This document shows positions 1-64,000 of a stretch of DNA of 64,000 nucleotides, piece after piece. Where the stretch lies: assembly GCA_024231955.1 (NCBI GenBank), contig JAAEPZ010000591.1, positions 98,453 through 162,452 on the forward strand. Reading direction: 5' to 3'. A program made the translations under genes and the position numbers. Below the pieces are notes generated by a model. It was not told the origin of the DNA and did no database searches. It saw only the letters and a program-made list of their open reading frames with translations. This stretch comes from a bacterium. Lineage in GTDB: Bacteria; Krumholzibacteriota; Krumholzibacteriia; JACNKJ01. Positions within the stretch are counted from its first letter, which is position 1, and every line of letters starts with the position of its first letter.

Positions 1-14
1 TATGGTGCAGGGAT

Positions 15-389
15 TCAGGTCGTAATTCCCAGCTCATCCTGTACGGCTGCGATCAGTTGTTGTCTGTCCACCGGCTTCTTGAACGACCGACAGGCGCCAA
101 TCCGCTCGGCGACGGTCAGAAAACTGCCGGGCGAGTTGCGGATGCCCCCCGAGATCGCGATGATCTTCACCGAGGGATGCTTGTACTGGATATCGCAGAT
201 CGTTTCGATGCCATCCTTGTGGGGCATTATCAGATCCATAATAATCAGATCCACAGGGGCCTGATCGAAGAGCTTAATTGCGATTTCGCCATCGGGGGCC
301 TCCTCGACATCGAACCCCTCATCCTCGAATGTGATTCGCAGCATTTTGCGGATCATAATGTCATCGTCGACAATCATTATACGTGGCAT
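15..389 (-). CDS. Stand-alone response regulator receiver (CheY-like REC domain)
   Basis: 124 aa. Translation MIVDDDIMIRKML...DLIIMDLIMPHKDG...IIAISG carries the DD / D / K receiver signature. Starts 4 nt downstream of the hybrid kinase on the same strand. Confidence 0.85.
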   Translation of the reverse strand: MPRIMIVDDDIMIRKMLRITFEDEGFDVEEAPDGEIAIKLFDQAPVDLIIMDLIMPHKDGIETICDIQYKHPSVKIIAISGGIRNSPGSFLTVAERIGACRSFKKPVDRQQLIAAVQDELGITT

Positions 390-392
390 GGA

Positions 393-3086
393 TTAACCTC
401 CCTTGCCGATGATCTGTGCTGTTTCGGATCTGGTGTCGAGTATGCGATAGATTGTCTCCTTCAGGCTCTGAATGCGGAAGGGCTTGACCAGATACTCGAT
501 CACACCGAGTTCCAGCGCCTGCTCCTTGGTGAGAATGTCACTGAACCCCGTACAGAGGATGATCGGCAGATCCGGCCTGAGCTTCAGTATCGCTTTGGTG
601 ATTTCACCCCCGGTGATCTCGGGCATGGTCTGGTCGGTGATGACCAGATCGAAAGTCTCCGGTTGCGCCGTGAAGGCCGTGAGGGCGTCTCGGCTGCTAG
701 TGAAGACCTCCACGGCGAAACCCATGTCCTGGAGAGCGAGCCGGGCGAAGTTGGCGATCTGCTGCTCATCATCGATGAAGAGAATTTTCCCGGGCGTCTC
801 TCCGCGTGATGAGATCACAGGCTTCCCGTCCCGGTCATCCTCAGCAAATTCCGGTTCCAGCTCCTCGCAGCGGGGGAGGTAGACCTTGAAGCAGGTTCCC
901 CGTTTGACGTCGCCATGCACGGTGATGGTCCCACCCAGGGATTCAACTATCCCATGCACCGTGGCCAGACCGAGGCCCGTCCCCTCGCCACCCTCTTTCG
1001 TGGTGAAGTAGGGGGTGAAGATCCTCTCCCTGTCGGCGAGATCGATGCCGATACCCGTATCGCTGACACTGAGGCAGAGATATTCCGGGACATTGACCAG
1101 GGGGATCGTGTCGGTATCCAGTTCGCTGCGTGCGATTTTCGACAAGCTGATCTCCAGAATACCGCCATCCTTGCTCATGGCCTGGGCTGCATTGGTGCAG
1201 AGATTCATGAGTATCTGGTGAATGTGAACTTCGGCAACATTGACCAGACCGCAATCTGGCTTGATCGCGGTGCGAATCGTGATTGTCGTCGGCAGACTGG
1301 CGCGCAGAAGCTTGAGCTCCCCCTCAATGATCGCATCGAGTGCCAGAGGGTGGGCGACCTCATCACCCTGGCGGCTGAAGGTGAGTATCTGATCGATCAG
1401 GTCCGCCGCCCGCCATTGAGCCTGCAGCGACTCCTGCAGGCAGGATGCGGCTCGGGAGTCGGGCGGCAGATCCTTAAGCGCAATTTCGGTGAAGCCTGTG
1501 GCGCTGAACAGAATATTGTTGAAATCGTGCGCAATCCCCCCGGCCAGAGTACCGATCGCCTCCATCTTCCGCCCCTGTTGGAGACGATACTCCAGTTGCT
1601 CTTTTTCCCGGACTATCGCCAGGTGCTCGGTGATGTCGTTGACGAGGGAGGTGACGCCGATCACTTCGTTATCCTCGTTGATCAGCGGGGTGCTGAACCA
1701 TTCGCAGTAGATGGTGCGTCCGTTGACGTCCAGGTGCTTCCCCCTCTCCTGAACACGCTCCCGCATCTGGACAGCTCGTCCCCAGGCATTGTAGATATGC
1801 TCTTTGTTGGCGGCGGTCATGATGAGGTCCCTGGCATGCTTTCCGATCGCATCTTCCGCTCCGTAACCGAATATTTTGCCTGCAGCCGGGTTCCAGCGTC
1901 TGGCCTTGAAATCCAGATCCCATTGGATGACGCCCATGGGCGTCTGATTGGTGTGCAGATTCAGGCGCCGCTCGGAATCGCGCAGGGCCTCCTCGGCTTT
2001 TTTGAACTCCGTGATGTCCTGCGCCACCAGCGAAATGCCGTTGATGGCCGCTCCGATATGCAGAGAGGAGACGGCCAGGCTGACCGTTATCATCTCCCCG
2101 TCATGCTTACGCCACCGGGTTTCGAATTCGACTTGGCCGACCTGATTGACCTTGTTCAGGAAAATATCTATCGCTGCCTCCCCACCGGACGTATCGCTGC
2201 TTGTCGGGGTGAGACTTGCGAGCAGTTCCGCCTCGAGATGAAAGAGCAGGGGGGTGTGCTTGCCGACGACCTCCTTGCTGTCATACCCGAGAATCAACTC
2301 GGCTCCCTCATTGAAATGGGAGATTATCCCCGATTCATCGGTGGCGATGATGGCGACCTGTCTCGTGGAGGAGAGGACGCTCCGAATATGATTCTGCGCC
2401 TTTATCATATTCGCCTGGCGCTGCCTGGTCTCCCGGTCGATCAGACACCTGCGTCGATGGGAGGCCAGCGAAAGCAGCAGGATAATCGCGCAACTCAGCG
2501 CGAGGGCCAAAACCACCCGCTTGTGAGCGAAGATCGTATTTTGAACCAGGCTGTCGTTGAAACGTCCCGCGCCCACATGCCATTGCCACGGCGCGAACGA
2601 CTCAACGAAGGCCATCTCCCCGATGTCGTTATTCGAGTCGTTGAGAGCCGGCAACGCCAGCTCCAGAGGTTTATTGGTCTGCGTCAAATCACCGCTTCGC
2701 ATGAACTCGTTGAGCAGCTTGCCCTGCAGGTCCGGTCGAGCAGTGTGCAGGAGGATGCGAGACTCATGATCGACGACCCAGATGTGACTGTGCTCTCCGG
2801 ATGATGTCCGGAGATTCCGGACCAGAGCGAAGGCCTGCTCCTTGGCTTCGGCGATTGACAGTGTCTCGCTGGCCTCAATTGCGGAGATGATCATAGTCGC
2901 GGCGTGAGCCCGTTCCCGTATCCGTTCAGTGCGCCATTCCCGCCACTCCCGCTCCATGGCGGGTCCCAGAATCAGCAGGCCAGTTAGGATGAACAGGAGT
3001 GCGGTGGTGAGCGATGGATAGGCGACCAGCAGCGTCACCTTCCGTCGTGATTCGATCCTCTCATGTCCTGTAGAGTGGGGGCGCAT
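393..3086 (-). CDS. Hybrid sensor histidine kinase (N-terminal TM, multiple PAS, HisKA, HATPase_c, C-terminal receiver)
   Basis: 897 aa. H-box AHDFNNILFSATGFTEIAL. G-boxes DTGIGI...GTGLGLATVHGIVESLGG. C-terminal REC KILFIDDEQQ...DLVITDQTMP. Several PAS-like blocks in the middle. Confidence 0.85.
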   Translation of the reverse strand: MRPHSTGHERIESRRKVTLLVAYPSLTTALLFILTGLLILGPAMEREWREWRTERIRERAHAATMIISAIEASETLSIAEAKEQAFALVRNLRTSSGEHSHIWVVDHESRILLHTARPDLQGKLLNEFMRSGDLTQTNKPLELALPALNDSNNDIGEMAFVESFAPWQWHVGAGRFNDSLVQNTIFAHKRVVLALALSCAIILLLSLASHRRRCLIDRETRQRQANMIKAQNHIRSVLSSTRQVAIIATDESGIISHFNEGAELILGYDSKEVVGKHTPLLFHLEAELLASLTPTSSDTSGGEAAIDIFLNKVNQVGQVEFETRWRKHDGEMITVSLAVSSLHIGAAINGISLVAQDITEFKKAEEALRDSERRLNLHTNQTPMGVIQWDLDFKARRWNPAAGKIFGYGAEDAIGKHARDLIMTAANKEHIYNAWGRAVQMRERVQERGKHLDVNGRTIYCEWFSTPLINEDNEVIGVTSLVNDITEHLAIVREKEQLEYRLQQGRKMEAIGTLAGGIAHDFNNILFSATGFTEIALKDLPPDSRAASCLQESLQAQWRAADLIDQILTFSRQGDEVAHPLALDAIIEGELKLLRASLPTTITIRTAIKPDCGLVNVAEVHIHQILMNLCTNAAQAMSKDGGILEISLSKIARSELDTDTIPLVNVPEYLCLSVSDTGIGIDLADRERIFTPYFTTKEGGEGTGLGLATVHGIVESLGGTITVHGDVKRGTCFKVYLPRCEELEPEFAEDDRDGKPVISSRGETPGKILFIDDEQQIANFARLALQDMGFAVEVFTSSRDALTAFTAQPETFDLVITDQTMPEITGGEITKAILKLRPDLPIILCTGFSDILTKEQALELGVIEYLVKPFRIQSLKETIYRILDTRSETAQIIGKGG

Positions 3087-3416
3087 GACGTCGATCCCGG
3101 ACAGCCTTGCCGATGCGGAACCCGAGAGCTGTTCCCGCAGCCCCGTATCGGCTTTATGCCGGGATTCAGAGCAGGAAATGCACCAGCGGATAAACGGTAT
3201 GTGAACCTGTCCGTAAATTGCCAGGCCGTGCGATCGATCTCAATTCCGTCAGGGATGTGAAATGTCGAATTGACCATCCTGAGCTCGGGACGGATTTTGC
3301 GGCTTGCCGGGGTGAGAAAGAAATCACATGCTGACGATCTTGTTCTTGGTGTTTGGGTTGAGATACCGTTACTATCTCGACAGTGAGATACCCTCTCTCC
3401 CTTCAAGGAGTTAAAT

Positions 3417-4808
3417 ATGACCGATAATGCAAAGAAAATTGCCGATCAGGGACGTGTCACTAGACGCAACTTTCTGCTCGCCGGCGGAGCTGCCGTGGCG
3501 GGAAGTGCACTGGCGATGTCATGCGGCAAACAGGATGGATCCCTGAATCTCGAATCAGCCGCCGAGGGCAATGTCCGCCGTCTGCGCATTCTGGGGCGTA
3601 CCGGATTCAAGGTCTCGGATATCAGCATGGGCTGCGGCAGCATCAGCGACGCCAATGTCGTCCGCTACGCCTATGACAAGGGGGTTAACTACTTCGACGT
3701 CGCCGAGTCCTACGGCAACGGTGATTCGGAGACCAAGATCGGTGAGGCGATGCAGTTCATGGATCGCAGCAAGATCTTCATTACGACCAAAGTGGTGGTT
3801 GGCGAAGAGGATACCGTCGACACTCTGGTTGATCGCTTCACCCAGTGTCTGTCGCGCATGCAAACGGACTATGCCGACTGCCTGTTCATGCACAGCATCA
3901 CCGATGTCAATATGGTCGAGAACGCGCCGTTCCACGCCGCTATTGAGCGGTTGAAGGGCGATGGACGTGTCCGTTTCGCCGGGATCTCGTCGCATGGGCC
4001 CAGAGGGGCTGAAGGCGACAGCATGGACAGCGTGTTGTGCAAGGCCGCGGAGGATGGCCGTTTCGATGTCATGCTGCTGACCTACAACTTCATGAATACT
4101 GAAGAGGGCGACCGTGTCCTGGCCGCCTGTAAGAAGAATAAAGTCGGAACCACCGCGATGAAGGTGTGCCCCGGCTATCTCGAGGTGGAGCGTTGGGATC
4201 CCGATAACCGGACCACGGATTATCAGGATTACATCGACAGAATGAGCGAGCGCGGCGTAGCGGAGGAGGAATCGATTACACGGATCGTCAACTGGATTGC
4301 CCGGATGGATTCGGTTTCCGGGACCATGAAGCCGTTCACGGACAAACACGGTCTGACGACTCAGGACCAGCTCCAGAAGGCCAGCACCCAGTGGGTCCTG
4401 AGGAACCCGGACATGCACACGGTCTGTGTCTCCATGCCCGATTTCGATAGCCTGGATAACATGGTCCCCCTTTCCGGCACGGAGCTGTCGGCGGCGGGCT
4501 CCGAATTCCTGGATGAATTCCGCTACGCCAACAATCACCGCTACTGTCGCCATGCCTGCACTGCCTGCGCCGGCAGTTGTCCGGAAGCGTTGCCGGTCAG
4601 CACCATCATGCGTTACTCCTACTATTTCCAGCGGCAGGGTCGTGAGAAGCATGCGATGCTGAAATATGCTGCCCTGGGCGGCAAAGGGGCCGAAGCCTGC
4701 AGCGCCTGCAAAGCACCATGCAGCGGCGCTTGCCCGCACGGCGTGAATATCCAGAGCAATCTTGTGCGTGCCCATTCGCTGATGTCTTTGCCTGAGGCGG
4801 TAGGTTAG
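3417..4808 (+). CDS. Tat-signal aldo/keto reductase family oxidoreductase with C-terminal Cys-cluster (4Fe-4S ferredoxin-like) domain
   Basis: 463 aa. Twin-arginine motif TRRNFLLAGGAAVAGSALA. AKR core GFKVSDISMGCG...YDKGVNYFDVAESYGNGDSE. C-terminal CxxCxxxCP and CxxCxxxCxxxCP motifs. RBS AAGGAG 8 nt upstream. Confidence 0.75.
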   Translation: MTDNAKKIADQGRVTRRNFLLAGGAAVAGSALAMSCGKQDGSLNLESAAEGNVRRLRILGRTGFKVSDISMGCGSISDANVVRYAYDKGVNYFDVAESYGNGDSETKIGEAMQFMDRSKIFITTKVVVGEEDTVDTLVDRFTQCLSRMQTDYADCLFMHSITDVNMVENAPFHAAIERLKGDGRVRFAGISSHGPRGAEGDSMDSVLCKAAEDGRFDVMLLTYNFMNTEEGDRVLAACKKNKVGTTAMKVCPGYLEVERWDPDNRTTDYQDYIDRMSERGVAEEESITRIVNWIARMDSVSGTMKPFTDKHGLTTQDQLQKASTQWVLRNPDMHTVCVSMPDFDSLDNMVPLSGTELSAAGSEFLDEFRYANNHRYCRHACTACAGSCPEALPVSTIMRYSYYFQRQGREKHAMLKYAALGGKGAEACSACKAPCSGACPHGVNIQSNLVRAHSLMSLPEAVG

Positions 4809-4811
4809 GAG

Positions 4812-5648
4812 ATGACCATTAAAAGAGTTCTGCCGATTGTGATGATCCTGCTGACCTTCGCCGCGCAAGTCGCGGCGGAGGTTTTTCCCGTACCCGCGGG
4901 TTGGCGTGTTGATGGTGAGGTCCTCGAGTTTGACGGCGAGAATCTCTGGCGGCATATCAACGGGGGAGCCGATCAGTTCATCGCCTGCGGTTTTCGGCTG
5001 TTGACCACAGCCGAACTGGTGCAGGGGGACCTGATCGTGTCCGTCAACGTCAATGACATGGCGACGCCGCTGAACGCCTATGGCATCTATCACCTGCAGC
5101 GATCTGACGGCATGGTGCCGCTATCCGCCGGAGCGGCCTCCGCGGCGACACCACCCTACCAGTGGTTATTGCTCAAGGATCGGTTCTTTGTCGTTGTCGA
5201 ACCCTTCGAGGGGGATATGACCGGGGAAAAAGGGGAGCAGCTGCTCAACGCAATTGCCGACGCATTGCCCGGTGACGATACACTGCCCGCCGAACTGGCG
5301 CTGCTCCCCGAGAGGGGGAAGGTTGCCGCCAGCGAGCGTTTCACCCGGGAGGCGTATCTTGGGCTGAGCGAACTGGGGCATTGCCTGTCCGCCGATTATC
5401 TGAGTGGTGATGACGGGTACCAGATCTTCACCATGATCCTCGGACAGACGGGTGACGGGACGAAGATACTGGCTGCCCTGCCTGAAAAGTGGCAGCGGCG
5501 GGAGATGGGCAAGCTGAAGGTGTGCCTCCGCACGATCCCCTATAAGGGGACTGTGGGACTGGCCTTATGGGACAATCGGATTGTCGGCGTGGCTGGCCGC
5601 CCTGATGCTGAGTCCACGCTTGAGGTGCTGACCCGGGTCTGTCGCTAG
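4812..5648 (+). CDS. Hypothetical secreted protein (signal peptide), co-transcribed with the Tat-AKR gene
   Basis: 278 aa. N-terminal hydrophobic signal MTIKRVLPIVMILLTFAAQVAA. 3-nt gap to upstream gene. No recognisable catalytic motifs. Confidence 0.55.
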   Translation: MTIKRVLPIVMILLTFAAQVAAEVFPVPAGWRVDGEVLEFDGENLWRHINGGADQFIACGFRLLTTAELVQGDLIVSVNVNDMATPLNAYGIYHLQRSDGMVPLSAGAASAATPPYQWLLLKDRFFVVVEPFEGDMTGEKGEQLLNAIADALPGDDTLPAELALLPERGKVAASERFTREAYLGLSELGHCLSADYLSGDDGYQIFTMILGQTGDGTKILAALPEKWQRREMGKLKVCLRTIPYKGTVGLALWDNRIVGVAGRPDAESTLEVLTRVCR

Positions 5649-5678
5649 TCCGCACTGGTCCGGAGGAATGATAGCTAC

Positions 5679-5705
5679 GGCGTCGTGAAAACGGCGCCTT
5701 TTTTT
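5679..5705 (+). terminator. Rho-independent terminator (7-bp GC stem with one G-U pair, UGAAAA loop, U7 tract)
   Basis: GGCGTCG-tgaaaa-CGGCGCC followed by TTTTTTT, directly after the stop of the 4812-5648 gene. Confidence 0.6.
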
Positions 5706-5837
5706 GTGGAGCCGTAAAATATCAGCCGAAATATGTCAATGTGGCAATGATTTGCTTAACCATTTCGCAATAATCAGCTATGATCTTCCGGATTCATTCA
5801 TCGGATTTTCAGGTCCTGTACTCTTGGGGGGCAGTGG

Positions 5838-8800
5838 GTGTCATTCGGCAATATCCGTAAATCAATCATCCTGATCCTGCTCAGCGGCTTTTTCTGTCTG
5901 TTCGTTGCTACGGTCGTCAGCCTCCATTTTCTGCATGAACAGCTGATCGCCGATGCGACCAAAACCAGGTTTGAGGCGGCCGCGAGGGTCTTCTCACATG
6001 CCGACAACCAGATCAAGAATCAGCTCCAAAGACGGGCGAGCAATCTGATGGAGCTGGAGCAGCGCTTCCGCCGAGTAACCTCGTCCAGCTTTTCCGAGCA
6101 TGTCGATATGGGTCGCAAGCTGAATGCAAGCGGAGGGGATCCGGGGCGTCCGCGGCGGCGGTATCTGGAGCATATCATCCTGACCGATGCCGCCGGTGAT
6201 ACGATCATGCAGCGGGGAGGCGGATCGCCGACAACTACTTGCGCGTATCGCGAGGAGGCGAGAAGCAAAAACGAGGCGTGCTTCCACTTTCGTTGCGGTA
6301 CCGATGGCGCACTGGAGTTGTGGTATGAAGTTCCCCGTTATCACGACGGGGAGCCGGATGGTCTGCTTCAGGTGGGGAGGGATGTCTCCCCGCTTTTCCG
6401 AAGATTTCAGGAGTTGTCCGATACCGATTTTGTCCTCCTGCTCAATCCCGAACTCACCCTGGCCGGTCGCACCTCCAGCCTCTCGGGAGTTAGGGGCTCT
6501 CCTGACATGATTCAGGGCAAGCTGGTTGCCTACTCCTCACTGACGACGTGGCCTCAGGCACTGATAGAGCAACTGACGGCATCCGATCTCATTCCGGAAT
6601 TGAATATCTTCACCACTCTGTTCACCCAACACCGATTCCAGATGTACAAACTCGCCTTCGGTCTGTCCGGCGGGCGGGATGTCGGCAGCATGTACCTGCT
6701 CTGCGATATCGGCACCGAGCTGGTCGCATTCCGGGCGTATGCCTCATCAATGCTCCTGGCCTCTTTGCTCATCAGCGGATTGCTGATCTGCGTTACGTGG
6801 ATATTTGTCGGACGCTTGCAGCAAGGGTTGCAGGTGTCGGAGCGCCGCCGCCTCAGGGAGAGTACCCTGCGCAGCGTTGAGCAGGGTAACCATCTTGAGG
6901 GGATCCGGCAGCACCGGGATTACCTGCAGGATGTCATCGATGGCCTGCCCTATCCAACCGTGGTCGTCGACGGTCAATGTCGTATTCAACTCACCAACCA
7001 ACAGCAGGAGACCAGTGTTTTAGCGGAATACCGGCCAACCTCCGCATGCTGTTACGGGGTGAGACTCCTGCAGGGGGAGGAGTGTGGTTGCAAGGGGGGT
7101 GTCTGTCCGATTCCCGGGATGATCGAATCCAGACAATCCATCAGCACGAGCGGGATCCTTGAGAGAGCGGACGGGGATGTCATGAGGTATGAGATCGATT
7201 TCACGCCGCTTGAGTCCGTTTCCGGTGAGAGCGGAAACGTCATCATCACTTTCCGCGACGTCACCCAGCGCTTCACCGACGAAAAGGCCTTGATCGAGAG
7301 CGAGACACGCTACCGCAGCCTGGTGGAACTGGCACCCAACAGCATCGTCATCCTGGTCGGCGGCATTATCACTTATACGAATCCTACGGCGCTGCGTCTG
7401 CTGGATGCCGACAACGAATCCAGGCTGATCGGACGTGAATTGTTGAGTTTCATCAGCCCGGAATTCCGCTTCAACACGATGGAGCGGCTGGCAATGGATC
7501 CGACCTCCGGCGATTCCGCCGAGATGATCCGCAGTCGGATCCACACCATCGCCGGTACATATGTCGATGTGGAGATTGGGGTGAGTCAAATCATCTACCG
7601 CGGGGAGGCTGCGCGCCAGGTGATCTTCAATGATATCTCCCGGCAGATCCATTTCGAAAACGACCTGCGGGTTGCGAAGAGGAACGCCGATATCGCCAAT
7701 CAGGCCAAGAGTGAATTCCTGGCGACCATGAGCCACGAGATCCGTACGCCGATGAACGGCATTGTGGGCATGGCCAGCCTGCTCAAGGAGACCGAACTCG
7801 ATCTCGAACAACGCGAATTTGTCGAGATGCTGGGCAAATCCGCCGACTCACTACTCTTGCTTCTCAATGACATACTGGATTTTTCCAAGGTGGAAGCCGG
7901 AAAGCTGGTGCTGGAGGAGAGGGAATTCAACCTGCACCAACTCTGCCTCGACAGCTGCAAACTCATGAGTGTTCGCGCAATCGAAAAGGAGCTCAAGCTC
8001 AAGTGCCTGGTCGACACCGATTGCCCGATCAACGTAATCGGTGATGCGGGCCGCATCCGTCAGGTGATTGGCAATCTCCTCAACAACGCGATCAAATTCA
8101 CAAGTACCGGCATGATCTCCTTCGCGTTAAGTCATGGTCGGGACGCCAATGATCGTGACCTCTTCCGATTCAAAGTCAGGGACACCGGTATCGGCATCCC
8201 CTCAAGCAAGCTCACACAGATCTTCGATGAGTTCAGCCAGGTTGACAACACCACGACTCGCCGATTCGGGGGGACGGGGCTGGGGTTGGCGATCTCCAAA
8301 AAACTGGTGGGGATGATGGGGGGGGAATTACAGGTCTCAAGTCAAGAGGGGATCGGTTCCACATTCAGCTTCGAGTTGCCGCTGGAGGTGTGTGCCGGCA
8401 GATTGGTATCCGAGGCTGCACCGGACCTGATGCAAGTCGATCCCGCAAGGGGAGCCGATGCTGGGATTGCCGGTGATCGTCTCGTAGGTCTCCGCGTCCT
8501 GGTAGCTGAGGACAACCCGATCAACAGCAGGATAGTCGAACAGATGCTGTTCAGGATGGGCTGCGAGACGACCATGGTCACCGATGGCCATATGGTGCTG
8601 GAGCAACTTGCCGAAAATCGATTCGATTTGATCCTCATGGACTGCCGCATGCCCGGGCTTGATGGCTACGAAACCACCAGTCGGATCAGGGAGCTGGAGG
8701 GGGCTCAGGCGACCATTCCGATCATTGCCGTAACCGCCAATGCAATGATGGACGACCGTCAGAATTGTCTCGATATCGGGATGGATGATTACCTCAGCAA

Positions 8801-8897
8801 GCCTCTCAAGATTGATGATCTACTCGCCGCGATCGAGAGAAACGGGCTGATCGACACCCCTGTACGGGAAAAACTACGGGATGGCGCAAGTGCTTAG
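5838..8897 (+). CDS. Hybrid sensor histidine kinase (TM, PAS, HisKA, HATPase_c, receiver)
   Basis: 1019 aa, GTG start. H-box [18 protein letters not shown]. HATPase [43 protein letters not shown]...[15 protein letters not shown]. Confidence 0.85.
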
Positions 8898-8937
8898 GCG
8901 GGAATTACAAATTCGTTCGGGATGTCGTGAAAAGTAG

Positions 8938-8965
8938 TTGATCTCCGGACCCCATTCCCTATGAT
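8938..8965 (+). promoter_or_regulatory. Candidate sigma70-type promoter upstream of the 2-oxoacid oxidoreductase operon
   Basis: TTGATC - 16 nt - TATGAT, about 160 nt upstream of the first operon gene. Pattern match only. Confidence 0.3.
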
Positions 8966-9124
8966 GCAAATAATCCGTGGCAGGCTTCGCCTCCCGGATA
9001 CGTCATGCAGGCGATCTGATTCGAGGTCCACTCCAGTCGCTTGCTGACCCGCCTGACTGCGTTGAAGTAGCGTGGAAGCCGTTTCGGTTTCCACGCTCAT
9101 GGTTACCGGGGAGAGGGCGCATAC

Positions 9125-9424
9125 ATGAGATACTGGCGAGTTCCACTAGACGCCGAAAAAGTCAAGATTCCCCGGGGCGAAATCCACCTGATTATCAATC
9201 GTTGTAAAGGCTGCGAGTTTTGCGTGGAGTTCTGTCCGCGCGATGTACTCGTCATGTCCAAGGATTACAATGTGAAGGGCTACCACTATCCCGAAGTGGC
9301 TGTCCCCGATCAATGCGTCAACTGCGATCTGTGCCAGGTGATCTGCCCCGACTTTGCAATCTTCTGTCTCCCTCAGGACGCAGAGGCCAAATCGGATGAG
9401 GAGGTGAAAGATGGAGAAGGCTGA
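9125..9424 (+). CDS. 2-oxoacid:ferredoxin oxidoreductase delta subunit (2x[4Fe-4S] ferredoxin)
   Basis: 99 aa. CKGCEFCVEFCP and CVNCDLCQVICP motifs. RBS GGAGAGGG upstream. First gene of a D-A-B-G operon. Confidence 0.85.
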   Translation: MRYWRVPLDAEKVKIPRGEIHLIINRCKGCEFCVEFCPRDVLVMSKDYNVKGYHYPEVAVPDQCVNCDLCQVICPDFAIFCLPQDAEAKSDEEVKDGEG

Positions 9425-10571
9425 TTCAAAGCGAGTTCTCACAGGCAGTCATTACCTTGACGGCGATCACGCCTGTACCGAGGGCGCGTTGGCGGCGGGA
9501 TGCAATTTCATCGCCGGCTATCCTATCACTCCGTCAACCGAGGTGGTTGAACGATACTCCCGCCGGATCCCTGCGATCGGCGGCACGTTCATTCAGATGG
9601 AGGATGAGATCGCGTCCATCACCGCAGTCCTGGGCGCCGTCTGGGGTGGTGCCAAGGCGATGACGGTGACCTCCGGCCCCGGGTTCAGTTTGATGATGGA
9701 GAACATCGGTCTGGCCGCGATGCTGGAGACCCCCTGCGTGATCGTCAACGTCATGCGCGGTGGTCCCTCCACGGGGTTGCCGACAATGGTCGGACAGGCG
9801 GATGTCATGCAGGCGCGCTGGGGATCCCATGGCGATTACGAGATCATCGCCCTTGCGCCGCAATCTCCGCAGGAGGCCTTCACGCTGATGATCGATGCCT
9901 TCAATCTGGCCGAGCGTTATCGACTGCCGGTGATGGTGATGCTCGACGAGTGCATCGGCCACATGACCGAGAAGGTCGTGATCCCCGAGGCGTGTGAAAT
10001 CGAGATTCGTCCGCGACGCATCTCCACCAAGGAGAAGGGTGAGTATTTGCCGTATGAGATCGGCGCCGACATGGTGCCCGACATGGCCCATGCCGGTGAG
10101 GGGCACCGGTACCACATCACCGGCCTGACGCACGATGAGCGGGGATATCCCGCCATGGACGCCGAGGTGCACGACAAGCTCGTACGCAGGTTGTGCGACA
10201 AGGTCCGTGAGCAGGCCGACGACATCATCATGCTCGATGAGGATGGTATGGATGGTGCGGAGATAGTGCTGATCTCCTACGGCATCACCTCCCGTGTGGC
10301 CCGCGCTTCGATTGAGGCCACCCGCGCGGCCGGGATCAAGGTCGGCAGCTTGCGTTTGCAGACCCTTTGGCCGTTCCCCGAAAAACGGATCGGCGAGTTG
10401 GCCGGCAAGGTGAAGGCGTTTGTCGTCCCCGAGGTCAATTACGGCCAGATCAGCCTTGAGGTCGAGCGGTGTGCCGCAGGTCGGGCGCAAACGCTCCTGG
10501 TTCCGCATATGGGTGGGGGCGTACACGATCCCGCCGTCATTACCCGGGCGATTGAGGAGGCTGCAAAATGA
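9411..10571 (+). CDS. 2-oxoacid:ferredoxin oxidoreductase alpha subunit (pyruvate/2-oxoglutarate family)
   Basis: 386 aa. GSHYLDGDHACTEGALAAGCNFIAGYPITPSTEV is the canonical POR/KOR alpha N-terminus. Overlaps the delta gene by 14 nt. Confidence 0.9.
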   Translation: MEKADSKRVLTGSHYLDGDHACTEGALAAGCNFIAGYPITPSTEVVERYSRRIPAIGGTFIQMEDEIASITAVLGAVWGGAKAMTVTSGPGFSLMMENIGLAAMLETPCVIVNVMRGGPSTGLPTMVGQADVMQARWGSHGDYEIIALAPQSPQEAFTLMIDAFNLAERYRLPVMVMLDECIGHMTEKVVIPEACEIEIRPRRISTKEKGEYLPYEIGADMVPDMAHAGEGHRYHITGLTHDERGYPAMDAEVHDKLVRRLCDKVREQADDIIMLDEDGMDGAEIVLISYGITSRVARASIEATRAAGIKVGSLRLQTLWPFPEKRIGELAGKVKAFVVPEVNYGQISLEVERCAAGRAQTLLVPHMGGGVHDPAVITRAIEEAAK

Positions 10572-11461
10572 GCGACGCCATGAAGCGAACCGATCAGCAT
10601 CCTCTGGACGATATTCTCCGCAGCGACCGCCTGCCGCATATCTGGTGCGCGACTTGCGGCATCGGCACCGTGGTCAAGTGTTTCGCCGAGGCGATCCAGC
10701 GAACCGAGATCCCGCTGGACGACGTTGCCGTCGTTTCGGGGATCGGTTGTACCGGTCGCGTGGCCGGCTACGTGAAATTGGATTCCTACCATACGACCCA
10801 TGGGCGGGCCATTCCCTTCGCCACGGGTTTGAAGCTGGCCAACCCCAGGCTCAAGGTCGTGGTGTTCAGCGGTGACGGCGATCTTTCCGCGATCGGTGGG
10901 AATCACCTGATCCATGCCGCCCGGCGCAATATGGACCTCACCGTCATCTGTGTGAACAACTTCATCTACGGCATGACGGGCGGGCAGGCGGCGCCGACGA
11001 CGCCGAACACCGCCAACACCTCGACGACCCCTTTCGGCGCGTTCGAACCGCCCTTCAATCTGCAGAAGCTGCTTGAAGCGTGCGGCGCCAGTTACCAGGC
11101 GCGCTGGACATCGCTGCATGTCCGGCGTCTGACCAACTCGATGACCGAAGCCCTGCTCAAACCGGGATTCAGTTTTGTCGAGGCGATCGCGCCCTGCTCC
11201 ACGCTCTACGCGCGACGCAACCGTCTGGGTAGCGGTTTCGACCTGATGAAGTTTTACCACGACAACAGCGAGATCCAGCATGGAGCCGATCCTCGTGAGG
11301 TGGATATCTCCTTCCAGGATTCAATCATCGTGGGCAAGTTCATTGATCGCGAGCGTCCGACCTGGCAGCAACTCAATGATGCACAGCACAACCGGTCCCT
11401 GGGCGAGAAGTACTTCCGCCACGACATTGTGGAGGCCGGTGGGGAGGTGAGCGATGCCTAG
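10568..11461 (+). CDS. 2-oxoacid:ferredoxin oxidoreductase beta subunit (TPP-binding)
   Basis: 297 aa. CxxC, GIGCTGR and GDGD TPP/Fe-S motifs (VVFSGDGD). ATGA overlap with the alpha gene. Confidence 0.9.
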   Translation: MSDAMKRTDQHPLDDILRSDRLPHIWCATCGIGTVVKCFAEAIQRTEIPLDDVAVVSGIGCTGRVAGYVKLDSYHTTHGRAIPFATGLKLANPRLKVVVFSGDGDLSAIGGNHLIHAARRNMDLTVICVNNFIYGMTGGQAAPTTPNTANTSTTPFGAFEPPFNLQKLLEACGASYQARWTSLHVRRLTNSMTEALLKPGFSFVEAIAPCSTLYARRNRLGSGFDLMKFYHDNSEIQHGADPREVDISFQDSIIVGKFIDRERPTWQQLNDAQHNRSLGEKYFRHDIVEAGGEVSDA

Positions 11462-11987
11462 AACCGAGATCCGGATCACCGGCTACGGCGGGCAGGGCGT
11501 TATCCTGACCGGCTACATCTTCGGCAGGGCGGCAGCGATCCATGCGGATCTGCACTCCACGATGACGCAGAGTTTCGGGCCGGAGGCGCGTGGCAGCGCC
11601 TGCAGCTCGGCTCTGGTCGTGGATGACGGCATAATCGCCTACCCCTACCTGAACGATACCGACGTACTGATCGCCCTCTCACGCGAGGGTTACGAGAAGT
11701 ACAAAGTGGAATTGAAGACGGGTGGGACGCTGATCTACGACAGTGACATGGTGCAGCCGCAGGATACGGGCGATGTACGGATGTACGGCGTCCCGGCGGC
11801 CCGCATCGCCGAGGAACTTGGCAATCGCATCGTGCAGAACATCGTTGTTGTCGGATTCACGACTGCCGTCACGGATCTGGTGGATGTCGAAGCGGTGAAA
11901 AAATCGGTCAAGGGTTCCGTGCCCAGCGCGCTGGTCGACATGAACCTGGAGGCCTTCAGAAAGGGTTATGAGTTCTATCAAAAGTAA
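11454..11987 (+). CDS. 2-oxoacid:ferredoxin oxidoreductase gamma subunit
   Basis: 177 aa. [20 protein letters not shown] is the POR/KOR gamma signature. 8-nt overlap with the beta gene. Confidence 0.9.
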
Positions 11988-14900
11988 AGGGATCTTGGTC
12001 ATCGGGGCCGGAATCACGGGAATACAGACCTCTCTTGATCTCGCGCACGCCGGGTTCCGGGTTCACCTGCTCGAACGTTCGCCCTCTATCGGCGGTCGGA
12101 TGAGTCAGTTGGACAAGGTATTCCCGACGGTCGACTGCTCTATATGAATCCTGGGTCCCTTGATGATGGATGCCGGTCGGCATCCCGGGATCGAATTGCA
12201 TACTCTCTCCGAGCTCACGGGGCTGCGCGGACGTGCCGGTGCCTTCAGAGCCACCGTCCGTAAGCATCCGCGTTATGTGGACCCGGAGCTGTGCGTTGCC
12301 TGCGGTCGTTGCACCGACGTGTGTCCGCAGGTGCGTCCGAATCCGTATGATATCGGACTGAAATCCGCGAAGGCCATCGACCGTCTGTTTCCTCAGGCCG
12401 TGCCCGCCGCCTATCACATCGATAAGGATGTCTGCCTCAACGACAACATTATGTACTGCGAGCGCTGTATCCGCGCCTGCGAGCCCGACGCGATCGATTT
12501 CGATCAACGCGAGGAGACGTTGGAGCTGGAGATCGGGTCGGTGATCGTGGCCACCGGTTTCGATGAACTCGATCCGCGCGAACTGCTCCCTTTTGGTTAC
12601 GGAAGTTCGCGCAATGTGCTGACCGGCCTGGAGTTCGAACGGCTGCTGTGCGCAACCGGACCGACCGGCGGGCACGTCGTGCGTCCCACCGATCTCAAGG
12701 TGCCGGAGCGTATCCTCTTCGTGCAGTGTGTGGGCTCTCGTGGTGAGGGGGGACGTTCCTACTGCTCCCGCTACTGTTGCATGAACTCCGTGAAGTCCGC
12801 GATGCTTGCCCACGAGCATGAACCGACTCTGAAGGGGAGCACGCTGCTCTTCACCGATATGCGCGCCGATGGGCGCGGCTACGATGCTTTCGTCGAGCGC
12901 TGCCTGGAGAGGGATCAGATCAGCACCATGCGGGGACGTCCGGCGAAGATCGAGGAGAACCCCGAGACGGGCGATCTGAGCGTCTGGGTCGAAGATTTCG
13001 AAGCCGGCAGGCCAACCCGCATCGAGGCGGGTATGGTCGTGCTCTCCTCTGCTGCCCTGCCCGCCGGTGGGACGCCCGAGCTGGGACGTATTCTGAGGAT
13101 CGAATTGGATGAAAGCGGTTTCGTCAAACGGAAGTGTCCGGACGAATCGCCGACCAAAACGACACGTCCCGGCATCTATGTGGCCGGCAGTGCCGGTTCA
13201 CCCGCAATAATCCCCGAGTGCGTGGCGCAGGGTGCCGCCGCCGCATCCGCCGCGAGTACACACGTCCTTGCCGAGCGCAACACGAAGGAGCAGGGTGAGC
13301 ATGTCGCTCCCATCGATTCCTCCGGTCCGCCGCGCATCGGCGTCTTTGTCTGCCACTGTGGAGCCAACATCGCAGGGGTGGTCAACGTTCAGGAGCTGCG
13401 CGAGGAGGCGGCGAAGCTGCCCGGCGTGGTCTATGCCGGGGATGAACATTTCGCCTGCGCCGAGATCTCCCAGAAGGTCATCGAAGAGGTGATCACCGAG
13501 CACAAGCTCAACCGTATCGTTGTCGCCGCCTGCACGCCGCGCACTCACGAACCGGTGTTCCGCGATGTCCTCAGTCGACGCGGTCTCAATCCCTTCCTGT
13601 TCGAGATGGTCAACATTCGCGATCAGTGCACCTGGGTGCATTCGGATGTGCCCGATGAGGCGCAGGCGCGCGCGCGTGATCAGATCCGTATGAGCGTGGC
13701 GCGCGCCGCGCGACTGGAGCCGCTGACTCCGATTCGGGTGGACGTCAATCGACGCGTCGTCGTGATTGGCGGCGGCATCTCCGGAATCCGCGTGGCGCTT
13801 GATCTGGCTGCGCAGGAGTTCGAGGTGACGCTGGTTGAGGTTGACGAGCAGATGGGGGGCGTGACGGCGAAGCTGGGTACGGCTGTCGGCGAACCCGGTC
13901 AAGCGCTGACCACGCTGAAGAGGCAACTGAAGCGCTCACCGGTCAGAGTGTTGCGGCAAACGGATATTGCCCGCGTTGATGGTTACGTCGGCAACTTCAT
14001 CCTAACACTCCACCCGGGCGAAGAGGAGTTGACCGCCGGTGCGATCGTGCTGGCGATCGGCGCCAAGCCGTACGATCCCACGGGACGGTTCGGTTTCGGA
14101 ACGAAGAGCAATGTCATTACTAATCTGGATCTCGAACGCCGCCTCAGGGATGAGAGTGATGTCCTCGGCGGAGGTGAGGGGGGTGTCCCGGCTACCGCGG
14201 TGATTATCCAGTGTGTCGGTTCCCGCTGCCGGGAGGAGGGGTGCAACCAGGGGTGCTCCCGCTACTGCTGCCCGTCGACGGTCAAACAGGCGCTCAAGCT
14301 GGCGGCGCTGGGTACGCGCGTTACGGTGCTCTATCGCGACATGCGCATGGTGGGGCCGGGTATGGAGGCCCTGTATCGCGAAGCCCGCGGAGCGGGTGTT
14401 CTGTTCGTGCGTGTTCCGGACGGTGGGCAAATGACGGTTGTCGGCGATACTCTGGCCGAGGCTGTCGTCGCCGATGACATGCTGCCCGACCGCGAGATTG
14501 AAGCGCCCGCCGAATTGGTGATCCTGGCCGTCGGGCTGGTTCCCGACAATGAGTTGATTTTGCGTATCAAGGAGCTCCTGAAGACTCCGGTTGGTCCCGA
14601 TGGCTTCCTGATGGAGCGTCATCCCGAACTGGGGCCGGTCGAAACTGTCGTGGACGGAGTATTCGTCTGCGGTACGGTCACCGGAGCCAAGTCGATTGCC
14701 GACTCCCTGGCCGAAGCCGGAGCTGCCGCGGGCAAGGTCAGCCGCCTGCTGTCGCGACAGGCGCTGACGCTGGAGCCGACCGTGGCCGAGGTTGATCGTC
14801 TGCTCTGCCGCGCGTGCGGCAAGTGTGTCGAGATCTGCGAGTATCAGGCCCCCTCCCTGGCTGATGACATGTTCGGTTTGCAGGCGGCGTCGATCAACAA

Positions 14901-15027
14901 GGCCTCCTGCAAGGGCTGCGGCACCTGCGTCTCCTGGTGTCCGACGGGAGCGATCAAGGCCTGCCACTTCACCGATGGTCAGATCGAGGCGATGATGGAA
15001 ACGATGCTGCAGTGGGAGAAGATGTGA
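11968..15027 (+). CDS. hdrA: Large HdrA-like flavoprotein (HdrL-type, two tandem HdrA-like halves) containing an in-frame UGA (selenocysteine) at 12145-12147
   Basis: ATG at 11968 in frame with track ORF 12160-15027. Translation [20 protein letters not shown]...[23 protein letters not shown]. The TGA sits where the second Cys of the conserved HdrA DCSxC motif belongs. Second half has the HdrA N-domain ([15 protein letters not shown]...CTPRTHEP) plus an FAD site ([10 protein letters not shown]) but no CxxU/CxxC motif. Ferredoxin CxxCxxCxxxCP motifs present. Confidence 0.8.
12168..12185 (+). promoter_or_regulatory. Putative bacterial SECIS hairpin 20 nt downstream of the UGA in hdrL
   Basis: GGAUGCC-GGUC-GGCAUCC: perfect 7-bp stem with a GGUC apical loop (G and U in the loop as in characterised bacterial SECIS). 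Identical element at the same spacing in the second hdrA. Confidence 0.5.
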
Positions 15028-15494
15028 ATAACAGCGATTTCGAACCGCGGATAGTGGTGTTTGCCTGCAACTGGTGTTCGTACGCCGGAGCCGATACGGC
15101 TGGCGTCAGCAGGTTGCAGCACTCGCCCAAATTCCGGGTCATCCGGACCATGTGTTCGGGGCGTGTCAATTCGGTGCATATCCTCAAGGCCTTCGAGATG
15201 GGGGCCGACGGAGTCCTGGTGTCCGGATGTCACATCGGCGATTGTCACTACATGTTCGGCAATCACTGGGCGATCAAGCAGTTCGATGTCACGCGCGATC
15301 TGCTCAACATGCTTGGCCTGGAGGAGGCGCGCACGCGGCTGGAATGGGTGTCTGCGGCGGAGGGTCCCAAGTGGGCCTCCCTGATCGATGAATTCGTGAC
15401 CACGATTCAGCAGCTCGGTCCCAGCCCGCTGCGGGGGGAATCCACCGAGGAGTCCTTCGGCGACCGTGAGATCGACATGGAGGTGAACGGGTAA
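15024..15494 (+). CDS. mvhD: MvhD/FlpD-family [2Fe-2S] protein (methyl-viologen-reducing hydrogenase delta-subunit-like)
   Basis: [19 protein letters not shown]...IRTMCSGRV...GADGVLVSGCHIGDCHY...LEWVSAAEG is the MvhD signature. Start is probably the GTG overlapping the hdrL stop (GTGA). The longer ATG 14937 start in the track would overlap hdrL by 90 nt. Confidence 0.7.
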   Translation: MNNSDFEPRIVVFACNWCSYAGADTAGVSRLQHSPKFRVIRTMCSGRVNSVHILKAFEMGADGVLVSGCHIGDCHYMFGNHWAIKQFDVTRDLLNMLGLEEARTRLEWVSAAEGPKWASLIDEFVTTIQQLGPSPLRGESTEESFGDREIDMEVNG

Positions 15495-16603
15495 TGGCGA
15501 ATACCGAATTGAAAGGGGCCATGCGCTGTCTGGACTGCGGTAAATGCACATCCGCCTGTCCCGTGGCGCGCTTCAATCTTGTCCTCTCTCCCCGGAGATT
15601 GATCCGGCAGCTCGGTTGCGGAGTGGATGCGGGTTGCGGCGACGCGCTCTGGTCCTGTCTGACCTGCGGCCGCTGTGATGCGGTTTGTCCGCAAGAGGTG
15701 CCGATCACCGCCGCCATGCCGCTGCTGCGCGCCGATGTGCGTGCGGAGGGGGGCAAGCCGCCCTTCACACGCTGCGGAGCGATGGAGAGCGTGGCGACGA
15801 TTCAGTCGCAGGGGCCCGTTCCCCAGAACCGGCTGGAGTGGCTCACCGACGACCTGCGCACCGACCCGGAGAGCAAAACGCTGCTCTTCATAGGCTGCAC
15901 CCCCTACTTCGACAAGTTCTTCGTCGAGCACGATGTCGATACCCTGGCGGCGGTGAAGGGGGCGATCCGGATTCTCAATGCAATGGGCATAGAGCCCGCC
16001 GTGCTGGCCGATGAGCGCTGTTGCGGACACGATGCACTCTGGTCCGGGGACGAAAAGACCTTCAGCGATCTGGCTCATCTGAATCTGGAGATGTTCGCCA
16101 AGGCCGCACCCGATCTGATCGTGACGGTCTGCCCGGAATGCTCACTGACCCTCGGGCGCACCTACCCGGAACGTTTTGAAGCGCCCGGCTGTCCGGTCAA
16201 ACACATCACCGAGGTGGTCTCGGAGCATTACGAGGAGCTGGAGTTCACCGCACGCGAGCTGACGGTGACTTTCCAGGATCCATGTCGATTGGGGCGTCAT
16301 CAGGATCTGTATGTCGAGCCGCGCGAGGGGCTCGAGATGATTCCCGACCTCGAACTGAGAGAGATGCCGCGGAATAGGGCGGCAGCCGTTTGTTGCGCGG
16401 GCTCATGGCTCACCTGTAATCAGGCGAGCAAGAAGATTCAATCCGATCGCCTCGCGGAGGCAGAGGCGACCGGGGCGGAACTGATGGTGACGGCCTGTCC
16501 CAAGTGCCTGATCCATTTCCGCTGCTCTCAATCCGGCGTCGGGGAGGAGCCCGGGATCGAGATCCGGGACTTCGCAGACCTGCTCGCCGAGTCACTGCAA
16601 TAG
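15494..16603 (+). CDS. HdrD-like Fe-S oxidoreductase (HdrC-type 2x[4Fe-4S] domain fused to HdrB-type CCG domains)
   Basis: 369 aa. N-terminal [12 protein letters not shown] and [12 protein letters not shown] motifs. C-terminal CCG motifs (ERCCGHD, CCAGSW). 1-nt TAATG overlap with mvhD. Confidence 0.7.
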
Positions 16604-16625
16604 AGGAGGAAAGGAGGTGAACCGT

Positions 16626-19055
16626 ATGCCGAAAGCTCTACCCCGTATAGGAGTCTTCGTTTGCGATTGCGGCTCGAACATAGCCGGAACCGTGGACACC
16701 CAGGCGGTAACCGATTACGCCACCACTCTGCCCGGAGTCGTCGCGGTAGTGAGGAACAAGTACACGTGCGCCGAACCTGGACAGCAGGAGATCAAGAAGG
16801 CGATCGTGGAGGAGAAGCTGGAGCGTGTCGTCGTGGCGTCCTGTACGCCGCGGATGCATGAGCCGACTTTCCGTGGATGTGTCTGGGATGTCGGTTTGAA
16901 CCCCTATCTCATGGAGATGGCGAATCTTCGTGAACACTGTTCCTGGGTGCATGGAGACGACAAGGAGGGCGCCACCGCCAAGGCCAAGGATCTGGTTGCC
17001 AGCGCAGTCGCGCGTGCAGCCAAACTCGAGGCTCAGGAGGAGGCTGTCTTCCCGGTCACCAAAGCGGCGCTGGTGATCGGTGGAGGCATTACCGGGATTC
17101 AGGCCGCCATGGATCTGGCGGACGCCGGTCATCAGGTCTATCTGGTCGAGAAGGAGGCGAGTATTGGCGGGATCATGGCCCAGCTTGACAAGACCTATCC
17201 CACCATGGACTGCTCGATATGAATTCTCGGACCAAAGATGATGGATGCCGGTCGGCATCCCCTGATCAAATTGATGAGTTACAGCGAGATTGAGGACGTC
17301 AATGGTTACGTCGGCAATTTCAAGGTTACGGTTCGCAAGAAGGCGCGCTACGTGGACGAAACCGTCTGCAACAGTTGCGGTGAGTGCGAGAAGGTGTGTC
17401 CCGCAATCCATCCGGACGAGTTCCAGATGGGGTTGGCGACACGGAAGGCTGTGCACCTGCCCTTCCCGCAGGCCGTGCCGTCGGCCTACCTGATCAACAT
17501 GGAGAATTGCCTGGGCACGAATCCCATCGCCTGCGGCAAGTGCGCCGAGGTCTGCGAGAAGAATGCCATCAACTATGATATGCAGGATGAGATCGTCGTC
17601 CTGGATATAGGTGCGATCGTGGTGGCGACGGGGATCGATGTCTACGATCCCACGCAGCAGGATGAATACGGCTATACGCGATTCCAGAACGTGATTACGA
17701 GTATGGAGTTCGAGCGGCTTATCTGTGCTGGAGGGCCGACGGTCGGCCATCTGGTGCGGCCGGGTGATCACACCACGCCGCTGCGGATCGGTTTCATCCA
17801 GTGTGTCGGTTCCCGTTCGCTGCGCGATGGGGCGGGTTTCTGCAGCAACATCTGCTGCATGAACACGGTCAAGGATACGCTGCTGATTCGCGATCATTAT
17901 CCCGACGCCGAGTGCTCGGTCTTCTATATCGACATCCGCGCGTTCGGTAAGGGATTCGAGGATCTTTACGACAAGAGTCGCGAGGCCGGCGTCAAGTACA
18001 TCCGCGGTATTCCGGGTGAGATTACGGAGGACCCCGCCACCGGCAATCTGCGCATGGTGGTGGAGAACACGACTACGCGGTCGATCGAGGAGCACGAGTT
18101 CGACATGATTGTGCTGTCGGTCGGTGTGCGGCCCCGAGCGGACGGCGGCGATATCCGTCGACATTTGACGCTGTCGCAAACCTCCGATGGTTTTCTGATG
18201 GAGGCCCATCCCAAGCTCAAGCCGGTGGACGCGCCGACGCGCGGCGTGTATATCGCGGGTTGCGCCGAAGCACCGAAGGACGTCAAGGAGAGCGTGACCC
18301 AGGCCAGCGCCGCTGCGGCGAGGGCGGGCGTATTGCTCAATGCGGGGAAGGTGACCGTGGAGGCGATCACCTGTACCATCGACAATGATCTCTGTCACGG
18401 TTGCGGAGCCTGCGAAAAGGTCTGCCCCTATGGAGCGATCACCGTGGATAAGGGGGCAAAAACGGCAGCGGTGGTTGAAGCCGCCTGTGCCGGATGCGGC
18501 ACCTGTGGTTCCGCTTGCCGATTCGATGCGATCACGATGCGGCATTTTACGGATGCGCAGATCGTGGCCCAGGTCGACGCCCTGCTGGCGGAGCGGCAGA
18601 GCGGGAAGGTTATCGTCTTCGCCTGCAACTGGTGCTCCTATGCAGGGGGCGATACCGCAGGCACGAGCCGCATGCTTTATCCCGCGAGTAATCGTTTGAT
18701 CCGTACGATGTGCAGCGGGCGAATCTCCGAGGAGTTCGTGCTGCGCGCGTTCCGCAAAGGGGCGCCGATAGTGCTGGTTTCCGGTTGCCACTTCGCGGAT
18801 TGCCACTACATCGACGCAAACCGTCAAACAGTCAAACGTGTTTATCGCTTGTGGAAGCAGTTGGAGAAGCTGGGGATTCGCACCGAACGGCTGCAGTTGG
18901 AATGGATCAGCGCGGCCGAGGGTCCCAAATTCCAGAAGACGATGCGCGAGATGGAGGAGTTGCGTGCCCAGGTGACCCAGGAGGAGATCGATCACACCGT
19001 GAAGGTGTTGACCGAGCAATTCGAGAAGCGTCGCCTGAAAAAAGTGAGGAGCTGA
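16626..19055 (+). CDS. hdrA: HdrA flavoprotein with C-terminal fused MvhD domain, containing in-frame UGA (selenocysteine) at 17220-17222
   Basis: Track ORFs 16617-17222 and 17238-19055 share a frame and are separated only by TGA. Translation ...[30 protein letters not shown]. Canonical HdrA N-domain ([22 protein letters not shown]), FAD site ([17 protein letters not shown]), ferredoxin motifs. C-terminal MvhD block ([18 protein letters not shown]...[11 protein letters not shown]). AAGGAGG RBS 8 nt before ATG 16626; GTG 16617 also possible. Confidence 0.8.
17243..17260 (+). promoter_or_regulatory. Putative bacterial SECIS hairpin 20 nt downstream of the UGA in hdrA-mvhD
   Basis: Same GGAUGCC-GGUC-GGCAUCC hairpin as at 12168-12185, at the same 20-nt distance from the UGA. 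Confidence 0.5.
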
Positions 19056-19059
19056 CGGC

Positions 19060-19224
19060 ATGGAAAAGATGTGGGTGTTCAAGTGTCAGCGCTGCGGTTG
19101 TGATTATCAGGAGGTCTACGACCCCAAGGCGGCGCTGCGGGAGAGATCCTGCCCGCAGTGTCGCTCCAACAGCGTGCGCCCGTTGCACGATGTCGATTCG
19201 ACGAAAAGACAGGCGAAGGGATAA
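19060..19224 (+). CDS. Small zinc-ribbon protein (54 aa, two CxxC pairs) between hdrA and hdrC; absent from the ORF track (<60 aa)
   Basis: ATG 5 nt after the hdrA stop. Translation MEKMWVFKCQRCGCDYQEVYDPKAALRERSCPQCRSNSVRPLHDVDSTKRQAKG. Stop TAA at 19222-19224, 6 nt before hdrC. Confidence 0.45.
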   Translation: MEKMWVFKCQRCGCDYQEVYDPKAALRERSCPQCRSNSVRPLHDVDSTKRQAKG

Positions 19225-19230
19225 GCGACG

Positions 19231-19731
19231 ATGAAGGAGAAAAAACGGGTGCGGATCAGTCATGATTTCCGAGAGCAGTTGGGGCTTGTGCTCGAGGGGG
19301 ATGGCGTCAATTACTGTTACCAGTGCGGTGCCTGCGTGGGGGACTGCCCCACCGCCCGCTTCAGTGAGGATTTCAACCCGCGGACCATCATGCAGTCCGT
19401 TCTCTATGGCCTGAAAGAGGAGATCGCCTCGGATACGCTGCCTGTCTGGATGTGCTCCAATTGCTTCACCTGTTTTGACCGCTGCCCGCAAGAGGTCAAG
19501 CCGATTGAGGTGATCATCGCCCTCAAGAATCTGATGGCGAGTGAGGGGATCGTTCCGAAAGGTGTGGAGGCGGCTGCTGCAGGTATCCTGAAAACGGGGC
19601 GCAGCGCGATAGTGTCCAATACCACCGTACGTCGTCGTGAGGAGTTGGGACTGCCGCCCCTGGAGGAGCTGGATGCCGGGGAATTACGTACCCTTCTGGA
19701 TGCGGACGCAAATGGGGAGGGGGAAAAATGA
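19231..19731 (+). CDS. hdrC: Heterodisulfide reductase subunit C (2x[4Fe-4S])
   Basis: 166 aa. CYQCGACVGDCP and CSNCFTCFDRCP motifs with the HdrC-type helical C-terminal part. Confidence 0.85.
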   Translation: MKEKKRVRISHDFREQLGLVLEGDGVNYCYQCGACVGDCPTARFSEDFNPRTIMQSVLYGLKEEIASDTLPVWMCSNCFTCFDRCPQEVKPIEVIIALKNLMASEGIVPKGVEAAAAGILKTGRSAIVSNTTVRRREELGLPPLEELDAGELRTLLDADANGEGEK

Positions 19732-20591
19732 AGCTGGCCTTCTTTCCCGGATGCATGATTCAGGTGAGATTCCCGCAGATGGAGGCGGCGGTGCGGAAAA
19801 CCGCGCCGGCGCTCGATGTCGAGTTGATAGACCTGCCTGGACTTGGCTGTTGTCCTGACCCCGTCTTCTTTAAATCGCTGCACAAACTTGATTGGTTGAC
19901 CCTTGCCGCCCGCAACCTGGCGATCGCCGAGCAGGCGGGACTCGATTTCGTCACGATCTGCAGCGGATGCACCGAGACGCTGGCGGAGGCCTCCCATCTG
20001 CTCAATGATGATGCTGATCTGCGCGGACAGGTAAACGAACGTCTGCACAAAATCGGCATGGAGTACAACGGTGGAGTGGCGACGCGTCATCTGATCACCG
20101 TGTTGCGGGACAATCTGGGGTTCGAACGGCTGACTGCTTCGGTGACTCGTCCTCTGACCGGTTTGCGTGTTGGAGTGCACTACGGTTGTCATCTACTAAA
20201 GCCGCGTAAGATCATGCAAGTCGATGATCCGGATCACCCCACGGTGTTCGAGGATATGCTGCGGGCCATCGGCGCCGAGCCTGTCGATCATGTGGAGCGG
20301 GTGATCTGCTGCGGCAAATCGTGCCGCGATTGCAACTTGCCTGAGGAGATGACATTGACGGTATTGAGATCGCTCAAGACGGCAGAGGTCGACATGATGG
20401 GGGTGATTTGCCCATCGTGTTTCGATTCCTTCGATATCGGGCAGATCAAGATCTCCCGCAAACACAAGCTGGGCTACACAATCCCGCCCGTCTACTACTT
20501 CCAGTTGCTTGCGTTGGCTCAAGGGCTGACGCCGGCAGAGGTCGGATTGGACAAGCATAAGATCAAGTCGGAGAGACTGCTGACTTTGTAG
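19728..20591 (+). CDS. hdrB: Heterodisulfide reductase subunit B (two CCG domains)
   Basis: 287 aa. N-terminus MKLAFFPGCMI...GLGCCPDP and CCGKSCRDCN are CCG-domain signatures. ATGA overlap with hdrC. Confidence 0.85.
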   Translation: MKLAFFPGCMIQVRFPQMEAAVRKTAPALDVELIDLPGLGCCPDPVFFKSLHKLDWLTLAARNLAIAEQAGLDFVTICSGCTETLAEASHLLNDDADLRGQVNERLHKIGMEYNGGVATRHLITVLRDNLGFERLTASVTRPLTGLRVGVHYGCHLLKPRKIMQVDDPDHPTVFEDMLRAIGAEPVDHVERVICCGKSCRDCNLPEEMTLTVLRSLKTAEVDMMGVICPSCFDSFDIGQIKISRKHKLGYTIPPVYYFQLLALAQGLTPAEVGLDKHKIKSERLLTL

Positions 20592-20597
20592 GGGGAA

Positions 20598-20624
20598 GGG
20601 CTGAATCCAGAGGGGATTCAGCCC
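20598..20624. terminator. Perfect 11-bp hairpin between convergent hdrB and GNAT genes (possible bidirectional terminator)
   Basis: GGGCTGAATCC-agagg-GGATTCAGCCC; no clear U-tract on either side. Confidence 0.4.
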
Positions 20625-20632
20625 GTTGAAGG

Positions 20633-21247
20633 TTAACGGTGCCGTTGCCAGTCCAGCTCCGTAACGTAGTGTTCCATCTCCTGCCACAGAGTCTTCATAT
20701 CGCAATGCATCACGATCAGATCCTGCTTCTTGCCGTCCAGGTCGCGCACGTAATCCTTGAGGACCGCCTCCTCTTTGAACCCCAGCCCTTTGACGATACT
20801 ATAGGCAGCCATCTGCGGACGCATGAGCTGTACAACGATCTCCTCGACCTTCTTCCGCATAGCCAGCATGAAGAGCTCTCTTGCTATCAACTTGCCGAGA
20901 CCCTTACGCCTGAACTTCCTGCCTATGATCATCCGCATCTCGGCCACATGCCTCTTCCAGTGATCGCTTTGCAATTCGAGGACACCGGTTGCGATAACCT
21001 GATTGCCAACGAGAACGATGAGGCGATTGAGATTGTCGCTGCCTTCGATGGCCCGAATTCTATTTTCAATTTCCGATCGTTTCGTGACATCAAAACGTAA
21101 ATAATTCCTATCCGCTTTCGACAGGGTGGAAAAAAAGGAGTATGTGGCATCGATGTCGGTGAGCTCGATTGGTCGAATTACAACATCCGCTCCAATCCTG
21201 AGCGAAGTCATATTCTTCAGTGAATCTGCAAGTACTGGTTGTGACAT
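20633..21247 (-). CDS. GNAT-family N-acetyltransferase
   Basis: 204 aa. Acetyl-CoA binding block QVIATGVLE...RKFRRKGLGKLIARELFMLA (R/Q-x-x-G-x-G/A). Confidence 0.8.
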   Translation of the reverse strand: MSQPVLADSLKNMTSLRIGADVVIRPIELTDIDATYSFFSTLSKADRNYLRFDVTKRSEIENRIRAIEGSDNLNRLIVLVGNQVIATGVLELQSDHWKRHVAEMRMIIGRKFRRKGLGKLIARELFMLAMRKKVEEIVVQLMRPQMAAYSIVKGLGFKEEAVLKDYVRDLDGKKQDLIVMHCDMKTLWQEMEHYVTELDWQRHR

Positions 21248-21522
21248 GATATCGACCTTCCTGGTTTCCCTTTGAAACCCAACTTCGTTAGAATTGATGT
21301 ATACAGTGATAGTATACTAAAACCGGGAATATGTCACGGGGGAATACAGTATAGCGAATAGATGGCGATCAATCGTAAGGAACGCTCAGGAATGCTTTTG
21401 AGACTCCAAACTGTGGTACTGCCGAGGGATTACTCCCCTAACGTGAAATTATTAAGGGGGATAGGGTGAATTACGGATTGCTGGCGTTGAATCGTATCCG
21501 GAGCATATTTTGCCACCGAATT

Positions 21523-24018
21523 TCAGTGGGCAGTTGCTTCAAATGCCTTGAATTCGATACTGTTTTCGGTCAACATCATGTTTGCAGGCCTGAATTTCAG
21601 AAGGAAGCCCGCCCCTTTATATAGGGTGTTGTGTGGCATGGAGTTGATGGAGCCATCGAAGCGATTAATCAAATAGTGGCAACGAGGTAGGCCGAAACCT
21701 CGAGAATTATCGCTGCTTGAACCCTCTACGAACAGATTGGGAATCTGAGCAGGGTCAAGACCGGGGCCATTGTCCGTAATCTCCAGATGAATCCATTCAT
21801 GCCTGGCCTTCAGGTGAAAGTGGATTTCGGGGTTGGCAATGTCCTTGAGCGCATCCTTGGCATTGCCCAGTATATTTTCAAGAACGATGAACAGGCATTT
21901 CCTGTCAAAAAAGATCGGCAGTGCGGGGACCGGCTCCAGATGATACACGGTTTGGATCGGATGAGCTTTGTCCGCAAGGCAGGCACGAACCGTCTGCATC
22001 AGTCCGACTCCCAGATCGGTTGTGAAATGTATCCGAGTCTCGGTGACTATCTTCTTGATACACTCAGAAACATGAACTGCTTGTCGCTGAATACCCTTCA
22101 GAAGAAGCGAGTGTAATGGACCGCCTGATTCATAGCGCCGGATGAAGAATCTGAAGAGCCATAGGTGCCAGCCAAGTGGATTTGAGGTTCGCTGAGACCG
22201 GCTCAGAGACCTGTACAGGTTGTTGATGGTCCTGATCATGTTCAGGGAGTCCTGGGTATGCAGGATATGGAGCAGGTGGTCCATATCCTGTGAGGTCGTG
22301 TTTTCAGGCGACCGAAGTCCAATTTTACATAACCTGTCGAAGAGACTCTTCCCGCCGGGGGAGCTGATGGAGCGTTCAAGGAGGCGATAGAGCAGATACC
22401 AGATCTCCCAATTGACCGGGGAGGTTGCCGGGGGAGCAACCGGTTTCTTGTTGATTCGGATGAATGCAACCAGCAGTCCGCCAGTGAGGAGACCCGTCAG
22501 GAACAGTAACAGTCCGGCGGGCAAAGTACGCTTGCTCGGAGCCAGTTGGGCAAGGGTCAACCGGTTCCCGTTTAGATAGGCGGGCTGAATCTTCCCCCCT
22601 TCCCATTGCCAGAAACAGGTGGGCAGGAAACAGGGGGTGGTGCCCTGAGCCGGATCCGGTTTCAGAATGGCCAGAGTATTCAGGTCGTTATCCAGAATCA
22701 GACCGCCTGAATCGGCAACCGTGACGACGATCTCCAGGTTGCCGTCACCCACTAGATCGCACAGGGTCTGGATGCTTACGCTTTTATCGAACTCCCTCTC
22801 GGCAATAGTCTCCAGATCCAGATTGAGGTGGGCGATCCTGCCGTTCTGTAGGGCCAGCAGGATGTCATCGCAGCCATCCTGGTCCAAGTCGGCGACAATG
22901 ACGCTGTAGGTGTTGGCCTGAAGCGTGCGATACTTCAGGATCTCACCGCTCAGGCTTTTCAGCTCAAGTCTGCTGGGTTTATCATCCTTCACTCCGCTGG
23001 ATATGTTCACCAGCCGGGCAATGGGGTGGCCATCGTGTCTCACCAGGCGCTGCTTGACATGTGAGTGGATCGATCCCCGAGCATTGCATTCGACCAGTTC
23101 CCCTGTCTCGCTGATCACCAGTTCGTAACTGTGATCATCTCCGCCTATATCCTGCACGAACGTTCCGTTGCCCGGTGAGGATGTACCGAACAGCATCTCG
23201 AGATGACCATCGCCGTCAAGATCGGTCACGCCGCCGCAGGTCGGGGGGCTGGGGACGTTGCGTTGCCATTTGATCCCCACATCCGGCTTATAGAGAAGTA
23301 CCGAACGCTGAGTACCGCCAAAGGCGGTGCCGATCTGGATGACGACACCCCGCCTGTCAGGCAACACGATTACGGGCAGCAGGCTGGCGGTGTTCATGGG
23401 CTTCGTCAGCAGCCCGGGGATCGCCACTTTGAATAGGCATTGTGCCTTGTGGCTGTAATCGGGAACCTGACTCCAGAATTCCAGCGTGTCGGGCTTGAGC
23501 GAATAGAAGAGCAGCTCCAGGACCCCGTCATCGTTCAGGTCATCAGGCGGCAGGCAACGATAGTGACCCTGGAGATTGAATTGGAGGTGGTCGGAGAAGG
23601 TGGTGGCATGGCGCGAGCTATGGATGAGCAGGATCGTGCAATCATTCAACTTGTCGTACTGGCTGAACAGGATGTCGGCGCATTGATCGTGATTGAGGTC
23701 CTTGCACGAGATGAATTCGAACTCATCCCTGATACAGTGGGCCTGGTAGACATCCTCGACTGTCCACGGAATGAAATCCGCTCCGCAGTCGGGCGCCAGT
23801 ACCATGAGCGCCAGCAACATTGTGCTACCCGCGTGGTGACTGCGCGCCTTTCCGGTATTGCTCTCGACAACGGCTCCCTTGCTCCTTTTACGCGTACGAC
23901 GGACACAGCGCAATGCCTGTGCGATCAACAGCAGGATGAGCACCGCCAGACAGATTATGAAGATGCCTAAATGTCCCTCACCCGATCTCAGTCCGAATGC
24001 GTCAAACAGTGCCGTCAT
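21523..24018 (-). CDS. Membrane sensor histidine kinase with extracytoplasmic FG-GAP/beta-propeller-type repeat domain
   Basis: 831 aa. N-terminal TM, then repeated DLDGDGHLEM / DLDQDGCDDILL / DLVGDGNLEIVV Ca-binding-like FG-GAP/VCBS repeats. Second TM (LLLFLTGLLTGGLLVAFI). C-terminal HATPase_c (LEITDNGPGLDP...GFGLPRCHYLINRFDGSI). H-box not canonical. Confidence 0.7.
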   Translation of the reverse strand: MTALFDAFGLRSGEGHLGIFIICLAVLILLLIAQALRCVRRTRKRSKGAVVESNTGKARSHHAGSTMLLALMVLAPDCGADFIPWTVEDVYQAHCIRDEFEFISCKDLNHDQCADILFSQYDKLNDCTILLIHSSRHATTFSDHLQFNLQGHYRCLPPDDLNDDGVLELLFYSLKPDTLEFWSQVPDYSHKAQCLFKVAIPGLLTKPMNTASLLPVIVLPDRRGVVIQIGTAFGGTQRSVLLYKPDVGIKWQRNVPSPPTCGGVTDLDGDGHLEMLFGTSSPGNGTFVQDIGGDDHSYELVISETGELVECNARGSIHSHVKQRLVRHDGHPIARLVNISSGVKDDKPSRLELKSLSGEILKYRTLQANTYSVIVADLDQDGCDDILLALQNGRIAHLNLDLETIAEREFDKSVSIQTLCDLVGDGNLEIVVTVADSGGLILDNDLNTLAILKPDPAQGTTPCFLPTCFWQWEGGKIQPAYLNGNRLTLAQLAPSKRTLPAGLLLFLTGLLTGGLLVAFIRINKKPVAPPATSPVNWEIWYLLYRLLERSISSPGGKSLFDRLCKIGLRSPENTTSQDMDHLLHILHTQDSLNMIRTINNLYRSLSRSQRTSNPLGWHLWLFRFFIRRYESGGPLHSLLLKGIQRQAVHVSECIKKIVTETRIHFTTDLGVGLMQTVRACLADKAHPIQTVYHLEPVPALPIFFDRKCLFIVLENILGNAKDALKDIANPEIHFHLKARHEWIHLEITDNGPGLDPAQIPNLFVEGSSSDNSRGFGLPRCHYLINRFDGSINSMPHNTLYKGAGFLLKFRPANMMLTENSIEFKAFEATAH

Positions 24019-26438
24019 GATGCGACCTGCTTGGCCTGCGATACGGTCGTGGAGTCATTGAGGTCCAGCACCACCAACAGCCCGCTATCAGTCACTTCGA
24101 TGTCCGCCAGACTGTATTTCTTGAGGATAGGCGAGGTGACGGAGTGGATATTCCGGAAGGGCATGCCCTGCCCGGCAGAGTCCGAGGTGCTCAGGTGGAG
24201 ATCATGACCCTGTTTGACGAAACTGAATGCGATCTCCGCTTGCCTGGCATCCGTGAAACGGTGCATATGAATTTCGACCAAGGCGTTGACGATCGTGAAG
24301 AAATCCGTGTCGAGCATCACCATGTGGTCGTTCATGTTGATGTTCGTGAAAGAGATACTGAGATTCTGGAGGCGGAATCCCGCAACCTTCCACTTCTGGA
24401 GCCAGATGATCAACAAGTCGCCCAGAGTCCTGGAAAGTTTCTCCTGCACCTGATCCTTGAAAACCCTAACCGTCTCAATGCAAACCTTCAGGGATTGCTT
24501 GAATTCCTGCAGGGCGTTGTCGGACAGAAGCCCGCTCTCAAACACCTCATTTGCATGCTTTTCGCAAATCTCGCATGCCTGACTGAACTCGCCGCAAGGG
24601 GAGTTCCGACGATTCGTGTCATCAAGGATGGTGATCAGATCTTTGAGTGCCGGCAACGGATACCTGATGAAGAAGGCCGTGGTGGTCCGAAACCGTTCAA
24701 ACAGGCGGGAGTGTTCAAGTTCATCATAATTGTTGAGATGGAAGAGCATCCGTTCCAGGTTCTTGCGATAGGCGCGGGAGTGACGGAATTCGCGGATTGA
24801 GGGATAGAGTTCCTGCCAGTAAACGGGGGTGTTATCGATGTCGAGCAGGTTGACCCCATCGACAAGAGCCAGTTGCGGTCGCGCAGCCCTCCCCCGCTTG
24901 GTCTGCACAATGAGCAGAATGATCAACGGGACCGGCAGAAGCCAGGGGAACCAGACGGGTAGCGGGCCGGCGACAATACCGGGGTTCCTGTCCAGACAGA
25001 AAACGCTGGCCTGATGTGAACTGACGGGTATGATCATCCGGCCTTGGCTTCCCGATTGCAACCAGTATTGCGGATTGCTGCTGTTGAGTTCGGAGTTCAA
25101 GGTGATGGGGGACTGGAGCGCTGCCAGAGGCTGCATCCGAGAATCCAGGACGGCAATCCGACCGCCTATATTGACCAGGATCTCCTGCTGGCCGTCACCA
25201 AACAGATCGAAACTGTACATCGGAGTGACGCGTGCCTCGCACCACCATCGCCCTATCTCCGCAAGATCGCCATTGTACAGCACCAGACTGCCGTCATGAA
25301 AACCGGCGAGGATCTGCTCGTTGCCATTTCTGTCGAGATCGATGGTGATGAGACGGGTGAGAGATGCATGGCATTGGAGAACTTTCTCCAACTGCCCCTC
25401 GTGATCGAATATGCGCAGTTGGTCGCGACGTCCGGAGTCGTTGCGCAGCATGGCACCGATCAGGTAGCCCGGGGCGGCGCTAGTGCGCAACGGGAAGGTG
25501 GTTGCCTGCGAGTAGGCACCTCCGGCAGCCCGATGCATGACCATCGAGCCGTCCAGGCGGCGTACGACCCAGTAGCTGCGGCTGTCGTCTTCACCGGGTA
25601 TCCGATTGCCCTGCATGTCGGCAAAGCTGGTTTGAAAGAGTAGATGATCCTGAAGCGCGGACGCCCCATCGTCGGGGAGATTGCTCATCCTGGGTATTGC
25701 GAAATGCTGCGGATATCTCAGACGTCCGGCAGAGGGGAAGTAGTTCCGGAATCCATTCCGATCGATAAGCAGCAGGCCGGAGGGTCCATCGATCCTGCTT
25801 GGTTGAAAATTGATGAGGGCCATGCCCAGATCGGGCAGAGCCAATCCGTCCGAACGACATTCCAAAGTGGGATTGGAGAAGAGAGCGGGCAGCTCCGCAG
25901 GGGAGAGCTCGAGCAGGGGCTCGCTCCGCACCTCCGAGGCCCAGTGGGTCAGTTCGATGATTTTGATATGTAAGCCATCCGAGCGATTTTCCCAGAAGAC
26001 AAGATCATCGCGAGCATCGGCATTGAGATCACCGAAGGCGGCAAGCCCACCCTGATGAGCCTTGAACGAGGTGCTCCAGCGAAGACCAAAATCGTATAAT
26101 TCGGAATCGTAGACCTGAGCCCGACCAAGGGCCGCCGGTCGCGACGCGTTACTGCTCGCAACGATCAACGTTTCATCGCTGCCCTTGGCGTCAATCAGGT
26201 GGAAACCCGTGCCGACCAGACTCTGGATTTCGGTGAAGCGATACTTGAAGTTCACGTCCGAGGACAGAATGATCCGTTCGCCCTGGCCCGCAGAGGCGAT
26301 CCGGGCCGGGAAGGATATCAGCAGGAGGCCAATAAACGCAGCAAGGTAGCGGTGAATAGCCATTATCCCATCAAGGGTTTGGGAAGAGCGACAGCAAGAA
26401 TTGTAGCAGAGTGGGTTGGTCGAAGATAGCGCATTCAA
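24015..26438 (-). CDS. Paralogous FG-GAP repeat membrane sensor with degenerate C-terminal kinase-like domain
   Basis: 807 aa. Same TM / FG-GAP ectodomain / TM layout (DLDRNGNEQIL, DLFGDGQQEILV). Cytoplasmic tail resembles HATPase but lacks the G2 box (SDSAGQGMP only). 4-nt overlap with the downstream paralog. Confidence 0.65.
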   Translation of the reverse strand: MNALSSTNPLCYNSCCRSSQTLDGIMAIHRYLAAFIGLLLISFPARIASAGQGERIILSSDVNFKYRFTEIQSLVGTGFHLIDAKGSDETLIVASSNASRPAALGRAQVYDSELYDFGLRWSTSFKAHQGGLAAFGDLNADARDDLVFWENRSDGLHIKIIELTHWASEVRSEPLLELSPAELPALFSNPTLECRSDGLALPDLGMALINFQPSRIDGPSGLLLIDRNGFRNYFPSAGRLRYPQHFAIPRMSNLPDDGASALQDHLLFQTSFADMQGNRIPGEDDSRSYWVVRRLDGSMVMHRAAGGAYSQATTFPLRTSAAPGYLIGAMLRNDSGRRDQLRIFDHEGQLEKVLQCHASLTRLITIDLDRNGNEQILAGFHDGSLVLYNGDLAEIGRWWCEARVTPMYSFDLFGDGQQEILVNIGGRIAVLDSRMQPLAALQSPITLNSELNSSNPQYWLQSGSQGRMIIPVSSHQASVFCLDRNPGIVAGPLPVWFPWLLPVPLIILLIVQTKRGRAARPQLALVDGVNLLDIDNTPVYWQELYPSIREFRHSRAYRKNLERMLFHLNNYDELEHSRLFERFRTTTAFFIRYPLPALKDLITILDDTNRRNSPCGEFSQACEICEKHANEVFESGLLSDNALQEFKQSLKVCIETVRVFKDQVQEKLSRTLGDLLIIWLQKWKVAGFRLQNLSISFTNINMNDHMVMLDTDFFTIVNALVEIHMHRFTDARQAEIAFSFVKQGHDLHLSTSDSAGQGMPFRNIHSVTSPILKKYSLADIEVTDSGLLVVLDLNDSTTVSQAKQVAS

Positions 26439-26509
26439 AGGAGATTATCTTTTTCTCCTCTATTGAGATCCGTGTGGGATCTGTGCGATGCTCCCCCGGC
26501 TCCAGCGGA

Positions 26510-27427
26510 ATGGATTACGATGTGACTCAGCAAACTCGCGCCTACCTGTATGCCGCCTTGGCCGTATTCTTCTGGTCGACGGTGGCTTCGGCCTTCAAGA
26601 TCTCGTTGCGTGTGTTGACTCCCGCCCAGTTGCTGCTGGTCGCCTCCCTTGCCTCGACACTCATCCTCTTCATAACGTTGATTATTCGCGGGGAGATAAC
26701 CGACCTGCGCCGGTCAACCAAAAGGGATCTCCTCAACTCAGCGGTTATGGGGTTGATCAACCCCTGCGTCTATTACCTAATCCTCTTCAAGGCCTATTCC
26801 CTGCTCCCCGGACAGGAGGCGCAGCCGCTCAACTTCACCTGGGGTATCATCCTGCCGCTGCTGTCCGTGCCGTTGCTCGGACAGAGAATCCGGCCCGTCA
26901 GTTTCCTGGCGATACTCCTCAGCTTCGCGGGGGTGTACGTGATCGCGGTGCGCGGCGATCTCCTCTCCTTCAGCTTCGCCAACCCCCTGGGGACCGGGCT
27001 GGCCCTCGGCAGTTCCCTGCTCTGGGCGCTGTACTGGATCCTGGGTATGCGTGACGGTCGCAAGGAGACGGTGAAGCTGTTTCTCAATTTCGTCTGGGGC
27101 ACGCTCTTCGTTCTCATCTGGACCTTTGCCCGCGGCGAACTCGATATCACCGCCCGTGCCGGTTGGCTGGGGGGGGCATATGTCGGGATCTTCGAGATGG
27201 GTCTGACCTTCGTGATCTGGTTGACGGCACTCCGCCTTTCGCGAACCACGGCCCAGGTGGCCAACCTGATCTTTCTCGCCCCGTTCGTCTCTCTGGTGCT
27301 GCTACACCTCATCGCCGGGGAGGAGATACGTCTCTCCTCGCTCGGCGGACTGGTGCTGATCGTCGCCGGGATCATACTTCAGAAACGGCTGGCCGGTGAG
27401 CTCGAAGACACCGTAGCCGAACAGTAA
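26510..27427 (+). CDS. EamA/DMT-family transporter (10 TM)
   Basis: Two EamA-like halves with strongly hydrophobic helices throughout. I prefer the internal ATG (MDYDVTQ...) over the track start 26411, which would overlap the upstream minus-strand gene start. Confidence 0.75.
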   Translation: MDYDVTQQTRAYLYAALAVFFWSTVASAFKISLRVLTPAQLLLVASLASTLILFITLIIRGEITDLRRSTKRDLLNSAVMGLINPCVYYLILFKAYSLLPGQEAQPLNFTWGIILPLLSVPLLGQRIRPVSFLAILLSFAGVYVIAVRGDLLSFSFANPLGTGLALGSSLLWALYWILGMRDGRKETVKLFLNFVWGTLFVLIWTFARGELDITARAGWLGGAYVGIFEMGLTFVIWLTALRLSRTTAQVANLIFLAPFVSLVLLHLIAGEEIRLSSLGGLVLIVAGIILQKRLAGELEDTVAEQ

Positions 27428-27458
27428 GGAACCCCGACGCTCTCAACGCCGGGGTTCC
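27428..27458. terminator. 9-bp GC-rich hairpin between convergent EamA and citF genes
   Basis: GGAACCCCG-(loop)-CGGGGTTCC; no U-tract. Confidence 0.35.
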
Positions 27459-27484
27459 CGTCGATTCGCCGTCTGTGGGTCGGT

Positions 27485-29038
27485 TCAGGATGTCTCGTAG
27501 ATGACGTCCAGGATCGTCCCGTCAACCCATTTCACAATACCCACGATCTTCTCGCCGACCCTGGGCTTTGCGGGGGGGCCTCCGACAATGCCCTCGATTT
27601 CCCGCTTCAGTTCGTCGATGGATCGCACCGGCAGACCCGCTGCAGTGGCGGACTCGATCAGATCCTGCCGCAGCGGATTGATGGCAATGCCCCGCTCGGT
27701 AACCACCACATCGATCAATTCGCCGGGGCCGCAGAGTGTGGTGACCTCATCGACGATCACCGGAATCCGGTTGCGGAACGCCGGGATCGGCAGAATCGTC
27801 ACGTTGGCGAATAGACAATTCTGCCAACCGCCGATGCCGTGCAGCATCTTGCCGTCACTGTGGGTGACCACGTTGGCGTTGAAATCGACATCGACCTCGG
27901 TGGCGCCGAGCACGACGAAATCCACCAGGGAGGCGAAGTTGCCCTTGCCGTGCCAGTTGTAGCTGGTGAAAGGGCTGGTGGCCAGATGGTTGGGGTTCTC
28001 CCGCATGGAGCGCACCCCCTCAAGGTCGAAGGTCTGACCGTCGAGGAGATAATCCATCATCCCCTCCTCGAGCATCTGGACCATGTACTTCGTCGAACCG
28101 CCCCGCATGAAGCGTGCGCGGATCTCAGCCTCCCGCATCATCTCCTTGAGGAAGATGGCCGTGGCCAGGGCGGTCCCGCCGGCGCCGGCCTGCAGCGAGA
28201 ACCCATCGCGGAAGTATGATGTCGACCGGATGAACTTCGCCGTCAGTTCGGCGATCAGCAGACGGTCGGGACTCTTGGTGATCCGCGTCGTGCCGCTGAC
28301 GATCTTGTCCGGGTCTCCGACCTGCTCCAGTTCGACGACGTAATCCACGTTGTTCCCCTGGATCTGCCAGGGGACGCAGGGGAAGGGCACGAGGTTGTCG
28401 GTAACCACAATCACCTTGTCCGCATAGAGCGAATCGACCAGGCCGAAATTGAGGCTGCCGCAGGCGCTGGGTCCGCGATCCCCCGTGGCGTTGCCGAAAG
28501 CGTCTGCGGTGGGGGCGGCCAGCACCGTGATGTCGATGTGCACCTCGCCGTCCTGCACGGCCTGCCAGCGACCGCCATGACTGCGCAGCACGGCCACGCC
28601 ATCCATGTCGCCGTGACTGGCGTATGCCCCGAGAGGACCGTTGAGGCTCCCCTCGATCCGTTTCAGGACGCCGTTGTCCATGTGTTCGATCATGGGCTTG
28701 TGACAGGGGAACGCGGCGCTGGGAAACCAGACCAGATCCTTCACCCCCAACTCGGCCGCGGCCTGGAAGACCGCATTCATCACCAGATCCCCGTTACGGA
28801 AGTGGTGATGATTGCTGATGGTCATGCCGCTCTTCAGACCGGCTTTGCGCAGCGCCTCCTTCAAAGTGGCGACCCGCTTGTCGCCGTCGGCCGGGAAGTC
28901 CCCGCACTGGGCGACAGAGGGCGCCGTCTTGCGCCCCTGCGGCTGGAACTGCCCGACACCCTTGTACGGTGTCTGGGGAACGGCATTGACCTCTGTGGGA
29001 ACCATCCGACCCGCGGCATTCTTCACCATCTTGCTCAT
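27485..29038 (-). CDS. citF: Citrate lyase alpha subunit (citrate CoA-transferase)
   Basis: 517 aa. Colinear with CitF family (GMTISNHHHFRNGDLVMN..., ...NPNHLATSPFTSYNWHGKG..., ...GIAINPLRQDL...). Confidence 0.85.
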   Translation of the reverse strand: MSKMVKNAAGRMVPTEVNAVPQTPYKGVGQFQPQGRKTAPSVAQCGDFPADGDKRVATLKEALRKAGLKSGMTISNHHHFRNGDLVMNAVFQAAAELGVKDLVWFPSAAFPCHKPMIEHMDNGVLKRIEGSLNGPLGAYASHGDMDGVAVLRSHGGRWQAVQDGEVHIDITVLAAPTADAFGNATGDRGPSACGSLNFGLVDSLYADKVIVVTDNLVPFPCVPWQIQGNNVDYVVELEQVGDPDKIVSGTTRITKSPDRLLIAELTAKFIRSTSYFRDGFSLQAGAGGTALATAIFLKEMMREAEIRARFMRGGSTKYMVQMLEEGMMDYLLDGQTFDLEGVRSMRENPNHLATSPFTSYNWHGKGNFASLVDFVVLGATEVDVDFNANVVTHSDGKMLHGIGGWQNCLFANVTILPIPAFRNRIPVIVDEVTTLCGPGELIDVVVTERGIAINPLRQDLIESATAAGLPVRSIDELKREIEGIVGGPPAKPRVGEKIVGIVKWVDGTILDVIYETS

Positions 29039-30324
29039 GAGGTCACCTCCTTGCCCTTACGCCAGGTTTCGTCAAGCAGTCCGGTGGCCAGAGCCAGCTT
29101 AACCGTGTGCTGTGCCCGTTTGACCACGGGTGCGTCGATCATCTTGCTCCCCAGGCTGACGACCCCCAGGCCGCGCGCCTCGGCATCCTCGAAGGCCTCC
29201 ACGATCCGGCAGGCCTTTTTGACCTCCGCCGTTTCGGGGGCGAAAGCCTGGTTGACCACCGCGATCTGACGGGGATGGATGCACCCCTTGCCGTCGAAGC
29301 CGAGTCTCTTGGCCTCAAGTACGCTTTGACGCAGCCCCTCCTGGTCGCCCACGTCGCTGAAAACGGTATCGATGGGCTGCAGCCTGGCGGCCCGGGCCGC
29401 ATTGATGCACTGTCCGCGCATCCAGCGGCTCTCCTCACCCTCAAGCGTCCGCTGCACGCCGATGTCGGCGGTATAGTCCTCCAGACCAATGGCCACGGCC
29501 ACGTTGTTCGCGGATGCGCGGCAGATATCCAGCGCCTGCAGTGCTCCCAGGGCGCTTTCGATGATCGGCATCAGCCACACCGGCTCGGTGCGTCCGCAGG
29601 CCGCGCTGACCTCGGCGATCTTGGCGTCGATCAGTTTCAACTCCTCGGGGGTTTCGATTTTGGGTGCCAGGACAAGTTGCACGCCGTGGGGGACGATCCA
29701 CTCGAGGTCATCGAGACCGCGTTGACCCTGATTGATCCTCACCATGAGTTCGGCCTTGCCGAAATCGATTGCACGGAGGGCGTTGCGCACCACGATCCGA
29801 GCCGAATCCTTCTGGGTGGCGGCCACGGCATCCTCCAGGTCGAGGATGACCGCATCGGGATTGTGCAGGCCCGCGTTGATGAAAAGTCGGGGGGTATTGC
29901 CGGGCAGGTACAGACGACTGCGCCGGAAGCGGTCCCGGGCCGATGGGGTGGGATTTGCCCGTTGCTCCGGCAGGATCTCGGCCCGCAACTCGCCCAGGGC
30001 GCGTCGCGCGGCGACCTCGAGCCGGGCATCGATGACGAACGGCAGGGCCCCCGTATCCTCCATCTCGACTCGCGCATGCTCGATGCCCAGAGTCGTCAGT
30101 CCCCTGAGCAGCTGTTCGCGGATGGAGTCACCGTACATGGACTCCACCTTCGAACTCACCTCCAGCTCAATGCCGCCACTATTTCTGATCTCTAGATCGA
30201 TCCAGCAGTCGGAGCGCACATTCTTGCCGCGCACACCGGCTTCGGCTCTGCCTGTACTCATGTAGGTTGTCTCCCGGCTAGGTGTTGATCGGATACCGTG
30301 AACCCATGATTTCACTATTACCAT
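29035..30324 (-). CDS. citE: Citrate lyase gamma (acyl-carrier, CitD) fused to beta (citryl-CoA lyase, CitE, HpcH/HpaI fold)
   Basis: N-terminal roughly 100 aa resemble CitD (AEAGVRGKNVRSD...EDTGALPFVIDARLEVAARRA). Remainder is CitE (YLPGNTPRLFINAG...ILDLEDAV...GLEDYTADIG...GFDGKGCIHPRQI). 4-nt overlap with citF. Start may be the internal ATG near 30261. Confidence 0.75.
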   Translation of the reverse strand: MVIVKSWVHGIRSTPSRETTYMSTGRAEAGVRGKNVRSDCWIDLEIRNSGGIELEVSSKVESMYGDSIREQLLRGLTTLGIEHARVEMEDTGALPFVIDARLEVAARRALGELRAEILPEQRANPTPSARDRFRRSRLYLPGNTPRLFINAGLHNPDAVILDLEDAVAATQKDSARIVVRNALRAIDFGKAELMVRINQGQRGLDDLEWIVPHGVQLVLAPKIETPEELKLIDAKIAEVSAACGRTEPVWLMPIIESALGALQALDICRASANNVAVAIGLEDYTADIGVQRTLEGEESRWMRGQCINAARAARLQPIDTVFSDVGDQEGLRQSVLEAKRLGFDGKGCIHPRQIAVVNQAFAPETAEVKKACRIVEAFEDAEARGLGVVSLGSKMIDAPVVKRAQHTVKLALATGLLDETWRKGKEVTS

Positions 30325-30398
30325 TTTGCGTCCGTCGAGGCAATGGACATCGACTCCCGACTCCGGAAACCTCGCCTCCGTACGATCCGCCGCTTCGC

Positions 30399-31316
30399 TC
30401 AGAGTGTGTCGCTGAAGAAAAGCAGAGTGACGCCACCCAGCGCAATCAGGGTGCCCAGCACGGCCCGGAGGCCGATCCGCTCACCGAAAACGATACGTCC
30501 GATCGGCAGCAGGAATACGGGCGGCAGCGCCATGAGGGTGCAGGCGACACCCACCTCTGTGTATTTCAACGCGACCAGCGAGAGGTAGACGCCAATCGCC
30601 GGGCCGGCCATTGTGCCCCCGGCGGTGAAGAGGATGCTGCGCGGACGGGTGCGGAAGGTGCGGATCGTGGATCCGATCCGCTTGCTGAACAGGGCTATGA
30701 GCCAGAGCGCCAACGCCCCCGCGCAGATACGGATCGTCAGACCCGAGAGGGCCGGGATATCGCCGAAGAGCCCCTTTTTGGCGGTTATCATCCCCAGCGC
30801 CTGCCCGACGGCGCCGCCGGAGGCGAAGAGCAGACCGCGCAGGTAGTGACGGGTGTGGGTGTCGGCGCCCGTCTGCCCGTTGCGGTCGGAGACGACCCAG
30901 ATCACGCCGCTAAGCGTAATGAATATCGCCAGGATCTTCATGCCGGCAAGCGTTTCGCCGAGCCAGAGCCGGGCGATCAGGACAGCTACGATTGGGGAGA
31001 GGCTGAAGACGAGCATGGTCAGACGGGTACCGATCATCACAAAGGCTTTGAAGAGGCAGGCATCGCCGAGCACGAAACCGATCAATCCCGACAGGCTGAG
31101 CCAGAACCAGCGCTCGCCGCCCGCGTCAAGGGGCAACGGTGAGCCGAAGATGATGCCGTGCAGCATGAGCATCAACAGCGCCGCGAGCAGGAGGCGGAGG
31201 CGATTGACGTTCTGCGAGCCCGCCAAACGACCGGCCAGAGTGAACAGCGTCGGTCCTATCGCCAGAAAGAGGGAGGAGGTCAGTCCGGCCAACTCGCCGA
31301 TGTAGCGCAGGGGCAT
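30399..31316 (-). CDS. EamA/DMT-family transporter
   Basis: Two EamA repeats and 10 predicted TM helices. I chose ATG 31316 (MPLRYIGELAGL...) over the longer track ORF, whose N-terminal extension is non-hydrophobic Arg/Cys-rich. Confidence 0.7.
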   Translation of the reverse strand: MPLRYIGELAGLTSSLFLAIGPTLFTLAGRLAGSQNVNRLRLLLAALLMLMLHGIIFGSPLPLDAGGERWFWLSLSGLIGFVLGDACLFKAFVMIGTRLTMLVFSLSPIVAVLIARLWLGETLAGMKILAIFITLSGVIWVVSDRNGQTGADTHTRHYLRGLLFASGGAVGQALGMITAKKGLFGDIPALSGLTIRICAGALALWLIALFSKRIGSTIRTFRTRPRSILFTAGGTMAGPAIGVYLSLVALKYTEVGVACTLMALPPVFLLPIGRIVFGERIGLRAVLGTLIALGGVTLLFFSDTL

Positions 31317-31615
31317 GTGGAATCTCCGAGCTTGGGTGTTCCGCATCAATCCGGGGAGTCGCCAAACGGGTATATGGTCGTCCGGATGAAGGTCTGGAGG
31401 AATGTATCGATAATCGGGGCAGGTGGATAGTCCCGACTGGTCATCTCTGTGGGAAATCCCCGCAAACCGATGAGGGGCGGGGGTTCTCGCGATCCGGCTT
31501 GGTCGGATACCTGACGGGTTTGCGGATCCGTGGATCCTGCACCTGACGAATCGGCAAACAGAAGAGCCGAGTTCCAAAGGGAACCCGGCTCATCGATTCG
31601 GACATCCGGTCGGAC

Positions 31616-33421
31616 TCAGGCTTTGAGCAGCCCGCCCCGCTGGTAGATACCCAATTGTACCTCACTGCAGGGGAGCCCCTCGACGACGCTGCCGTCGGCG
31701 CGGGTGATCTTGCCCGTCGTCAGATCCACCTCGATCGTCTCGCCATCGGCGATGTCCGTCGCCAACAGGTCGGCCGACAGGATCGGCAGCCCCGCATTGA
31801 CGGCATTGCGCTCGTAGATCGCCCCGTAACTCTTGGCGACGATCATGGGCATGCCCAGCGAGGTGAAGCAGTCCACCGCCTGCTGCCGGCTGCTGCCAGC
31901 GCCGAAGTTGCCGCCCGTAACCAGAATATCCCCGGGCTCGACGCGGGTGGAGAAATCCTCCCAGCCCTCGAGGTTGTCCATGGCGTACTGACCCATCTCG
32001 GCGATGTCCGTGATCGTCAGGTAGCGGTTGTGGAAGATCATATCGGTGTCGATGTTGTCCTGCCGGATCACCCACACGCGCCCCTTGATCGTGGTCGGTT
32101 TGCCGCTGCCGCCGCTCACCTCGCCCCGCTTGGCGGCCGGAGTGGGGGCCGTGCCCATCTCAAACCTCTTCGGCTCGGCGGGGATCGCGTCTTCGCTGCA
32201 GACGAACCCGCTCACCGCGCTGGCGGCCACGGTCGCCGGGCTGGCAAGGTAGACCTCGCCCTTGCCCTGTTTGCCCGTGAAGTTGCGGTTGCCCGAGGAG
32301 ATGGTGACCTCGCCGGGGCCGTTCATGCCGATCTGTCCGGCGGCGCAACCCGCGCAACCGGCGTTGCCGATCAGGGCACCGGCCCCTTTGTAGATCTCGA
32401 TCAGCCCCTCATCGAGTGCCTGCTGCCAGACGGCATCGGTGCTGGGGACGATCTTGAGAACAACGCCAGGCGCAACCTTGCGGCCGGTGAGCACGCGGGC
32501 TGCGGCGCGGAGGTCGGTGATGCGACCATTGGTGCAGCTGCCGATGAAAGCCGAGTCGATCTTCCGTTCGGACAGACCGGCAATCGTTGCCGCATTGTCC
32601 GGGTTGCCCGGAAGCGCGACCATGGGGGCGAGTTCGTCGAGGTTGATCTCAACGGTTTTGGCGTAGGTGGCGTCCGCATCGGGATACACCGGCTCGAAGT
32701 CGACTCCGCCGTTGGTGCGACAGTATTCCAGCACCTTGTCGTTGGGCGGGAACAGGGCGATGATCGCACCCATCTCGGTGGCCATGGAGGCGATGGTCAC
32801 ACGCTCATCGACACCCAGAGTGTCGACATACTCGCCGTGGAACTCGGCTGCGTGGCTCAGCAGTCCGGCGGCGCCCAATTCGCCGAGAATCTTGAGTACG
32901 ATATCCTTGGCCGAGGCCATTTCACCGGGCTCGCCGGTGAGCACGACCTTGATGGTCGGCGGCAGTTTGAACCAGGTGCGGCCGAAGGCCCAGACGTGGG
33001 CCATGTCCACATCGCCCAGCCCCTGGCCGAAGGCGCCCACGGCACCGACGATGTTGGCGTGGCTGTCGGTGGAGACCATCGTGCAGCCGGGCACCACGAT
33101 CCCCGCTTCGAGCGTGGCGTGAGTGCCGATGCCGCGATCGATATCGTAGATCTCGATCCCCTCCTTGCGGGCATAGAGGCGGCAACGCTGCTGGTTCGCC
33201 GCGTATTTCTGATCACTGCCCGTAGGGTTGCAGTCGAAGGTGAAGAAGGTGCGGCTCGGGTCATCGAGACCGAGGCCGTTGTCCTCCATGTTCTTGACGA
33301 CATTGGCGCCGCCGAAATCGCGGGCGACGCGGACATCCACGCTCAGGTCAACAATGTCTCCGGGTTTGGCCTGGCCGCCGGAGTGTGCGCTGAGGATCTT
33401 TTCGATCAGAGTCTGGCCCAT
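31616..33421 (-). CDS. Aconitase-family hydratase, fused LeuC-like large and LeuD-like small domains (3-isopropylmalate/homoaconitate/aconitate hydratase type)
   Basis: 601 aa. Fe-S ligand region GSCTNGRITD...GNAGCAGCAAG. Swivel/LeuD-like C-terminal domain (VTGGNFGAGSSRQQA). Substrate cannot be assigned from sequence. Confidence 0.8.
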   Translation of the reverse strand: MGQTLIEKILSAHSGGQAKPGDIVDLSVDVRVARDFGGANVVKNMEDNGLGLDDPSRTFFTFDCNPTGSDQKYAANQQRCRLYARKEGIEIYDIDRGIGTHATLEAGIVVPGCTMVSTDSHANIVGAVGAFGQGLGDVDMAHVWAFGRTWFKLPPTIKVVLTGEPGEMASAKDIVLKILGELGAAGLLSHAAEFHGEYVDTLGVDERVTIASMATEMGAIIALFPPNDKVLEYCRTNGGVDFEPVYPDADATYAKTVEINLDELAPMVALPGNPDNAATIAGLSERKIDSAFIGSCTNGRITDLRAAARVLTGRKVAPGVVLKIVPSTDAVWQQALDEGLIEIYKGAGALIGNAGCAGCAAGQIGMNGPGEVTISSGNRNFTGKQGKGEVYLASPATVAASAVSGFVCSEDAIPAEPKRFEMGTAPTPAAKRGEVSGGSGKPTTIKGRVWVIRQDNIDTDMIFHNRYLTITDIAEMGQYAMDNLEGWEDFSTRVEPGDILVTGGNFGAGSSRQQAVDCFTSLGMPMIVAKSYGAIYERNAVNAGLPILSADLLATDIADGETIEVDLTTGKITRADGSVVEGLPCSEVQLGIYQRGGLLKA

Positions 33422-33534
33422 GTCTTCTCCTGGGATCTCCCCATCTGAAGTTCGTGGTTGGCGATCCGCCGAAGGGCGGATCTTATGGGGCTACAATGAA
33501 AGAGATTTCCCGATGGGGGCAAGAGAAAACGGAG

Positions 33535-34113
33535 TCAGAATGGCCTGAAACCGCTGCGCATCACCAGCTCCGAGGCCTCCTGTTCGTAGTCTCGGGCGCC
33601 GGTGGCCTGGAGAGTGAATCCGTCGCAGATGGACTCGGCGTCCAACTGGGGGCAGCCGGCGCAGGCGCGGAGCTTGCGGTCGCTCCGCAGATGGAAGTAG
33701 ATGCGCCAGAACAGGAGGAGCGTTGTGAGGCTCGCAGCCCCGATCCAGGAGCTGCCGTCAAGCGCAACGGCGAGACTCAGAGGGGGGAGAGCTCCGGCCA
33801 GGAAGCGGAGGATGTCCCGCAAACCTCGGGGCAACCGTTTGTAGATTCCCGGAGCGGAGAGGGTCAAAAGGGGAATGAGGAGGCCGAGGAGCGGACCACC
33901 CGCCGGAATCGCCCTGCCGGCGGGGGGGACCGACAGGACGATTCCAACGATAATGCCCAACCAGGCGCAGACGCAGCTGCGGCAAAGGTGGATGTCGCCC
34001 AGGATCAGAACATCCTGAGCGAATCTTGAGCAGAGCGGCTTATGAGCCCAGTTGAAGCGCCAGGAGTGCTTGAGCCAGAGCATCTGCAACCGGATGCGTG
34101 TAGCGAGGCTCAT
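33535..34113 (-). CDS. Hypothetical polytopic membrane protein with paired Cys motifs
   Basis: 192 aa. Several hydrophobic helices. CxxC pairs (CRSCVC, CAGCP). Confidence 0.45.
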   Translation of the reverse strand: MSLATRIRLQMLWLKHSWRFNWAHKPLCSRFAQDVLILGDIHLCRSCVCAWLGIIVGIVLSVPPAGRAIPAGGPLLGLLIPLLTLSAPGIYKRLPRGLRDILRFLAGALPPLSLAVALDGSSWIGAASLTTLLLFWRIYFHLRSDRKLRACAGCPQLDAESICDGFTLQATGARDYEQEASELVMRSGFRPF

Positions 34114-34114
34114 G

Positions 34115-34567
34115 CTATTTTTTCGCCACGGTGTCGATGTGCTCCTCTATGTCGGCGAGGATGTTGCCGATAGCGCCGACGGGCACGTAACCGATCACGG
34201 GACGGATTAAGACTGCCGTGCCGTGCACGACCACCTGGGAGGCCCCCTCCTTTGCCCCTGCGAGTGCGAACTCCACGTTGATGATGCCGTTGGCTTTCTG
34301 GCGCGCCGCCATGCCGATCATGCGGTCGATGGATTGCTGCCGCGATTCGTCGCCGAGGCGGGTGTAGGAGTCCAGTTCGCCGCCGGTCATCTGCTTGCAG
34401 TTCATGGCGCAGTCCTGCCCCATGTCCTTGGCGCGGACGGAGATACCCCAGACCATCCCCTTGTATTCCATGATTTCATAACCGTCGAAACCATCGGCGC
34501 CGGAGAGGATAATCCGACCACCGGTTATCTCAGGTCTGGTTCCCGCAAGCAGATCGTCCCGTTTCAT
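34115..34567 (-). CDS. YbjQ/UPF0145-family protein
   Basis: 150 aa. Aligns with the YbjQ family (EYKGMVWG...GGELDSY...ANGIINV...HGTAVLIR). Confidence 0.6.
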   Translation of the reverse strand: MKRDDLLAGTRPEITGGRIILSGADGFDGYEIMEYKGMVWGISVRAKDMGQDCAMNCKQMTGGELDSYTRLGDESRQQSIDRMIGMAARQKANGIINVEFALAGAKEGASQVVVHGTAVLIRPVIGYVPVGAIGNILADIEEHIDTVAKK

Positions 34568-34580
34568 ATCAATCTCCTGT

Positions 34581-34769
34581 TCAGGCTTCCTGTTTCAGCT
34601 CGACGCCGCACATTCCGCAGTACTTGGCATTCAGGTATTCGGTCGAGATACGTTCGCCGCACTGGGGGCAGCGGTAGCGTCTGCGGGACATGAAGGCGAA
34701 GAAGAAGAGCAGGATCGCCAGTCCCAATGTGAATAAACCGCCTACGATATAGAGAACCAACACCCACAT
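34581..34769 (-). CDS. Small membrane protein with C-terminal zinc-ribbon (TM + CPxCG...CGxCG)
   Basis: 62 aa. MWVLVLYIVGGLFTLGLAILLFFFAF then CPQCGERIS...YCGMCG. Confidence 0.4.
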   Translation of the reverse strand: MWVLVLYIVGGLFTLGLAILLFFFAFMSRRRYRCPQCGERISTEYLNAKYCGMCGVELKQEA

Positions 34770-35007
34770 GTCGTCTCCTTACTGTCATCAGTCTGGAATA
34801 TTGCCACGGCTCCTCTACCCGGAAGTGATTGATCTATTCAGAGGGGATAAACAGATATCGATGATCGTACGGGAAGAATCCTGTCGCATTTCCGCGTCAT
34901 GTTGAATATTCTGAACGGAAACCAAAACTATACGTCAACGTTAGCGGAGGTCATTGTCGGCGATTCGGTCGGGGATGCGATTTGAGGGATTCGGAAAGGA
35001 GTTCGGT

Positions 35008-35766
35008 ATGTCGAAGTGGGGCGCAGGCATGGGTGGCTTGTTCGGCTTTTGGGTCGGTGGACCGCTTGGGGCGATAATCGGTGCGGTGGTGGGGAGCTCC
35101 TTCGGCAACAATGGCGAGGCTGCCGGAGCCGGTGTCGGGCGGCAACCGGGGCAGAGCGGCAAGCATCACGCCGTATTCATGGCCACGGTCTTCGCGATGT
35201 TCGGCAAACTGGCCAAGGCCGACGGCAACGTATCCCGCGAAGAGGTCGCGGCGGTGGATGAATTCATCAGCCGCCATCTCAATCTGAATCCCGAGCAGCG
35301 CCGCTTCGCCATAGGCGTCTTCAATGAGGCCAAGGACAACGACACACCCATCGAGGCCTATGCGCGTCAGTTCGCCCAGGTTTACCGCCATGATCATCAG
35401 CTGCGCGAGGCGGTCTACCGGATGATGGTGATGCTCGCCCAGTCCGACGGCGCCATCCACCCCAAAGAGCGGGATATCCTGAAGAGTCTGCCCTATGCAC
35501 TCGGTCTCGATGCCGGGATCTACGAATCTCTCGTCGCCCAGCAGCATGGCGATCTGAAGGGGTTCTACGATCTGCTGGAGGTCTCGCCCGAAGCCAGCGA
35601 TACCGAGGTCAAGAGGGCCTATCACAAGAAGACCGTTGAACATCATCCCGACAAACTGGTGTCCAAGGGGCTGCCCGACAGCTTCATGAAATATGCCGAC
35701 GAGCAGATGAAGCTGATCAACAATGCCTACGACGAGATCATGAAGGCTCGGGAGACTCGCCACTAG
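35008..35766 (+). CDS. djlA: DjlA-type co-chaperone (N-terminal TM, TerB-like domain, C-terminal J domain)
   Basis: J-domain DLLEVSPEASDTEVKRAYHKKTVEHHPDK near the C-terminus, with an N-terminal Gly-rich TM segment. Track ORF starts 54 nt earlier at 34954; start unresolved. Confidence 0.7.
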   Translation: MSKWGAGMGGLFGFWVGGPLGAIIGAVVGSSFGNNGEAAGAGVGRQPGQSGKHHAVFMATVFAMFGKLAKADGNVSREEVAAVDEFISRHLNLNPEQRRFAIGVFNEAKDNDTPIEAYARQFAQVYRHDHQLREAVYRMMVMLAQSDGAIHPKERDILKSLPYALGLDAGIYESLVAQQHGDLKGFYDLLEVSPEASDTEVKRAYHKKTVEHHPDKLVSKGLPDSFMKYADEQMKLINNAYDEIMKARETRH

Positions 35767-35921
35767 GGGACGCCTGACGGCAGGATGGGGCTTGATTTCC
35801 CGAGGGATCTCTGAGAATATGCCCAGTTGATCGATCTTCCGTCCGGAGTCCGTCGGACTCCGTGCGCATCTGTTGCCATCCGGTCAATTCAGAAACAATC
35901 AGGTAGAGACACGGGGCCTCG

Positions 35922-38900
35922 ATGGGCCTGCGTGAGTCCAAGCAGGGGATGATAAAGATGAGTTCCGTCCAGGATAGCCAAGCCCAGGATCGTTACCAGA
36001 TCAAACACCAGATTCGGGTGGTCACCGCCACCAGCCTGTTCGATGGCCACGATGCCGCCATCAACATCATGCGGCGCATGATCCAGGCGGGGGGAGCCGA
36101 GGTTATCCACCTCGGGCACAATCGATCCGTGGCCGAGATCGTTGAGGCGGCCATCGAGGAGGATGCTCAGGCAATCGCCGTCTCCTCCTATCAGGGTGGG
36201 CACAACGAGTTCTTCAAGTACATGCGCGACATGCTGGTCGAGAGGGGCGCGGAGCATATCCGTATCTTCGGCGGCGGCGGCGGCGTGATCCGCCCCGACG
36301 AGATCAAGGATCTGGAGGGGTACGGCATCGAGCGGCTCTACGACCCCGAGCACGGCCGCAAGATGGGGCTGACCGGCATCATCGACGATCTGCTCGAACG
36401 GAGCGACTACCTCACCGTTCAGGTGCCCGGCGGCGGCAAGGGCGAGCGCAAGGGCGCGGCCCTCCCCACTGTCGCCAAGGTGAGTGTCGACGATCATGCC
36501 GCGGTTGCGCGTCTGATCACGCTGGCGGAGATGGGGGGCGACGCCTGGGATCTGGTGGCTGACAAGATCGGCACGCTGGCCAAGCGGAACAACGCACCGG
36601 TGATAGGCGTCACCGGCACCGGCGGCAGCGGCAAGAGCTCGCTGCTCGACGAACTGGTCCGCCGTTTCCGCTTCAGTAACCCCGACAAGAGGGTGGCGCT
36701 GCTCTCCGCCGATCCATCAAAACGACGCACCGGCGGCGCATTGCTGGGCGACCGGATCCGGATGAACGCCATCGAGGGCGAGCAGGTGTACATGCGCTCG
36801 CTGGCGACGCGTGACAGCCGCACCGAGTTGCCCGTGACCATCGAGTCGGCCATCGCGGTGACCCGGGCGGCGGGCTTCGACATGATCTTCGTCGAGACCA
36901 GCGGCATCGGGCAGGGGGATACCGAGGTGGTGGACATCTCGAACGTCTCGCTCTACGTGATGACCTCGGAGTTCGGCGCTCCGACCCAACTCGAAAAGAT
37001 CGACATGATCGACTACGCCGACCTGATCGCGATCAACAAGTACGAGCGCAAGGGGAGCGAGGATGCGCTGCGCGATGTGCGGCGGCAGATGCGCCGTTCG
37101 CACGAGGACTTCAGCGTCGAGTTGGAGGAGCTGCCGATCTACGGCACCATCGCGAGCAAGTTCAATGACGAGGGCGTCAACGGTCTCTACGCCGGATTGA
37201 TTGATGTCATCGCCGCCAAATGCGGCGTCGAATTCAAGTGCGACATTCCGGTCGGCCGGATCTCCCGCACGTCCAGCAGCAAGTCGATCATACCGTCCGA
37301 GCGCACCCGCTACCTGGGTGAGATCGCCGACGCCGTGCGCGGCTACAAGCATCGCGCCCACGAGCGGGCCGAGGTGGCGCGCAAGCTGCAGCATCTGCGC
37401 ACCGCGCAGGCCGAATTGGAGAGCGCGGGGGCCGGCTCGACCCATCTGGTCGACCGGATCGAGGCGCTGGAGCGGGAGTTGGGCGACGAGTCGCTGCAGC
37501 TGCTCGCCGGTTGGGACGACCTGCACGTCGCCTACCGGGGGGATACGTTCAGCTACGTCGTTCGCGGCAAGGAGTTCAAGGTCGATCTCACGACCGAGAC
37601 GCTGTCGGGCACCAGAATCCCGAAGGTGATCGTGCCGCAACTGCACGACCACGGCGACCGCCTCGAGTATCTGATGCTGGAGAATGTCCCCGGGTGCTTC
37701 CCCTACACCGCCGGGGTGTTCCCCTTCAAGCGGCAGGGTGAGGATCCCAAGCGGCAGTTCGCGGGCGAGGGCGGTCCGGTGAAAACCAATACCCGTTTCC
37801 ACTACCTCTGCCGCGCCGACGACGCCAAGCGGCTCTCGACCGCTTTTGATTCGGTGACGCTCTACGGGCAGGATCCGGACGAACGCCCGGACATCCACGG
37901 CAAGGTGGGGGATTCCGGCGTCTCGATCTGTTCGCTGGAGGACATCAAGAAACTCTACGCCGGGTTCGACCTGTGCGCGCCGAGCACATCGGTGTCTATG
38001 ACGGTCAATGGCCCCGCGCCGATGATGCTGGCCTTCTTCCTCAACTCGGCCATCGATCAGCAGGTGGAGTTCTTCAAGGAGAGAGAGGGGCGCGAGCCCG
38101 CAGCCGCCGAGTATGAGGAGATTCGAGTTCGCACTCTGAGCACGGTGCGCGGCACGGTGCAGGCCGATATCCTGAAAGAGGATCAGGCGCAGAATACCTG
38201 CATCTTCTCGACCGATTTTGCGCTGCGGATGATGGGTGACATCCAGGAGTACTTCATCGCAAACAATGTGAAGAACTACTACTCGGTATCGATCTCCGGC
38301 TACCACATCGCCGAAGCTGGGGCCAACCCGATCACCCAGACTGCGCTGACGCTGGCCAACGGCTTCACCTTCGTCGAATACTATCTTTCGCGTGGGCTCA
38401 AGATCGACGACTTCGCGCCGAGTCTGTCCTATTTCTTCTCCAACGGCATGGATGCGGAGTATACCGTGATCGGACGTGTGGCGCGGCGAATCTGGTCCAT
38501 CGCCATGCGCGATCTCTACAGCGGCAACGACCGCAGTCAGAAGCTGAAGTATCACATCCAGACCTCCGGCCGCTCGCTGCATGCTCAGGAGATGGACTTC
38601 AACGATATCCGCACCACGCTGCAGGCGCTGCTGGCGTTCTACGACAACTGCAATTCGCTGCACACCAACTCCTACGACGAGGCGATCACCACACCCACCG
38701 AGGAGTCGGTGCGGCGGGCGATGGCGATTCAGATGATCACGCTGAAGGAGTTCGGTTTGACGAAGAACGAGCATCCCTGGCAGGGGTCGTACATCGCCGA
38801 AGAGCTGACCGAACTGGTGGAGGAGGCGATCCTGAGCGAGTTCGAGCGGCTGAGCGAGCGGGGCGGCGTGCTGGGCGCGATGGAGACGCAGTATCAGCGC

Positions 38901-39251
38901 GGCAAGATCCAGGACGAGTCGATGGTGTACGAGCATCGCAAGCATACGGGCGAATTGCCGATCATCGGGGTGAACACCTACCTCAAGGAGGGGGACGATG
39001 ATCTCATCGCCGCCGACATCGAATTGAGGCGGGCCACTCCCGAGGAGAAGGCCGAGCAGATCGCCAACCTGCGCGCCATGCAGAAGCGCAACACCGAGAA
39101 GACCGAGGAGACCCTGGGCAAGTTGAAGAGGGTGGCGCTCGAAGGCGGCAACATCTTCGAGCAGATGATGGAGACCGCGCGCTACGCATCGCTGGCCGAG
39201 ATCTCCAACGCCCTCTACGAGGTGGGCGGGCAGTATCGCCGCAACATGTAG
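35922..39251 (+). CDS. icmF: Fused isobutyryl-CoA mutase (B12-binding domain + MeaB-like G-protein + mutase substrate domain)
   Basis: 1109 aa. B12 motif [14 protein letters not shown]-loop [19 protein letters not shown]. Long methylmalonyl-CoA-mutase-like catalytic domain. Exact start among several N-terminal Met is uncertain. Confidence 0.85.
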
Positions 39252-39276
39252 ATCGCGGGCGATCGTTGATTATTGA

Positions 39277-39305
39277 CCCCGGCTCTTTCGAGTCGGGGTT
39301 TTTCT
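39277..39305 (+). terminator. Rho-independent terminator after icmF
   Basis: CCCCGGCTC-tttc-GAGTCGGGG followed by TTTTTCTTCG. Confidence 0.55.
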
Positions 39306-39587
39306 TCGCATCCGTTCTGGGAGATAACTGATTCATGAGCCTGGCACGTATTGCCGATTGTTGACATGGGCCATGTCGATATGGTCAAATTATCCGTCAT
39401 TACGCTATTGGCGACCGATTGATCCCTCCCGGTTAATCAATGATCCCAATAATGATGCCGCTGCGGACTCCAGGAATCGCGGTGCGGTTCTCGTGCTCGT
39501 ACCCGGTATTGATCTACCGCCGAACGATACAGCTCCATACATTCGCTCGGAGGTTTTCGAATATATGACTCAGACAGGAGCGCACCC

Positions 39588-40748
39588 GTGAAACCGACAC
39601 AAACGCCAGCACAGCAGCCCACCGATGATCTTGTGGACCGGATACCGGCGGGGATATACCAGGCCGACGAGCAGGGCTTCGTTTCCTATTGCAATCCCCG
39701 AGCGGCCTTGATATTGGGCTACAATCACCCGCGTGAACTGATCGGAAAGAAACTCAAGAGCTTATATGTGGATCCCAGTGACCGTGACAAATTGCTCGGC
39801 ATCATGGAGGTCGCCAAAGAGAAGGGATCGGAGAATTTCCGCATCAGGATGAAGAAGCCGTCGGGCGATGTCGTCGTGATCAGCGTCAATTCTCAGTACA
39901 GAGACTCGGGTGGAGCGGTCGAGGGCACATTTACCGATGTCACTGAACTGGCCAATTATGAAAGTCTGTTCGAGGATCTGCCGGCCGGCGTCTACCAGCT
40001 TGATGATGAACTGAACATCATCAAGTGTAATCCCGGATTCGAAAAGGTGTTCGGATATGAACCGGGGACACTCACCGGAGAGCCCGCCTCCAAGCTCTAT
40101 CTGGATGTTAACGATATGTACAGATTGAACGATGAACTCAAGGGGCGACTGGGATCCGGGCAGCAGGAGATCAGATCCCGGGTGATCGAGATGAAAAAAG
40201 AGAATGGGGACAGTGTCTGGATCTCATTGACGACCCATCTCAGACTGGATGGTAACGGGCAGGTGGTCGGCAGAGAGGGGACAGTCATTGAGACCACGCT
40301 GGAGGAGGCCAAAAAGAGGAAACAGATCTGTGGACATTGCTACGTTGCCGTGCCGTATCGACAGGAATTTCATGCGATCCATGACAAGATACTCAAACCG
40401 CTGGCTGCACAACACAAGTATATGGCTCAGAAAGCCGATTCCAAGATGGTTTTCACGGAATCCATGCGGACTAAAATGTACGGCATGATCCGCAACGCCG
40501 ACTTTGTGATCGGGGATATGACCGGCGACAATCCCAATGTGATGTACGAACTGGGGCTGGCGCACGCATTCGGCAAACCGGTGATTATGATCTCTCAGGA
40601 TAATGAAATCCCGGTCAACGTCAGGGAATATGAATTCATACACTACCAGGATACTCTTGCTGGTCTGGACCTGTTCAAGAAGAACCTGTCCCGGGCTATA
40701 CTGCATGTACATGAAGAGTTGATGGCGCAGGAGGCGAAGCGGGAGTGA
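39588..40748 (+). CDS. Tandem-PAS protein fused to a nucleoside 2-deoxyribosyltransferase-like / TIR-like Rossmann domain
   Basis: 386 aa, GTG start with CAGGAG RBS. Two PAS blocks (IPAGIYQADEQGFVSYCNPRAALILGY..., LPAGVYQLDDELNIIKCNPGFEKVFGY...). C-terminal ADFVIGDMTGDNPNVMYELGLAHAFGKPVIMI matches the NDT-like DxxG...E.G.A.A.GKPV signature. Confidence 0.65.
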   Translation: MKPTQTPAQQPTDDLVDRIPAGIYQADEQGFVSYCNPRAALILGYNHPRELIGKKLKSLYVDPSDRDKLLGIMEVAKEKGSENFRIRMKKPSGDVVVISVNSQYRDSGGAVEGTFTDVTELANYESLFEDLPAGVYQLDDELNIIKCNPGFEKVFGYEPGTLTGEPASKLYLDVNDMYRLNDELKGRLGSGQQEIRSRVIEMKKENGDSVWISLTTHLRLDGNGQVVGREGTVIETTLEEAKKRKQICGHCYVAVPYRQEFHAIHDKILKPLAAQHKYMAQKADSKMVFTESMRTKMYGMIRNADFVIGDMTGDNPNVMYELGLAHAFGKPVIMISQDNEIPVNVREYEFIHYQDTLAGLDLFKKNLSRAILHVHEELMAQEAKRE

Positions 40749-40803
40749 ACCCGAAGGCTCATCCGTTAGGTGGATCGCAATCGCATTCAACGGGAGCCGT
40801 ATT

Positions 40804-41190
40804 TTGGTGAATTCGGATAATTCACCTGTTGCCTTGCGAGTGATCTCCCCCGAAAGGTTGGTCCGGGACATGCGGAAGATACTCGTCGAAACCGAGCGGC
40901 TGCTGATCAGACGTCCCGAAGAGGGGGGTCGCCGCTGCTATGAGCGGCTCTTCTGCGACCCGGTCATGATGCGCCATCTCGGAAGCGTCTGGCCCTCCGA
41001 GCAGGTTCAGGAGGCGCTCGCCGAGTGGCGCGAGGTCTGGGGCAGCGACAACCGCTGGTACGGTACCCTCCTGCTGAAGGACACGCTGGAGCCGATCGGC
41101 GCTGCCGGGATACGAAACTCAGGTCCTGTGGGAGATGACCTCGGAGCAAAGTCAGCGGGGGCAGAACCGCGTTGTGAGGTCATCAGATGA
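40804..41190 (+). pseudogene. Truncated GNAT (RimJ/RimL-like) acetyltransferase fragment
   Basis: N-terminal LVETERLLIRRPEE and following block match the N-terminal half of ribosomal-protein-alanine acetyltransferases. The ORF ends after about 128 aa, short of the acetyl-CoA binding motifs, and runs into a low-GC non-coding stretch. Confidence 0.4.
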
Positions 41191-41519
41191 GAATGGAGAG
41201 ATAGAGAACTCATCCCAGCGGTGAACTTGTGGACTGTCTAACCTGATCGGCAACACACCTCTTCTCGCTATCCAATTTCTACTCAGTTCCCGGTGCGCGA
41301 GGTCTTTATGGGCAAAGATCCTCGGCACATTTAACTGATAACGAATTTTGCTCGAACTCGAACGGCTATAGCGGCCTATAGAGCTACTGACACACGTAAC
41401 CAAATCCCATATTGGGCCCGATTTGAGAATCCACAATCATTGGAGCAGAATCAACTAGCCATACTGCGCATGAAAATCGTAGACATAGTAGATTCGCCTA
41501 TATGGATTGAGAGGTTCTT

Positions 41520-42068
41520 ATGTCCAGGAGAATGATTGCCTGTGCCGCTCTGGCCGCCATCGGCATCGCGTTCGGTTGTGTCTCCCTGCTCGTATATCTG
41601 TCCAATGGTCATCCCCGACTCATCGCCCGCAAACTCAAATTGGGCGCAATCATCCTGTCGCTGACGGCCATGCTCGGCACCGCCTGCACCACGCCATCCC
41701 GGGTCACATGCTACATGCCTGCACCGCCGGATAGAGTTGCCGTCGATCCGGATGCCTTCGTCGACAACGTGATCTGGCTCGTTCTGGCGGAGAGCAATGA
41801 GATCGCGGGGACGATTCTGGATCGCGACTCGAGCGAGTTCTCCTTTTGCTTGATCGATGCTGAGGTGTCGGTGATTCAGGAGGGGGAGCTTGCGGCGCAA
41901 GATGGAGCAATGGACGAAGCGGAGGAGGAGTTCACGATCGTTATCGATCCCGGTACGCCGGTGGGTGGTTATGCCCTCCGTTTCTACTCCGTCCCAATGG
42001 CTGAAATCGTCATTGGCAATTACATCGCGGAGTTCCCGGTCGAGATCCGTGAGACGTCCGGAAGATGA
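41520..42068 (+). CDS. Hypothetical membrane-anchored protein, translationally coupled to the downstream radical SAM gene
   Basis: 182 aa. Two N-terminal hydrophobic helices and an acidic C-terminal half. ATGA overlap with the rSAM gene start. Confidence 0.5.
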   Translation: MSRRMIACAALAAIGIAFGCVSLLVYLSNGHPRLIARKLKLGAIILSLTAMLGTACTTPSRVTCYMPAPPDRVAVDPDAFVDNVIWLVLAESNEIAGTILDRDSSEFSFCLIDAEVSVIQEGELAAQDGAMDEAEEEFTIVIDPGTPVGGYALRFYSVPMAEIVIGNYIAEFPVEIRETSGR

Positions 42069-43108
42069 GCGTCAAAACCCGGCTTCCGGCGATCACCCTG
42101 GAACTGACCGGCGCGTGCAATCTTGCCTGCAGCTATTGCTACAATCACTGGCGTGTACCGGGGCAGGAGCTCCCGGACGGTCGAACTCCCGACTACGGGC
42201 AGGTGAGACGCACGGTCAAAGCCCTGTATCGGCAGGTCGATGTGCGGCAGATCGCAATGACGGGTGGCGAGCCCTTTCTCTTCGAACGTTTGCCGGAGAT
42301 CGCCTTGACCTGCAGGCTCAAGGGCTCCGCCGTGGCGGTGATCAGCAACGGCAGCATCGCCGACAGAGGGCGTTACGACGAATTGATCCGCATCGGCATC
42401 GACCTCTTTGAGTTCCCGATACACTCCGCCACCTCAGCGATTCACGATTCCCTGACGAATACCCCCGGCTCCTGGAGCAAGGCCCGCGAATCCCTGGAAC
42501 AGGTGATCGAGCTGGGTGCGCGCGGGGTGGCTGTGATCGTCCTCACGCGGCGGAATGTCGTCGGGTTGGGGGACACACTTCGCCTGTGTCGCGAATTGGG
42601 CGTGGATTCAGTCATGCTCAATCGTTTCAACATCGGAGGACGCGGCATCGCCGAAGCGCACAGGCTGCAGCCGGATGCCGCGCAACTGCACCAGTCTCTC
42701 CGTGTGGCCGATACCGCCGTCACGGAGCTCGGCCTGAAGATCAGTTCGAATGTCTGCACTCCCCATTGCCTTGTCGATCCGCATGACTATCCCCGCCTGG
42801 GTTTTTCGAACTGCGAAGTCGATGTGCGGCAAAGACCGCTGACCCTGAACTGGCGGGGCGACCTGCGCTTCTGCAACCATTCGCCTGTGATCATGGGCAA
42901 TATCCACCGGCAATCCCTGAACGAGATATTCGCCTCCGATTACGCCACGCTCTGGCGGCAGGCTCGCCCGGTATTTTGCGCGGACTGTCACCGCTTCGAA
43001 CGCTGCGCCGGCGGTTGCCGCGCTGCCGCCGAGCAACTGGGGGGGACGCCGGCCGACCCGGATCCGGTTCTGGAGATGTCGGGTACGAAAGCACCAGGAT
43101 CGGCGTAA
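42065..43108 (+). CDS. Radical SAM enzyme with C-terminal SPASM/twitch domain (anSME/peptide-maturase family)
   Basis: 347 aa. CNLACSYC (Cx3Cx2C) near the N-terminus. C-terminal CTPHC...C...CADCHRFERCAGGC auxiliary-cluster motifs. Confidence 0.8.
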   Translation: MSVKTRLPAITLELTGACNLACSYCYNHWRVPGQELPDGRTPDYGQVRRTVKALYRQVDVRQIAMTGGEPFLFERLPEIALTCRLKGSAVAVISNGSIADRGRYDELIRIGIDLFEFPIHSATSAIHDSLTNTPGSWSKARESLEQVIELGARGVAVIVLTRRNVVGLGDTLRLCRELGVDSVMLNRFNIGGRGIAEAHRLQPDAAQLHQSLRVADTAVTELGLKISSNVCTPHCLVDPHDYPRLGFSNCEVDVRQRPLTLNWRGDLRFCNHSPVIMGNIHRQSLNEIFASDYATLWRQARPVFCADCHRFERCAGGCRAAAEQLGGTPADPDPVLEMSGTKAPGSA

Positions 43109-43424
43109 GAACGGGGTGGCATGATCATCATCGACTGTGGCATTGCGTTTGCCTGGCCCGAGTACCTTGTGGTTGAGCCTGATCCGTACTTCCCCCCGAT
43201 CGGGTTCAACTTTTGCCGTAAACTCCGTATCGATGAACGGTCATCAGGATGGATCGGACAGATCCTGCCCGGCGTGTGTTCTCGATTTTCTGTCGCTGGT
43301 TGAATCCGTGTTCGAGAAAGCGCTTCGGCAACAGATCGCCGCAAAATGTATCCTCTGAATGGACAACCGGGGAGCACTCCTCTATTGTCCGCTCAATGTT
43401 CGCCATGGTCTTTGACAAACCGGG

Positions 43425-44930
43425 ATGCCGCGCATGATGTCGAAATTTGAAGATATCGAGTATGCAGATCTGCCGACGCAGCCGCAGCCGGATATCGGGA
43501 CGGTTCTGGTCGCGGGGGCCACCGGCTATATCGGGGGACGACTGCTGCCCGCCCTGGTTATGAGGGGCTACAGAGTGCGCGCAATGGTCAGAGCCGGATC
43601 GCTCTCACCAGGAAGCCTGTCGTCTGAGGTGGAGGTCGTGGTGGCCGATGCTCTGGATGCCGAGCAGGTTTACGAGGCTCTGGAGGGTGTCCATACGGCC
43701 TATTATCTGATCCATTCAATGTTGTATGGACTCGACAAATTCGAAAACGTCGATATTCAGGCGGCCATCAATTTCCGTCGGGCAGCAGAGGCCAGGGGGG
43801 TGAAACGGATCATCTATCTCGGTGGGCTGGGTGATATCCGCACCTCTCTCCCTTCGCATCTCTGCAGCCGCAGGCAAGTCGGCAACCAATTCAGTGAGAG
43901 CAGCGTGCCGACGACAATCCTCCGTGCGGCGATAATAATCGGGTCGGGCAGTGCATCTTACGAAATGATCAACCACCTTGTACGGCGCTTGCCCATCCTC
44001 CTGACTCCGAAGTGGATCAAGACCCGCTGCCAGCCGATAGCGATAAGGGATGTTCTCAAATATCTGATCGGCGTTCTTGAGCATCCCGAGACAATCGGCC
44101 GAACGTTCGATATCGGCGGCGATGATGTCCTGACCTATAGGGAGATCCTGGCGACACATTCCGCTCTGCTAGGCAGAAAACAGCTGCTCATCCGCTCGCC
44201 TGCGGTACCCATAGGTTTCTACTCATACATTGCCAGCTTGTTGACACCGGTTCCGGCCTCCATCTCCAGATGCTTGATGGACAGTATGACCCATGATGTC
44301 GTCTGCCAGGAGCGGGACATCGTGAAGCTGATCCCCTTCCGTCGTCTCGCCTACAAGGAGGCGCTGGTGCTGGCGATCTCACGGGTGGAGCAGGATGCCG
44401 TCCGCACCCGCTGGTCGGACAATTACCCGCCGGATCATGAACTGGCTATCAAACTGCATGAACTGGAGTCGGATCCGAACTACCGAAGTTCCCATTCGCT
44501 TGTATCGCGCAAATCACCGGCGGCGCTCTTCCGATCCGTCATCAAGATCGGAGGCAGAGAGGGGTGGTTCCACAGCAATGCTCTCTGGCGCATCCGGGGC
44601 GCATTCGATCGAATGTTGCTGGGTGTCGGCACTGCGCGCGGGCGGCGGAGCGAATCGACTCTGCGCAGGAACGATGTGATAGATTTCTGGCGCGTCGAAA
44701 CGATTGAGGAGAACAGCCTGTTGCTGCTTCGGGCCGAGATGAGGCTACCCGGGCTAGCGTGGTTGGAGTTTCGGATCGATCCCGCGGGGGAGGGGGAGAA
44801 TCGGCTGACGGTCACGGCCTACTACCAGTCACGCGGACTTTGGGGGCGCATTTACTGGTATATCTTCATGCCGTTTCACCAATTCATCTTCCAGGATCTC
44901 ATCATGGAGATTGAGAAGCGCAGTTGCTGA
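43425..44930 (+). CDS. NAD(P)H-binding NmrA/SDR-like protein with C-terminal DUF2867-like domain
   Basis: 501 aa. Rossmann motif VLVAGATGYIGGRL near the N-terminus. The long C-terminal extension is the kind that accompanies NmrA-like domains. Confidence 0.7.
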   Translation: MPRMMSKFEDIEYADLPTQPQPDIGTVLVAGATGYIGGRLLPALVMRGYRVRAMVRAGSLSPGSLSSEVEVVVADALDAEQVYEALEGVHTAYYLIHSMLYGLDKFENVDIQAAINFRRAAEARGVKRIIYLGGLGDIRTSLPSHLCSRRQVGNQFSESSVPTTILRAAIIIGSGSASYEMINHLVRRLPILLTPKWIKTRCQPIAIRDVLKYLIGVLEHPETIGRTFDIGGDDVLTYREILATHSALLGRKQLLIRSPAVPIGFYSYIASLLTPVPASISRCLMDSMTHDVVCQERDIVKLIPFRRLAYKEALVLAISRVEQDAVRTRWSDNYPPDHELAIKLHELESDPNYRSSHSLVSRKSPAALFRSVIKIGGREGWFHSNALWRIRGAFDRMLLGVGTARGRRSESTLRRNDVIDFWRVETIEENSLLLLRAEMRLPGLAWLEFRIDPAGEGENRLTVTAYYQSRGLWGRIYWYIFMPFHQFIFQDLIMEIEKRSC

Positions 44931-45090
44931 ACAAACTCGATTCCTCCCGTGTTTCTCTCCTCAATTCGATCTTTGTGTCGTGCGGAACCCGATCTGCCTG
45001 GTGCTCGGCAGCGACCTCGTCGCGACATCGCCATACATAAACAACCCCGACTCGAAAGCCGGGGTTGGGGAGATCCGTGCAAAAGAGAGA

Positions 45091-46701
45091 TCAGTACATC
45101 GCCTTGATGGCGCTCCAACTCTTCGTCTCTGTACTGGTCTCGTTGCAGTTGGTGCTCCGTGCTCCGATGAGCAATCCGCAGGTTGAGTTGGTCTGGGCGC
45201 AGGGGGAATCGCTCTGTAGATAGACGTTGCCGTCTACGGCGTTCGTGCCGCAGAACTGCGGATCGGATGAGAAGTTGTTGCTTATGGTCGCCTGATCCTC
45301 GATTCCGCCCGCCCAGTTTCCGCCGCTGTTGTTCCAGATATCCGAACACGTGAATGTGATCTGGGAATCGCCGTCCTGGTAAACAGCGCCGTTTTGCCAG
45401 GTATACGCCACGATACAGCACACTAGGTTGAGCGATGCCGTGTGGTAGGTGCAGATCGATCCTCCGTCCTGCGCCGCGGTGTTGTAGGTGAAGGTGCAAT
45501 TCGCCAGAGTAGCCGTCGAGGTCCACTCGCTGTAGAAACCGCCGCCCCAGCCCGCTACGTTGTTGTGGAAGACGCAATTCTCGAACCTCGGATTCTGGTT
45601 GCTCCAGTTCGCCACCGCTCCCCCCTCGAAGGGGCAGTTGTTCCGCAGAAAGAGGCAACCGGTGACATCCGCATCGGCATCCACGTCGATGCCGAGTCCC
45701 GCGCCGCCTATCCAATCGATCCCCGTGGGTGTGAGGTTGTCGCGGAACTCGCAATTGGTGATGGTCGTGGTGCCGGTGCCGTCGCAGTAAACGCCGCCGC
45801 CGTAGTTGGAGATGTTGTTCAGGAAGTCGACACCGCTGAGAGTGGGGGAGGAGCTGTCCCAGATGTACACGCCGCCACCCAGTCCGTACTCGCCGAGCTG
45901 CGCCTCGTTGGCCGAGAACGTGCCCCCCGTAACGTTGGGGGAGGCGCCGTTGAGGCAGTACATCCCGCCGCCGAAACGGGCGATGTTCTGCCCGAAATTG
46001 CAGTTCGTGATATTTGGGTTCGATCCGTCGCAGACAAGTCCGCCGCCGGAACTGCCGGTGGTGTTGCCCGTGAAGGTCACATTGGTCAGTGCGGAGAGGC
46101 AGTCTTTGAAGACCAGCCCGCCGCCGTCCGTGACCGCGGAGTTGCCCGTGAACGTACACAGGTCGAAGCTCACCTCGCAGGCGTCTATATAGCAGCCGCC
46201 CCCCTGACCCTGATCGTCCGCCAGTTCCGACGTCGCCGAGTTGTTCGTGAAGATGCAACCTGTGAAATTGACGGAGCTGGTGGGCATCGTATAGACGGCG
46301 CCCCCTTTGTTGAAGGCCGAGTTGTCTTCGAAATGGCAGTTGGTGACCTGGAGGTTCCCGTCGACGAACAGGGCGCCGCCGAACGAGGTGTCGCCCCCGA
46401 TCAGGTGCAGGTTGTCCAGGTATCCCGAGCTGCCGGACTCATCGAAGATGATGGCGCGGCCTAGCCCCCGGGCATCGATCGTCACGTTGTCCGTGCCGCC
46501 CGGTGCGCCATTGAGGTGAACGCCCGGCGGCAGGGCCAGATTGTATTCGTTGTAGGTTCCCGAGGCGAGCAGAACGGTGTCGCCGTAGCTGGCTGCGGCC
46601 AGCCCCGCCGCCGTCGTCGGCTGTTCTGAGGGGACATGGATCGTGGTTGCGCAGGCGGTGGTGGCCAGCAGCATCAGACTGACGAGAATTCCTGTCTTCA
46701 T
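45091..46701 (-). CDS. Secreted right-handed parallel beta-helix repeat protein (paralog A)
   Basis: Start at ATG 46701 (MKTGILVSLMLLATTACA signal) with GGGAGG RBS. Numerous G-rich beta-helix repeats (GGG.Y / N.F..N). C-terminal tail CGLLIGARSTNCNETSTETKSWSAIKAMY is shared with the paralog. Confidence 0.7.
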   Translation of the reverse strand: MKTGILVSLMLLATTACATTIHVPSEQPTTAAGLAAASYGDTVLLASGTYNEYNLALPPGVHLNGAPGGTDNVTIDARGLGRAIIFDESGSSGYLDNLHLIGGDTSFGGALFVDGNLQVTNCHFEDNSAFNKGGAVYTMPTSSVNFTGCIFTNNSATSELADDQGQGGGCYIDACEVSFDLCTFTGNSAVTDGGGLVFKDCLSALTNVTFTGNTTGSSGGGLVCDGSNPNITNCNFGQNIARFGGGMYCLNGASPNVTGGTFSANEAQLGEYGLGGGVYIWDSSSPTLSGVDFLNNISNYGGGVYCDGTGTTTITNCEFRDNLTPTGIDWIGGAGLGIDVDADADVTGCLFLRNNCPFEGGAVANWSNQNPRFENCVFHNNVAGWGGGFYSEWTSTATLANCTFTYNTAAQDGGSICTYHTASLNLVCCIVAYTWQNGAVYQDGDSQITFTCSDIWNNSGGNWAGGIEDQATISNNFSSDPQFCGTNAVDGNVYLQSDSPCAQTNSTCGLLIGARSTNCNETSTETKSWSAIKAMY

Positions 46702-46858
46702 CTCGACTTCCTCCCGGTGGGTGTATATCACAAATGTAGCATGTTTGGCTTGTGCAGGGGAAGGGGGGGAGTCTGTAACCACAGTTTATCTGGGATATCG
46801 ATAAAGAAAGAGAGGGTGTCCGAGCCCCCCTCTCTCAATGCGTGATATCGAATTCGGA

Positions 46859-48550
46859 TCAGTACATCGCCTTGACCGCACTCCAGCTTGTCGCCTCGGT
46901 GCTGGTCTCATTACAATTGATGCCCAATGCGCCGACTATCTGACTGCATCCGGCCACAGCCGCCGTGCAGGGCGAGTCGCTCTGCAAATAGAAATTGGTC
47001 GTGCCGGCAACGCCGCAGAACTGGGGGTTCGCGGAGAAGTTGTCGTCGGTTGTCGCCTGTGATTCGATTCCGTCGACCCAATCGCCGCCCGCATTGTTCC
47101 AGAGGTCGCAGCAGACCAGATTGATCGTCGAATCCGATTCCCGATGGACCGCGCTGCCGGCTCCGCTGTCGCAGATGATGCTCCGATTCAGGTCGACGGC
47201 GGCCCCGGTCCAGACGCTGATGCCGGCGCCGTCGGCGGCGTCCGTCACCTCGTTGCGCACCATCGTGCAACTGGTGAAGACTGCGGTGGAGTTGTTCTCA
47301 CCGTAATACGCCCCACCCCATCTCCCCGTGTTGTCATGGAAAATGCAGCTGGTGAATTCGGGGGTGCCGGTGCTCCAGTTGCCGATCGCTCCACCCATAT
47401 AGGTGGTGGAGTTGCTCTTGAAGGTGCAGGCGGTCGCCGTTAAATGTGCCGTACCCATGATGCAGGCGGCGCCGCCGCCCTGCGCTGTCTCGGAGCTTGC
47501 CGACTGGTTGCTTTCGAAACGGCAGTTGTCGAAGTGCGGTGTGCTCCCTGCGTTGCTGCAGACGGCGCCGCCCCAGACTGCCTGATTGGTGATGAAACGG
47601 ACATCCTCGACCGTAGCGGAGGCCGTATCCTCCAGATAGAGTCCACCTCCGTAGCCGTAGCTGCCCGCAGCGGCCGTGTTGCTCGACCAGGTGCCGCCGG
47701 TGATCGTCGGGGCGCTGCTGCCCCCGCCACTGTGTTCAACGGACATCGCCCCGCCCCAGTCGGCCGTGTTGAGCGCAAAGCCGCAATCGGTGATGGTCGG
47801 GCTGGAGTTGTAGCACATCAACCCGCCGCCGCCGTCGTTGGCGGCGTTGCCTGTGAAGTTGGTATGGTCCAATGTGGAGACCACCGCATCCAGAAGATAG
47901 ACTCCGCCGCCGCTGTAGACCGCATTATTGTCCGAGAATGTACAGAGTGACAGACCGAGGTTGACGGCCTCGGCATAGATGCCGCCGCCGTTGGTGTTCG
48001 TGGTGTTGCCGGTGAATGAGCAGCCATTGAAAACGGGGGAACCACCCGTTGCGATATAAACCCCGCCACCGGACCAGCCATTGTTCTCCGTGAACTCGCA
48101 GCCGGTGAAGGTCGGGTCGGCCGACGAGTCAAGAGCCAACCCGCCGCCGTGAGTCGACGCCTGATTGCCGATGAGGACACACAGCGAGACCTCGATGGGG
48201 GAGTTGGTCAGGTACATGCCCCCCCCTTCTGAGGTGGAGCCGCCGGTCAGAGTCAGGCCGAGGATACTTGTGGAACCGGCCAGGTCGCTGCCATGGATGC
48301 ACCTGCCTTGACCGTTGGCGTCGATGGTTACATCCTGTGCGTCACCGGTGGCGCTCCGGAGGCAAACGCCCGACTTCATCTCCAGATCGTGTTCGGTGTA
48401 ATTGCCGGTGGAGATGCTGACCGTATCGCCACTGACGGCGACTGTCAGCGCCGCCGCGATTGTCGGTTGCTCATCCGGCACATTGATCGTGGCTGCGCTG
48501 CCGACGGAGGCCAGCAGAAGTACGAGACCGCAGAATATCATACTCTTCAT
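46859..48550 (-). CDS. Secreted right-handed parallel beta-helix repeat protein (paralog B)
   Basis: 563 aa. Signal MKSMIFCGLVLLLASVGSA, AAGGAAGG RBS. Same repeat architecture and C-terminal CSQIVGALGINCNETSTEATSWSAVKAMY tail. Confidence 0.7.
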   Translation of the reverse strand: MKSMIFCGLVLLLASVGSAATINVPDEQPTIAAALTVAVSGDTVSISTGNYTEHDLEMKSGVCLRSATGDAQDVTIDANGQGRCIHGSDLAGSTSILGLTLTGGSTSEGGGMYLTNSPIEVSLCVLIGNQASTHGGGLALDSSADPTFTGCEFTENNGWSGGGVYIATGGSPVFNGCSFTGNTTNTNGGGIYAEAVNLGLSLCTFSDNNAVYSGGGVYLLDAVVSTLDHTNFTGNAANDGGGGLMCYNSSPTITDCGFALNTADWGGAMSVEHSGGGSSAPTITGGTWSSNTAAAGSYGYGGGLYLEDTASATVEDVRFITNQAVWGGAVCSNAGSTPHFDNCRFESNQSASSETAQGGGAACIMGTAHLTATACTFKSNSTTYMGGAIGNWSTGTPEFTSCIFHDNTGRWGGAYYGENNSTAVFTSCTMVRNEVTDAADGAGISVWTGAAVDLNRSIICDSGAGSAVHRESDSTINLVCCDLWNNAGGDWVDGIESQATTDDNFSANPQFCGVAGTTNFYLQSDSPCTAAVAGCSQIVGALGINCNETSTEATSWSAVKAMY

Positions 48551-48776
48551 GACAACCTTCCTTTTGTTCAGGCTTCAACCCGCTTGTTACATTAGCAAAA
48601 TGTTCCGAAATAGGGGAATAAATATCTTCCGGGGCCGTGACTTGGCGTCCGCTTTAAAAATGGGGTGATTTTCGCCGGGTTTATTCATTATCTTGTCCGC
48701 GGTCCGGCGCAGACGCCGGACGTGGCCCCTCCGCGGTAAGGATGGGTCTGTAAGCATACGCCGGAGAGTAGATTTC

Positions 48777-49733
48777 ATGAGCAATTCCAGGAAGATCGGC
48801 ATCTATTCCGATTCCACATTTCTCCTCCACGCTACCGGAGCCGGACATCCGGAGCGGGCCGAGCGCTTGCGCGCCCTGGAGCCGGTGTTCGCCGAGCTCC
48901 CGCAGGAGCGATTCGAACTCATCAGCAGTTGCGCTCCCTGTCCCGAGGAGTTGCTGGCTACCGCCCACAGCGGACCGCACATCGAGCGGGTGAGGAGCGC
49001 GTGTACCGCCGGGCCCGGTTATCTGGATTCCGATACCCACGTCGTTCCCGTGAGCTGGGACGCCGCTCTCCGGGCGGTCGGGGGCGTCACGGACGCCTGC
49101 CGTCGCGTCCGGACGGGCGATCTGGCCCGCGCCTTCTGCGCCGTCCGCCCCCCCGGACATCATGCCGAGCCCAGTCGCGCCATGGGTTTCTGCCTGTTCA
49201 ACAATGTGGCCATCGCCGCGCGCTACCTCCAGGAGGAGCTCGGGGTCGGCAGCGTGGCGATCGTCGATTTCGATGTTCACCACGGCAATGGCACCCAGGA
49301 GATCTTCTGGGATGACCCCACCGTGCTCTACGCCAGCAGCCACCAGTTCCCGCACTACCCGGGTACGGGACGTCGGGAGGAGGTCGGTGCGGGCATGGGG
49401 CTGGGCGCAACCCTCAACATGCCCCTGCCCGGTGGAGCGGGGGACGAGATGATGATCCCCTGGTACGAGGGGGAACTCGCCACCCGCTTGCGGAGCTTCA
49501 AGCCCGATTTTCTGATCGTTTCGGCCGGATTCGATGCCCATGCCCTGGATACTTTGAGCAGTATGAGTGTCACCACCGAGGGGTTCGGTAAAATCACGGC
49601 CATACTGGCCGGTTTGGCCGACGAACTCTGTGGCGGACGGCTTGTCTCCGTGCTGGAGGGGGGCTACCACCTGGAGGCTCTCGCCGAATCGGTCGCTCTC
49701 CATCTGGCCGAGCTGGCGCCGCAGGAGAGATGA
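48777..49733 (+). CDS. Histone deacetylase-family (AcuC/acetylpolyamine amidohydrolase-like) deacetylase
   Basis: Catalytic core RPPGHHA...FCLFNNVAIAA...DFDVHHGNGTQ...GFDAH...EGGY. Start at internal ATG (MSNSRKIGIY...) rather than track start 48693. Confidence 0.8.
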   Translation: MSNSRKIGIYSDSTFLLHATGAGHPERAERLRALEPVFAELPQERFELISSCAPCPEELLATAHSGPHIERVRSACTAGPGYLDSDTHVVPVSWDAALRAVGGVTDACRRVRTGDLARAFCAVRPPGHHAEPSRAMGFCLFNNVAIAARYLQEELGVGSVAIVDFDVHHGNGTQEIFWDDPTVLYASSHQFPHYPGTGRREEVGAGMGLGATLNMPLPGGAGDEMMIPWYEGELATRLRSFKPDFLIVSAGFDAHALDTLSSMSVTTEGFGKITAILAGLADELCGGRLVSVLEGGYHLEALAESVALHLAELAPQER

Positions 49734-49860
49734 CAACGCACCGCGAACCGCAGCGCCGGATAGCCGGGGAGGCAGATCTTGCTAAACCCCTGTTCCTCTG
49801 CTATCTTGCGAGCTTGAAAAGAAACAGTCCGTCTACGGATGACAATCACAGGAGATCAGA

Positions 49861-50421
49861 ATGAAGATCATCGCGACCCAGGTTCGAGTCGGAAACGTCC
49901 TCCAGATCGACACCGATCTGTATCGCGTCACTGGGATGACGCACGTCACACCCGGCAAGGGGATGGCCCATGTGCAGGTGAAGCTGAAGAACCTGCAAAC
50001 CGGCAACAACAAGGAATCCCGTTACGGCTCGAGCGAGAAGGTCGAGAAGGTGGATGTGATCACCAGCAAGATGGATTACAGCTACGAATCCGGGGATGAA
50101 TACGTCTTCATGGACAACGAGACCTTCGACCAGATCTCCATTCAGGAGGATCTGCTTGCGGAGGCCAAGCTCTATCTGGTGCCCAACACGACCGTGGATG
50201 TCCAGACCTTCGAGGGGCGCGTTATCGGAATCGAATTGCCGAAAGTGGTTGTCCTGGAGATCGTGGACACTCCGCCCGAGGTGAAGGGGGCCACGGCCAC
50301 CGCCCAGACCAAGCCCGCCACCTGCGAAACCGGCCTGGTGGTTACGGTGCCCGGGTTCGTCAGCAGCGGCACCAGCATCAAAGTGGATACGGCCACCGGC
50401 AAGTATCTGGAGCGTGCCTGA
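49861..50421 (+). CDS. efp: Translation elongation factor P
   Basis: 186 aa. VRVGNVLQIDTDLYRV...KPGKGMAHVQVKLKNLQTGN...YVFMDNETFDQI is the classic EF-P sequence. Confidence 0.9.
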   Translation: MKIIATQVRVGNVLQIDTDLYRVTGMTHVTPGKGMAHVQVKLKNLQTGNNKESRYGSSEKVEKVDVITSKMDYSYESGDEYVFMDNETFDQISIQEDLLAEAKLYLVPNTTVDVQTFEGRVIGIELPKVVVLEIVDTPPEVKGATATAQTKPATCETGLVVTVPGFVSSGTSIKVDTATGKYLERA

Positions 50422-50559
50422 GTCCGACCGGGGAGATAACCCCTTGCCGAGCAAAAACGAAAACATTTTAGCGGGGGAATTGAGATTCGTTGACAATCTC
50501 TTTCCCCCGTTACTATTGTGACATAGTTCCGGTGGGTACTATTCACGCCCAGTGGATGT

Positions 50560-52908
50560 GTGATCTCCATGAGAAGGGATGGATCGATGTCAGACATCAG
50601 CAAGCAGAAGGAAGCCCTCAAGCGCGCCGCTCTGGAATATCACGAATCAGGTGAGCGCCGGGGGAAGATCGAAGTCGTCTCCACCAAACCCTGCCTGACT
50701 CAGCGTGATCTGTCGCTGGCCTACACTCCGGGTGTCGCCGCGCCCTGCCTCGAGATCGAAAAGAATCCCGAGGACGCGGTTCGCTATACCGCGAGGGGGA
50801 ACCTGGTTGCGGTGGTCAGCAATGGCACCGCGGTGCTGGGTCTCGGCAACATCGGCGCTTTGGCCGGCAAGCCGGTGATGGAGGGCAAGGGTGTCCTCTT
50901 CAAACGATTCGCCGATATTGATGTGTTCGACATCGAACTGGATACCGAGGATCCCGCGGAGATCATCAAGGCCGTCAAACTGATGGAACCGACCTTCGGC
51001 GGCATCAATCTCGAGGATATCAAGGCCCCCGAGTGCTTCATGATCGAGGAGACCCTGAAGCGGGAAACCGACATTCCGGTGTTTCATGACGATCAGCACG
51101 GCACGGCAATCATCTCCGGCGCGGCTCTCATCAACGCCGTCGAGATCACGGGTAAGAAGATGGAGGAGCTCAAGGTCGTCTTCAGCGGCGCGGGAGCCGC
51201 GGGTATCGCCTGCGCCAATTTCTACATCTCGCTTGGCGTGCAGCTGGAAAACATACTCATGGTGGACAGCAAGGGCGTGCTCTGGCGGGGACGTGGCGAT
51301 GAGGACAAGAACGCCTACAAGCTGAAGTTCTTCCGTGAGACTGAGTGCCGCGACCTAGCCGACGCCATGAAGGGGGCCGACGCTTTCTGCGGCGTCTCCT
51401 TTGCCGGGTTGCTTAAACCGGAGATGGTGAAGTCCATGGGCGAGCAGCCGATCATCTTCGCCATGGCCAACCCCGATCCGGAGATCACCTATCCCGACGC
51501 CGTCGAGGCCCGCCCCGATTGCATCATGGCCACCGGCCGCAGCGATTATCCCAATCAGGTCAACAACGTGCTGGGTTTCCCCTTCATCTTCCGGGGTGCC
51601 CTGGATGTCCAGGCCACGGCCATCAACGAGGAGATGAAGCTGGCCGCGGCCCATGCCCTGGCGGCTCTGGCCAAGGAGGACGTACCCGAGACGGTGATGC
51701 GCGCCTACGAAGCCGACGACCTGGCTTTCGGTCCCGAGTACATCATCCCCAAACCCTTCGATCCCCGCGTTCTGGTCTGGGAGGCGGCGGCTGTCGCCAA
51801 GGCGGCCATGGAGACGGGCGTGGCCCGCAAGGAGATCGATCTCGACGAATACCGTGAGGAGCTCAGGGAGAAGCTGGACGAATCGCGCGAAACGATGCGC
51901 AAGTTCCAGGTCCTGGCCAAGCGTAATCCCAAGCGTCTGGTCTTCCCGGAGGGGACCTACAGCAAGATAGTACTGGCGACGTCGGAGATAGCCCGGGAGG
52001 GGATCGCCAAGCCCGTGCTGCTGGGCAAGCGGGAGGAGGTCCTGGCCCGTTTCGAGGAGCTGCATCAGGATCCGACCGGCATTGAGATCATCGATCCGCT
52101 CAATTCGGAACATTTCGACGACTACGTCAAAGCCTACTACAAACTGCGGCAACGCAAGGGCGTGACGGAGGAGCAGGCGAAATCGGAGATGCGTGAGATC
52201 AGCGTCTTCGGCGCGATGATGGTCAGGCAGGGGCATGTCGATGGCTTCGTCGGCGGCGTCAGCATGGACTACGGCAGGATTCTGCGGCCGGCGCTGAAGA
52301 TCATCGGTCCCCGGGCCGGCGGCAAACTCGTCGCGGGTATGTATATGCTGCTCCATCAGCAAAGGCTGTTCTGCTTCGCCGACTGCTCGGTGAACATCGA
52401 ACCCAGCGCGGCCGAGCTGGCGGAGATCACCCTGCTGGCGGCGCAGGAGCTGGAGCGGCTCCACATAACGCCGCGCATCGCCATGCTCTCTTTCTCCAAC
52501 TTCGGTTCGGTGCGTTGCCCCGCCACCGATAAGGTCGCCCGGGCGGTCGACCTGATCAAGCGGGAGCGGCCCTACCTGCTGGTGGACGGTCCGGTGCAGG
52601 CCGATGTGGCCTTGAGCCCGCAGTTGATGAAGGAGCATTTCCCCTTCTCCGATCTGCGTGATCGTCCCAACCTGCTCATCTTCCCCAGTCTGGACGCCGG
52701 GAACATCAGCCTGCGGCTGGTGGAGATGTTCAGCCACGGCCAGGCGATCGGTCCCATCATGATGGGTATGGACAAACCGGTGCATCTGGTCGTGCAGGGG
52801 AGCGATATCAATGCCATCGTCAACATGGCGGCCATCGCCTGTGTCGATGCTCAGAATGAAGCCAAACGTAGAGAGAGCCTGGAGACGGCTCTCAACTATC
52901 ACACCTGA
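50560..52908 (+). CDS. maeB: NADP-dependent malic enzyme with C-terminal phosphotransacetylase-like domain (MaeB type)
   Basis: 782 aa. Malic enzyme motifs ([21 protein letters not shown]) followed by a PTA-like domain. Start may be the internal ATG at about 50587. Confidence 0.85.
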
Positions 52909-52934
52909 TCTCCAACAAGCCCTAGGAGCGGTCC

Positions 52935-53594
52935 ATGACCGAAACCGACAAGCGGAGTTTCGTGCTGAGAAGGATTCACAGCCTGACCGGGGTCATACCG
53001 GTGGGGCTGTTCCTGCTCGAGCATATGTTCACCAATTCGGCCGCCATGTATGGCGGAGAAGTCTACAACAGCCGGGTGGAGTTCTTGCTGACGCTGCCCT
53101 TTGTGACGGCGCTCGAGATCGGGATGATCTTTCTCCCCCTTCTCTACCACGCCATCTACGGAGTTGTGATCACCTTCACCGGCAGGGCGAACAACATCGC
53201 CTACGGCTACGGCCGCAATCACAACTACCTCTGGCAGAGGATCAGCGGCTTCGTCGTCGCGATCTTCATCGTCCTCCATGTGGGGGGGACCAAGATCTGG
53301 GCGATTCAGCAGACGTTGCCCGCCGGAGAGCACCCCGACTTCTTTGCGCGGATGGCCACGATTCTGGATAGTCCGGCTGCGATAGCCCTGTATCTCGTCG
53401 GCATGCTGGCGGCCTTCTATCACTTCGCCAACGGCCTGTGGAATTTCTCCATCACCTGGGGCATCACGGTCAGTCAGGGGGCGCAACGTCGCCTGACGGT
53501 CGTCTGGGTCCTGCTGGGCCTGGCGCTGATGGCCGTGGGTGTCGCATCCGTTTTATCCTTCAACGGCATCTGGCCCGGATCGCCGGGACATTAA
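52935..53594 (+). CDS. sdhC: Succinate dehydrogenase/fumarate reductase cytochrome b subunit (5-TM, di-heme type)
   Basis: 219 aa. N-terminus FVLRRIHSLTGVIPVGLFLLEHMFTNS and spaced His residues, typical of B-type SQR/QFR membrane anchors. Confidence 0.8.
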   Translation: MTETDKRSFVLRRIHSLTGVIPVGLFLLEHMFTNSAAMYGGEVYNSRVEFLLTLPFVTALEIGMIFLPLLYHAIYGVVITFTGRANNIAYGYGRNHNYLWQRISGFVVAIFIVLHVGGTKIWAIQQTLPAGEHPDFFARMATILDSPAAIALYLVGMLAAFYHFANGLWNFSITWGITVSQGAQRRLTVVWVLLGLALMAVGVASVLSFNGIWPGSPGH

Positions 53595-53607
53595 AGGAGA
53601 GATCTGC

Positions 53608-55404
53608 ATGAAAGCCCAAGCCAGATACATTGTCGTCGGAGGGGGACTCGCGGGGCTGATGGCCGCCATCAGAATCGCCGAATCCGAAGCGAACACCGCT
53701 GTGGATGTGTTCAGCCTCGTGCCCGTCAAGCGCTCCCATTCGGTCTGCGCCCAGGGCGGCATCAATGCCGTCCTCGATGTGAAGGGGCAGGACGATTCGA
53801 TCATGGAGCATTTCGATGATACCGTTTACGGCGGCGATTTCCTCGCCCATCAGTCCCCGGTCAAGGGGATGGTGGAGGAGGCGCCGCATATCATCAACAT
53901 GTTCGATCGCATGGGGGTCATGTTCAGCCGCACCGCGGAGGGTGTGCTGGATCAACGCTACTTCGGCGGCGTCAAGAAGCGTCGCACAGCCTTCGCCGGG
54001 GCGACCACCGGCCAGCAATTGATGTACGCCCTCGATGAGCAGACGCGGCCGCACGAAGTAGGCGGCGGTGTCGTCAAGCATGAGGGCTGGCAGTTCCTCA
54101 GCCTGGTCCTGGACGGGAACGGTCGCGCCTGCGGCATCTCGGCCCTGGAACTGAAATCGGGCGAGGTCAAGACCTTCCCCGCCGATGCGGTACTCATCGC
54201 CTCCGGCGGCTTCGGCATGGTTTATGGTCGCTCCACCACCAGCACGATCTGCACCGGCGGCGCCGCGAGCGCCATCTATCAGCAGGGCGCCGTGCTGGCC
54301 AACATGGAGTTCATCCAGATCCATCCCACTGCGTTGCCCGGCGAGGACAAGAACCGCCTCATGAGCGAGTCGGCTCGCGGTGAGGGGGGCAGGGTGTGGG
54401 TGCCCCGCAAGCCGGGGGACAATCGTGACCCGCGCCAGATTCCCGATGCCGAACGCTTCTACTTCCTGGAGGAGCGCTACCCGGCCTACGGCAATCTGGT
54501 GCCGCGCGATGTCGCCTCACGCGAGATCTTCAAGACCTGCACCGAAGAGGGGCTGGGCATCGGCGGCGAGAATATAGTCTACCTGGATCTGACCCACATG
54601 GATGCGGATTATCTCACGCGCCGTCTCGGCGGCATCCTGGAGATCTATGAAAACTTCGTGGGGGTCGACCCCAGGGTCATGCCCATGAAGATCTTCCCCT
54701 CGGTGCACTACTCGATGGGTGGTATCTGGGTCGATTGGGATCACATGACCAGCATCCCCGGTTGCTTCGCGGCCGGCGAGGCCGATTATCAGTACCACGG
54801 CGCCAATCGTCTGGGGGCCAACAGCCTGCTGTCGGCCACCTATTCGGGTGGCCTGGCCGGGCAGAAGATGCTCGACTACGTGGCTGGTATGGAGTCCGGC
54901 GACACGTCGAGTTCCGTATTCGACGGCGAGCGGAAGCGGCAGGTGGAGATCAATCAGAGTCTCCTCAAGGCGGAGGGTCCGGAGAATCCCGGCAACCTGC
55001 ACAGGGAGCTGGGGGAGTGGATGACGAAGAACGCATCTGTGATCCGCTTCAACAAGGATCTGGATTCCCTGGTCGGTCACGTCGACGAAATGCTGGACCG
55101 GTATCACAACAATCTGGGGTTGGGGGACAACGGTTCCTGGTGCAACCAGGAGTTGGGCTACGCTCGCGATCTGGGCAACATGCTGCGCACCGCGCAAGCT
55201 GTGTCCCGCGCGGCGAGAAACCGGGACGAGAGTCGCGGCAGCCACTACAAACCCGATTTCCCCGAGCGGAACGACGAGAAATATCTCGCCACGACAAAGA
55301 TCACCTACAACGCCGGCAAGGGCGAACCGGAGATCGATTACTCGGAGAAAATCGACACCGCTCACATCCAACCCCGCAAGCGGGACTACTCGGTGGACAA
55401 ATAG
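53608..55404 (+). CDS. sdhA: Succinate dehydrogenase/fumarate reductase flavoprotein subunit
   Basis: ATG with AAAGGAGAG RBS. YIVVGGGLAGLMAA FAD site, HSVCAQGG covalent-FAD His motif, HYSMGG, RLGANSLL. Confidence 0.9.
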   Translation: MKAQARYIVVGGGLAGLMAAIRIAESEANTAVDVFSLVPVKRSHSVCAQGGINAVLDVKGQDDSIMEHFDDTVYGGDFLAHQSPVKGMVEEAPHIINMFDRMGVMFSRTAEGVLDQRYFGGVKKRRTAFAGATTGQQLMYALDEQTRPHEVGGGVVKHEGWQFLSLVLDGNGRACGISALELKSGEVKTFPADAVLIASGGFGMVYGRSTTSTICTGGAASAIYQQGAVLANMEFIQIHPTALPGEDKNRLMSESARGEGGRVWVPRKPGDNRDPRQIPDAERFYFLEERYPAYGNLVPRDVASREIFKTCTEEGLGIGGENIVYLDLTHMDADYLTRRLGGILEIYENFVGVDPRVMPMKIFPSVHYSMGGIWVDWDHMTSIPGCFAAGEADYQYHGANRLGANSLLSATYSGGLAGQKMLDYVAGMESGDTSSSVFDGERKRQVEINQSLLKAEGPENPGNLHRELGEWMTKNASVIRFNKDLDSLVGHVDEMLDRYHNNLGLGDNGSWCNQELGYARDLGNMLRTAQAVSRAARNRDESRGSHYKPDFPERNDEKYLATTKITYNAGKGEPEIDYSEKIDTAHIQPRKRDYSVDK

Positions 55405-55422
55405 CCGGGCGAAAGGAAGATC

Positions 55423-56172
55423 ATGGCCAAGAGGATGGTGGTATTCCGAATCAAACGCCAGAATACTCCCGACGGTGTCGCGCGCTGGGAGGAGTTCGAG
55501 CTTGAGTATCGGGAAAAGCTGAATGTGATCATCTGTCTCAACGAGATCCGGCGCAACCCGGTGACCCGGGGTGGGCAGAAGACGACGCCCGTCGCCTGGG
55601 AGTGCGCGTGTCTGGAGGAGGTCTGCGGGGCCTGTTCGATGGTGATCAACGGCAAGGCCCGTCAGGCCTGCAGCGCTTTGATCGACGAACTCGAACAGCC
55701 GATCAAGATCCAACCGCTCGGCAAGTTCCCCATCATACGGGACCTGGTTGTCGATCGGAACAGCATGTTCGAGAACCTGAAAAAGGTGAAGGCGTGGGTG
55801 CAGCTCGATGGCAGCTGGCATCTCGGCGCGGCGCCCCGCATGGACGAGCGTGACCGTTTCCGGGCTTACGATTTCTCCCGCTGCATGACCTGCGGTTGCT
55901 GCGTACAGGCCTGTCCCCAGGTCAATGGCGCCAGCAACTTCATGGGGGCGCAACCTATCGGACAAGTACGGCTGTTCAACAGTCACCCGCTGGGCAAGAT
56001 GCAGACCGAGGAGCGGCTTGAGGCGTTGATGGGCAAGGGCGGCATCTCCGAATGCGGCAATGCTCAGAACTGCATACAGGCCTGTCCGAAGGATATCCCC
56101 CTCGGGGATGCGATCGGCGAGGTCAACCGCCAGATGAGTGTGCATCTCATCAAGAAACTGTTCGCACGTTAG
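55423..56172 (+). CDS. sdhB: Succinate dehydrogenase/fumarate reductase iron-sulfur subunit
   Basis: 249 aa. [2Fe-2S] CACLEEVCGACSM and [4Fe-4S]/[3Fe-4S] CMTCGCCVQACP...CIQACP motifs. Confidence 0.85.
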   Translation: MAKRMVVFRIKRQNTPDGVARWEEFELEYREKLNVIICLNEIRRNPVTRGGQKTTPVAWECACLEEVCGACSMVINGKARQACSALIDELEQPIKIQPLGKFPIIRDLVVDRNSMFENLKKVKAWVQLDGSWHLGAAPRMDERDRFRAYDFSRCMTCGCCVQACPQVNGASNFMGAQPIGQVRLFNSHPLGKMQTEERLEALMGKGGISECGNAQNCIQACPKDIPLGDAIGEVNRQMSVHLIKKLFAR

Positions 56173-56191
56173 CGGGCTCTGACTTACTATA

Positions 56192-56237
56192 ACCCGAAGC
56201 GAGCGCCCTGTCCGGGGCGCCCGGTTCGGGTCTTTTC
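56192..56237 (+). terminator. Extended GC-rich hairpin with CUUUUC tail after sdhB
   Basis: ACCCGAA...GCGCCC-tgtcc-GGGGCGC...TTCGGGT then CTTTTC. Confidence 0.4.
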
Positions 56238-56253
56238 ATGTCCGGAGATCAGG

Positions 56254-57588
56254 ATGGCCTATTCAGATAGTTTCGAGTTGGAGATTGAGAGCCTGGCGGC
56301 CGGCGGCGATGGCGTTGGGCACCACGAGGGCAAGGCGATCTTCCTGGCCAACGTGGCTCCCGGTGATGTGGTCACCTGTCGGATTACCCGTGATCGGGAT
56401 CGCTGGGCCAAAGGGGAGCTTGTCAGTATGGTGTCAGACGGACCTGACCGCGTCGAGCCCCCCTGTCCGGTGGCCGGCAAATGTGGCGGGTGTCAATGGC
56501 AGCATGTATCGCTGGAGGCGCAGCGGATCGGACGCCAGGCCGTGGTCGAAGACGCGTTGCAGCGGATAGCCGGTTTGCACTCCTGGCCGGAGATAGAGTT
56601 TGCCGAAACCGTGAACAATGGCCTGGGATATCGCTGTCGCAGCGAATATCATGGGGCCCTGAGGTCGGCGGGACACCTGGATTTCGGGTTCTTCGCCAGG
56701 GGTAGTCACGAGCTTGTCGGGCATGACCGCTGTCTGCTGCTGGAGCCGCCGCTGGCCGAGGCCGTGAATGAACTCAAGGATCGGTTGCGGCTGGAGCTGC
56801 ATGAGCGCTGCCGCTTCCAGGTCGAGGCGACCTTGCTGCAGGGACCGGCTCTCCAACTGCTCATCAATGTCGAAAAGGCGGGGGCGAAGGCCCTGGCCAC
56901 GGCCCTGGAGGGCTGGCGCCCGTCGAATATGGAGGCCATGCATTACGAGATCCGCTTCCTGGATGGCAGGGGCGTTTTCCGCGAGGCACCGAAGGCACCC
57001 TATGTGCGGGACACACTGAGCATGGCGGATGCCAAGGGGGGGGAGCGGGAGATTCCGCTCTACACCCGTCCCGGTGAGTTCATTCAGGGGAATACCGAAG
57101 CCAATACGCAGTTGATCGAGGCCATTCTCAACGCGGCTACCCTGCAGGATGACAGCTGGATTCTCGATCTCTATTGCGGGGCCGGCAATTTCACGCTGCC
57201 GTTGGCGCTGGCCGGCGCAAGGGTTCTTGGCGTGGAGAGTCGTCGCAGCGCGCTGAGGAGCGCGCGCAAGACCACACGGGAGCTGGGACTGGGACGTGCC
57301 CGCTTCCGTGCCGGCAAGGTGGATGAGCTGCTGCCCCTACTGCTGGAGGAGGGGAAGAGCTACCATACCGTCGTCCTCGATCCGCCGCGACAGGGGGCTC
57401 CCGAATTACAGCAGTATCTGGATGGGTTCGGGATCCGGGAGATCCTGGCGGTGAGTTGCCATCCCGCCACTTTGGCCCGCGACCTGAAGGGTTGGATCGC
57501 CAAAGGATTCACACTGGAATCGGTGCAACTGTTTGATTTCTTCCCGCAGACCTATCATGTTGAAGTTCTGGCGAAGCTTAGCCGATAA
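56254..57588 (+). CDS. rlmD: 23S rRNA (uracil-C5)-methyltransferase, RlmD/RumA family (TRAM + [4Fe-4S] + SAM MTase)
   Basis: 444 aa. TRAM domain N-terminus. Cys cluster CPVAGKCGGCQWQH. SAM motif ILDLYCGAGNFTLPLA. Catalytic Cys near the C-terminus. Confidence 0.8.
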   Translation: MAYSDSFELEIESLAAGGDGVGHHEGKAIFLANVAPGDVVTCRITRDRDRWAKGELVSMVSDGPDRVEPPCPVAGKCGGCQWQHVSLEAQRIGRQAVVEDALQRIAGLHSWPEIEFAETVNNGLGYRCRSEYHGALRSAGHLDFGFFARGSHELVGHDRCLLLEPPLAEAVNELKDRLRLELHERCRFQVEATLLQGPALQLLINVEKAGAKALATALEGWRPSNMEAMHYEIRFLDGRGVFREAPKAPYVRDTLSMADAKGGEREIPLYTRPGEFIQGNTEANTQLIEAILNAATLQDDSWILDLYCGAGNFTLPLALAGARVLGVESRRSALRSARKTTRELGLGRARFRAGKVDELLPLLLEEGKSYHTVVLDPPRQGAPELQQYLDGFGIREILAVSCHPATLARDLKGWIAKGFTLESVQLFDFFPQTYHVEVLAKLSR

Positions 57589-57613
57589 TAGTGAGTAACA
57601 CCGTCAGGGGGAG

Positions 57614-57901
57614 GTGCCGATAATGGACAACACACGAGCTTACCGGATCACCGGAATGGTGCAGGGTGTCGGCTTTCGCTACTTCACCCGCAATCAGGCG
57701 CGCTCGCTCGAGCTGAGCGGGTGGGTGTGCAATCGAGGTGATGGTTCCGTGGAGGTGCATGTCCGGGGGGACAACCAGACCCTGGACAAGTTCGAGGGTG
57801 TTCTCCGAGAGGGCCCCGAGAGCAGCCACGTGGATGAGATCAAGAGGCTCAAGGACACAACCATCCCGGATGCCAAGACATTCGAGATCCGTTTCGGGTA
57901 G
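57614..57901 (+). CDS. acyP: Acylphosphatase
   Basis: 95 aa. VQGVGFRYFT and GWVCNRGDGSVEV signatures. Confidence 0.85.
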   Translation: MPIMDNTRAYRITGMVQGVGFRYFTRNQARSLELSGWVCNRGDGSVEVHVRGDNQTLDKFEGVLREGPESSHVDEIKRLKDTTIPDAKTFEIRFG

Positions 57902-57982
57902 AGAACAATTCATAGGCAACATGAACAAGGCCGTGGAGCAAAACGCTCCACGGCCTTGGTGTTTTCAGGGGTGTACCGTACC

Positions 57983-58882
57983 TCAGCGACTGCGGACACC
58001 CTCGAATGCCTCGCGCACTGGATCATAGTCGGCATCGACCGCTTCGGTCAGGCTGTCGATGTTGTAGAGATCGCGCAGGATTACCTGTCCGGGACGGCTG
58101 TCGCCCATGATCATCAGCGTATGCTTGATCAGGCTGGCAAGGCGGGGCCTATCCTTATTCATCGTCCGGGTGACGATGAACGTGTCCCCCGGAATCCTGT
58201 CGGAGAAGAAAATGGGGGTCAGACGCCGTGCGTCCCGTTTGTCAAGGAACTCCTCCGAGGTCCAGGATCCGACCTTACCCTTGGGGTCATCGGCGAAAGT
58301 GGCGCCGACATCGACCGTACCGTCGAGGATCTGTCTGATCACCGATTGGTGGCCACCCGCATAGGTGATTTCGGAGAAGTACCTGTCCGGATCGATCCCC
58401 TGGGCGAGCAGGGAGCTCATGGGGATGACATAACCGGAGGTGGAGCCGAGGTGGGTGAAGGCCAGCCGCTTGCCTTTGAGATCGTTGAGATTGGTGATGC
58501 CGCTGTCCTTGAGCACCAGCAGGACGCTCCAGTAGTAAGGCTGACCGCCCCGCACCGATTTGAGCAGTAGTTCGACATGCGCCACTTTGGCGGCGGTGAT
58601 GTAGCCGAGGGGAGAGAGGAAGGCGAAGTCGACCTTGCCCTCGGCGATGGTGCGGATCAATTGGCTGTAGCTCTCGACTACGACCGGTTCGCAGATAAGT
58701 TTGCTGCGCTCCTCGAGGAAGGCGCAGAAGGTGCCCGCCTTGGACTGGATGATCCCCGGGCTGTCGCCGCCGTTGAAACCGATCCGTATGGGTCTGTCAA
58801 TCGTGCCATCCTGGGCAGAGGCGGCAACTGCAGGCAGGAGCAATATCAGAAACAGAATGAACCGTGCTGAGAGTCGTGGCAT
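57983..58882 (-). CDS. PhnD-like periplasmic substrate-binding protein (phosphonate/phosphite ABC-type SBP fold), orphan
   Basis: Start at ATG 58882 (MPRLSARFILFLILLLPAVAASA signal) with GGAGG RBS. IRIGFNGGDSP...YVIPMSSL resembles the PhnD/SsuA-like fold. No permease or ATPase genes adjacent. Confidence 0.65.
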   Translation of the reverse strand: MPRLSARFILFLILLLPAVAASAQDGTIDRPIRIGFNGGDSPGIIQSKAGTFCAFLEERSKLICEPVVVESYSQLIRTIAEGKVDFAFLSPLGYITAAKVAHVELLLKSVRGGQPYYWSVLLVLKDSGITNLNDLKGKRLAFTHLGSTSGYVIPMSSLLAQGIDPDRYFSEITYAGGHQSVIRQILDGTVDVGATFADDPKGKVGSWTSEEFLDKRDARRLTPIFFSDRIPGDTFIVTRTMNKDRPRLASLIKHTLMIMGDSRPGQVILRDLYNIDSLTEAVDADYDPVREAFEGVRSR

Positions 58883-59053
58883 TTCGGACCTCCCCTTTAC
58901 TGGACGTGACTGCTTACAGCCTGACACAGCAATACGAAACTGTCAACTTGTGCCGGACGAATGCTCCGTTGACGGGGGATGGAGCCGACGTGAATCGGCC
59001 TGCCGCGAACCGGATGATCCGCCGCAGGCCGGGAATGTGTATTTCGAACTGAT

Positions 59054-60697
59054 TCAACGGATGGTGGTGGTGGGCATGACGCTGAAGTTGGCCCGCTTGC
59101 TGACGCTCTGCTCACTTTGCAGATCACGCACCTCGATCTCGAGAATGTAGGTGTCCTCCGCAAATTCCCCCGTGCCGACGCTCAGGGGGTGACGGGCCAT
59201 TCGACCACCGTGTCGATCGGCGAAAGTCGAACCGATCTCCGAACTCACGACCTCGCTTTTCGTCCACAACCAGCCGGACTTGATCTTGGGCTGCTTGGGG
59301 CGGATGCGATAGGTAACCGTGTATTCGTTCAACCCCTGGGCGTCGGTGACCAGACCGTACACCTCGAAGAAGATGTTGAGATCGGTATTGCTGGTATACA
59401 TCCGCAGGGGATGGGGCTGCACCTCCCATTCACCCTTGGTGAAGATCGAGGGCGAATTCACGCTGTGGATATCGGAAGCGAAAGTGATGTCACTGAGCTC
59501 CAGCTCCTCGCTGGTGAAGGGGACGACCGTAACCGGCACCTGATATATCTGGAGTTTGCCGCTGCCGGTATCCTCCAGACGGAGGGCAAGCCGGTAGGTG
59601 CCGGGCATCAGATCCTGAACGGCAATCCCCGGAATCAGCGTGCCGGAGCGGGTGTCATCCAGAGTTTCCGCCCTGATGGGGATCCGGTCCTCGGAGGTGG
59701 CGATGCGGTCGTTGTCATCATCGAAGAAGGTGACCCGACGGAGGAGCTCGCCGCGAAACAGCTCCTCCTTGAAATCCCACTGCATGGCGAGATCGCAAAT
59801 CCTCACCTGATGCGTCACCTCTACCCGGGTTCGCCCGGTGGTGCCCCGGAAGCAATCGACGGCGAACACCGACCAGAGCGGCTCGGTCTGGAAGTCGTGA
59901 ACGTAGGGATCCTTCCGCTCCTTGCGCATGCGGAAGTAGTTCCCCTCCATGCGGCGGAACTTGGGTCCGAGCAGTTCACCCACCAGAGCCTGCGCCTTGA
60001 CATCATCGGGATTGATTGTCTCGCCCTCATTGAACTGGCGCACCAGGTCCATGTAGGCATCGGGGTTGGTGAGCCGCAGCTCATCGATCACCTCGAGATC
60101 CTCAGCCTGCCCGGACTGCAGGTAGGCATTCTCCAGTCGCCGCTTGACGTCGGGGCGGGTCGAGGGCACTTCGTCCCACGCCTGTCCCCATTCGCCATTC
60201 AGATTCCAGTCGGAGTAGGTGGCCCGCATTTCGAGATCGAGCCAGATCCAGGTATCGCGTGAACGATGAAATCCGGTCTCATCGAACCAGCTGTCCGTGA
60301 GAATCGTTTCGTCCGGCGGACCGAGGAAGACATAGTCGCGCCCCCGGAGATCCAGACCGCTGATGTCAGCGGCGGGGTAATTGGTCCGTGCGGTCTCCAG
60401 TCTCTTGAAATGCTCTTCGCGCCGTTCGTTCAACTCCGTAGTGGGGGTGGGATCCCGCAGCACCCAGAAGGCGGAGACCCAGGCGTTCAGGTCGTCAGTG
60501 CTGCCGATCCGCTGAAACTGCTCCTCCTCCGCCGGAGTCATGATCAACCCGATATCCTGCCAGATATACAGCTTCCAGGTCGGCAGGGTCTCCGCCCATT
60601 CCGTCCTGCTCTCGGCCGCAACCGGGGCGGCCGAGAGCAGTGTGGAGAGGAGCAGAGTCACTATGAGCAGATTCGTCGGGACCCGGCGTCGAAGCAT
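59054..60697 (-). CDS. Secreted GWxTD-domain family protein
   Basis: 547 aa. Signal peptide. Block FWVLRDPTPTTELNERREEHFKRLETARTNY...GLDLRGRDYVFLGPPDE matches the GWxTD-domain pattern (FW..RDP.P.T..NE.REE...R...A...G..TDRG..Y...G.PDE) with a degenerate GW.TD. Confidence 0.55.
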   Translation of the reverse strand: MLRRRVPTNLLIVTLLLSTLLSAAPVAAESRTEWAETLPTWKLYIWQDIGLIMTPAEEEQFQRIGSTDDLNAWVSAFWVLRDPTPTTELNERREEHFKRLETARTNYPAADISGLDLRGRDYVFLGPPDETILTDSWFDETGFHRSRDTWIWLDLEMRATYSDWNLNGEWGQAWDEVPSTRPDVKRRLENAYLQSGQAEDLEVIDELRLTNPDAYMDLVRQFNEGETINPDDVKAQALVGELLGPKFRRMEGNYFRMRKERKDPYVHDFQTEPLWSVFAVDCFRGTTGRTRVEVTHQVRICDLAMQWDFKEELFRGELLRRVTFFDDDNDRIATSEDRIPIRAETLDDTRSGTLIPGIAVQDLMPGTYRLALRLEDTGSGKLQIYQVPVTVVPFTSEELELSDITFASDIHSVNSPSIFTKGEWEVQPHPLRMYTSNTDLNIFFEVYGLVTDAQGLNEYTVTYRIRPKQPKIKSGWLWTKSEVVSSEIGSTFADRHGGRMARHPLSVGTGEFAEDTYILEIEVRDLQSEQSVSKRANFSVMPTTTIR

Positions 60698-60704
60698 TCA
60701 GCAC

Positions 60705-63700
60705 CTACTTGAGAAGAGTCAGTTTGGTTGTGTCGTTCCAGTTACCTGCATCGATCCGGAGCGTGTAGATGCCGGAGGAGAGACCGGTTCCACTCTGGTC
60801 GCGACCGTTCCATGACCAGGTGTGCTCCCCGGCGGGCCGGCTGTCCAGCTTGCGGGAGAACACCTGACGACCGTTAGCCGCGAAAATGCGGATCAGCACG
60901 GAATTCTCACGGGGGAGCGAGTAGGTGATGTTGGTCGTCGGATTGAACGGATTGGGCCAGGCGCCACCCAGGGCGAAACTGCGGGGCAGTTCGTCCCCTA
61001 CGGATACCATGATCTGACCGGTACCGAAGACTTCATCGGAATAGCCGCTGCCCAATTGGTCCGCATTCCAGGCGGTGACCTTGTAGTAGTAGACCGTTGT
61101 CTCATCGGGGACCGAATCGTCGTAGTCGGTGTTGTTGATACCGGCGATCAGCGCCAGACGGTTGGCGATCGTCGGCTCGAAATCCTCGACGGTATCCCGA
61201 TAGACGGCGTACCCCGCGGCCCCGGTGACCAGATCCCAGTCCAGATGGATCCCGTAATCTCTATCCCTGAGAGAGGCATTCACGGTCACGCCCTGCGGCC
61301 GCCACGGACGTTGGATGTCGGCATCCGGCCCGCCGTAGGCCCCGATGTCGCTACGGCCGCCATCGACATCAAGAATCGTCGGATCCCCTTTGTCGAGAGC
61401 GGGGGAGTCGATCAGCAGGTGGAAATCAGCCGCCGCCTGGTCCCTGTAGAGGGGGTCGACATGTGTATCTCCCTCAATGGAGGTGAAGCCCTGATAGTCC
61501 GAATCGCTGGCGGGATTGTTGAAGAAGTTGTTGTAGGCGGCCGTCGGCAGGGTCGGGCCGAGGGCGAAAATCGTGGGCGACGCCAGATTGTTGGTGAAGT
61601 GACAATTCCGGATATCGACACTGGTATTGGACAGAGCGAGAGCGCTGCCGAGGATGGTGTTCTGAATGCCGTCGACCGTGTTGTTGACAAACTCGCCGGT
61701 CGATTCGGTCGCATACAGGACCGAGCCCTGGATGCCGCTGATATCCCCTTCGAATACGCAGCTCTTCACGGAGAACGTGCTGCCGCCGGCGTTATGGATT
61801 GAGCCGCCGAAATGGATGTCCGGGTCGCCATTACCTCGACTGACGCCATTGAGTAGCACCAGATTGCCCTGATTCATGATAGCGCCGCCGGAGACGGAGG
61901 CGCTGTTGTTGTCGAACAGGCAGGATTCGAGATCAAAAGTCAACCCGGCCCGAATCATGACGGCGCCACCCATATTGACTGCGGTGTTGCCAGTGAAATT
62001 GCCGCCGTCGATCCGGACAGTGCACTCGGTGCCGGTCATCGCACCGCCCTCGCCGATCGTCGTCAGATCGTCTCTGGCGGAGTTGGACGTAAAGCTGCAA
62101 TTCTGCAGAACGATGTCGGAATCGTGTACCGCCAACCCGCCGCCGTAATAGGCCGAGTTGTTCTCGAAATCGCAGTTGACCAGTGTCAGGTCGACGCCAA
62201 CGATGAACAGACCGCCGCCGTGGGAATTGTCATCGTCGCTGATATCCGCATTGGCGAATGTGAGGTTGGTCAGCGTGGGGGAACCGGCGCGGATCAACAT
62301 GTTGCCGCCATAGCGCCCCTGATCGGGATAGTAGCCGACCTGACCGCCCCCCTGCTCGATCCGGAACCCGTCGATGATCGTCGTGGCGTCGATCACCGGA
62401 TTAATCAAGATGAATACGCAGTTGATGCCGTTGCCCTGCAGGGTGGAGCGATTGGTGGCGGGTGTGCGATTGTCGTAGGTGGCGTCCCAGCCGCCGAGCA
62501 GCGACAGGTTCTTGTCAAGTGAGAGTACGTCACCAGAGCCGGATGCGGAGCCCTGCATGGCGACGGTATCGCCTTCGACGGCGAAGTCCAGGGCCTCCTG
62601 CAGTTCATCGAATTCATCGGGATAGGAGAAGAAGCTGCCGCCGCCCAGAGCCAGGAAGGCGTTGATCCGTCCGGCACCGAGGAGATTGCTGTAGCCCGGA
62701 TTGATATCCGAGATGTCATCACAGGTGTCGTAAAGCCTCTGGGTAACCATCGCGGCGTTGCTCTGACTGCGTACGCCATTTGCCAGGTGATGATAGATGC
62801 TGGCGACAAGACCGGCGGTGAGGGGTGCCGAGAACGAGGTGCCCTGGGTGGAGGTGTAGCCATCGATGGCCGTGGTGTAGACCGCGGTGCCAGGGGCGGA
62901 GACATCCACCCAGGTGCCGTAACTGGAGAAATCCGATTTGATGTCGGAGGCATCCGTGGAGGCGACATCAATGCAGCGGTTTGTCGTCGCCAGGTAGGAG
63001 GCAACGCTGTCGTTGTCGTTGCCGGCGGAGTTGGTGATGATCATGCCGGCGCTCCAGGCCGAATTGACGGCGGAGCCCAGAGCGGGCGTATAGCTGCTGC
63101 CGTAGCTCAGATTGGCCACGTGCGCACCCTTGACTCTGGCGTAGTTGAAGCCGGAGGCCATATAACTGGAGTAGGAGACGCCGGTCATCTGACCGTCATC
63201 CTCCACCGCCCAACCGATCCGGACTGGGAGAACGCGAGTGTTCCAACCGATTGAGGAGATGCCGATGCCGTTGTCGGTAATGGCGCCGACGAACCCGGCG
63301 CAACAGGTGCCGTGGCCCTCGAAATCGTCGGGGTCGTTATCCTGGTTGCGATAGTCCTCACCACCGTAGGGGCCGGGCGTGACATGGACGAAATCCCAGC
63401 CGCGCCAGTCATCGGTATAGCCGTTGGAATCATCGTCGGCACCGGGAGTCCCGTTGTATTCGGTCCAGTCCACATAGAGGTTGCCGTTGAGGTAGGGGGC
63501 CGGTCCGGCCAGGTCCGGATGATCCAGATCGACACCGGTATCGAGAATGGCGACCACAATCGTGGAGTCCGACTGGGAATGTCCCCAAGCCCCCTTGGCT
63601 TTGAGCGAGCCGGTGTTTCCGGTCTTCAGGTAGTATTGGCTGTCAAAAGTGGGGTCGTTCGAGTTGACGATCTGCACGGGGTTCCTGTCCAGTTTGCAGA

Positions 63701-63977
63701 GAATCACAGGCCAGGCCGTGAGGATCTCAGGTAGCGTCATCAGATCGAGGCAGGCGGCTTTGATGTCTGTATCTACTTCAATTTCAGCTACATAAAACTG
63801 GTCGCGGAAATCTGAGAATTGACGTTTATTCGCCGGCAGCTCCGCGAAGAACATCGGAGTGAGTGACCTTGTGCCCACCTTGTCCAGCAATTGATCGACC
63901 ATCCCGGCGCCGCTCCGGCCCCGTTCCAGGATCGTTGCAGGTGAGACCGCCGATGGTGCGAACTGGATTTCAATCAT
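60705..63977 (-). CDS. Large subtilisin-like S8 serine peptidase with beta-helix and FN3-like modules and a C-terminal T9SS (Por) sorting domain; 5' end may lie beyond the window
   Basis: Catalytic triad blocks ILDTGVDLDHPDL (Asp), HGTCCAGFVGA (His), GTSFSAPLTAGLVAS (Ser). C-terminal roughly 80 aa (GGAWPNPFNPTTNITYSLPRENS...GIYTLRIDAGN...KLTLLK) is the T9SS type-A CTD. No signal peptide at the track start. Confidence 0.8.
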   Translation of the reverse strand: MIEIQFAPSAVSPATILERGRSGAGMVDQLLDKVGTRSLTPMFFAELPANKRQFSDFRDQFYVAEIEVDTDIKAACLDLMTLPEILTAWPVILCKLDRNPVQIVNSNDPTFDSQYYLKTGNTGSLKAKGAWGHSQSDSTIVVAILDTGVDLDHPDLAGPAPYLNGNLYVDWTEYNGTPGADDDSNGYTDDWRGWDFVHVTPGPYGGEDYRNQDNDPDDFEGHGTCCAGFVGAITDNGIGISSIGWNTRVLPVRIGWAVEDDGQMTGVSYSSYMASGFNYARVKGAHVANLSYGSSYTPALGSAVNSAWSAGMIITNSAGNDNDSVASYLATTNRCIDVASTDASDIKSDFSSYGTWVDVSAPGTAVYTTAIDGYTSTQGTSFSAPLTAGLVASIYHHLANGVRSQSNAAMVTQRLYDTCDDISDINPGYSNLLGAGRINAFLALGGGSFFSYPDEFDELQEALDFAVEGDTVAMQGSASGSGDVLSLDKNLSLLGGWDATYDNRTPATNRSTLQGNGINCVFILINPVIDATTIIDGFRIEQGGGQVGYYPDQGRYGGNMLIRAGSPTLTNLTFANADISDDDNSHGGGLFIVGVDLTLVNCDFENNSAYYGGGLAVHDSDIVLQNCSFTSNSARDDLTTIGEGGAMTGTECTVRIDGGNFTGNTAVNMGGAVMIRAGLTFDLESCLFDNNSASVSGGAIMNQGNLVLLNGVSRGNGDPDIHFGGSIHNAGGSTFSVKSCVFEGDISGIQGSVLYATESTGEFVNNTVDGIQNTILGSALALSNTSVDIRNCHFTNNLASPTIFALGPTLPTAAYNNFFNNPASDSDYQGFTSIEGDTHVDPLYRDQAAADFHLLIDSPALDKGDPTILDVDGGRSDIGAYGGPDADIQRPWRPQGVTVNASLRDRDYGIHLDWDLVTGAAGYAVYRDTVEDFEPTIANRLALIAGINNTDYDDSVPDETTVYYYKVTAWNADQLGSGYSDEVFGTGQIMVSVGDELPRSFALGGAWPNPFNPTTNITYSLPRENSVLIRIFAANGRQVFSRKLDSRPAGEHTWSWNGRDQSGTGLSSGIYTLRIDAGNWNDTTKLTLLK

Positions 63978-64000
63978 ACCGGGGACGATTTTCCCGTCCA

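Follow-up and report, generated by a model that had tools for sequence, protein, structure and literature searches.

A selenocysteine-encoding OFOR–Hdr operon conserved across bacterial phyla as a putative soluble energy-coupling complex

The characterised HdrA2B2C2 complex is a ferredoxin-dependent disulfide reductase with bifurcating activity, which by itself reduces heterodisulfide with reduced ferredoxin (PMC5296606). Hard-wired Hdr–Fwd/Fmd assemblies exist (PMC13518236; PMC13580544). In Methanococcus maripaludis HdrA, Sec197 has been reported at the equivalent of Cys197 of the HdrA in the solved structure 5ODC (PMC13518236), and fused or tandem HdrAs with a complementary N-terminal domain and Cys197 have been read as heterodimer mimics (PMC9012536). 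The one counterpart from a cultured organism with a mention in the literature is Sfum_0012-0018 (‘HdrAL/POR’) of Syntrophobacter fumaroxidans, whose products were not among the proteins detected by proteomics in the conditions tried (PMC5947623); a single passing note on this uncharacterised locus is the one earlier mention found in the literature.

The cluster occupies positions 9125-20591 of the window, i.e. the whole 64,000-nucleotide stretch of DNA analysed, which comes from a bacterium of an uncultured lineage. It consists of 11 genes on one strand in the order OFOR (2-oxoacid oxidoreductase) δαβγ, tandem HdrA, MvhD, HdrD-like, HdrA-MvhD, Zn-ribbon, HdrC and HdrB. All eleven lie where the original prediction of a coupled same-strand series from OFOR delta to hdrB had placed them:

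9125-9424, + strand: porD, OFOR delta, 99 aa, two CxxCxxCxxxCP motifs, 2x[4Fe-4S] (Pfam Fer4_7)
9411-10571, + strand: porA, OFOR alpha, 386 aa, POR_N + PFOR_II, YPITP motif (Pfam, 1.1e-73)
10568-11461, + strand: porB, OFOR beta, 297 aa, TPP-binding (Pfam TPP_enzyme_C)
11454-11987, + strand: porG, OFOR gamma, 177 aa (Pfam POR, 2.6e-36)
11968-15027, + strand: tandem (fused) HdrA selenoprotein, 1019 aa (alignment to 5odc_A; Pfam, NCBIfam, motifs)
15024-15494, + strand: free MvhD, 156 aa, FlpD domain (Pfam FlpD, 5.1e-49)
15494-16603, + strand: soluble HdrD-like protein, 369 aa, HdrC-like 2x[4Fe-4S] N-terminus and two complete CCG motifs (Pfam CCG x2, Fer4_8)
16617-19055, + strand: HdrA-MvhD fusion selenoprotein, 812 aa, HdrA2 type, all HdrA domains (NCBIfam hetero_SS_HdrA2)
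19060-19224, + strand: putative Zn-ribbon protein, 54 aa, CxxC...CxxC (weak Pfam Zn_ribbon_8, E = 0.0012, under cut-off)
19231-19731, + strand: HdrC-like protein, 166 aa, 2x[4Fe-4S] (TIGR03290, 108.5 bits, under the 160-bit cut-off)
19728-20591, + strand: HdrB-like protein, 287 aa, two complete CCG motifs (Pfam CCG x2)
20633-21247, - strand: GNAT acetyltransferase, convergent with the operon (Pfam)

Neighbouring genes of the cluster overlap or lie no more than 13 nt apart (junctions, 5' to 3': -14, -4, -8, -20, -4, -1, +13, +4, +6 and -4 nt), and stop and start codons overlap between porG and the tandem HdrA gene. A terminator scan of positions 8000-22000 returned 12 weak terminator-like matches versus 9.1 expected in shuffles, which is no more than chance level. 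The 11 genes are predicted to form one operon, and none of their products shows a clear transmembrane segment. When the larger of the remaining window ORFs were scanned with Pfam, neither a hydrogenase nor a formate dehydrogenase came up, nor did MetF/V, AOR or DsrC, which bears out the earlier statement that the window holds no hydrogenase or formate dehydrogenase partner. Citrate lyase, of the CitDEF type and not ATP-citrate lyase, aconitase, SdhCAB and malic enzyme are also encoded in the window (Pfam scans).

Only the alpha subunit of the OFOR clears a model cut-off (561 bits versus 411), and that model, NCBIfam PRK08659 ‘2-oxoacid:acceptor oxidoreductase subunit alpha’, is generic. The models specific for 2-oxoglutarate come nearest while staying under their cut-offs: OGOR_delta and OorD for delta, and 2-oxoglutarate/2-oxoacid Fd oxidoreductase beta for beta. 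Gamma reaches 185 bits with PRK08537, under the 235-bit cut-off. The nearest solved chains to alpha are 1yd7, 8ys5 (2-oxoglutarate synthase) and 6n2n.

The tandem HdrA aligns with 5ODC HdrA in three blocks. Residues 10-378 correspond to 147-510 (FAD domain with inserted ferredoxin domain), residues 454-624 to 3-173 (N-terminal FeS domain and the start of a second FAD domain) and residues 834-1013 to 472-649 (C-terminal 2x[4Fe-4S] domain). The N-terminal domain and the Cys197 site are thus complementary, as in the heterodimer-mimic HdrAs. The gene had been labelled hdrL; it is present at 11968-15027, but the name is imprecise. HdrL was originally defined from Desulfobacterium autotrophicum with a GltD-type NAD(P)H domain, which the window protein lacks, so that it is not HdrL as first defined; domain scans and the 5ODC alignment identify it as a tandem HdrA. 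Its post-UGA ORF product is 100% identical to NCBI MCP4548177.1 (‘MAG: bacterium’).

Both HdrA-type genes contain an in-frame UGA at the site of Cys197 in 5ODC HdrA, each followed by a SECIS-like hairpin:

12145-12147, + strand: in-frame UGA (Sec), tandem HdrA (codon comparison, hairpin, 5ODC alignment)
12168-12185, + strand: SECIS-like hairpin GGAUGCC-GGUC-GGCAUCC, 20 nt past the UGA, tandem HdrA
17220-17222, + strand: in-frame UGA (Sec), HdrA-MvhD (codon comparison, hairpin)
17243-17260, + strand: SECIS-like hairpin GGAUGCC-GGUC-GGCAUCC, 20 nt past the UGA, HdrA-MvhD

In the tandem HdrA, it is Sec60 that aligns with Cys197. At the matching codon position, the 66 related loci carry TGA in 78 cases and TGC/TGT in 12. 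The consensus hairpin, GAUGYC-GGUC-GRCAUC at 20 nt 3' of the UGA, can be folded from 66 of the 72 distinct sequences of the Sec type, among which C:G covaries to U:A, and from none of the 12 of the Cys type.

The HdrA-MvhD fusion carries every domain of a bifurcating HdrA; with hetero_SS_HdrA2 it scores 1147.5 bits against a cut-off of 1100, the match covering positions 1-776 of the 777 in the model. Its FlpD domain spans residues 665-781, and FlpD matches in this protein and in the free MvhD uphold the earlier reading that MvhD occurs in both forms. The HdrD-like protein (CCG motifs at residues 135-216 and 264-338) lacks a hydrophobic segment, and its closest NCBIfam model is TfrB, under cut-off. 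HdrB scores 284.6 bits with TIGR03288, under the 345-bit cut-off (CCG motifs at residues 9-81 and 154-231), so that both HdrB and HdrC fall short of the CoB-CoM equivalog cut-offs. Both CCG proteins, HdrD-like and HdrB, retain their CX(n)CCX(n)CXXC motifs in full; CCG domains are not confined to disulfide-reducing enzymes. Directly 3' of HdrA-MvhD, an ORF with the signature ERxCPxCRSNS[IV]R is present in 27 of 46 related loci, and by this recurrence the putative Zn-ribbon ORF is a small, conserved component of the cluster.

The 66 related loci were retrieved with the HdrD-like protein only. Among the 42 with at least 7 kb of upstream sequence, the same OFOR lies upstream on the same strand in 33 and some OFOR in 38, and HdrA-MvhD directly follows the HdrD-like gene in 47 of 57. 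The arrangement is found in at least eight bacterial phyla, with loci from Planctomycetota, Gemmatimonadota, Acidobacteriota, Zixibacteria, Ignavibacteriales, Chloroflexota, Desulfobacterota and a Fibrobacteraceae-labelled MAG. More distant OFORs (26-37% identity) adjoin related hdrD/hdrA/mvhD clusters of the NaphS2 type and in Anoxymicrobiaceae. Moreover, OFOR-alpha and HdrD-like identities co-vary over 38 loci (Mantel r = 0.58, p = 0.001). Judged by synteny and co-variation, the OFOR–Hdr linkage is not due to chance and functional coupling is strongly supported; recurrence in at least eight phyla suggests that the cluster probably encodes a widespread energy-coupling complex.

Comparison with relatives also indicates which parts can be exchanged. 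In all 19 relatives without HdrCB, a GltD-type NAD(P)H module replaces the tandem HdrA between OFOR and MvhD, and in one locus (L053) the GltD domain is fused directly to MvhD. HdrCB accompanies the tandem HdrA in 18 of 21 loci, the other three being truncated. This suggests a core of OFOR, MvhD, HdrD-like protein and HdrA-MvhD, with tandem HdrA plus HdrCB as an exchangeable input module. The earlier description as ‘two Hdr-type modules’ is fair, although the split that the relatives suggest differs from the one drawn from gene order.

Most likely, the cluster encodes a soluble OFOR–Hdr complex whose bifurcating HdrA-type flavoproteins carry the OFOR on their ferredoxin-level branch. The four-subunit KorDABG/OorDABC-type OFOR would work the 2-oxoacid / acyl-CoA + CO2 couple at about -500 mV and would be wired to the ferredoxin-type domains of the HdrA-type flavoproteins, via the 2x[4Fe-4S] delta subunit or free ferredoxin, which would place it on the low-potential branch. 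Whereas ferredoxin or formylmethanofuran dehydrogenase takes this position in the methanogen complexes, here it would be the OFOR. The conserved core, possibly with the Zn-ribbon protein, would include the HdrD-like protein as a CCG-type thiol/disulfide site, and the protein encoded just 5' of free MvhD would act as the electron-input module: a GltD-type NAD(P)H oxidoreductase in many relatives, and in the window a fused asymmetric HdrA pseudo-dimer accompanied by HdrCB. This exchange would bring in a second thiol/disulfide couple, at HdrB, so that in the window variant a thiol/disulfide couple appears to stand in for NAD(P)H/NAD(P)+. Flavin-based electron confurcation or bifurcation would balance the oxoacid couple against the thiol/disulfide couples; run oxidatively, the reaction would turn 2-oxoacid + CoA + disulfide(s) into acyl-CoA + CO2 + thiols. 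Gene order is silent on which HdrA partners which CCG protein. We consider the chances evenly balanced that this scheme of a selenium-dependent redox complex, with all its roles, is correct as a whole. The original prediction had oxoacid-derived reduced ferredoxin feeding a bifurcating HdrABC/MvhD complex; cross-phylum synteny and co-variation back its OFOR–Hdr coupling and the HdrA2-model score backs its bifurcating type of HdrA, while electron direction, free ferredoxin and the thiol/disulfide substrates fall outside the supported part. Counting against the scheme are the non-detection of the S. fumaroxidans counterpart in proteomes, the HdrB and HdrC scores under the CoB-CoM equivalog cut-offs, and the lack of any recurring thiol carrier gene of the DsrC, TusA or lipoate-binding protein type near the cluster in related loci.

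Electrons could also run in reverse, a reading that we hold to be rather doubtful. HdrA bifurcation would then pass very low-potential electrons straight to the OFOR, which would act as a synthase making pyruvate or 2-oxoglutarate from acyl-CoA and CO2, driven by disulfide reduction, with a thiol couple (window) or NAD(P)H (relatives) as donor, analogous to the known hard-wired CO2-fixing Hdr-Fmd/Fwd supercomplexes of methanogens. The OFOR couple, at about -500 mV, fits the low-potential output of HdrA, and 8ys5 and 6n2n among alpha's closest relatives, the citrate lyase, aconitase, SdhCAB and malic enzyme genes of the window, and the GltD–MvhD fusion, with MvhD as the adaptor taking donor electrons to the HdrA flavin, all agree with it. 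However, OFORs are reversible and sequence is silent on direction; the citrate lyase is CitDEF, the TCA genes are not kept beside the cluster in other loci, and many host lineages are presumed heterotrophs from record titles.

It is unlikely that the OFOR simply reduces free ferredoxin, with HdrA-MvhD/HdrBC and tandem HdrA/MvhD/HdrD-like each reducing disulfide downhill without energetic coupling. Such chemistry has a precedent in HdrA2B2C2 alone (PMC5296606), and no hydrogenase, FDH, Flx or GltD that could serve as mid-potential donor module turned up in Pfam scans of the window. Yet about 350 mV per electron, estimated from standard potentials, would be wasted, and it would be left unexplained why tandem HdrA goes strictly with HdrCB and GltD with its absence, why there are two MvhD adaptors and why three HdrA-type FAD domains are retained.

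Class II benzoyl-CoA reductase combines HdrA-like BamE, MvhD-like BamF and HdrD-like BamD, with ferredoxin reduced by a 2-oxoglutarate:Fd oxidoreductase. This make-up resembles the tandem HdrA–MvhD–HdrD-like trio plus OFOR, and NaphS2 and Desulfobacteraceae loci are ordered hdrD-hdrA-mvhD with a divergent OFOR. The trio could thus be the electron module of some low-potential reductase whose gene lies elsewhere, for example a class II benzoyl-CoA reductase or an enzyme of another dearomatising or dehalogenating kind, the OFOR being a mere ferredoxin regenerator. We regard this as improbable: the larger window ORFs gave no Pfam match to AOR-family (BamB) or NuoEFG-like (BamGHI) genes, neither family recurs around the 66 loci, and the cluster is present in many lineages without known aromatic degradation. 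Mere adjacency of functionally independent OFOR and Hdr genes, each set being able to work alone, is strongly disfavoured and very improbable given same-strand neighbours in 33 of 42 independently fetched loci from at least eight phyla, the overlapping codons at the porG–tandem HdrA junction and the OFOR-alpha/HdrD-like co-variation.

Finally, six other loci from several phyla have a homologue of the convergent GNAT acetyltransferase no more than about 2.4 kb from the cluster, and the gene is possibly a loosely associated accessory.

ORF calling and translation of the window recovered eleven successive ORFs on the plus strand at 9125-20591, with the coordinates and tight junctions that the original prediction had given for this run, and Pfam and NCBIfam upheld its product assignment for every gene. 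The operon encodes a 2-oxoacid:ferredoxin oxidoreductase (OFOR) and a set of heterodisulfide-reductase-type (Hdr) proteins.

Operon genes and upstream flank (operon genes assigned by Pfam/NCBIfam unless another basis is given)
5838-8897, +, hybrid histidine kinase, upstream flank, 227-nt gap to the operon
9125-9424, +, porD, OFOR delta subunit
9411-10571, +, porA, OFOR alpha subunit
10568-11461, +, porB, OFOR beta subunit
11454-11987, +, porG, OFOR gamma subunit
11968-15027, +, large HdrA-related gene, originally named 'hdrL' (Pfam/NCBIfam, 5ODC alignment)
15024-15494, +, mvhD
15494-16603, +, hdrD-like
16617-19055, +, hdrA-mvhD fusion
19060-19224, +, Zn-ribbon ORF, 54 codons (motif kept in related loci)
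19231-19731, +, hdrC
19728-20591, +, hdrB

The gene-to-gene junctions measure, in order, -14, -4, -8, -20, -4, -1, +13, +4, +6 and -4 nt, and a GGAG-type ribosome-binding site precedes most starts. Terminator-like matches over 8000-22000 are at chance level (12 seen against 9.1 expected from shuffles), and a promoter scan of the operon region returned background only. No convincing transmembrane segment was found in any operon product by a motif and hydrophobicity check. Long antisense ORFs in the cluster, such as one of 814 aa opposite hdrA at 16638-19082 (-), were rejected as shadow ORFs of GC-rich coding sequence. Overlap with conserved genes alone explains why their counterparts in other loci group together, and the families that cluster with one checked ORF of this type (window:915-2804:+, 629 aa) had no Pfam match.

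The OFOR is of the four-subunit δαβγ type with the gene order D-A-B-G (KorDABG/OorDABC type). Its alpha subunit contains POR_N and PFOR_II domains (Pfam 1.1e-73 and 1.7e-20) and a YPITP motif, present in the translation as 'GYPITPSTE', and passes NCBIfam PRK08659 (generic '2-oxoacid:acceptor oxidoreductase alpha') with 561 bits against a cut-off of 411. The beta, gamma and delta subunits correspond to Pfam TPP_enzyme_C, POR and Fer4_7, the delta subunit carrying two CxxCxxCxxxC motifs; all three matched their NCBIfam models below the equivalog cut-offs. The nearest substrate-specific models are 2-oxoglutarate types, with all specific models below cut-off. The solved chains closest to alpha are 1yd7, 8ys5 and 6n2n, the last two being 2-oxoglutarate enzymes.

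Alignment to 5ODC, a solved structure containing HdrA, divides the 1019-aa product of 'hdrL' into two fused HdrA units. Residues 10-378 correspond to HdrA 147-510 (FAD domain and inserted ferredoxin domain, with Sec at Cys197), residues 454-624 to HdrA 3-173 (N-terminal FeS domain and the start of a second FAD domain) and residues 834-1013 to HdrA 472-649 (C-terminal 2x[4Fe-4S] domain). GxGxxG and the CVGSR...CC cluster motif occur in both halves; neither the Cys197 motif nor the inserted ferredoxin domain is found in the second. In Desulfobacterium autotrophicum HRM2, the name HdrL denotes a fusion of HdrA and glutamate-synthase-type parts that includes an NADH site (PMC2702500; Strittmatter et al. 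2009). The window protein shares with HdrL its large size, its relation to HdrA, the Sec residue and the mvhD gene that follows. Unlike HdrL, it consists of two HdrA units and has no GltD or Fer4_20 domain by Pfam; it is therefore not HdrL sensu Strittmatter et al., and we refer to it as tandem HdrA. In the fused or tandem HdrA of ANME archaea, Cys197 and the N-terminal FeS domain lie on complementary halves, which Chadwick et al. read as a built-in heterodimer (PMC9012536). The window protein shows the same complementarity with the halves reversed, the Sec197 half coming first, whereas the ANME clusters carry FdhAB-like partners in place of the OFOR of the window.

The HdrA-MvhD fusion has the complete HdrA domain set (FAD-binding GxGxxG, N-terminal FeS, CVGSR...CC, inserted and C-terminal ferredoxin domains, Sec at the Cys197 position) together with MvhD, whose FlpD domain lies at residues 665-781. 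It passes the NCBI HdrA2 model NF040770 with 1147.5 against 1100 bits over model positions 1-776 of 777. The HdrD-like protein (369 aa) combines two [4Fe-4S] motifs with two complete CCG motifs, while HdrC has two [4Fe-4S] motifs (CxxCxxCxxxC) and HdrB two complete CCG motifs (residues 9-81 and 154-231; Pfam CCG x2). Both HdrB (284.6 bits against 345.15 for TIGR03288) and HdrC (108.5 against 160 for TIGR03290) fall below the CoB-CoM equivalog cut-offs, and CCG domains also belong to the NCBIfam neighbours TfrB, LdhH and GlpC, none of them a disulfide reductase. A 43-64-aa ORF bearing the motif ERxCPxCRSNS[IV]R comes after HdrA-MvhD in 27 of 46 loci, which marks the Zn-ribbon ORF as a genuine gene.

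Each HdrA-type gene contains a single in-frame TGA (12145-12147 and 17220-17222), in both cases within the motif DCSI-U-ILGP, and that of the tandem HdrA aligns with Cys197 of the Methanothermococcus HdrA in 5ODC. The same position is Sec197 in Methanococcus maripaludis (PMC13518236). Across 66 related loci, the equivalent codon is TGA 78 times and TGC/TGT 12 times. A hairpin (GGAUGCC-GGUC-GGCAUCC) lies 20 nt 3' of each UGA. Its six inner pairs form in 66 of 72 distinct Sec-type sequences and in none of 12 Cys-type ones; the loop is GGUC in 66 of the 72, and a covarying pair is C:G in 38, U:A in 25 and U:G in 9 of them. The case for a SECIS element rests on these comparative counts, since single-sequence folding downstream of the UGAs was unexceptional (z-scores -0.46 and -0.87) and Rfam at gathering thresholds matched nothing in the window. 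UGA alternating with Cys in homologues and a covarying stem-loop, both marks of a bacterial selenoprotein, are present. The reading of the UGAs as true stops splitting the genes was rejected on the codon counts, the hairpin covariation and the Cys197 alignment; the NCBI product for the tandem HdrA, MCP4548177.1, comprises only the 954-aa post-UGA ORF. ARAGORN found no tRNA genes, tRNA-Sec included, in the window. The locus is a clean case of Sec/Cys197 use in a bacterial HdrA with a covarying SECIS.

Judged by sequence comparison, the linkage between OFOR and Hdr genes is conserved far beyond chance. A GTDB scan (one genome per species) with the HdrD-like protein alone as query yielded the 66 related loci (handles of the form L001), onto which all window proteins were mapped by tblastn. 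Of the loci, 42 extend 7 kb or more upstream of hdrD; 38 of these contain an OFOR of some kind, and in 33 it lies on the same strand in D-A-B-G order with an alpha subunit of at least 50% identity. HdrA-MvhD is encoded immediately 3' of hdrD-like in 47 of 57 loci. Over 38 loci, pairwise identities of OFOR-alpha are correlated with those of the HdrD-like protein (Mantel r = 0.58, p = 0.001). The complete cluster is found in at least eight phyla. By record title, the hosts include Planctomycetota (Phycisphaerae, Planctomycetales), Gemmatimonadota, Zixibacteria, KSB1, Ignavibacteriales, Acidobacteriota (Thermoanaerobaculia, Ca. Sulfomarinibacter), Chloroflexota (Dehalococcoidia, Anaerolineae, Caldilineae) and Desulfobacterota (Desulfobacteraceae, Desulfosarcina, Desulfobulbus, Desulfarculales). 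The closest relative, at 59-83% identity, is L001, a MAG labelled Fibrobacteraceae. Distant OFORs (26-37% identity) also adjoin related hdrD/hdrA/mvhD clusters in one Anoxymicrobiaceae locus and, with divergent transcription, in NaphS2-type loci, so OFORs of more than one lineage associate with Hdr clusters. The post-UGA ORF of the tandem HdrA matches 7824 proteins at E <= 1e-20; the 120 best-scoring matches listed share, where scored, at least ~49% identity over nearly full length.

Five loci (L043, L047 from strain NaphS2, L052, L055 and L057) show another arrangement, in which a distant OFOR (30-37% identity) is divergent from hdrD-hdrA(Sec)-GltD-...-mvhD-hdrA-mvhD. The hdrD-hdrA-mvhD order resembles BamD-E-F, and the arrangement may be that of a separate, if related, system of Desulfobacterota that degrade aromatics.

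No hydrogenase, formate dehydrogenase or thiol-carrier gene recurs near the cluster in all-against-all ORF clustering of the 66 loci, where the only recurrent flanking genes are a MarR-type regulator (8 loci) and a GNAT acetyltransferase (6 loci and the window). The MarR-family regulator has a Cys-rich C-terminal tail and lies just 5' of porD in L005, L011, L013, L030, L053, L054 (L054:3854-4486), L059 and L061; the corresponding window position holds the hybrid histidine kinase at 5838-8897. The GNAT gene of the window (20633-21247, -) is convergent with the operon. Homologues of 30-40% identity lie at most ~2.4 kb from the cluster ends in L003, L007, L011, L036, L061 and L065, from Phycisphaerae, Planctomycetales, Gemmatimonadota, Zixibacteria, Acidobacteriota and an unclassified MAG. 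The GNAT protein may be an accessory or regulatory partner of the cluster, for example by consuming its acyl-CoA product.

The related clusters fall into three variants, distinguished by what lies between OFOR and MvhD.

Variants of the cluster
Type I (as in the window), 21 loci: tandem HdrA; HdrCB in 18 of 21, the other three contigs being truncated
Type II (Chloroflexota, Desulfobacterota), 15 loci: 1119-1182-aa GltD-type protein fused to HdrA-like parts; HdrCB absent
Type III, 4 loci: 803-aa GltD-ferredoxin-MvhD fusion; HdrCB absent

OFOR, MvhD, the HdrD-like protein and HdrA-MvhD form an invariant core, with the Zn-ribbon protein as an addition, and a GltD module lies between OFOR and MvhD in all 19 of the type II and III loci (seen, for instance, in L038, L031 and L053). 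In type II, the NAD(P)H module of the large protein consists of Fer4_20 and Pyr_redox_2; these proteins (e.g. in L038 and L031) are true HdrL and match its original definition. The type III hosts are Thermoanaerobaculia and one unclassified uncultured bacterium (L017). In those Mvh- and Fdh-Hdr complexes that have been characterised, electrons from the donor module reach the HdrA flavin by way of MvhD, which serves as adaptor. Taken with this role, the GltD-MvhD fusion of type III suggests that the gene preceding MvhD encodes an electron-input module. In the window this module would be the tandem HdrA, which comes strictly together with HdrCB. In the window variant, we infer, a thiol/disulfide couple at HdrB would stand in for NAD(P)H/NAD(P)+. 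This natural exchange of GltD/NAD(P)H for tandem HdrA and HdrCB hints at which subunit admits the third redox couple. In agreement with the original prediction, no hydrogenase or formate dehydrogenase partner was found among the window ORFs scanned; the mid-potential donor modules sought (MvhAG, FdhAB, an F420 site, Flx) were absent from these ORFs, and none recurs in the related loci.

Several loci depart from the three layouts. L009 (Ca. Sulfomarinibacter) and L061 (an unclassified MAG) are type I with additional copies of the large HdrA-type genes, a GltD-containing one among them, so both kinds of input module can share one locus. In L038 (Desulfobacteraceae), MvhD and the HdrD-like protein are fused into 527 aa (L038:9533-11116), which supports a probable physical partnership between the two; a radical-SAM/lysine-aminomutase-like gene follows HdrA-MvhD there (L038:13904-14977). 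Four relatives from Anaerolineae/Caldilineae carry an insert of ~2 kb between hdrD-like and hdrA-mvhD (L025:11085-13107, and at the same position in L032, L034 and L040). Read by eye in L025 alone, it encodes a radical-SAM-like ORF (Cx3Cx2C) and a polytopic membrane ORF; at a guess, the latter is UbiA-like.

OFOR enzymes operate at about -500 mV, where ferredoxin and the low-potential HdrA output also lie, which makes the ferredoxin-level branch the best place for the OFOR. It would be joined to this branch via its delta subunit or free ferredoxin, and the reaction 2-oxoacid + CoA = acyl-CoA + CO2 would be coupled, by confurcation or bifurcation, to thiol/disulfide conversions at the HdrD-like protein and HdrB. 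We infer the direction, physical association and substrates of such a complex. A direct precedent is HdrA2B2C2, a reduced-ferredoxin-dependent HdrA-MvhD/HdrBC disulfide reductase that is also able to bifurcate (PMC5296606), and the methanogen Hdr-Fwd/Fmd complexes are a precedent for a -500 mV CO2-converting enzyme wired to HdrA (PMC13518236).

The reverse direction, in which the cluster would work as a bifurcation-driven 2-oxoacid synthase, is a serious alternative and, if true, would be a new bifurcation-driven route of CO2 fixation into 2-oxoacids. CitDEF-type citrate lyase, aconitase, SdhCAB and MaeB-type malic enzyme are encoded in the same window; these genes are not conserved beside the cluster in other loci.

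Genes of central carbon metabolism and their neighbours in the window
27485-29038, -, citrate lyase alpha CitF
29035-30324, -, CitD-CitE fusion
30399-31577, -, EamA transporter
31616-33421, -, aconitase-family protein
50560-52908, +, malic enzyme-PTA fusion, MaeB type
52935-53594, 53539-55404 and 55423-56172, +, SdhC/SdhA/SdhB-like genes, after the MaeB-type gene

The same-strand block at 27485-33421 (-) lies ~7 kb from the OFOR-Hdr operon and forms a citrate-cleavage or TCA-related context.

Beyond the placement of OFOR on the ferredoxin-level branch, it seems rather unlikely to us that the cluster encodes a flavin-based bifurcating supercomplex of an uncharacterised class in which OFOR is hard-wired to the HdrA flavoproteins without free ferredoxin, the mid-potential partner of the window variant is a second thiol/disulfide couple instead of H2, formate, F420H2 or NAD(P)H, and the whole has spread by horizontal transfer among anaerobic sediment bacteria of many phyla. 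Were this so, thiol-driven reductive carboxylation of acyl-CoA would be possible, for example, or alternatively 2-oxoacid-driven redox sorting between two thiol pools. Direct wiring of OFOR to Hdr would also mean a new budgeting of the ferredoxin-level electrons from amino-acid and TCA 2-oxoacids in uncultured sediment anaerobes.

The Hdr part of the cluster is reminiscent of MvhAGD-HdrABC of hydrogenotrophic methanogens (5ODC). Both share the HdrA FAD, N-terminal FeS, inserted and C-terminal ferredoxin domains, the Cys/Sec197 position, the MvhD adaptor, the 2x[4Fe-4S] of HdrC and the two CCG motifs of HdrB. However, the window comes from a bacterial host, lacks the MvhAG hydrogenase, has HdrB and HdrC outside the CoB-CoM equivalogs, and its operon also encodes the tandem HdrA, the HdrD-like protein and OFOR. 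HdrA2B2C2 of Methanosarcina acetivorans, whose HdrA is likewise fused to MvhD and whose HdrA2 model the window protein passes, takes electrons from reduced ferredoxin and reduces a disulfide (PMC5296606). This archetype uses F420H2 and CoM-S-S-CoB, neither of which can be assumed for the window; an OFOR, an HdrD-like protein and a tandem HdrA partner are all missing from it. The Hdr-Fmd/Fwd CO2-fixing supercomplexes of methanogens (PMC13518236, PMC13580544) are a conceptual analogue of a hard-wired OFOR-Hdr. The shared idea is a -500 mV-class CO2-converting enzyme on the low-potential HdrA branch, which in the window would be the OFOR; the partner enzyme differs, and the linker is a polyferredoxin there but would be the OFOR delta subunit here.

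FlxABCD-HdrABC of Desulfovibrio and MetFV-HdrABC-MvhD of Moorella are, like the window, bacterial HdrA/MvhD cores with an exchangeable partner. The class II benzoyl-CoA reductase BamBCDEFGHI also combines an HdrA/MvhD core with an exchangeable partner module, BamB belonging to the tungsten AOR family and BamGHI being NuoEFG-like. Pfam found no Flx, MetF/V, BamB (AOR family) or BamGHI (NuoEFG-like) among the window ORFs scanned, which speaks against identity with the benzoyl-CoA reductase; the partner in the window is OFOR. All parts of the cluster are known families, and exchangeable partners on an HdrA core are already established (Mvh, Fdh, F420, Flx, MetFV, Bam). While no new category in itself, the OFOR-Hdr cluster is widespread, has a sharp definition and can be tested directly.

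To our knowledge, HdrA-based electron bifurcation is well understood in methanogens only, and the partners and substrates of bacterial HdrA systems are mostly guesses; this cluster binds HdrA modules to one specific enzyme of carbon metabolism. The comparative genomics of sulfate reducers by Pereira et al. in 2011 reportedly may list Hdr/Por contexts. The only explicit published mention of an OFOR-Hdr association that we found is the 'HdrAL/POR' of Syntrophobacter fumaroxidans (Sfum_0012-0018), named without analysis and undetected in proteomes (PMC5947623). By this description, it resembles the window in joining an Hdr-type cluster to a 2-oxoacid (pyruvate):ferredoxin oxidoreductase; the Desulfobacterota loci in our set are of the GltD-type variant without HdrCB. 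The linkage is not mentioned in Poudel 2018, the 2024 HdrA evolution preprint or the Sulfomarinibacter paper. We found no published description of the cross-phylum conservation of OFOR-Hdr, of its three variants with their exchange of GltD versus tandem HdrA and HdrCB, or of the conserved Zn-ribbon subunit.

Elsewhere in the window, a 1109-aa fusion of IcmF-like architecture (35922-39251, +) joins a B12-binding domain, a MeaB-like GTPase and an acyl-CoA mutase. Two large ORFs, at 24015-26438 (-; 807 aa) and 59054-60697 (-; 547 aa), had no Pfam match at E <= 0.001, and an 831-aa ORF beside the former (21523-24018) matched only HATPase_c and FG-GAP. Two neighbouring 563-aa paralogous ORFs with Chlamydia-PMP-type repeats (45091-48550, -) and a 1090-aa S8 subtilase (60705-63977), which ends in a FlgD-Ig-like domain, seem to be located at the surface or secreted.

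Follow-up and report, generated by a model that had tools for sequence, protein, structure and literature searches.

An in-frame UGA followed by a conserved hairpin is very probably a selenocysteine codon in an hdrL-type gene

The window analyzed here, a 64-kb stretch of bacterial DNA, carries a complete hdrL-type coding sequence (positions 11968 to 15027; this and all features below are on the + strand) of 1019 codons, counting the UGA at 12145 to 12147 as residue 60. The open reading frames 11968 to 12147 and 12160 to 15027 (192 nt apart) form one frame with this TGA as its sole interruption. An earlier sequence-only reading of this DNA had described them in that way, and both its frame assignment and its translation across the TGA agree with our frame check and conceptual translation. 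The interrupted site reads C57-S-I-U60, i.e., a CxxU motif if the UGA is read as selenocysteine. The product is built from two modules. Module 1 (aa 1 to ~440) is a thioredoxin-reductase-like FAD domain that carries the CxxU site and includes an inserted ferredoxin domain. Module 2 (aa 596 to 1019) pairs another FAD/NAD-type domain, which lacks the DCSxC motif, with a 2x[4Fe-4S] ferredoxin domain at the C terminus. The N-terminal Fe-S domain of HdrA is represented by an internal copy at residues 454 to 590. Pfam recognizes Pyr_redox_2 and Fer4 domains in HdrL, including FAD_binding_2, Pyr_redox, and Pyr_redox_2 matches at residues 596 to 908, beyond the HdrA module, and each of the two modules contains CVGSR...C..YCS.YCC motifs. 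In a phmmer search against the PDB, HdrL matches 5odc_A in three permuted parts (E = 2.8e-188) as well as 8rvu_a (E = 1.5e-182). The protein therefore combines an FAD domain, HdrA Fe-S Cys motifs, ferredoxin domains, and similarity to an HdrA of solved structure, as is expected of a member of this family. In addition, it shows the large soluble HdrA-like form, the additional dinucleotide-binding regions of fumarate-reductase/NADH type, and the mvhD directly downstream by which Strittmatter et al. (2009) recognized HdrL (PMC2702500).

With respect to gene neighborhood, hdrL is directly preceded by the genes of a 2-oxoacid:ferredoxin oxidoreductase (9411 to 11987), encoding the alpha (9411 to 10571), beta (10568 to 11461), and gamma (11454 to 11987) subunits, with a 20-nt overlap with the hdrL start. 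The alpha subunit scores above the cut-off of its NCBIfam family (NF006412, 561 bits), while beta and gamma match their families below cut-off, and the synteny of the oxidoreductase genes with hdrL is kept in 14 related loci. Downstream of hdrL lie mvhD (14937 to 15494, NF045873 VhuD, 110 bits; the start is uncertain, at 14937 or about 15021) and a gene for an HdrD/TfrB/GlpC-like protein with Fe-S and CCG domains (15494 to 16603; NF004898 TfrB, 3.1e-42, with partial HdrC/HdrB matches). Both belong to known selenocysteine (Sec)-containing families and were considered as further selenoproteins, a possibility we rejected since both are uninterrupted Cys forms here. The cluster continues with a gene encoding a canonical HdrA (N-terminal Fe-S, FAD, and inserted plus C-terminal ferredoxin domains) fused to MvhD (16617 to 19055) and closes with hdrC (19231 to 19731; TIGR03290, 108.5 bits) and hdrB (19728 to 20591; TIGR03288, 284.6 bits), both scoring below cut-off but having these families as their best matches. 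The closest relatives with the same operon are MAGs of the Planctomycetota, Gemmatimonadota, Acidobacteriota, and Calditrichota type.

The hdrA-mvhD gene is interrupted in the same manner as hdrL: its open reading frames 16617 to 17222 and 17238 to 19055 are in one frame with only the TGA at 17220 to 17222 intervening, and frame and site alignment place this second candidate Sec codon in the same DCSI-U-ILGP context. With U read as C, the product reaches 1147.5 bits against the NCBIfam model NF040770 (HdrA2; cut-off, 1100 bits) and covers model positions 1 to 776 of 777, whereas HdrL stays below the cut-off with 934.7 bits, spread over three permuted stretches; hdrL is thus related but rearranged, and the second gene is a genuine member of the HdrA2 type.

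Both UGA codons are followed by the same putative SECIS hairpin. In hdrL, the arms GGAUGCC (12168 to 12174) and GGCAUCC (12179 to 12185) enclose a GGUC loop (12175 to 12178) in a perfect 7-bp stem that begins 20 nt after the TGA, at the coordinates and in the form given by the sequence-only reading, and the 18 nt fold on their own with −11.5 kcal/mol. In hdrA-mvhD, sequence and fold reveal an identical hairpin at 17243 to 17260, with a spacing that is also 20 nt. This TGA and its hairpin (17220 to 17260), about 5 kb downstream of the first, had been overlooked in the earlier reading. Minimum free energy (MFE) and centroid folds also offer an optional extended lower stem around the first hairpin (12154 to 12192, pairing GGUCCC at 12154 to 12159 with GGGAUC at 12187 to 12192), which is not conserved in the RNAalifold consensus of 36 sequences and is of uncertain relevance.

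The hdrL hairpin agrees with all four features of the published bacterial SECIS (bSECIS) consensus (PMC13188914). That model describes an apical loop of 3 to 9 nt, an upper stem of 4 to 16 bp, and a G at loop position 1 or 2, usually followed by G or U (PMC13188914); the 4-nt loop and the 7-bp perfect stem are within these limits, and the UGA-to-loop distance of 27 nt (12148 to 12174), together with the folding energy, is inside the published model as well. Like the consensus element, the hairpin lies inside the coding sequence shortly after the UGA and has a 4-nt loop starting with GGU. It differs from the E. coli fdhF SECIS, in which U17 bulges from the 5' arm and the minimal stem-loop lies 11 nt from the UGA (PMC8659212), in having no bulged U and a spacing of 20 nt. 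The hairpin therefore fits the general bSECIS model and not the specifics of fdhF.

The hairpin alone does not exceed what chance would produce. Compared with shuffles, the folds have z-scores of only −0.49 and −1.13, so that single-sequence folding is not significant, and a loose pattern (TGA plus a 7-bp stem with a G[G/U]NN tetraloop at 16 to 37 nt) has 12 matches in the window versus 5.5 expected in shuffles (maximum, 12). Only the matches at 12145 and 17220 are in frame within a conserved gene; the match at 15025, the genuine stop of hdrL, was attributed to chance, since all homologues end there. Rfam yielded no SECIS or other meaningful match, either for the whole window at gathering thresholds or for 12100 to 12260 in permissive E-value mode. 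The significance of the hairpin is instead derived from its position and from comparison.

For this comparison, we used a set of 121 homologous DCxx[C/*] HdrA sites from 80 genomes and the window. The column of the hdrL TGA corresponds to Cys197 of the crystallised HdrA 5odc_A (DCSIC; fptnDCSIC ilapkm), and its codon is TGA at 41 sites (36 bacterial and 5 Asgard) and TGC or TGT at 80. The earlier proposal that the TGA replaces the second Cys of DCSxC is thus supported by the HdrA alignment, in which 121 of 121 sites carry TGA or TGY. At positions +24 to +41, the hairpin is found at 35 of the 36 bacterial TGA sites, at none of the 25 bacterial Cys-codon sites, and at none of the 5 archaeal TGA sites (mean MFE in this comparison, −17.7 versus −11.2 kcal/mol). 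A natural control is provided by one related locus (L013): its hdrL, orthologous and set in the same kor-hdr operon, carries TGC, lacks the hairpin, and encodes the peptide LVEALRHP, while its second hdrA has TGA with the hairpin.

The stem itself shows double-sided changes at two pairs. The first pair changes from U-A to G-C in 10 sequences, and the second, which joins the synonymous third position of an Arg codon to the second position of an Ala/Val codon, changes from C-G to U-A in 5 and to U-G in 5, with C-A never observed (Fisher P = 0.0008, with no phylogeny correction). Overall, 94.8% of cells are paired, versus 32 to 54% in slid controls, the covariation score is reached by 0 of 500 shuffles, and RNAalifold independently predicts only this helix from the 36-sequence alignment, in a conserved register. 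Loop sequences are nearly uniform over the 36 sites (GGUC in 29, GGUA in 4, others in 3). Presence with UGA, absence with Cys codons, and compensatory changes together form the pattern expected of a SECIS under selection. The flanking protein sequence is conserved as well: the codons upstream of the TGA are stop-free at all 36 bacterial sites (54 codons at 35 of them and the 44 available at L007), the upstream frame encodes a Rossmann GxGxxG FAD motif in every case and has 27 to 39 residues identical to the hdrL of the window, and the peptide after the UGA follows ILGPxxxDAGRHP.

On this comparative basis, we consider it very probable that the UGA at 12145 to 12147 is a selenocysteine codon within one continuous 1019-residue HdrA-family flavo-iron-sulfur protein, an HdrL-type fusion of two HdrA-like modules. 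A Sec UGA with a SECIS hairpin was also the core of the sequence-only reading, which has gained the backing of the structure alignment, the TGA/Cys alternation, the co-occurrence of hairpin and TGA, and the covariation in the stem. Since the hairpin taken singly could be due to chance, it is the comparative data (35/36 versus 0/25, and covariation) that decide in favor of Sec.

A genuine split of the gene would be the most literal reading of the public record, with GenBank listing MCP4548176.1 (59 aa, "NAD(P)-binding protein") and MCP4548177.1 (954 aa, starting with MMDAGRHP) on the same 362,156-nt contig, as the sequence-only reading had anticipated from an automated caller. The 59-aa FAD-binding peptide would then associate non-covalently with a 954-aa protein produced by re-initiation at AUG-AUG (12163), the hairpin acting as a pausing or re-initiation signal, and there are indeed two Met codons 15 nt past the hdrL TGA. 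We regard this as very unlikely, however, because the downstream Met is not conserved, with several TGA-type homologues reading ILGPKAIDAGRHP, without a Met after the UGA, and because a split would cut the Rossmann/FAD domain exactly where 80 homologues have a metal- or redox-active Cys, leaving the protein from MMDAGRHP without its FAD-binding fold. The agreement of the hairpin with the SECIS model, including its G-G/U loop (PMC13188914), and the documented selenoprotein status of the family (PMC1794560, PMC13518236) also speak against a split.

Equally improbable is recoding of the UGA to Cys or another amino acid, whether via Cys-charged tRNASec-like tRNAs, near-cognate read-through, or selenium limitation. 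A SelB-type SECIS hairpin with a conserved G-U loop is the hallmark of canonical Sec decoding, TGA serves as a normal stop codon here, and the homologous U197 of Methanococcus maripaludis HdrA has been observed as Sec (PMC13518236). Such recoding would nevertheless fit the Cys found at the aligned position of homologues and the gene content of the window, in which neither selA and selD nor selB and tRNA-Sec were detected (ARAGORN, Rfam, and translations); the flanks of 26 related loci likewise gave no tRNA-Sec with ARAGORN. An alternative code in which UGA encodes Trp or Gly is out, since the aligned residue is Cys and TGA terminates 19 of the 39 confident genes of the 64-kb window, from which we conclude that the genetic code is standard. 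Lastly, although automated annotation splits hdrL and the Sec machinery is absent from the window, the notion of a pseudogene, nonsense mutation, or assembly or sequencing error at the hdrL TGA retains next to no probability and is effectively refuted by the comparative data, with the same TGA codon present at 36 bacterial sites of many phyla and twice in the window, upstream open reading frames that are intact and conserved, a co-occurring downstream hairpin, and about 116 of the best 120 homologues truncated at the same point.

Under the selenocysteine reading, and by analogy with the established bacterial pathway, the hairpin would be bound as a SECIS by SelB-GTP-Sec-tRNASec, so that a ribosome arriving at the UGA would insert Sec in place of RF2 release, and the same recoding would take place at 17220 in the adjacent hdrA-mvhD. 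Since the hairpin also codes for (M)DAGRHP, RNA structure and peptide are co-constrained, and this stretch illustrates cleanly how an RNA signal and a peptide motif can constrain one another. Judging from published structures, Sec60 would complete a C-x-x-U motif that corresponds to Cys194/Cys197 in the HdrA of methanogens. In HdrA, Cys197 is a ligand donated in trans to the [4Fe-4S] cluster of the N-terminal domain (PMC9012536), and in M. maripaludis HdrA, cryo-EM places U197 between cluster A3 and FAD, where it seems to form a Cys-Sec bond (PMC13518236). Residue 60 may accordingly either ligate an N-terminal-domain-type [4Fe-4S] cluster or form a redox-active Cys-Sec bridge beside it, in the low-potential branch from the bifurcating FAD. 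Of the earlier suggestion that Sec sits beside the bifurcating FAD and Fe-S centers, the proximity to the cluster stands, but a position simply next to FAD does not, the site being rather on the path from FAD to the cluster (PMC9012536, PMC13518236). Module 1 of HdrL has the Sec site without an N-terminal domain and module 2 has an N-terminal-type domain without a Cys197 equivalent; because the modules are complementary in this way, Sec60 probably serves the internal domain in cis, which would make HdrL a pseudo-heterodimer.

The nine-gene cluster korA-korB-korG-hdrL(Sec)-mvhD-hdrD-like-hdrA/mvhD(Sec)-hdrC-hdrB is syntenic in MAGs of several bacterial phyla, and a literature search for the kor-hdrL-hdrA cluster found nothing specific. 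We tentatively suggest, as a possibility we hold to be rather less than even, that it encodes an uncharacterised, doubly selenium-dependent complex for flavin-based electron bifurcation or confurcation, coupling 2-oxoacid oxidation or synthesis (via low-potential ferredoxin) to the reduction of a heterodisulfide or DsrC-like acceptor, with HdrL as an intramolecular pseudo-heterodimer in which the Sec60 selenolate ligates, in cis, the [4Fe-4S] cluster bound by the internal N-domain.

The locus leaves knowledge of HdrA and of Sec decoding unchanged; its value lies in annotation and distribution. Truncation like that of hdrL affects about 116 of the best 120 database homologues, and the public entries for hdrL, the neighboring hdrA-mvhD, and most of their relatives consist of an "HdrA family" protein lacking its N-terminal part and an orphan "NAD(P)-binding protein" of 59 aa. 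As a consequence, MAG-based metabolic models of anaerobes systematically mis-score the domain architecture, the reconstructed operons, and the dependence on selenium. Furthermore, the locus is additional evidence for a wide occurrence of Sec-HdrA, with one nearly invariant SECIS, beyond the classic Deltaproteobacteria and Firmicutes.

Among the selenoprotein families of bacteria and archaea, HdrA is already listed as one of the CxxU type (PMC13188914, PMC1794560), and Sec-containing HdrL/HdrA has been reported in Desulfobacterium autotrophicum (PMC2702500), so that hdrL and hdrA-mvhD are unannotated members of a known selenoprotein family and not new in kind. They resemble the Sec-HdrA of M. 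maripaludis, Syntrophobacter fumaroxidans, Syntrophus aciditrophicus, Moorella thermoacetica, and D. autotrophicum in domain family, in the CxxU motif at the Cys197 column, and in clustering with mvhD and hdrBC (PMC13188914, PMC1794560, PMC2702500, PMC13518236). Unlike at the known Sec-HdrA loci, the operon opens with a 2-oxoacid:ferredoxin oxidoreductase and not with a hydrogenase or formate dehydrogenase, and the nearest relatives with the same operon are not classic Deltaproteobacteria or Firmicutes. In D. autotrophicum HRM2, HdrL1 and HdrL3 are Sec proteins (PMC2702500); judged by their published description, HdrL from the window is likewise a large, soluble, HdrA-like fusion that includes an additional Rossmann module of the FAD/NAD(P) type, and its gene is also followed by mvhD (PMC2702500). 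It is also like the fused double-HdrA proteins (ANME HdrA3/4 and the M. thermoacetica HdrA of the MetFV-HdrABC-MvhD complex) in its complementary modules, one with Cys197/Sec but no N-terminal domain and the other the reverse (PMC9012536). Compared with ANME HdrA3/4, however, the module order is reversed, with the Sec197-bearing module coming first in the HdrL described here.

The hdrL gene (11968-15027, + strand) encodes an HdrA-type fusion protein in a single frame, with ORF 11968-12147 and ORF 12160-15027 interrupted only by the TGA at 12145-12147, and both the ORF positions and conceptual translation bear out the sequence-only reading on this point. Its placement of the TGA at the second Cys of the HdrA DCSxC motif also holds, with exact alignment to Cys197 in the 'DCSIC' of the crystallised HdrA chain 5odc_A, and the split call that it expected of automated annotation is found in GenBank, where hdrL is represented by MCP4548176.1 (59 aa, 'NAD(P)-binding protein') and MCP4548177.1 (954 aa). 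TGA ordinarily terminates 19 of the 39 confident genes in the window, which rules out an altered genetic code there and indicates that recoding would be site-specific. The best explanation is canonical SelB/SECIS-dependent selenocysteine (Sec) insertion at HdrL residue 60 and at the equivalent residue of HdrA-MvhD, the product of a second HdrA-type gene: SelB, with the SECIS hairpin, would insert Sec at the UGA of HdrL, and HdrA-MvhD would receive Sec by the same route. Within the 64-kb window, none of selA, selB, selD or tRNA-Sec was found.

The perfect 7-bp stem claimed 20 nt after the hdrL TGA is present (GGAUGCC 12168-12174 with GGCAUCC 12179-12185, + strand, GGUC loop) and can be extended by six more pairs (12154-12159 with 12187-12192). 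As a single-sequence feature it is unremarkable and could be due to chance: compared with dinucleotide shuffles, it folds with z-scores of -0.49 and -1.13, an Rfam search returned nothing matching it, and a loose SECIS-like pattern (TGA, 16-37 nt, 7-bp stem with a G[G/U]NN loop) occurs 12 times on the two strands of the window (shuffles: mean 5.5, maximum 12). Because of this compatibility with chance, the case for Sec depends on position and comparison. The claimed likeness to bacterial SECIS elements stands, since the hairpin lies within the consensus model on every criterion: apical loop of 4 nt (model, 3-9 nt), upper stem of 7 bp (4-16 bp), loop GGUC (G, then G or U, at the loop start), UGA-to-loop distance of 27 nt (16-37 nt) and, folded by itself, an MFE of -11.5 kcal/mol (<= -7.5 kcal/mol) (PMC13188914). 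It departs from the E. coli fdhF prototype, where U17 is bulged and the spacing is 11 nt (PMC8659212). Another 7-bp stem, weak and rich in G-U pairs, with GUGG as its loop, lies 26 nt after the real hdrL stop TGA (15025-15027), at ~15054-15071 in the mvhD start region; we judge it a chance occurrence because every homologue ends at that stop.

The TGA and hairpin of hdrA-mvhD (16617-19055, + strand) were absent from the sequence-only reading. Here ORF 16617-17222 ends at a TGA (17220-17222) and the same frame runs on to 19055, with the same context as in hdrL (DCSI-U-ILGP) and a hairpin at 17243-17260 (+ strand) identical in sequence and spacing. The gene encodes a fusion of canonical HdrA with MvhD, which matches NF040770 over the full model length at 1147.5 bits, above the cut-off.

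Around 116 of the best 120 database matches of HdrL (P0001-P0120) cover only 91-94% of the query, 9 of the 11 homologues inspected have M(M)D[AV]GRHP as their N terminus, beginning with the first Met past the TGA, and both full-length homologues inspected have Cys (TNDCSICIF in P0062, TNDCSLCIL in P0092). Judging by this coverage and these starts, gene callers cut nearly the whole HdrL family short at the Sec codon. A genuine split of hdrL with re-initiation after the TGA is disfavoured, as the Met after the TGA is not conserved (e.g., ILGPKAIDAGRHP) and the FAD domain would be bisected at a functional Cys. The upstream codons are stop-free in 36/36 bacterial TGA sites (54 codons in 35; the 44 available at locus L007) and encode the Rossmann GxGxxG...E FAD-binding motif, so that a protein begun after the TGA would be without its FAD fold. 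With one genome per species, 80 related loci plus the window gave 121 DCxx[C/*] sites, all of which have TGA (36 bacterial, 5 archaeal, the latter Asgard) or TGC/TGT (25 bacterial, 55 archaeal) at the column. In the Asgard (Promethearchaeota) loci (L021:193, L028:200, L032:165, L052:147 and L074:170, as locus:site position) the TGA lies in an additional HdrA-like gene (DDC[SA]I*ICGP).

Of the 36 bacterial TGA sites, 35 have the hairpin at one fixed register (+24 to +41, counted from the U of UGA), and in 34 the stem runs for 6 or more uninterrupted pairs outward from the loop; the hairpin is missing from all 25 bacterial Cys sites and all 5 archaeal TGA sites. Archaeal SECIS elements usually lie in the 3' UTR, and if they do so here, the lack of a hairpin within the CDS downstream of the Asgard TGA sites is what one would expect. 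In this comparison the 60-nt segment has an average MFE of -17.7 versus -11.2 kcal/mol. Among the loops of the 36 sites, 29 are GGUC, 4 are GGUA and 3 have other sequences. On a register-true alignment, 94.8% of stem cells are paired, compared with 32-54% after sliding of the 3' arm; the covariation score was reached by 0/500 shuffles, and RNAalifold independently predicts this helix and no other. Pair 27-38 changes from U-A to G-C in 10 sequences; at pair 29-36, 5 sequences have U-A and another 5 have U-G in place of C-G. This second pair joins position 2 of an Ala/Val codon to the synonymous position 3 of an Arg codon, and the forbidden C-A is never seen (25/0/5/5; Fisher P = 0.0008, not corrected for phylogeny), a pattern that protein-level selection would not readily account for. 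A variant stem, (G)GAGGCC-GGUC-GGUCUC(C), at ~+24..+41 after the TGA and encoding VEAGRSP rather than MDAGRHP, has G-C where the window stem has U-A, a compensatory change, and G-U where it has G-C, and occurs in loci labelled Thermodesulfobacteriota, Deferribacteres and Proteobacteria (L016, L017, L018, L023, L043, L045, L055, L059, L060 and L079). Locus L013, with the same kor-hdr operon, provides a natural control: its hdrL (L013:6160) has a TGC codon without the hairpin and encodes the peptide LVEALRHP, and its second hdrA (L013:11141) retains TGA and hairpin. L013 thus reads as a natural Sec/Cys conversion, in which hdrL lost both the hairpin and the MDAGRHP peptide. The Cys-aligned TGA, the co-occurrence of hairpin and TGA, and the covariation together support the proposed selenocysteine-containing HdrA; recoding of the UGA to Cys instead of Sec appears very improbable, and the same TGA, its flanks intact, recurs in many phyla, which for practical purposes excludes a pseudogene or sequencing error.

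Read with U as C, HdrL (1019 residues) matches 5odc_A (E = 2.8e-188) in three permuted pieces, with residues 10-378 corresponding to chain 147-510 (thioredoxin-reductase-like FAD domain with inserted ferredoxin), 454-624 to 3-173 (HdrA N-terminal Fe-S domain) and 834-1013 to 472-649 (end of the FAD domain and C-terminal ferredoxin). Pfam and NCBIfam are consistent with this, the top NCBIfam model being NF040770 (HdrA2) at 934.7 bits over three stretches, below its 1100-bit cut-off. By these matches HdrL is a fusion of two HdrA-like modules, the first having the DCSxU site without an N-terminal domain and the second an N-terminal-type domain (VCHCG...AACTPR), with no cysteine in the translation at residues 625-700, where its DCSxC motif would be expected. 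Such complementary modules are known from fused or tandem HdrA proteins, where they are read as a built-in heterodimer, and the homologous residue in the crystal structure ligates the N-terminal-domain [4Fe-4S] cluster in trans (PMC9012536). In the M. maripaludis cryo-EM structure, U197 lies between cluster A3 and FAD, apparently bonded to a neighbouring Cys (PMC13518236). For HdrL, the module arrangement suggests that Sec60 would serve the internal N-type domain in cis.

Both genes belong to a nine-gene cluster, korA-korB-korG-hdrL-mvhD-hdrD-like-hdrA/mvhD-hdrC-hdrB (9411-20591), which joins a 2-oxoacid:ferredoxin oxidoreductase (OFOR) with two HdrA-type flavoproteins and presumably encodes an OFOR-linked bifurcating Hdr complex. 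The order is complete in L001, L004, L006, L008, L010, L011 and L020 and partial, to the contig or locus end, in L002, L005, L009, L012, L013 and L080, these loci being labelled Planctomycetota, Gemmatimonadota, Thermoanaerobaculia, Caldithrix, 'Deltaproteobacteria' or unclassified. Both Sec sites are usually present in the cluster, in MAGs of several phyla. No description of this kor-hdrL-hdrA cluster turned up in a quick search of the literature.

Elsewhere in the window, 41520-43108 may be a locus for peptide maturation: a membrane-anchored protein of 182 aa and a radical-SAM/SPASM-type enzyme (42065-43108) are encoded there with translational coupling, and the ~770 nt before them (40750-41520) contain no convincing gene. 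Two secreted proteins, tandem paralogues of 563 aa (45091-48550, - strand), are Gly/Asn/Thr-rich, resemble parallel beta-helix repeats and have a common C-terminal ...SWSA(I/V)KAMY tail; a subtilase-like protein of 1090 aa (60705-63977, - strand) has a sorting-domain-like C-terminal tail. The paralogues and this tail hint that the host is FCB-group-like and uses type IX-like secretion.

HdrA is a standard prokaryotic selenoprotein family (motif CxxU, model NF040770; PMC13188914), and since Sec-HdrA is already known, the hdrL finding is the correct re-annotation of an unannotated member and no new phenomenon. It goes modestly past the textbook in that one SECIS sequence is very widely kept across phyla and between both paralogues, and in the distinctive operon context of hdrL. 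Multiple Sec copies and hdrA-hdrA fusions are reported from Syntrophobacter, Syntrophus and Moorella (PMC1794560), and Desulfobacterium autotrophicum has Sec-HdrA1/A2 and Sec-HdrL1/L3; HdrL fits the 'HdrL' type of the latter species, with an extra FAD_binding_2/Pyr_redox region (Pfam) followed by mvhD (PMC2702500).

Follow-up and report, generated by a model that had tools for sequence, protein, structure and literature searches.

An in-frame UGA and its probable SECIS hairpin in an HdrA–MvhD fusion gene

Within the 64-kb stretch of DNA analysed here (the window), two open reading frames (ORFs) at 16617–17222 and 17238–19055 of the plus strand meet at a TGA codon (17220–17222). Their arrangement raises the question of whether this codon ends a gene or is read as selenocysteine (Sec) and, if it is recoded, which element in the message directs the recoding. 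The UGA very probably encodes Sec, with an 18-nt hairpin located 20 nt downstream acting as its bacterial SECIS (bSECIS). This reading draws on the continuity of the frame, the Cys that aligns with the Sec, the presence of the hairpin and its restriction to UGA-containing genes, covariation within the stem, and the fit to the bSECIS consensus.

A continuous hdrA–mvhD gene with one in-frame UGA

The two ORFs constitute a single hdrA–mvhD fusion gene (16617–19055, plus strand) of 812 codons, including one in-frame UGA that is probably read as Sec at residue 202. An earlier note on this DNA had described the ORFs as contiguous across TGA 17220–17222, and translation confirms the frame. The gene starts with GTG at 16617, which is preceded by an AGGAGG-like ribosome-binding site; ATG 16626 is an alternative start. 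The encoded protein comprises an HdrA N-terminal Fe-S domain, a thioredoxin-reductase-like FAD domain, inserted and C-terminal ferredoxin domains, and MvhD, and Pfam also identifies Fer4 and FAD/NAD-binding (Rossmann-type) domains. The note's designation of the gene as an hdrA–mvhD fusion is borne out by a Pfam FlpD/MvhD domain at residues 665–781 and by PDB matches to HdrA (5odc_A, E = 3e-233, residues 9–657) and MvhD (5odc_D, E = 2e-40); the two halves of the product jointly match the solved HdrA and MvhD end to end.

All 120 of 120 full-length homologs have Cys opposite the UGA, in the motif DCSIC[VI]LGPKMMD. U202 aligns with Cys197 of the solved HdrA (5ODC), an iron-sulfur cluster ligand, and a further solved HdrA chain (9sfi_A) has the non-standard residue X at the position of U202. 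Bacterial selenoproteins of the HdrA family, hdrA–hdrA fusions among them, are on record (PMC1794560). By its domain architecture and homology, and by the alignment of UGA with Cys, the window gene is a member of this long-known family and an ordinary further example of it.

Of the 26 long ORFs in the window, 12 have TGA as their ordinary stop, and for this reason we infer that there is no genome-wide reassignment of UGA. An alternative code, in which UGA specifies Trp or Gly, was rejected on the same count and because the site aligns with Cys. Alternatively, the TGA might be a true stop, leaving a split HdrA or a pseudogene, and the hairpin might serve coupling or re-initiation at ATG 17238, or mRNA stability. 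That ATG lies 15 nt past the TGA, which is the reason the gene caller sees two ORFs, and the window shows no Sec machinery: none of selA, selB, selC, and selD was found in the 64 kb (20 long ORFs scanned), and ARAGORN detected no tRNA there. However, ATG 17238 has no preceding Shine-Dalgarno-like sequence, the TGA falls exactly at the conserved cluster-ligand cysteine rather than between domains, and 112 unique and diverse homologous genes, their frames intact, have a TGA at this very codon. HdrA is, moreover, an established selenoprotein, and the hairpin agrees with every bSECIS criterion (given below). A true stop is therefore highly improbable, and we retain the reading of UGA as Sec. A search of the window for additional selenoprotein genes, as in-frame TGAs bridging open frames, returned, apart from the two hdrA sites, only noisy artefacts of GC-rich sequence.

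The hairpin and its paralogous copy

The hairpin occupies positions 17243–17260 of the plus strand, with a 5′ arm GGAUGCC (17243–17249), a loop GGUC (17250–17253), and a 3′ arm GGCAUCC (17254–17260). It begins 20 nt past the UGA, as the earlier note had reported, and its codons encode D-A-G-R-H-P. It is present in every MFE fold; the 18 nt by themselves have a free energy of -11.5 kcal/mol, and the 56 nt from the UGA one of -14.2 kcal/mol. The single-sequence folding energy is not unusual relative to shuffles (z -0.5 to +0.1), and these z-scores are uninformative because the sequence is GC-rich (59.5% GC). The evidence for selection on the hairpin is comparative, not thermodynamic. By chance, 0.03 matches to the hairpin are expected in the window at up to two mismatches, and two loci are found; both score on the minus strand as well, the sequence being nearly palindromic. 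An extended lower stem around the hairpin, pairing GGUCCC with GGGAUC, is possible in one of the two window genes; it was rejected as part of the SECIS because it is kept neither in the other gene nor in the 116-gene alignment.

The other locus lies in a paralog, a tandem hdrA–hdrA fusion of 1019 codons with one in-frame UGA (11968–15027, plus strand; identified by translation, Pfam, and sequence). Module 1 of this fusion is without the N-terminal domain, yet carries the Sec: the in-frame UGA (12145–12147, plus strand; residue 60) stands in the same motif as the hdrA–mvhD site, and an identical 18-mer (12168–12185, plus strand) begins 20 nt past it. The earlier note had called the hdrA–mvhD site a second independent pair of Sec codon and SECIS. 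The second pair is real, but it is not independent: the two window SECIS copies are paralogous members of one widespread HdrA SECIS type and did not evolve separately. The contrast that the note drew between divergence elsewhere and an exact hairpin holds, in that a 25-nt stretch (GATGATGGATGCCGGTCGGCATCCC), spanning all six synonymous sites, is identical between both hdrA genes, whereas five of the eight synonymous sites in the conserved codons beside the hairpin (DCSI-U-ILGP) differ; aligned pairwise over a 201-nt region, the paralogs agree in about half of the columns.

Sec-type and Cys-type HdrA genes

Public genomes and metagenomes were scanned for genes encoding the peptide MMD[A/V]GRHP, and the resulting comparison sets comprise 112 unique UGA-containing and 82 unique Cys-containing HdrA genes. 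The UGA-containing genes come from more than ten phyla. This is the comparison of Sec and non-Sec genes for the same peptide that the earlier note had proposed, and it separates the two sets: all seven stem pairs form in 111 of 112 UGA genes (six of seven in the remaining one) and in 5/82 Cys genes. The 82 Cys genes represent one rather tight, narrow clade, and with about three Sec/Cys transitions inferred on the tree the contrast does not amount to many independent events. Most Cys genes (63/82) form three to five pairs, and none of the 82 carries the identical 18-mer. Had the hairpin been equally frequent in Cys orthologs, the note would have regarded it as a coding by-product; within this narrow Cys clade, it is clearly not maintained as it is in the UGA genes.

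The same separation is apparent in codon choice. UGA genes use GAT (112/112), GGT (110/112), and CAT (112/112), whereas the codons of Cys genes are scattered (GAT 43 and GAC 39; GGT 12/82; CAT 52 and CAC 30). The loop of the Sec-type genes is GGUC in 106 cases, GGUA in four, and GGCA in two, with U at the third loop position in 98% of Sec genes vs. 15% of Cys genes; one Cys gene (L158) has a perfect stem and a GGCC loop and is a candidate fossil. Codon entropy in the Sec set is 0–0.13 bit at the hairpin residues D, A/V, G, and H, and 1–2 bits at the flanking invariant residues G, L, G, and P, where the Sec and Cys sets are alike. Synonymous entropy in UGA genes is thus close to zero across the hairpin codons only. 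The Sec set is nevertheless the more diverged of the two at the protein level (median distance 0.46 vs. 0.14).

Within the stem, Ala encoded by GCC goes with Arg encoded by CGG, and Val encoded by GUC with Arg encoded by CGA (55/1/14/39; Fisher p = 1.7e-16), such that the change from Ala to Val is accompanied by a change of the paired Arg wobble base from G to A. Among 116 Sec-type genes, the corresponding pair (35–42) is CG in 60, UA in 41, UG in 14, and CA in one. The observed score in a pair-count test was reached by 0/500 shuffles, and 99.9% of stem cells are paired, vs. 19–56% in slid controls. From the same 116 genes, RNAalifold predicts exactly these seven pairs and no other. In 1.55 Mb of fetched loci there are 118 occurrences of the consensus hairpin, 115 of them with a TGA exactly 20 nt upstream.

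These data bear on whether the hairpin is a by-product of coding, arising from the conserved peptide MDAGRHP and local codon bias and having no RNA function, irrespective of whether the UGA is recoded. The peptide is strongly conserved in Sec and Cys homologs alike, the loop G-G and most stem bases are set by the amino acids, and the five Cys genes with a 7-bp stem reach it via the same codons. However, the synonymous sites vary freely in Cys genes, where the stem is mostly broken, but are frozen in UGA genes; the set GAT-GCC-GGT-CGG-CAT has a probability of 0.0066 per gene under the codon usage of the window; and the Ala/Val residue covaries with the Arg wobble base. On account of the Sec/Cys gene comparison and this covariation, we consider a coding origin refuted for practical purposes, its probability being negligible. 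The claim in the earlier note that the structure is selected for despite the protein constraint on the DAGRHP codons is upheld by the same pattern of synonymous sites.

Selection on RNA structure could be mimicked by shared recent ancestry, whether through horizontal transfer or through gene conversion between paralogs. The window copies are identical over 25 nt, and horizontal transfer of HdrA operons has been described (PMC1794560). Against this, synonymous sites beside the hairpin are saturated, whether the two paralogs or the 112 genes (1–2 bits) are compared, protein distances in the Sec set are large (median 0.46), and it is not plausible that a 25-nt conversion tract was repeated in more than ten phyla; no longer identical tracts around the hairpin were seen in other genomes. 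We give shared ancestry as little credence as a coding origin and attribute the conservation of the hairpin to selection on the RNA.

Relation to known systems and proposed decoding

The bSECIS consensus (Zhang and Gladyshev, per PMC13188914) specifies a loop of 3–9 nt with G at loop position 1 or 2 and usually G or U after it, an upper stem of 4–16 bp, a distance of 16–37 nt from UGA to loop, and a free energy of -7.5 kcal/mol or lower. The HdrA hairpin lies inside the ORF, directly downstream of the in-frame UGA, with a loop of 4 nt (GGUC), a stem of 7 bp, 27 nt between UGA and loop (17223–17249), and a free energy of -11.5 kcal/mol. It thus resembles bSECIS elements as a coding-region stem-loop 3′ of a Sec UGA, with a 4-nt loop starting GGU and a 7-bp upper stem; it differs in having no conserved lower stem (RNAalifold). 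No Rfam family was matched in a whole-window scan at the gathering score, and a permissive scan around the site gave chance snoRNA matches only (E > 5).

The minimal SECIS of Escherichia coli fdhF is a 17-nt stem-loop located 11 nt past the UGA, in which a bulged U17 is required (PMC8659212). The HdrA hairpin has neither this spacing nor this bulge: its stem, a perfect 7-bp helix, starts 20 nt past the UGA. It shares with fdhF and fdnG an apical hairpin, G and U bases in the loop (G23, U24), and a proposed role in holding SelB close to the UGA. GGUC is also the loop sequence of fdhF. By analogy, the HdrA element would work like the E. coli fdhF SECIS, but it is not of that subtype.

Sec-containing HdrA is known from Deltaproteobacteria and Clostridia, including Syntrophobacter, Syntrophus, Desulfotalea, Moorella, Carboxydothermus, and others (PMC1794560). 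The window genes belong to the same family and have the same partners, MvhD/FrhD and a GlpC/HdrD-like Fe-S oxidoreductase. Between the two hdrA genes lie a stand-alone mvhD (15024–15494, plus strand; Pfam FlpD, E = 9e-49; translation), whose probable start, GTG 15024, overlaps the stop codon of the tandem hdrA, and a gene for an HdrD/GlpC-like Fe-S oxidoreductase (15494–16603, plus strand; Fer4 and two CCG domains by Pfam) that has no in-frame UGA. Both encode Cys forms, whereas several Deltaproteobacteria have Sec forms of these proteins; in 213 related loci, no Sec-type MvhD was found, the 153 sites all being TGC or TGT. Downstream of hdrA–mvhD are an hdrC-like gene (19231–19731, plus strand; 4Fe-4S dicluster domain by Pfam) and an hdrB-like gene (19728–20591, plus strand; CCG domains by Pfam). 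In a further difference from the deltaproteobacterial and clostridial loci, the window hdrA adjoins genes for a 2-oxoacid:ferredoxin oxidoreductase and no hydrogenase genes. The alpha (9411–10571), beta (10568–11461), and gamma (11454–11987) subunit genes (all plus strand; Pfam POR_N/PFOR_II, TPP_enzyme_C, and POR) lie directly upstream of the tandem hdrA and overlap its start.

Archaeal Sec-HdrA (Methanococcales) has Sec at the same residue, equivalent to Cys197 (compare the X in 9sfi_A). Archaeal SECIS elements are located in the 3′ UTR and have a GAA_A bulge (PMC13188914), whereas the HdrA element described here lies in the coding region and is of the bacterial type.

By analogy with characterized systems, the Sec-specific elongation factor SelB would bind the apical GGU loop through its C-terminal winged-helix domain as the ribosome nears the UGA. 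Competing with release factor 2, SelB would then bring Sec-tRNA(Sec) to the A site, and as translation proceeds the ribosome would melt the hairpin, which doubles as the codons for D-A-G-R-H-P. The predicted product is a full-length HdrA–MvhD flavo-iron-sulfur protein, in which Sec202 would take the place of a cluster-ligating Cys. In the solved archaeal enzyme this residue is Cys197, a ligand of the partner HdrA protomer's N-terminal [4Fe-4S] cluster. The same SECIS type would serve the paralogous tandem hdrA–hdrA at 12145/12168.

The HdrA SECIS has 18 nt and occurs in essentially two sequence variants across more than ten bacterial phyla. It limits one residue to Ala-GCC or Val-GUC, each tied to the matching Arg codon. 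A Gemmatimonadota MAG and a Stahlbacteria MAG encode D-UGA-A-I-UGA, with the UGAs 36 and 27 nt from the loop, and one hairpin can apparently serve both UGAs. As a speculative extension that we think possible but doubtful, the HdrA SECIS may be an exceptionally rigid, cross-phylum "universal" SelB-binding hairpin that constrains the protein and serves two UGAs in some lineages. If such a cross-phylum hairpin is undescribed, it would provide a minimal bSECIS that is both natural and portable, and an instance in which RNA structure dictates the choice of amino acid.

For annotation, ORFs 16617–17222 and 17238–19055 should be merged into one selenoprotein gene, and ORFs 11968–12147 and 12160–15027 likewise. 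Because gene callers split Sec-HdrA genes, these are under-represented in public protein sets; the top matches of a protein search with HdrA are Cys forms only. The current understanding of Sec decoding is unchanged by these genes, but the 112 Sec and 82 Cys genes encoding the same peptide provide a clean demonstration of a coding-region hairpin selected as RNA. The sequence implies that an apparently uncultured anaerobe needs selenium for its Hdr complexes, which carry out flavin-based electron bifurcation and in which Se probably ligates a [4Fe-4S] cluster. The nearest loci, including one in a Krumholzibacteriota MAG, are approximately 72% identical at the nucleotide level.

Probable selenocysteine codon in the HdrA-MvhD fusion gene

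The gene at 16617–19055 (+) encodes an HdrA-MvhD fusion, as it was labeled in the earlier note: residues 9–657 align to the solved HdrA of the HdrABC-MvhAGD complex (5odc_A, E = 3e-233), residues 663–779 align to MvhD (5odc_D, E = 2e-40), and the Pfam domains are FlpD/MvhD, 4Fe-4S ferredoxin, and FAD/NAD-binding (Rossmann-type). Sequence and translation also bear out that the ORFs at 16617–17222 and 17238–19055 are joined in frame across the TGA at 17220–17222. TGA is the ordinary stop of 12 of the 26 long ORFs in the window; thus, UGA is not globally reassigned.

Cysteine occupies the position aligned to the UGA in each of the 120 best full-length homologs from the protein collection (65–69% identical to the query; motif DCSIC[VI]LGPKMMD[VA]GRHP); the few with a named source belong to Chloroflexota or Dehalococcoidia. 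In the 5ODC alignment, the UGA (residue 202) coincides with Cys197 in the thioredoxin-reductase domain, a residue that, as described by Chadwick et al. (PMC9012536), is a ligand of the N-terminal [4Fe-4S] cluster of the partner HdrA protomer. In another solved HdrA, 9sfi_A, a non-standard residue X lies exactly at the UGA-aligned position (deposited sequence of PDB 9sfi_A/9t1s at the Cys197-equivalent site: tddcamXilapkm); as we read this sequence, X is consistent with the selenocysteine (Sec) of an archaeal Sec-HdrA, and it is probable that a structure with Sec in this place has been solved.

Directly after the UGA (17223–17225, and 12148–12150 in the paralogous gene; alignment columns 10–12) stands an Ile codon (AUH) in 99% of Sec-type genes and a Val codon (GUN) in 99% of Cys-type genes, such that the base 3′ of the Sec UGA is nearly always A. 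Such a bias could stem from an influence of context on termination versus Sec insertion, or simply from clade history.

Hairpin downstream of the UGA

An inverted repeat (GGATGCC/GGCATCC, loop GGTC) at 17243–17260 starts 20 nt past the TGA. The same 18-mer is found at one further window site, 12168–12185, again 20 nt past an in-frame TGA (12145–12147), in a second hdrA gene that runs from an ATG at 11968 to 15027; the exact second copy at equal spacing reported previously is therefore upheld. Dinucleotide shuffling of the window sequence (≤2 mismatches allowed) gives 0.03 expected chance matches in the window. The two genes share an identical 25-nt tract, GATGATGGATGCCGGTCGGCATCCC, which takes in six synonymous sites, and are otherwise unlike, as had been claimed: 5 of 8 synonymous sites differ in the adjoining conserved codons (D-C-S-I-U-I-L-G-P), and about half of the columns are identical across a 201-nt region aligned pairwise.

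The UGA and the hairpin very probably constitute a functional pair of Sec codon and Sec-insertion signal (SECIS). A bacterial SECIS (bSECIS) recruits SelB with Sec-tRNA(Sec) to the ribosome at the UGA; the hairpin would do so at a ribosome stalled at or nearing this codon, whereupon Sec would be inserted and translation would proceed through the hairpin. From the alignment of U202 with Cys197 and the ligand role of the latter (PMC9012536), Sec202 is predicted to replace Cys197 as ligand of the partner protomer's N-terminal [4Fe-4S] cluster. No tRNA was found within the 64-kb window, and no recognizable sel gene among the 20 long ORFs scanned there.

The hairpin satisfies each criterion of the published bSECIS consensus (PMC13188914): an apical loop of 4 nt (allowed 3–9 nt), an upper stem of 7 bp (4–16 bp), a loop starting GGU (G within the first two positions, G[G|U]), 27 nt from UGA to loop (16–37 nt), and a free energy of -11.5 kcal/mol (at most -7.5 kcal/mol). 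The single-sequence folding energy of the hairpin region was not better than that of shuffled sequences, and an Rfam search returned no matching family. At the free position of the loop, which is the Gly wobble base, 98% of Sec genes among the matches listed have U, compared with 15% of Cys genes; this preference agrees with the importance that the loop bases G and U have in the Escherichia coli SECIS (PMC8659212). Unlike E. coli fdhF, the hairpin lacks a bulged U, and its stem begins 20 nt, rather than 11 nt, past the UGA.

Conservation in UGA-type and Cys-type genes

One genome per GTDB species was scanned for DNA encoding M-M-D-[A/V]-G-R-H-P (at least 119 loci), and JGI metagenomes for DNA encoding the same peptide after a Cys codon (94 loci); removal of duplicates left at least 112 UGA-type and 82 Cys-type genes. 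Among the UGA-type matches listed, all seven stem pairs are formed in 111/112 genes and six in the remaining one, whereas Cys-type genes form seven in 5/82, six in 14/82, and three to five in 63/82 (UGA-type 0/112). In the same listed matches, Asp is GAT and His is CAT in 112/112, Gly is GGT in 110/112, and the identical 18-mer occurs in 55/112; the Cys-type values are GAT 43 and GAC 39, CAT 52 and CAC 30, GGT 12/82, and 18-mer 0/82. The hairpin is thus far from equally frequent in the two sets, which argues for a SECIS, as proposed in the earlier note, and against a by-product of coding for the peptide. The UGA-type genes among the matches listed are labeled in their records as Chloroflexota, Desulfobacterota, KSB1, Calditrichota, Zixibacteria, Krumholzibacteriota, Gemmatimonadota, Acidobacteriota, Planctomycetota, Marinisomatota, Bacteroidota, and others.

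The Cys-type genes form a rather tight clade, and a neighbor-joining tree implies only about three Sec/Cys transitions, so this contrast represents few independent events, and more weight falls on codon entropy within the UGA-type genes, an internal control independent of the Cys clade. In these genes, entropy is 0–0.13 bit at the hairpin D, A/V, G, and H codons and 0.70 bit at P, versus 1.2–1.9 bits at nearby invariant L, G, and P codons, where the Cys set is alike; the UGA-type genes are also the more diverged group (median protein distance 0.46 vs. 0.14).

Only one stem pair varies, that between the second base of the Ala/Val codon and the Arg wobble base. The UGA-type matches listed comprise GCC/CGG (53), GUC/CGA (39), GUC/CGG (10; a G-U pair), and GCC/CGA (1, the single broken stem), with Arg AGG in six more (four with GUC, two with GCC); the codons are associated (Fisher p = 1.7e-16, matches listed). 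In a 116-sequence alignment, 99.9% of cells are paired and 41 are changed on both sides; none of 500 shuffles matched the observed pairing score, control registers slid by 1–3 columns were 19–56% paired, and RNAalifold returned these seven pairs and no others. Near-zero entropy and Ala/Val-Arg covariation support the earlier claim that the structure is selected even though its codons are protein-constrained. Across 1.55 Mb of fetched loci there are 118 copies of the consensus hairpin, 115 of them with TGA exactly 20 nt upstream.

Several fetched loci carry variants. L018:374–457 (Gemmatimonadota chromosome CP070758.1) and L076:506–589 (Stahlbacteria MAG) carry a pair of in-frame TGAs spaced three codons apart (D-TGA-A-I-TGA), so that Sec appears to replace both cysteines of DCSxC (UxxU); a single hairpin lies downstream, and its loop is 36 nt from the first UGA, within the 16–37 nt bSECIS range. 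At L158 (metagenome contig Ga0326726_10020759, minus strand, locus ~2500), an HdrA-like gene of the Cys type, which contains a GltD/NADPH-oxidoreductase-like insertion and adjoins kor genes 68% identical to those of the window, has a perfect 7-bp stem (GGATGCC-GGCC-GGCATCC) with the loop U changed to C; this may be a fossil SECIS after Sec-to-Cys conversion, or chance. At L078:1009–1098 (Anaerolineales MAG), hairpin and TGA are set in different frames by an intervening 1-nt indel, either an assembly error or a pseudogene.

Gene context and relation to known Sec-HdrA proteins

HdrA is a classical prokaryotic selenoprotein family. A 2006 study of Deltaproteobacteria and Clostridia (PMC1794560) already described several Sec-HdrA genes, fused hdrA-hdrA genes, and operons that include FrhD/MvhD and GlpC; the fusion gene is therefore a further case of a known type. 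The main value lies in the correct annotation of two hdrA genes, because gene callers split both. There is a modest probability that the extreme conservation of one 18-nt SECIS over many phyla is new, and likewise the restriction it visibly imposes on the encoded protein by coupling Ala/Val and Arg codons, and the UxxU variants in two MAGs.

The paralogous gene (11968–15027, +; translation and Pfam) encodes a tandem HdrA-HdrA protein. Module 1 (residues 1 to ~440) has Sec at the Cys197-equivalent site and no N-terminal Fe-S domain, and module 2 begins with the N-terminal domain and lacks Cys or Sec at that site. Such complementary loss agrees with the "heterodimer in one chain" model put forward for HdrA fusions, although the module order is reversed relative to that work (PMC9012536).

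From 9411 to 20591 (+), a three-subunit 2-oxoacid:ferredoxin oxidoreductase (9411–11987; Pfam) is joined via overlapping stop/start codons to two Hdr-type modules: hdrA-hdrA, a stand-alone mvhD (15024–15494, Cys form), and an hdrD/glpC-like Fe-S protein gene (15494–16603, Cys form; both by Pfam and translation), then hdrA-mvhD and hdrC- and hdrB-like genes (19231–20591; Pfam). The nearest fetched loci, a Krumholzibacteriota MAG among them, have ~72% nucleotide identity to the window. With no hydrogenase or formate dehydrogenase nearby, the gene set at 9411–20591 suggests a ferredoxin-linked flavin-based electron-bifurcating/confurcating complex with a thiol/disulfide or other acceptor.

The wider surroundings (27485–39251 and 50560–56172) encode enzymes of organic-acid metabolism: citrate lyase alpha and beta(+gamma), a fused aconitase/isopropylmalate-dehydratase large and small subunit, IcmF (fused isobutyryl-CoA mutase/GTPase), a malic enzyme-phosphotransacetylase fusion, and a flavoprotein of succinate dehydrogenase/fumarate reductase. 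A subtilase with a T9SS sorting domain (60705–63977) hints at an FCB-group host.

Follow-up and report, generated by a model that had tools for sequence, protein, structure and literature searches.

Two adjacent genes for paralogous membrane sensors lie in the 64,000-nt stretch of DNA analysed here (the window), and they raise the question of whether each product can signal by itself or whether the two are parts of one enzyme. The downstream gene is called A and the upstream gene B, and their features are collected in Table 1. Both proteins share a common layout, in which an N-terminal hydrophobic segment is followed by a propeller, a transmembrane (TM) helix, a helical linker and a GHKL-fold domain, with the second TM helix near residue 500 in A and near residue 470 in B. 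A preliminary description of the locus had reported two ATGA-overlapping paralogs of 831 and 807 aa; the genes, the overlap, the layout and the paralogy are retained, whereas the upstream protein is more probably 782 aa long. The frame of B stays open to a TTG at 26438 (24015-26438, 807 aa from TTG), and we prefer the ATG at 26363 because the protein read from it begins with a normal signal peptide (MAIHRYLAAFIGLLLISFPARIASA) and agrees with the deposited entry MCP4548186.1. The ATGA overlap suggests translational coupling of B and A.

Table 1. Positions in the window of the two genes and of their predicted or recognised features.
Feature	Position	Strand	Remark
Gene A (downstream)	21523..24018	(-)	831 aa, ATG start; ATPase-only module; MCP4548185.1
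A residues 17-78	23785..23970	(-)	Hydrophobic stretches 17-38 and 62-78, +8 charged loop between
A residues 85-494	22537..23766	(-)	Predicted 8-bladed FG-GAP-type beta-propeller
A residues 501-522	22453..22518	(-)	Transmembrane helix
A residues 535-663	22030..22416	(-)	Helical linker
A residues 535-568	22315..22416	(-)	His-motif remnant without His (WYLLYRLLERSISSPGGKSLFDRL)
A residues 666-810	21589..22023	(-)	Intact catalytic ATP-binding domain
A N box	21853-21882	(-)	LENILGNAKD
A G1	21757-21774	(-)	DNGPGL
A F box	21724-21738	(-)	NLFVE
A G2	21688-21705	(-)	SRGFGL
ATGA overlap	24015..24018	(-)	B stop codon and A start codon
Gene B (upstream)	24015..26363	(-)	782 aa from ATG; His-only module; MCP4548186.1
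B residues 1-26	26286..26363	(-)	Signal peptide or membrane anchor (…FPARIASA/G)
B residues 41-459	24987..26243	(-)	Predicted 8-bladed FG-GAP-type beta-propeller
B residues 465-490	24894..24971	(-)	Transmembrane helix
B residues 514-643	24435..24824	(-)	Helical linker
B residues 517-540	24744..24815	(-)	Juxtamembrane His motif QELYPSIREFRHSRAYRKNLERML
B H528	24780-24782	(-)	Family's only invariant His; proposed phospho-acceptor
B residues 644-767	24063..24434	(-)	Pseudo-catalytic GHKL-fold domain

The N-terminal topology of A is uncertain, and its stretch 62-78 is the counterpart of the single TM helix that links both halves of the fused relatives described below. An internal start of A 3' of AAGGAG (codons 44-46) was rejected, as no start codon stands at a fitting distance. 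A promoter and terminator scan returned signals at or below shuffle expectation, and the gap after A holds no terminator. Both proteins are singletons at 90% identity among 5.8 billion clusters; a word-indexed protein search, also with the B-like alignment as the query, matched only A and B themselves, and an exact-sequence look-up of A among contigs gave no match. The GC content of the pair is slightly below that of the neighbouring metabolic genes. Horizontal acquisition was considered for this dip and dismissed, since the pair does not differ in GC or GC3 from the window's other signalling genes.

The ectodomains are all-beta with 32 strands in both AlphaFold models (mean pLDDT 80 for A and 78 for B), which implies eight blades, whereas integrin alpha has seven. 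Asp-rich repeats are found in A (DLNDDG at residue 160, DLDGDG at 266, DLDQDG at 377 and DLVGDG at 421) as well as in B (DLNADA, DLDRNG and DLFGDG), and the FG-GAP_3 model of Pfam scores 36.3 bits on A, above its gathering score of 26.9, and 18.5 bits on B, below it. Aligned over 345 aa, the two ectodomains share 26% identity (E 6e-11), and the propeller models match ITFG2, BBS9, BamB and the designed Cake8 propeller. The FG-GAP-like ectodomains of the preliminary description are thus borne out for both proteins by the models, and for A by the domain score also. No characterised FG-GAP sensor kinase was found in the literature.

The cytoplasmic part of B has kept a histidine motif and seems to have lost the ATPase. 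In addition to H528, residues L519, R524, F526 and L536 are kept invariant in B-like modules. The string GHGKT within this motif was examined as a P-loop and discarded, because its spacing does not fit, no residue but the His is conserved and it lies in a helix-turn-helix context. In the catalytic region, the Asn of the N box is replaced by Ile (TIVNALVEIH), G1 is broken by a one-residue insertion (DSAGQG, DSAGQGM), and neither an F box nor G2 nor an ATP lid is present; the AlphaFold model has 7 residues in place of the 26-residue lid of A, with the strand and helix order of the catalytic domain retained. HATPase_c of Pfam does not match B, and its cytoplasmic part has no match among PDB sequences at E ≤ 10. 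Against the cytoplasmic profile of the family (288 positions), hmmsearch aligns B at positions 3-231 with 31 bits, that is, from the His motif through G1, and hhalign relates the B-like group to the complete kinases with 98% probability (E 1.7e-13). This catalytic domain is therefore predicted to be no longer able to bind ATP.

The situation in A is the reverse. HATPase_c matches with an E-value of 1e-10, and the same family profile aligns at positions 59-282 with 103 bits, covering all but the His motif. Residues 523-580 contain no His, the first one after TM2 being residue 581; nine other His are present in the linker (H581/584/587, H618 and others), none of which is conserved among A-like modules. 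By Foldseek, the C-terminal part of the linker together with the catalytic domain matches the DHp and CA domains of the solved kinases ZraS, HK853 and YF1. HisKA (PF00512), HisKA_2, HisKA_3 and HAMP of Pfam (E ≤ 1) match neither A nor B, and the NCBI name 'HAMP domain-containing histidine kinase' is given without a supporting HAMP match. Since the one His conserved in its family is missing from A, no phospho-acceptor can be recognised in A alone, and A is, as judged from its sequence, not a self-sufficient kinase.

These results bear differently on what had been claimed for the two cytoplasmic parts. The downstream copy does keep G1 and G2, along with the N and F boxes, and the upstream copy has indeed lost G2, among more extensive losses; the degenerate ATPase ascribed to it is recovered by both profile comparisons and by a predicted secondary-structure order that matches the catalytic domain of A minus the lid. 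The proposed HMM scans detected FG-GAP_3 and HATPase_c in A and failed for HisKA in both proteins and for HATPase_c in B. However, the view of the downstream copy as kinase-competent has to be abandoned for want of the family's His. The idea of a heteromeric sensor is retained, whereas the label of kinase plus pseudokinase is not, because a His donor without ATPase faces an ATPase without His, and the two halves are reciprocally incomplete.

The combination of an FG-GAP domain with a histidine kinase had also been called rare, which proved incorrect. An exhaustive HMMER search of 1.84 billion representatives yielded 1571 matches; among the best 150 of these, 122 (about 120) are proteins of 700-850 aa with intact kinase boxes, and most of the 150 combine an FG-GAP ectodomain, a TM helix and HATPase_c. 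Propeller-plus-kinase proteins are therefore common in metagenomes, with at least 120 clusters. Right after TM2 stands the motif LLxxLxxF-x-H, which holds the sole conserved His of a subfamily that has no HisKA H-box; this His is found in 97% of a 38-sequence alignment. Complete members of this subfamily number 62, each with propeller, TM helix, motif, a helical linker of about 170 aa and an intact catalytic domain in one chain; of these 62, which were selected for carrying the motif His, 5 have no further His between TM2 and the N box. A and B each hold a part of this feature set and not the whole.

Two complete kinases are informative about the role of the motif. P0012 (locus L003) is directly followed by a full NtrC-type response regulator, and the next gene downstream of P0008 (L005) has weak receiver and AAA-lid matches. 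As these complete kinases lie directly upstream of response regulators, an acceptor His should be required in them. The motif His closes the first cytoplasmic helix and precedes the N box by about 175 residues, a location other than the canonical DHp position. The linker that bears it is not recognised by Pfam, and its profile retrieves only designed helical bundles and coiled coils from PDB sequences, so that the assignment of the motif His as the phospho-acceptor of the family is an inference from conservation only. What emerges is a sizeable family of so far uncharacterised kinases with propeller ectodomains and a putative acceptor His in an unmodelled juxtamembrane motif, which partner sigma54 activators where the flanking genes were examined.

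The same division of motifs is found within single chains. Three fused open reading frames of 1518-1571 aa, namely P0004 (L002, 6669-11378), one in L001 (12044-16759) and P0005 (L004), join a B-like N-terminal half, with the His present and a dead ATPase, to an A-like C-terminal half without the His and with the ATPase intact. In the A-like half of L001, there is not a single His across the 180 residues from the TM helix to the N box. The fused-relative lineages are 23-29% identical to A and B, and the pattern is known from four loci, all of uncultured organisms. An extra B-like gene (B') stands in L001 and L002, and a truncated, His-less remnant of B' in L004, so that the stoichiometry is not simply 1:1 everywhere.

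A neighbour-joining tree places B together with every B-like module in 100% of bootstraps; for A and the A-like halves, the support is moderate, at 71%. The modules of A and B branch beside the sampled complete members. A recent tandem duplication was rejected, because none of the 200 bootstraps made A and B sisters; their clustering with A-like and B-like modules, respectively, indicates that the split is ancient. Our account builds on the domain anatomy, the reciprocal motif losses and their conservation, the fusions and the linkage to regulators in the relatives, all of which are shown here by computation. At this level, A and B are derived, reciprocally incomplete relatives of the complete members, which places their origin among propeller-ectodomain kinases with a juxtamembrane His and their complementary losses after an ancient duplication.

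As had been stated before, no response regulator adjoins the pair. The only receiver domains in the window (393-3086, 5838-8897 and 18-392) are more than 12 kb away, and the window contains no sigma54 activator. In L001, L002 and L004, by contrast with this, an NtrC-type (sigma54-type) response regulator is encoded directly downstream of the fusion or one gene further on, and it is the only signalling gene in the operon. A GH32/43-like gene is a conserved neighbour in the relatives, which makes glycans a lead in the search for ligands of the propellers.

Since B carries only the His and A only the ATP-using catalytic domain, the pair is probably one histidine kinase divided between two paralogs that signal only together. 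We give an even chance to the reading that A and B together make up one obligate heteromeric sensor histidine kinase, as its two subunits. According to this reading, the ATGA overlap would lead to co-translation and roughly equal amounts of A and B, whose transmitter modules would pair in the membrane. The catalytic domain of A would then phosphorylate H528 of B in trans, and the phosphoryl group would pass on to an NtrC-type (sigma54-dependent) response regulator encoded elsewhere in the genome. The physical association, the trans-phosphorylation and the identity of the regulator are inferences. Because each partner of H528 phosphorylation has its own propeller, two different ectodomains would feed one site, and the pair may form a hard-wired asymmetric receptor.

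Other explanations start from the same features. A could be an autonomous kinase that uses a private, non-conserved His (e.g. H618 or H581/584/587), with B as an allosteric pseudokinase co-receptor that acts as RetS does on GacS. The complete catalytic domain of A, the DHp-like helical hairpin before it that matches the cytoplasmic domains of ZraS and HK853, and the nine candidate His of its linker agree with this, and RetS-GacS is a documented case of a kinase inhibited by another through heteromeric contact (PMC12189002; it is also a subject of PMC8498467). However, no His of A is conserved in A-like modules, and the A-like half of L001 has none in the 180 residues before the N box, while in B-like modules neither the family His nor the motif around it varies, a constancy that would be needless for a purely allosteric partner. 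We thus regard an autonomous A as unlikely.

It is less probable still that B is a histidine phosphotransferase or scaffold that receives phosphate from a receiver encoded elsewhere, with A serving another substrate or acting as an ATPase only. Its His-bearing helical region and its catalytic-like domain without ATP binding do correspond to the design of Spo0B and ChpT, and two hybrid kinases with receiver domains are present in the window. These kinases, however, are the distant genes noted above and belong to unrelated operons; neither A, B nor the fused relatives contain a receiver, the relatives' operons offer the NtrC-type regulator as their sole signalling gene, and the joining of B-like to A-like modules in a single chain speaks for mutual action. 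A decaying tandem duplicate without joint function, with one or both genes on the way to becoming pseudogenes, would fit the singleton status of A and B, the missing neighbouring regulator and the slightly lower GC. We find it hardly credible, since both reading frames are intact across some 800 codons, the reciprocal losses are kept in the divergent fused lineages in frames of up to 1571 codons, the duplication is older than those lineages, and GC and GC3 are those of signalling genes in the window.

The divided histidine kinase remains our preferred reading. In its broadest form, it describes a stable, natural asymmetric kinase in which one paralogous receptor alone binds ATP and the other alone is phosphorylated, as an obligate heteromer here or as a single-chain 'heterodimer' in the relatives, and in which two inputs converge on one phospho-His and one sigma54 activator; for this we would claim slightly less than an even chance. 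Histidine kinases are taught as homodimers, and duplicated kinase paralogs usually evolve away from pairing with each other. If true, the pair would be a natural obligate heterodimer, and trans-phosphorylation would be fixable by evolution. It would also provide a clean model for the functional asymmetry of homodimeric kinases, with a single active site and a single acceptor defined by sequence, and would show how two distinct extracellular sensor domains are combined into one output. For biochemical work, the fused relatives already provide both modules on a single chain.

Literature searches yielded no natural pair of kinases whose defects complement each other, and the closest parallel comes from the laboratory. 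The standard complementation test for trans-autophosphorylation pairs a His-mutant subunit with one mutated in ATP binding, and mixed dimers of EnvZ, NtrB, CheA and MtrB are active only when mixed and only if phosphorylation occurs in trans (PMC5956149, which cites Swanson et al. 1993 for such heterodimers). As in A/B, one subunit provides the His and the other the catalytic domain; the laboratory heterodimers, however, are engineered point mutants of one protein, whereas the defects of A and B are natural and ancient and lie on 26%-identical paralogs with different ectodomains.

A natural division has reportedly been described for Mycobacterium tuberculosis by Shrivastava et al. in 2007, in which HK1 (Rv0600c) and HK2 (Rv0601c) split the ATP-binding function and the phosphorylatable His. 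There too, the ATP-binding domain and the His lie on two adjacent gene products (in A/B as judged by motifs), which feed one response regulator, TcrA. However, each HK polypeptide has only its own domain, whereas A and B are full-length receptors with propeller, TM helix and a complete, reciprocally degenerate transmitter; the systems share no sequence relationship, and in relatives of A and B a single chain unites the two functions again. The HK1/HK2-TcrA system is named in PMC9321153.

Other systems resemble single aspects of the pair. RetS-GacS shares the heteromeric contacts between different sensor kinases (PMC12189002), but RetS inhibits an otherwise self-sufficient GacS homodimer, with no reciprocal loss. 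The DivL pseudokinase, found among the structural matches of A (4q20), is likewise a kinase-like protein used non-catalytically, and it lacks only the His, again with no reciprocal loss. Spo0B of Bacillus and ChpT of Caulobacter consist of a His-bearing helical bundle and a catalytic-like fold without ATP binding, which is the arrangement seen in B; they are, however, soluble, homodimeric and phosphorylated by a receiver Asp, whereas B sits in the membrane as a receptor, carries a large ectodomain and belongs to a system without a receiver. The Bacteroides hybrid systems (e.g. BT4663), which sense glycans, connect a large periplasmic propeller via a TM helix to a histidine kinase as A and B do. 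They differ in their Reg_prop/Y_Y_Y repeats and in being homodimeric hybrids with their own receiver and AraC output, while A and B have FG-GAP repeats and complementary degeneration; this hybrid two-component class with a periplasmic propeller is among the topics of PMC3243724. In animals, the receptor pair ErbB2/ErbB3 (HER2/HER3) is an obligate heteromer of paralogs, one catalytically inactive and each incomplete alone (PMC5929906). Their protein-kinase fold and Tyr phosphorylation are unrelated, and the likeness is by analogy only; in that sense, A and B, if they act as proposed, would be a bacterial counterpart of ErbB2/ErbB3.

Within the family of propeller-type sensor kinases, A (downstream gene of the pair) and B (upstream gene) have undergone reciprocal losses. 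An exhaustive HMMER search with A over 1.84 billion cluster representatives yielded 1571 matches at E<=1e-3 and 65 at E<=1e-10; HATPase_c is present in 44/45 and FG-GAP_3 in 41/45 of the top matches, so the combination of FG-GAP repeats with a histidine kinase is not rare, contrary to the preliminary description. Among the best 150 of the 1571 matches, the N, G1 and G2 boxes are intact in 122. One subfamily carries PAS domains and the classical H-box HE[IL]KNPL. In the second, no DHp is modelled: the motif LLxxLxxF-x-H[GSE] directly follows the second transmembrane segment (TM2), and about 170 helical residues lead to the catalytic domain. The motif His, the only conserved one, is found in 97% of a 38-sequence alignment; 62 complete members were chosen for carrying it, and in 5 of these no further His occurs from TM2 to the N box. 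The motif His lies where the first cytoplasmic helix ends, some 175 residues ahead of the N box; this location is non-canonical, and the region matched no known domain. Complete members lie directly upstream of response regulators: P0012 is overlapped by the next gene, a full NtrC-type regulator (locus L003), and the gene after P0008 has weak receiver and AAA-lid matches (L005). Since they adjoin response regulators, the complete members are working two-component kinases, and by elimination we infer that the motif His is the acceptor.

Against a 288-position profile built from the cytoplasmic portion of this second subfamily, A aligns over positions 59-282 (103 bits), i.e. all but the His motif, and B over positions 3-231 (31 bits). 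At the motif site A reads LLYRLLERSISSPGGKSLFDRL, and its residues 523-580 hold no His; B retains the motif intact as EFRHSRAYRKNLER (H528). B has Ile in place of the N-box Asn, a disrupted G1 (DSAGQG) and no F box, G2 or lid; its ATPase domain, rightly described as degenerate for the loss of G2, is thus degraded further than that. A had been called kinase-competent; its boxes are indeed intact, but it lacks the motif His and is therefore not competent alone. When six B-like cytoplasmic regions were compared with complete kinases by hhalign, the match had 98% probability (E 1.7e-13, 211 columns). Judged from sequence, A appears to be an enzyme without its substrate residue, and B a substrate residue without its enzyme. 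P0092 (1062 aa), with an intact catalytic domain at 621-796 and a second His-motif/linker copy at 819-958 (profile positions 4-142), is another rearrangement of the same family parts.

The architecture of the pair largely agrees with what was first described. The B stop and A start share ATGA, the Asp-rich hexapeptides quoted earlier are found in the sequences, and hydropathy shows both proteins to have a hydrophobic N-terminal segment and TM2 (near residue 500 in A and 470 in B). The start adopted for B is the most likely because a typical signal peptide begins there and the same form is deposited. In A, a loop of charge +8 (RCVRRTRKRSK…KAR) separates two hydrophobic stretches, of which the second aligns with the single TM joining the halves of fused relatives; either A has an outside N-terminus and three TM helices, or its annotated start is wrong. 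Pfam scans supported the domain assignment for A (FG-GAP_3 above threshold, HATPase_c at E 1e-10) but hardly for B, whose sole match was a sub-threshold FG-GAP_3, and no HisKA or HAMP match was found in A or B; A is deposited as 'HAMP domain-containing histidine kinase'. AlphaFold models, computed with 61-64 family members in the alignments (mean pLDDT 80 for A, 78 for B), do predict propeller-type ectodomains, all-beta with 32 strands and hence eight blades each, which match the KICSTOR-complex ITFG2, BBS9, BamB and the designed 8-bladed Cake8. The ectodomains are paralogous, being 26% identical along 345 aa (E 6e-11). The cytoplasmic model of A resembles the whole DHp+CA of ZraS, HK853, YF1 and DivL (E ~1e-9 to 1e-10, ~240 columns). 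The C-terminus of B has the strand and helix order of the A catalytic domain, with 7 residues at the ATP-lid site versus 26 in A.

The pair recurs across genomes in fused form. The top two matches of A, P0004 with 1553 aa and P0005 with 1518 aa, are both B::A fusions. In each, a B-like half comprising a propeller, a TM, the His motif and a dead catalytic domain is joined through one TM helix to an A-like half that likewise has a propeller and a TM but keeps its boxes intact and has no His. L001 and L002 came from scans of genome and metagenome collections in which a B-like alignment served as query: L001 lies on a 3.6-Mb contig of the uncultured-bacterium MAG MFD09964.bin.1.74, and L002 (Ga0299912_10001637) encodes P0004 itself; L004 encodes P0005. 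The reciprocal design is known from only four loci. The fusions are 42-61% identical among themselves and 23-29% to the window proteins. All A-like halves lack the motif His (FRCRERG, DCRRRER, LRCREGR), and that of L001 has zero His over the 180 residues leading up to its N box. When 26 modules were placed in a neighbour-joining tree (734 columns, 200 bootstraps), all B-like modules clustered with B in 100% of replicates, the A-like halves clustered with A in 71%, and A and B were sisters in 0%. The duplication and division of labour are therefore older than the divergence of these lineages, and in the window both modules simply exist as separate, translationally coupled genes.

On computational evidence throughout, the best-supported reading, to which we attach about even confidence, is that A and B constitute an obligate heteromeric kinase: their transmitter modules would pair, H528 of B would be phosphorylated in trans by the A catalytic domain, and the phosphoryl group would pass to an NtrC-type regulator. 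Such a regulator directly follows the fusion in L001 and L002, and follows a small HTH gene in L004; none for A/B lies within the 64-kb window. The A linker contains nine other His residues, on one of which A might autophosphorylate, with B as an allosteric pseudokinase. This seems unlikely. That B is a Spo0B-like phosphotransferase within a longer relay is improbable, and that the pair is simply decaying is very hard to credit. Each of these three readings is weakened by the His motif being strictly conserved in B-like modules; that no His is conserved among A-like ones, that the system has no receiver domains and that B::A fusions exist also tell against them.

L001, L002 and L004 are syntenic, with a glpX FBPase, a TPR protein and a secreted GH32/GH43-like protein upstream of the sensors. 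The last gene is conserved immediately beside them in all three relatives, which hints that the propellers may sense a glycan; no GH32/GH43-like gene adjoins the A/B pair in the window. An extra B-like gene, B', precedes the fusion in L001 and L002. Its counterpart directly upstream of the L004 fusion is 43-45% identical to the cytoplasmic half of B' only, without ectodomain or TM, and reads FRAGG at the motif site, the His being lost. B' is therefore dispensable or decaying in the L004 lineage, and the stoichiometry may be more complex.

Other genes of the window are listed in the table. One joins two or three PAS domains to a nucleoside 2-deoxyribosyltransferase-like C-terminal domain, an unusual sensor-effector fusion. 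Two neighbours with Chlam_PMP (Chlamydia polymorphic-membrane-protein) repeats form another tandem pair and are possibly paralogous. A heterodisulfide-reductase-like cluster (955-aa FAD/4Fe-4S protein, CCG-domain proteins, MvhD/FlpD-fused iron-sulfur protein) lies near genes for citrate lyase, aconitase, methylmalonyl-CoA mutase and fumarate reductase, which together indicate anaerobic metabolism. A subtilase has two C-terminal domains, FlgD_ig and the type IX secretion domain Por_Secre_tail. FlgD_ig tails also occur in the loci of the relatives, and taken together these features suggest that the window and its relatives all come from MAGs of the FCB group of phyla.

Coordinates of the sensor genes, their relatives' neighbours and other window genes
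Feature	Sequence	Position	Strand	Length (aa)	Remark
Gene A	window	21523-24018	minus	831	MCP4548185.1
A residues 17-78, hydrophobic stretches and loop	window	23785-23970			
Gene B ORF	window	24015-26438	minus	782 from likeliest start, ATG 26363	MCP4548186.1
Heterodisulfide-reductase-like cluster	window	12160-20591	plus		
Citrate lyase	window	27485-30324			
PAS/deoxyribosyltransferase-like	window	39588-40748	plus	386	
Chlam_PMP gene	window	45091-46782	minus	563	
Chlam_PMP gene	window	46859-48550	minus	563	
Subtilase	window	60705-63977	minus	1090	
GH32/GH43-like	L001	7703-9556		617	C-terminal FlgD_ig
GH32/GH43-like	L002	2341-4194		617	C-terminal FlgD_ig
GH32/GH43-like	L004	5026-6879		617	C-terminal FlgD_ig
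B' remnant	L004	6997-7920		307	

In the literature searched, no system brings together receptors that are full-length paralogs, reciprocal loss of the two core functions, deep conservation and repeated fusion. Among the closest known cases are Bacteroides hybrid kinases with propeller sensors and the engineered heterodimers that complement each other's defects. Spo0B and ChpT resemble B in having a His and a pseudo-catalytic domain but, unlike A/B, are fed by a receiver, and ErbB2/ErbB3 offer an analogy only. The M. tuberculosis split kinase HK1/HK2, named in PMC9321153, and RetS-GacS, which form heteromers (PMC12189002), are also among the closest cases. Complementation in the laboratory between a His-mutant and an ATP-binding-mutant subunit is classical, and the mechanism proposed for A/B would mirror such engineered heterodimers (PMC5956149).
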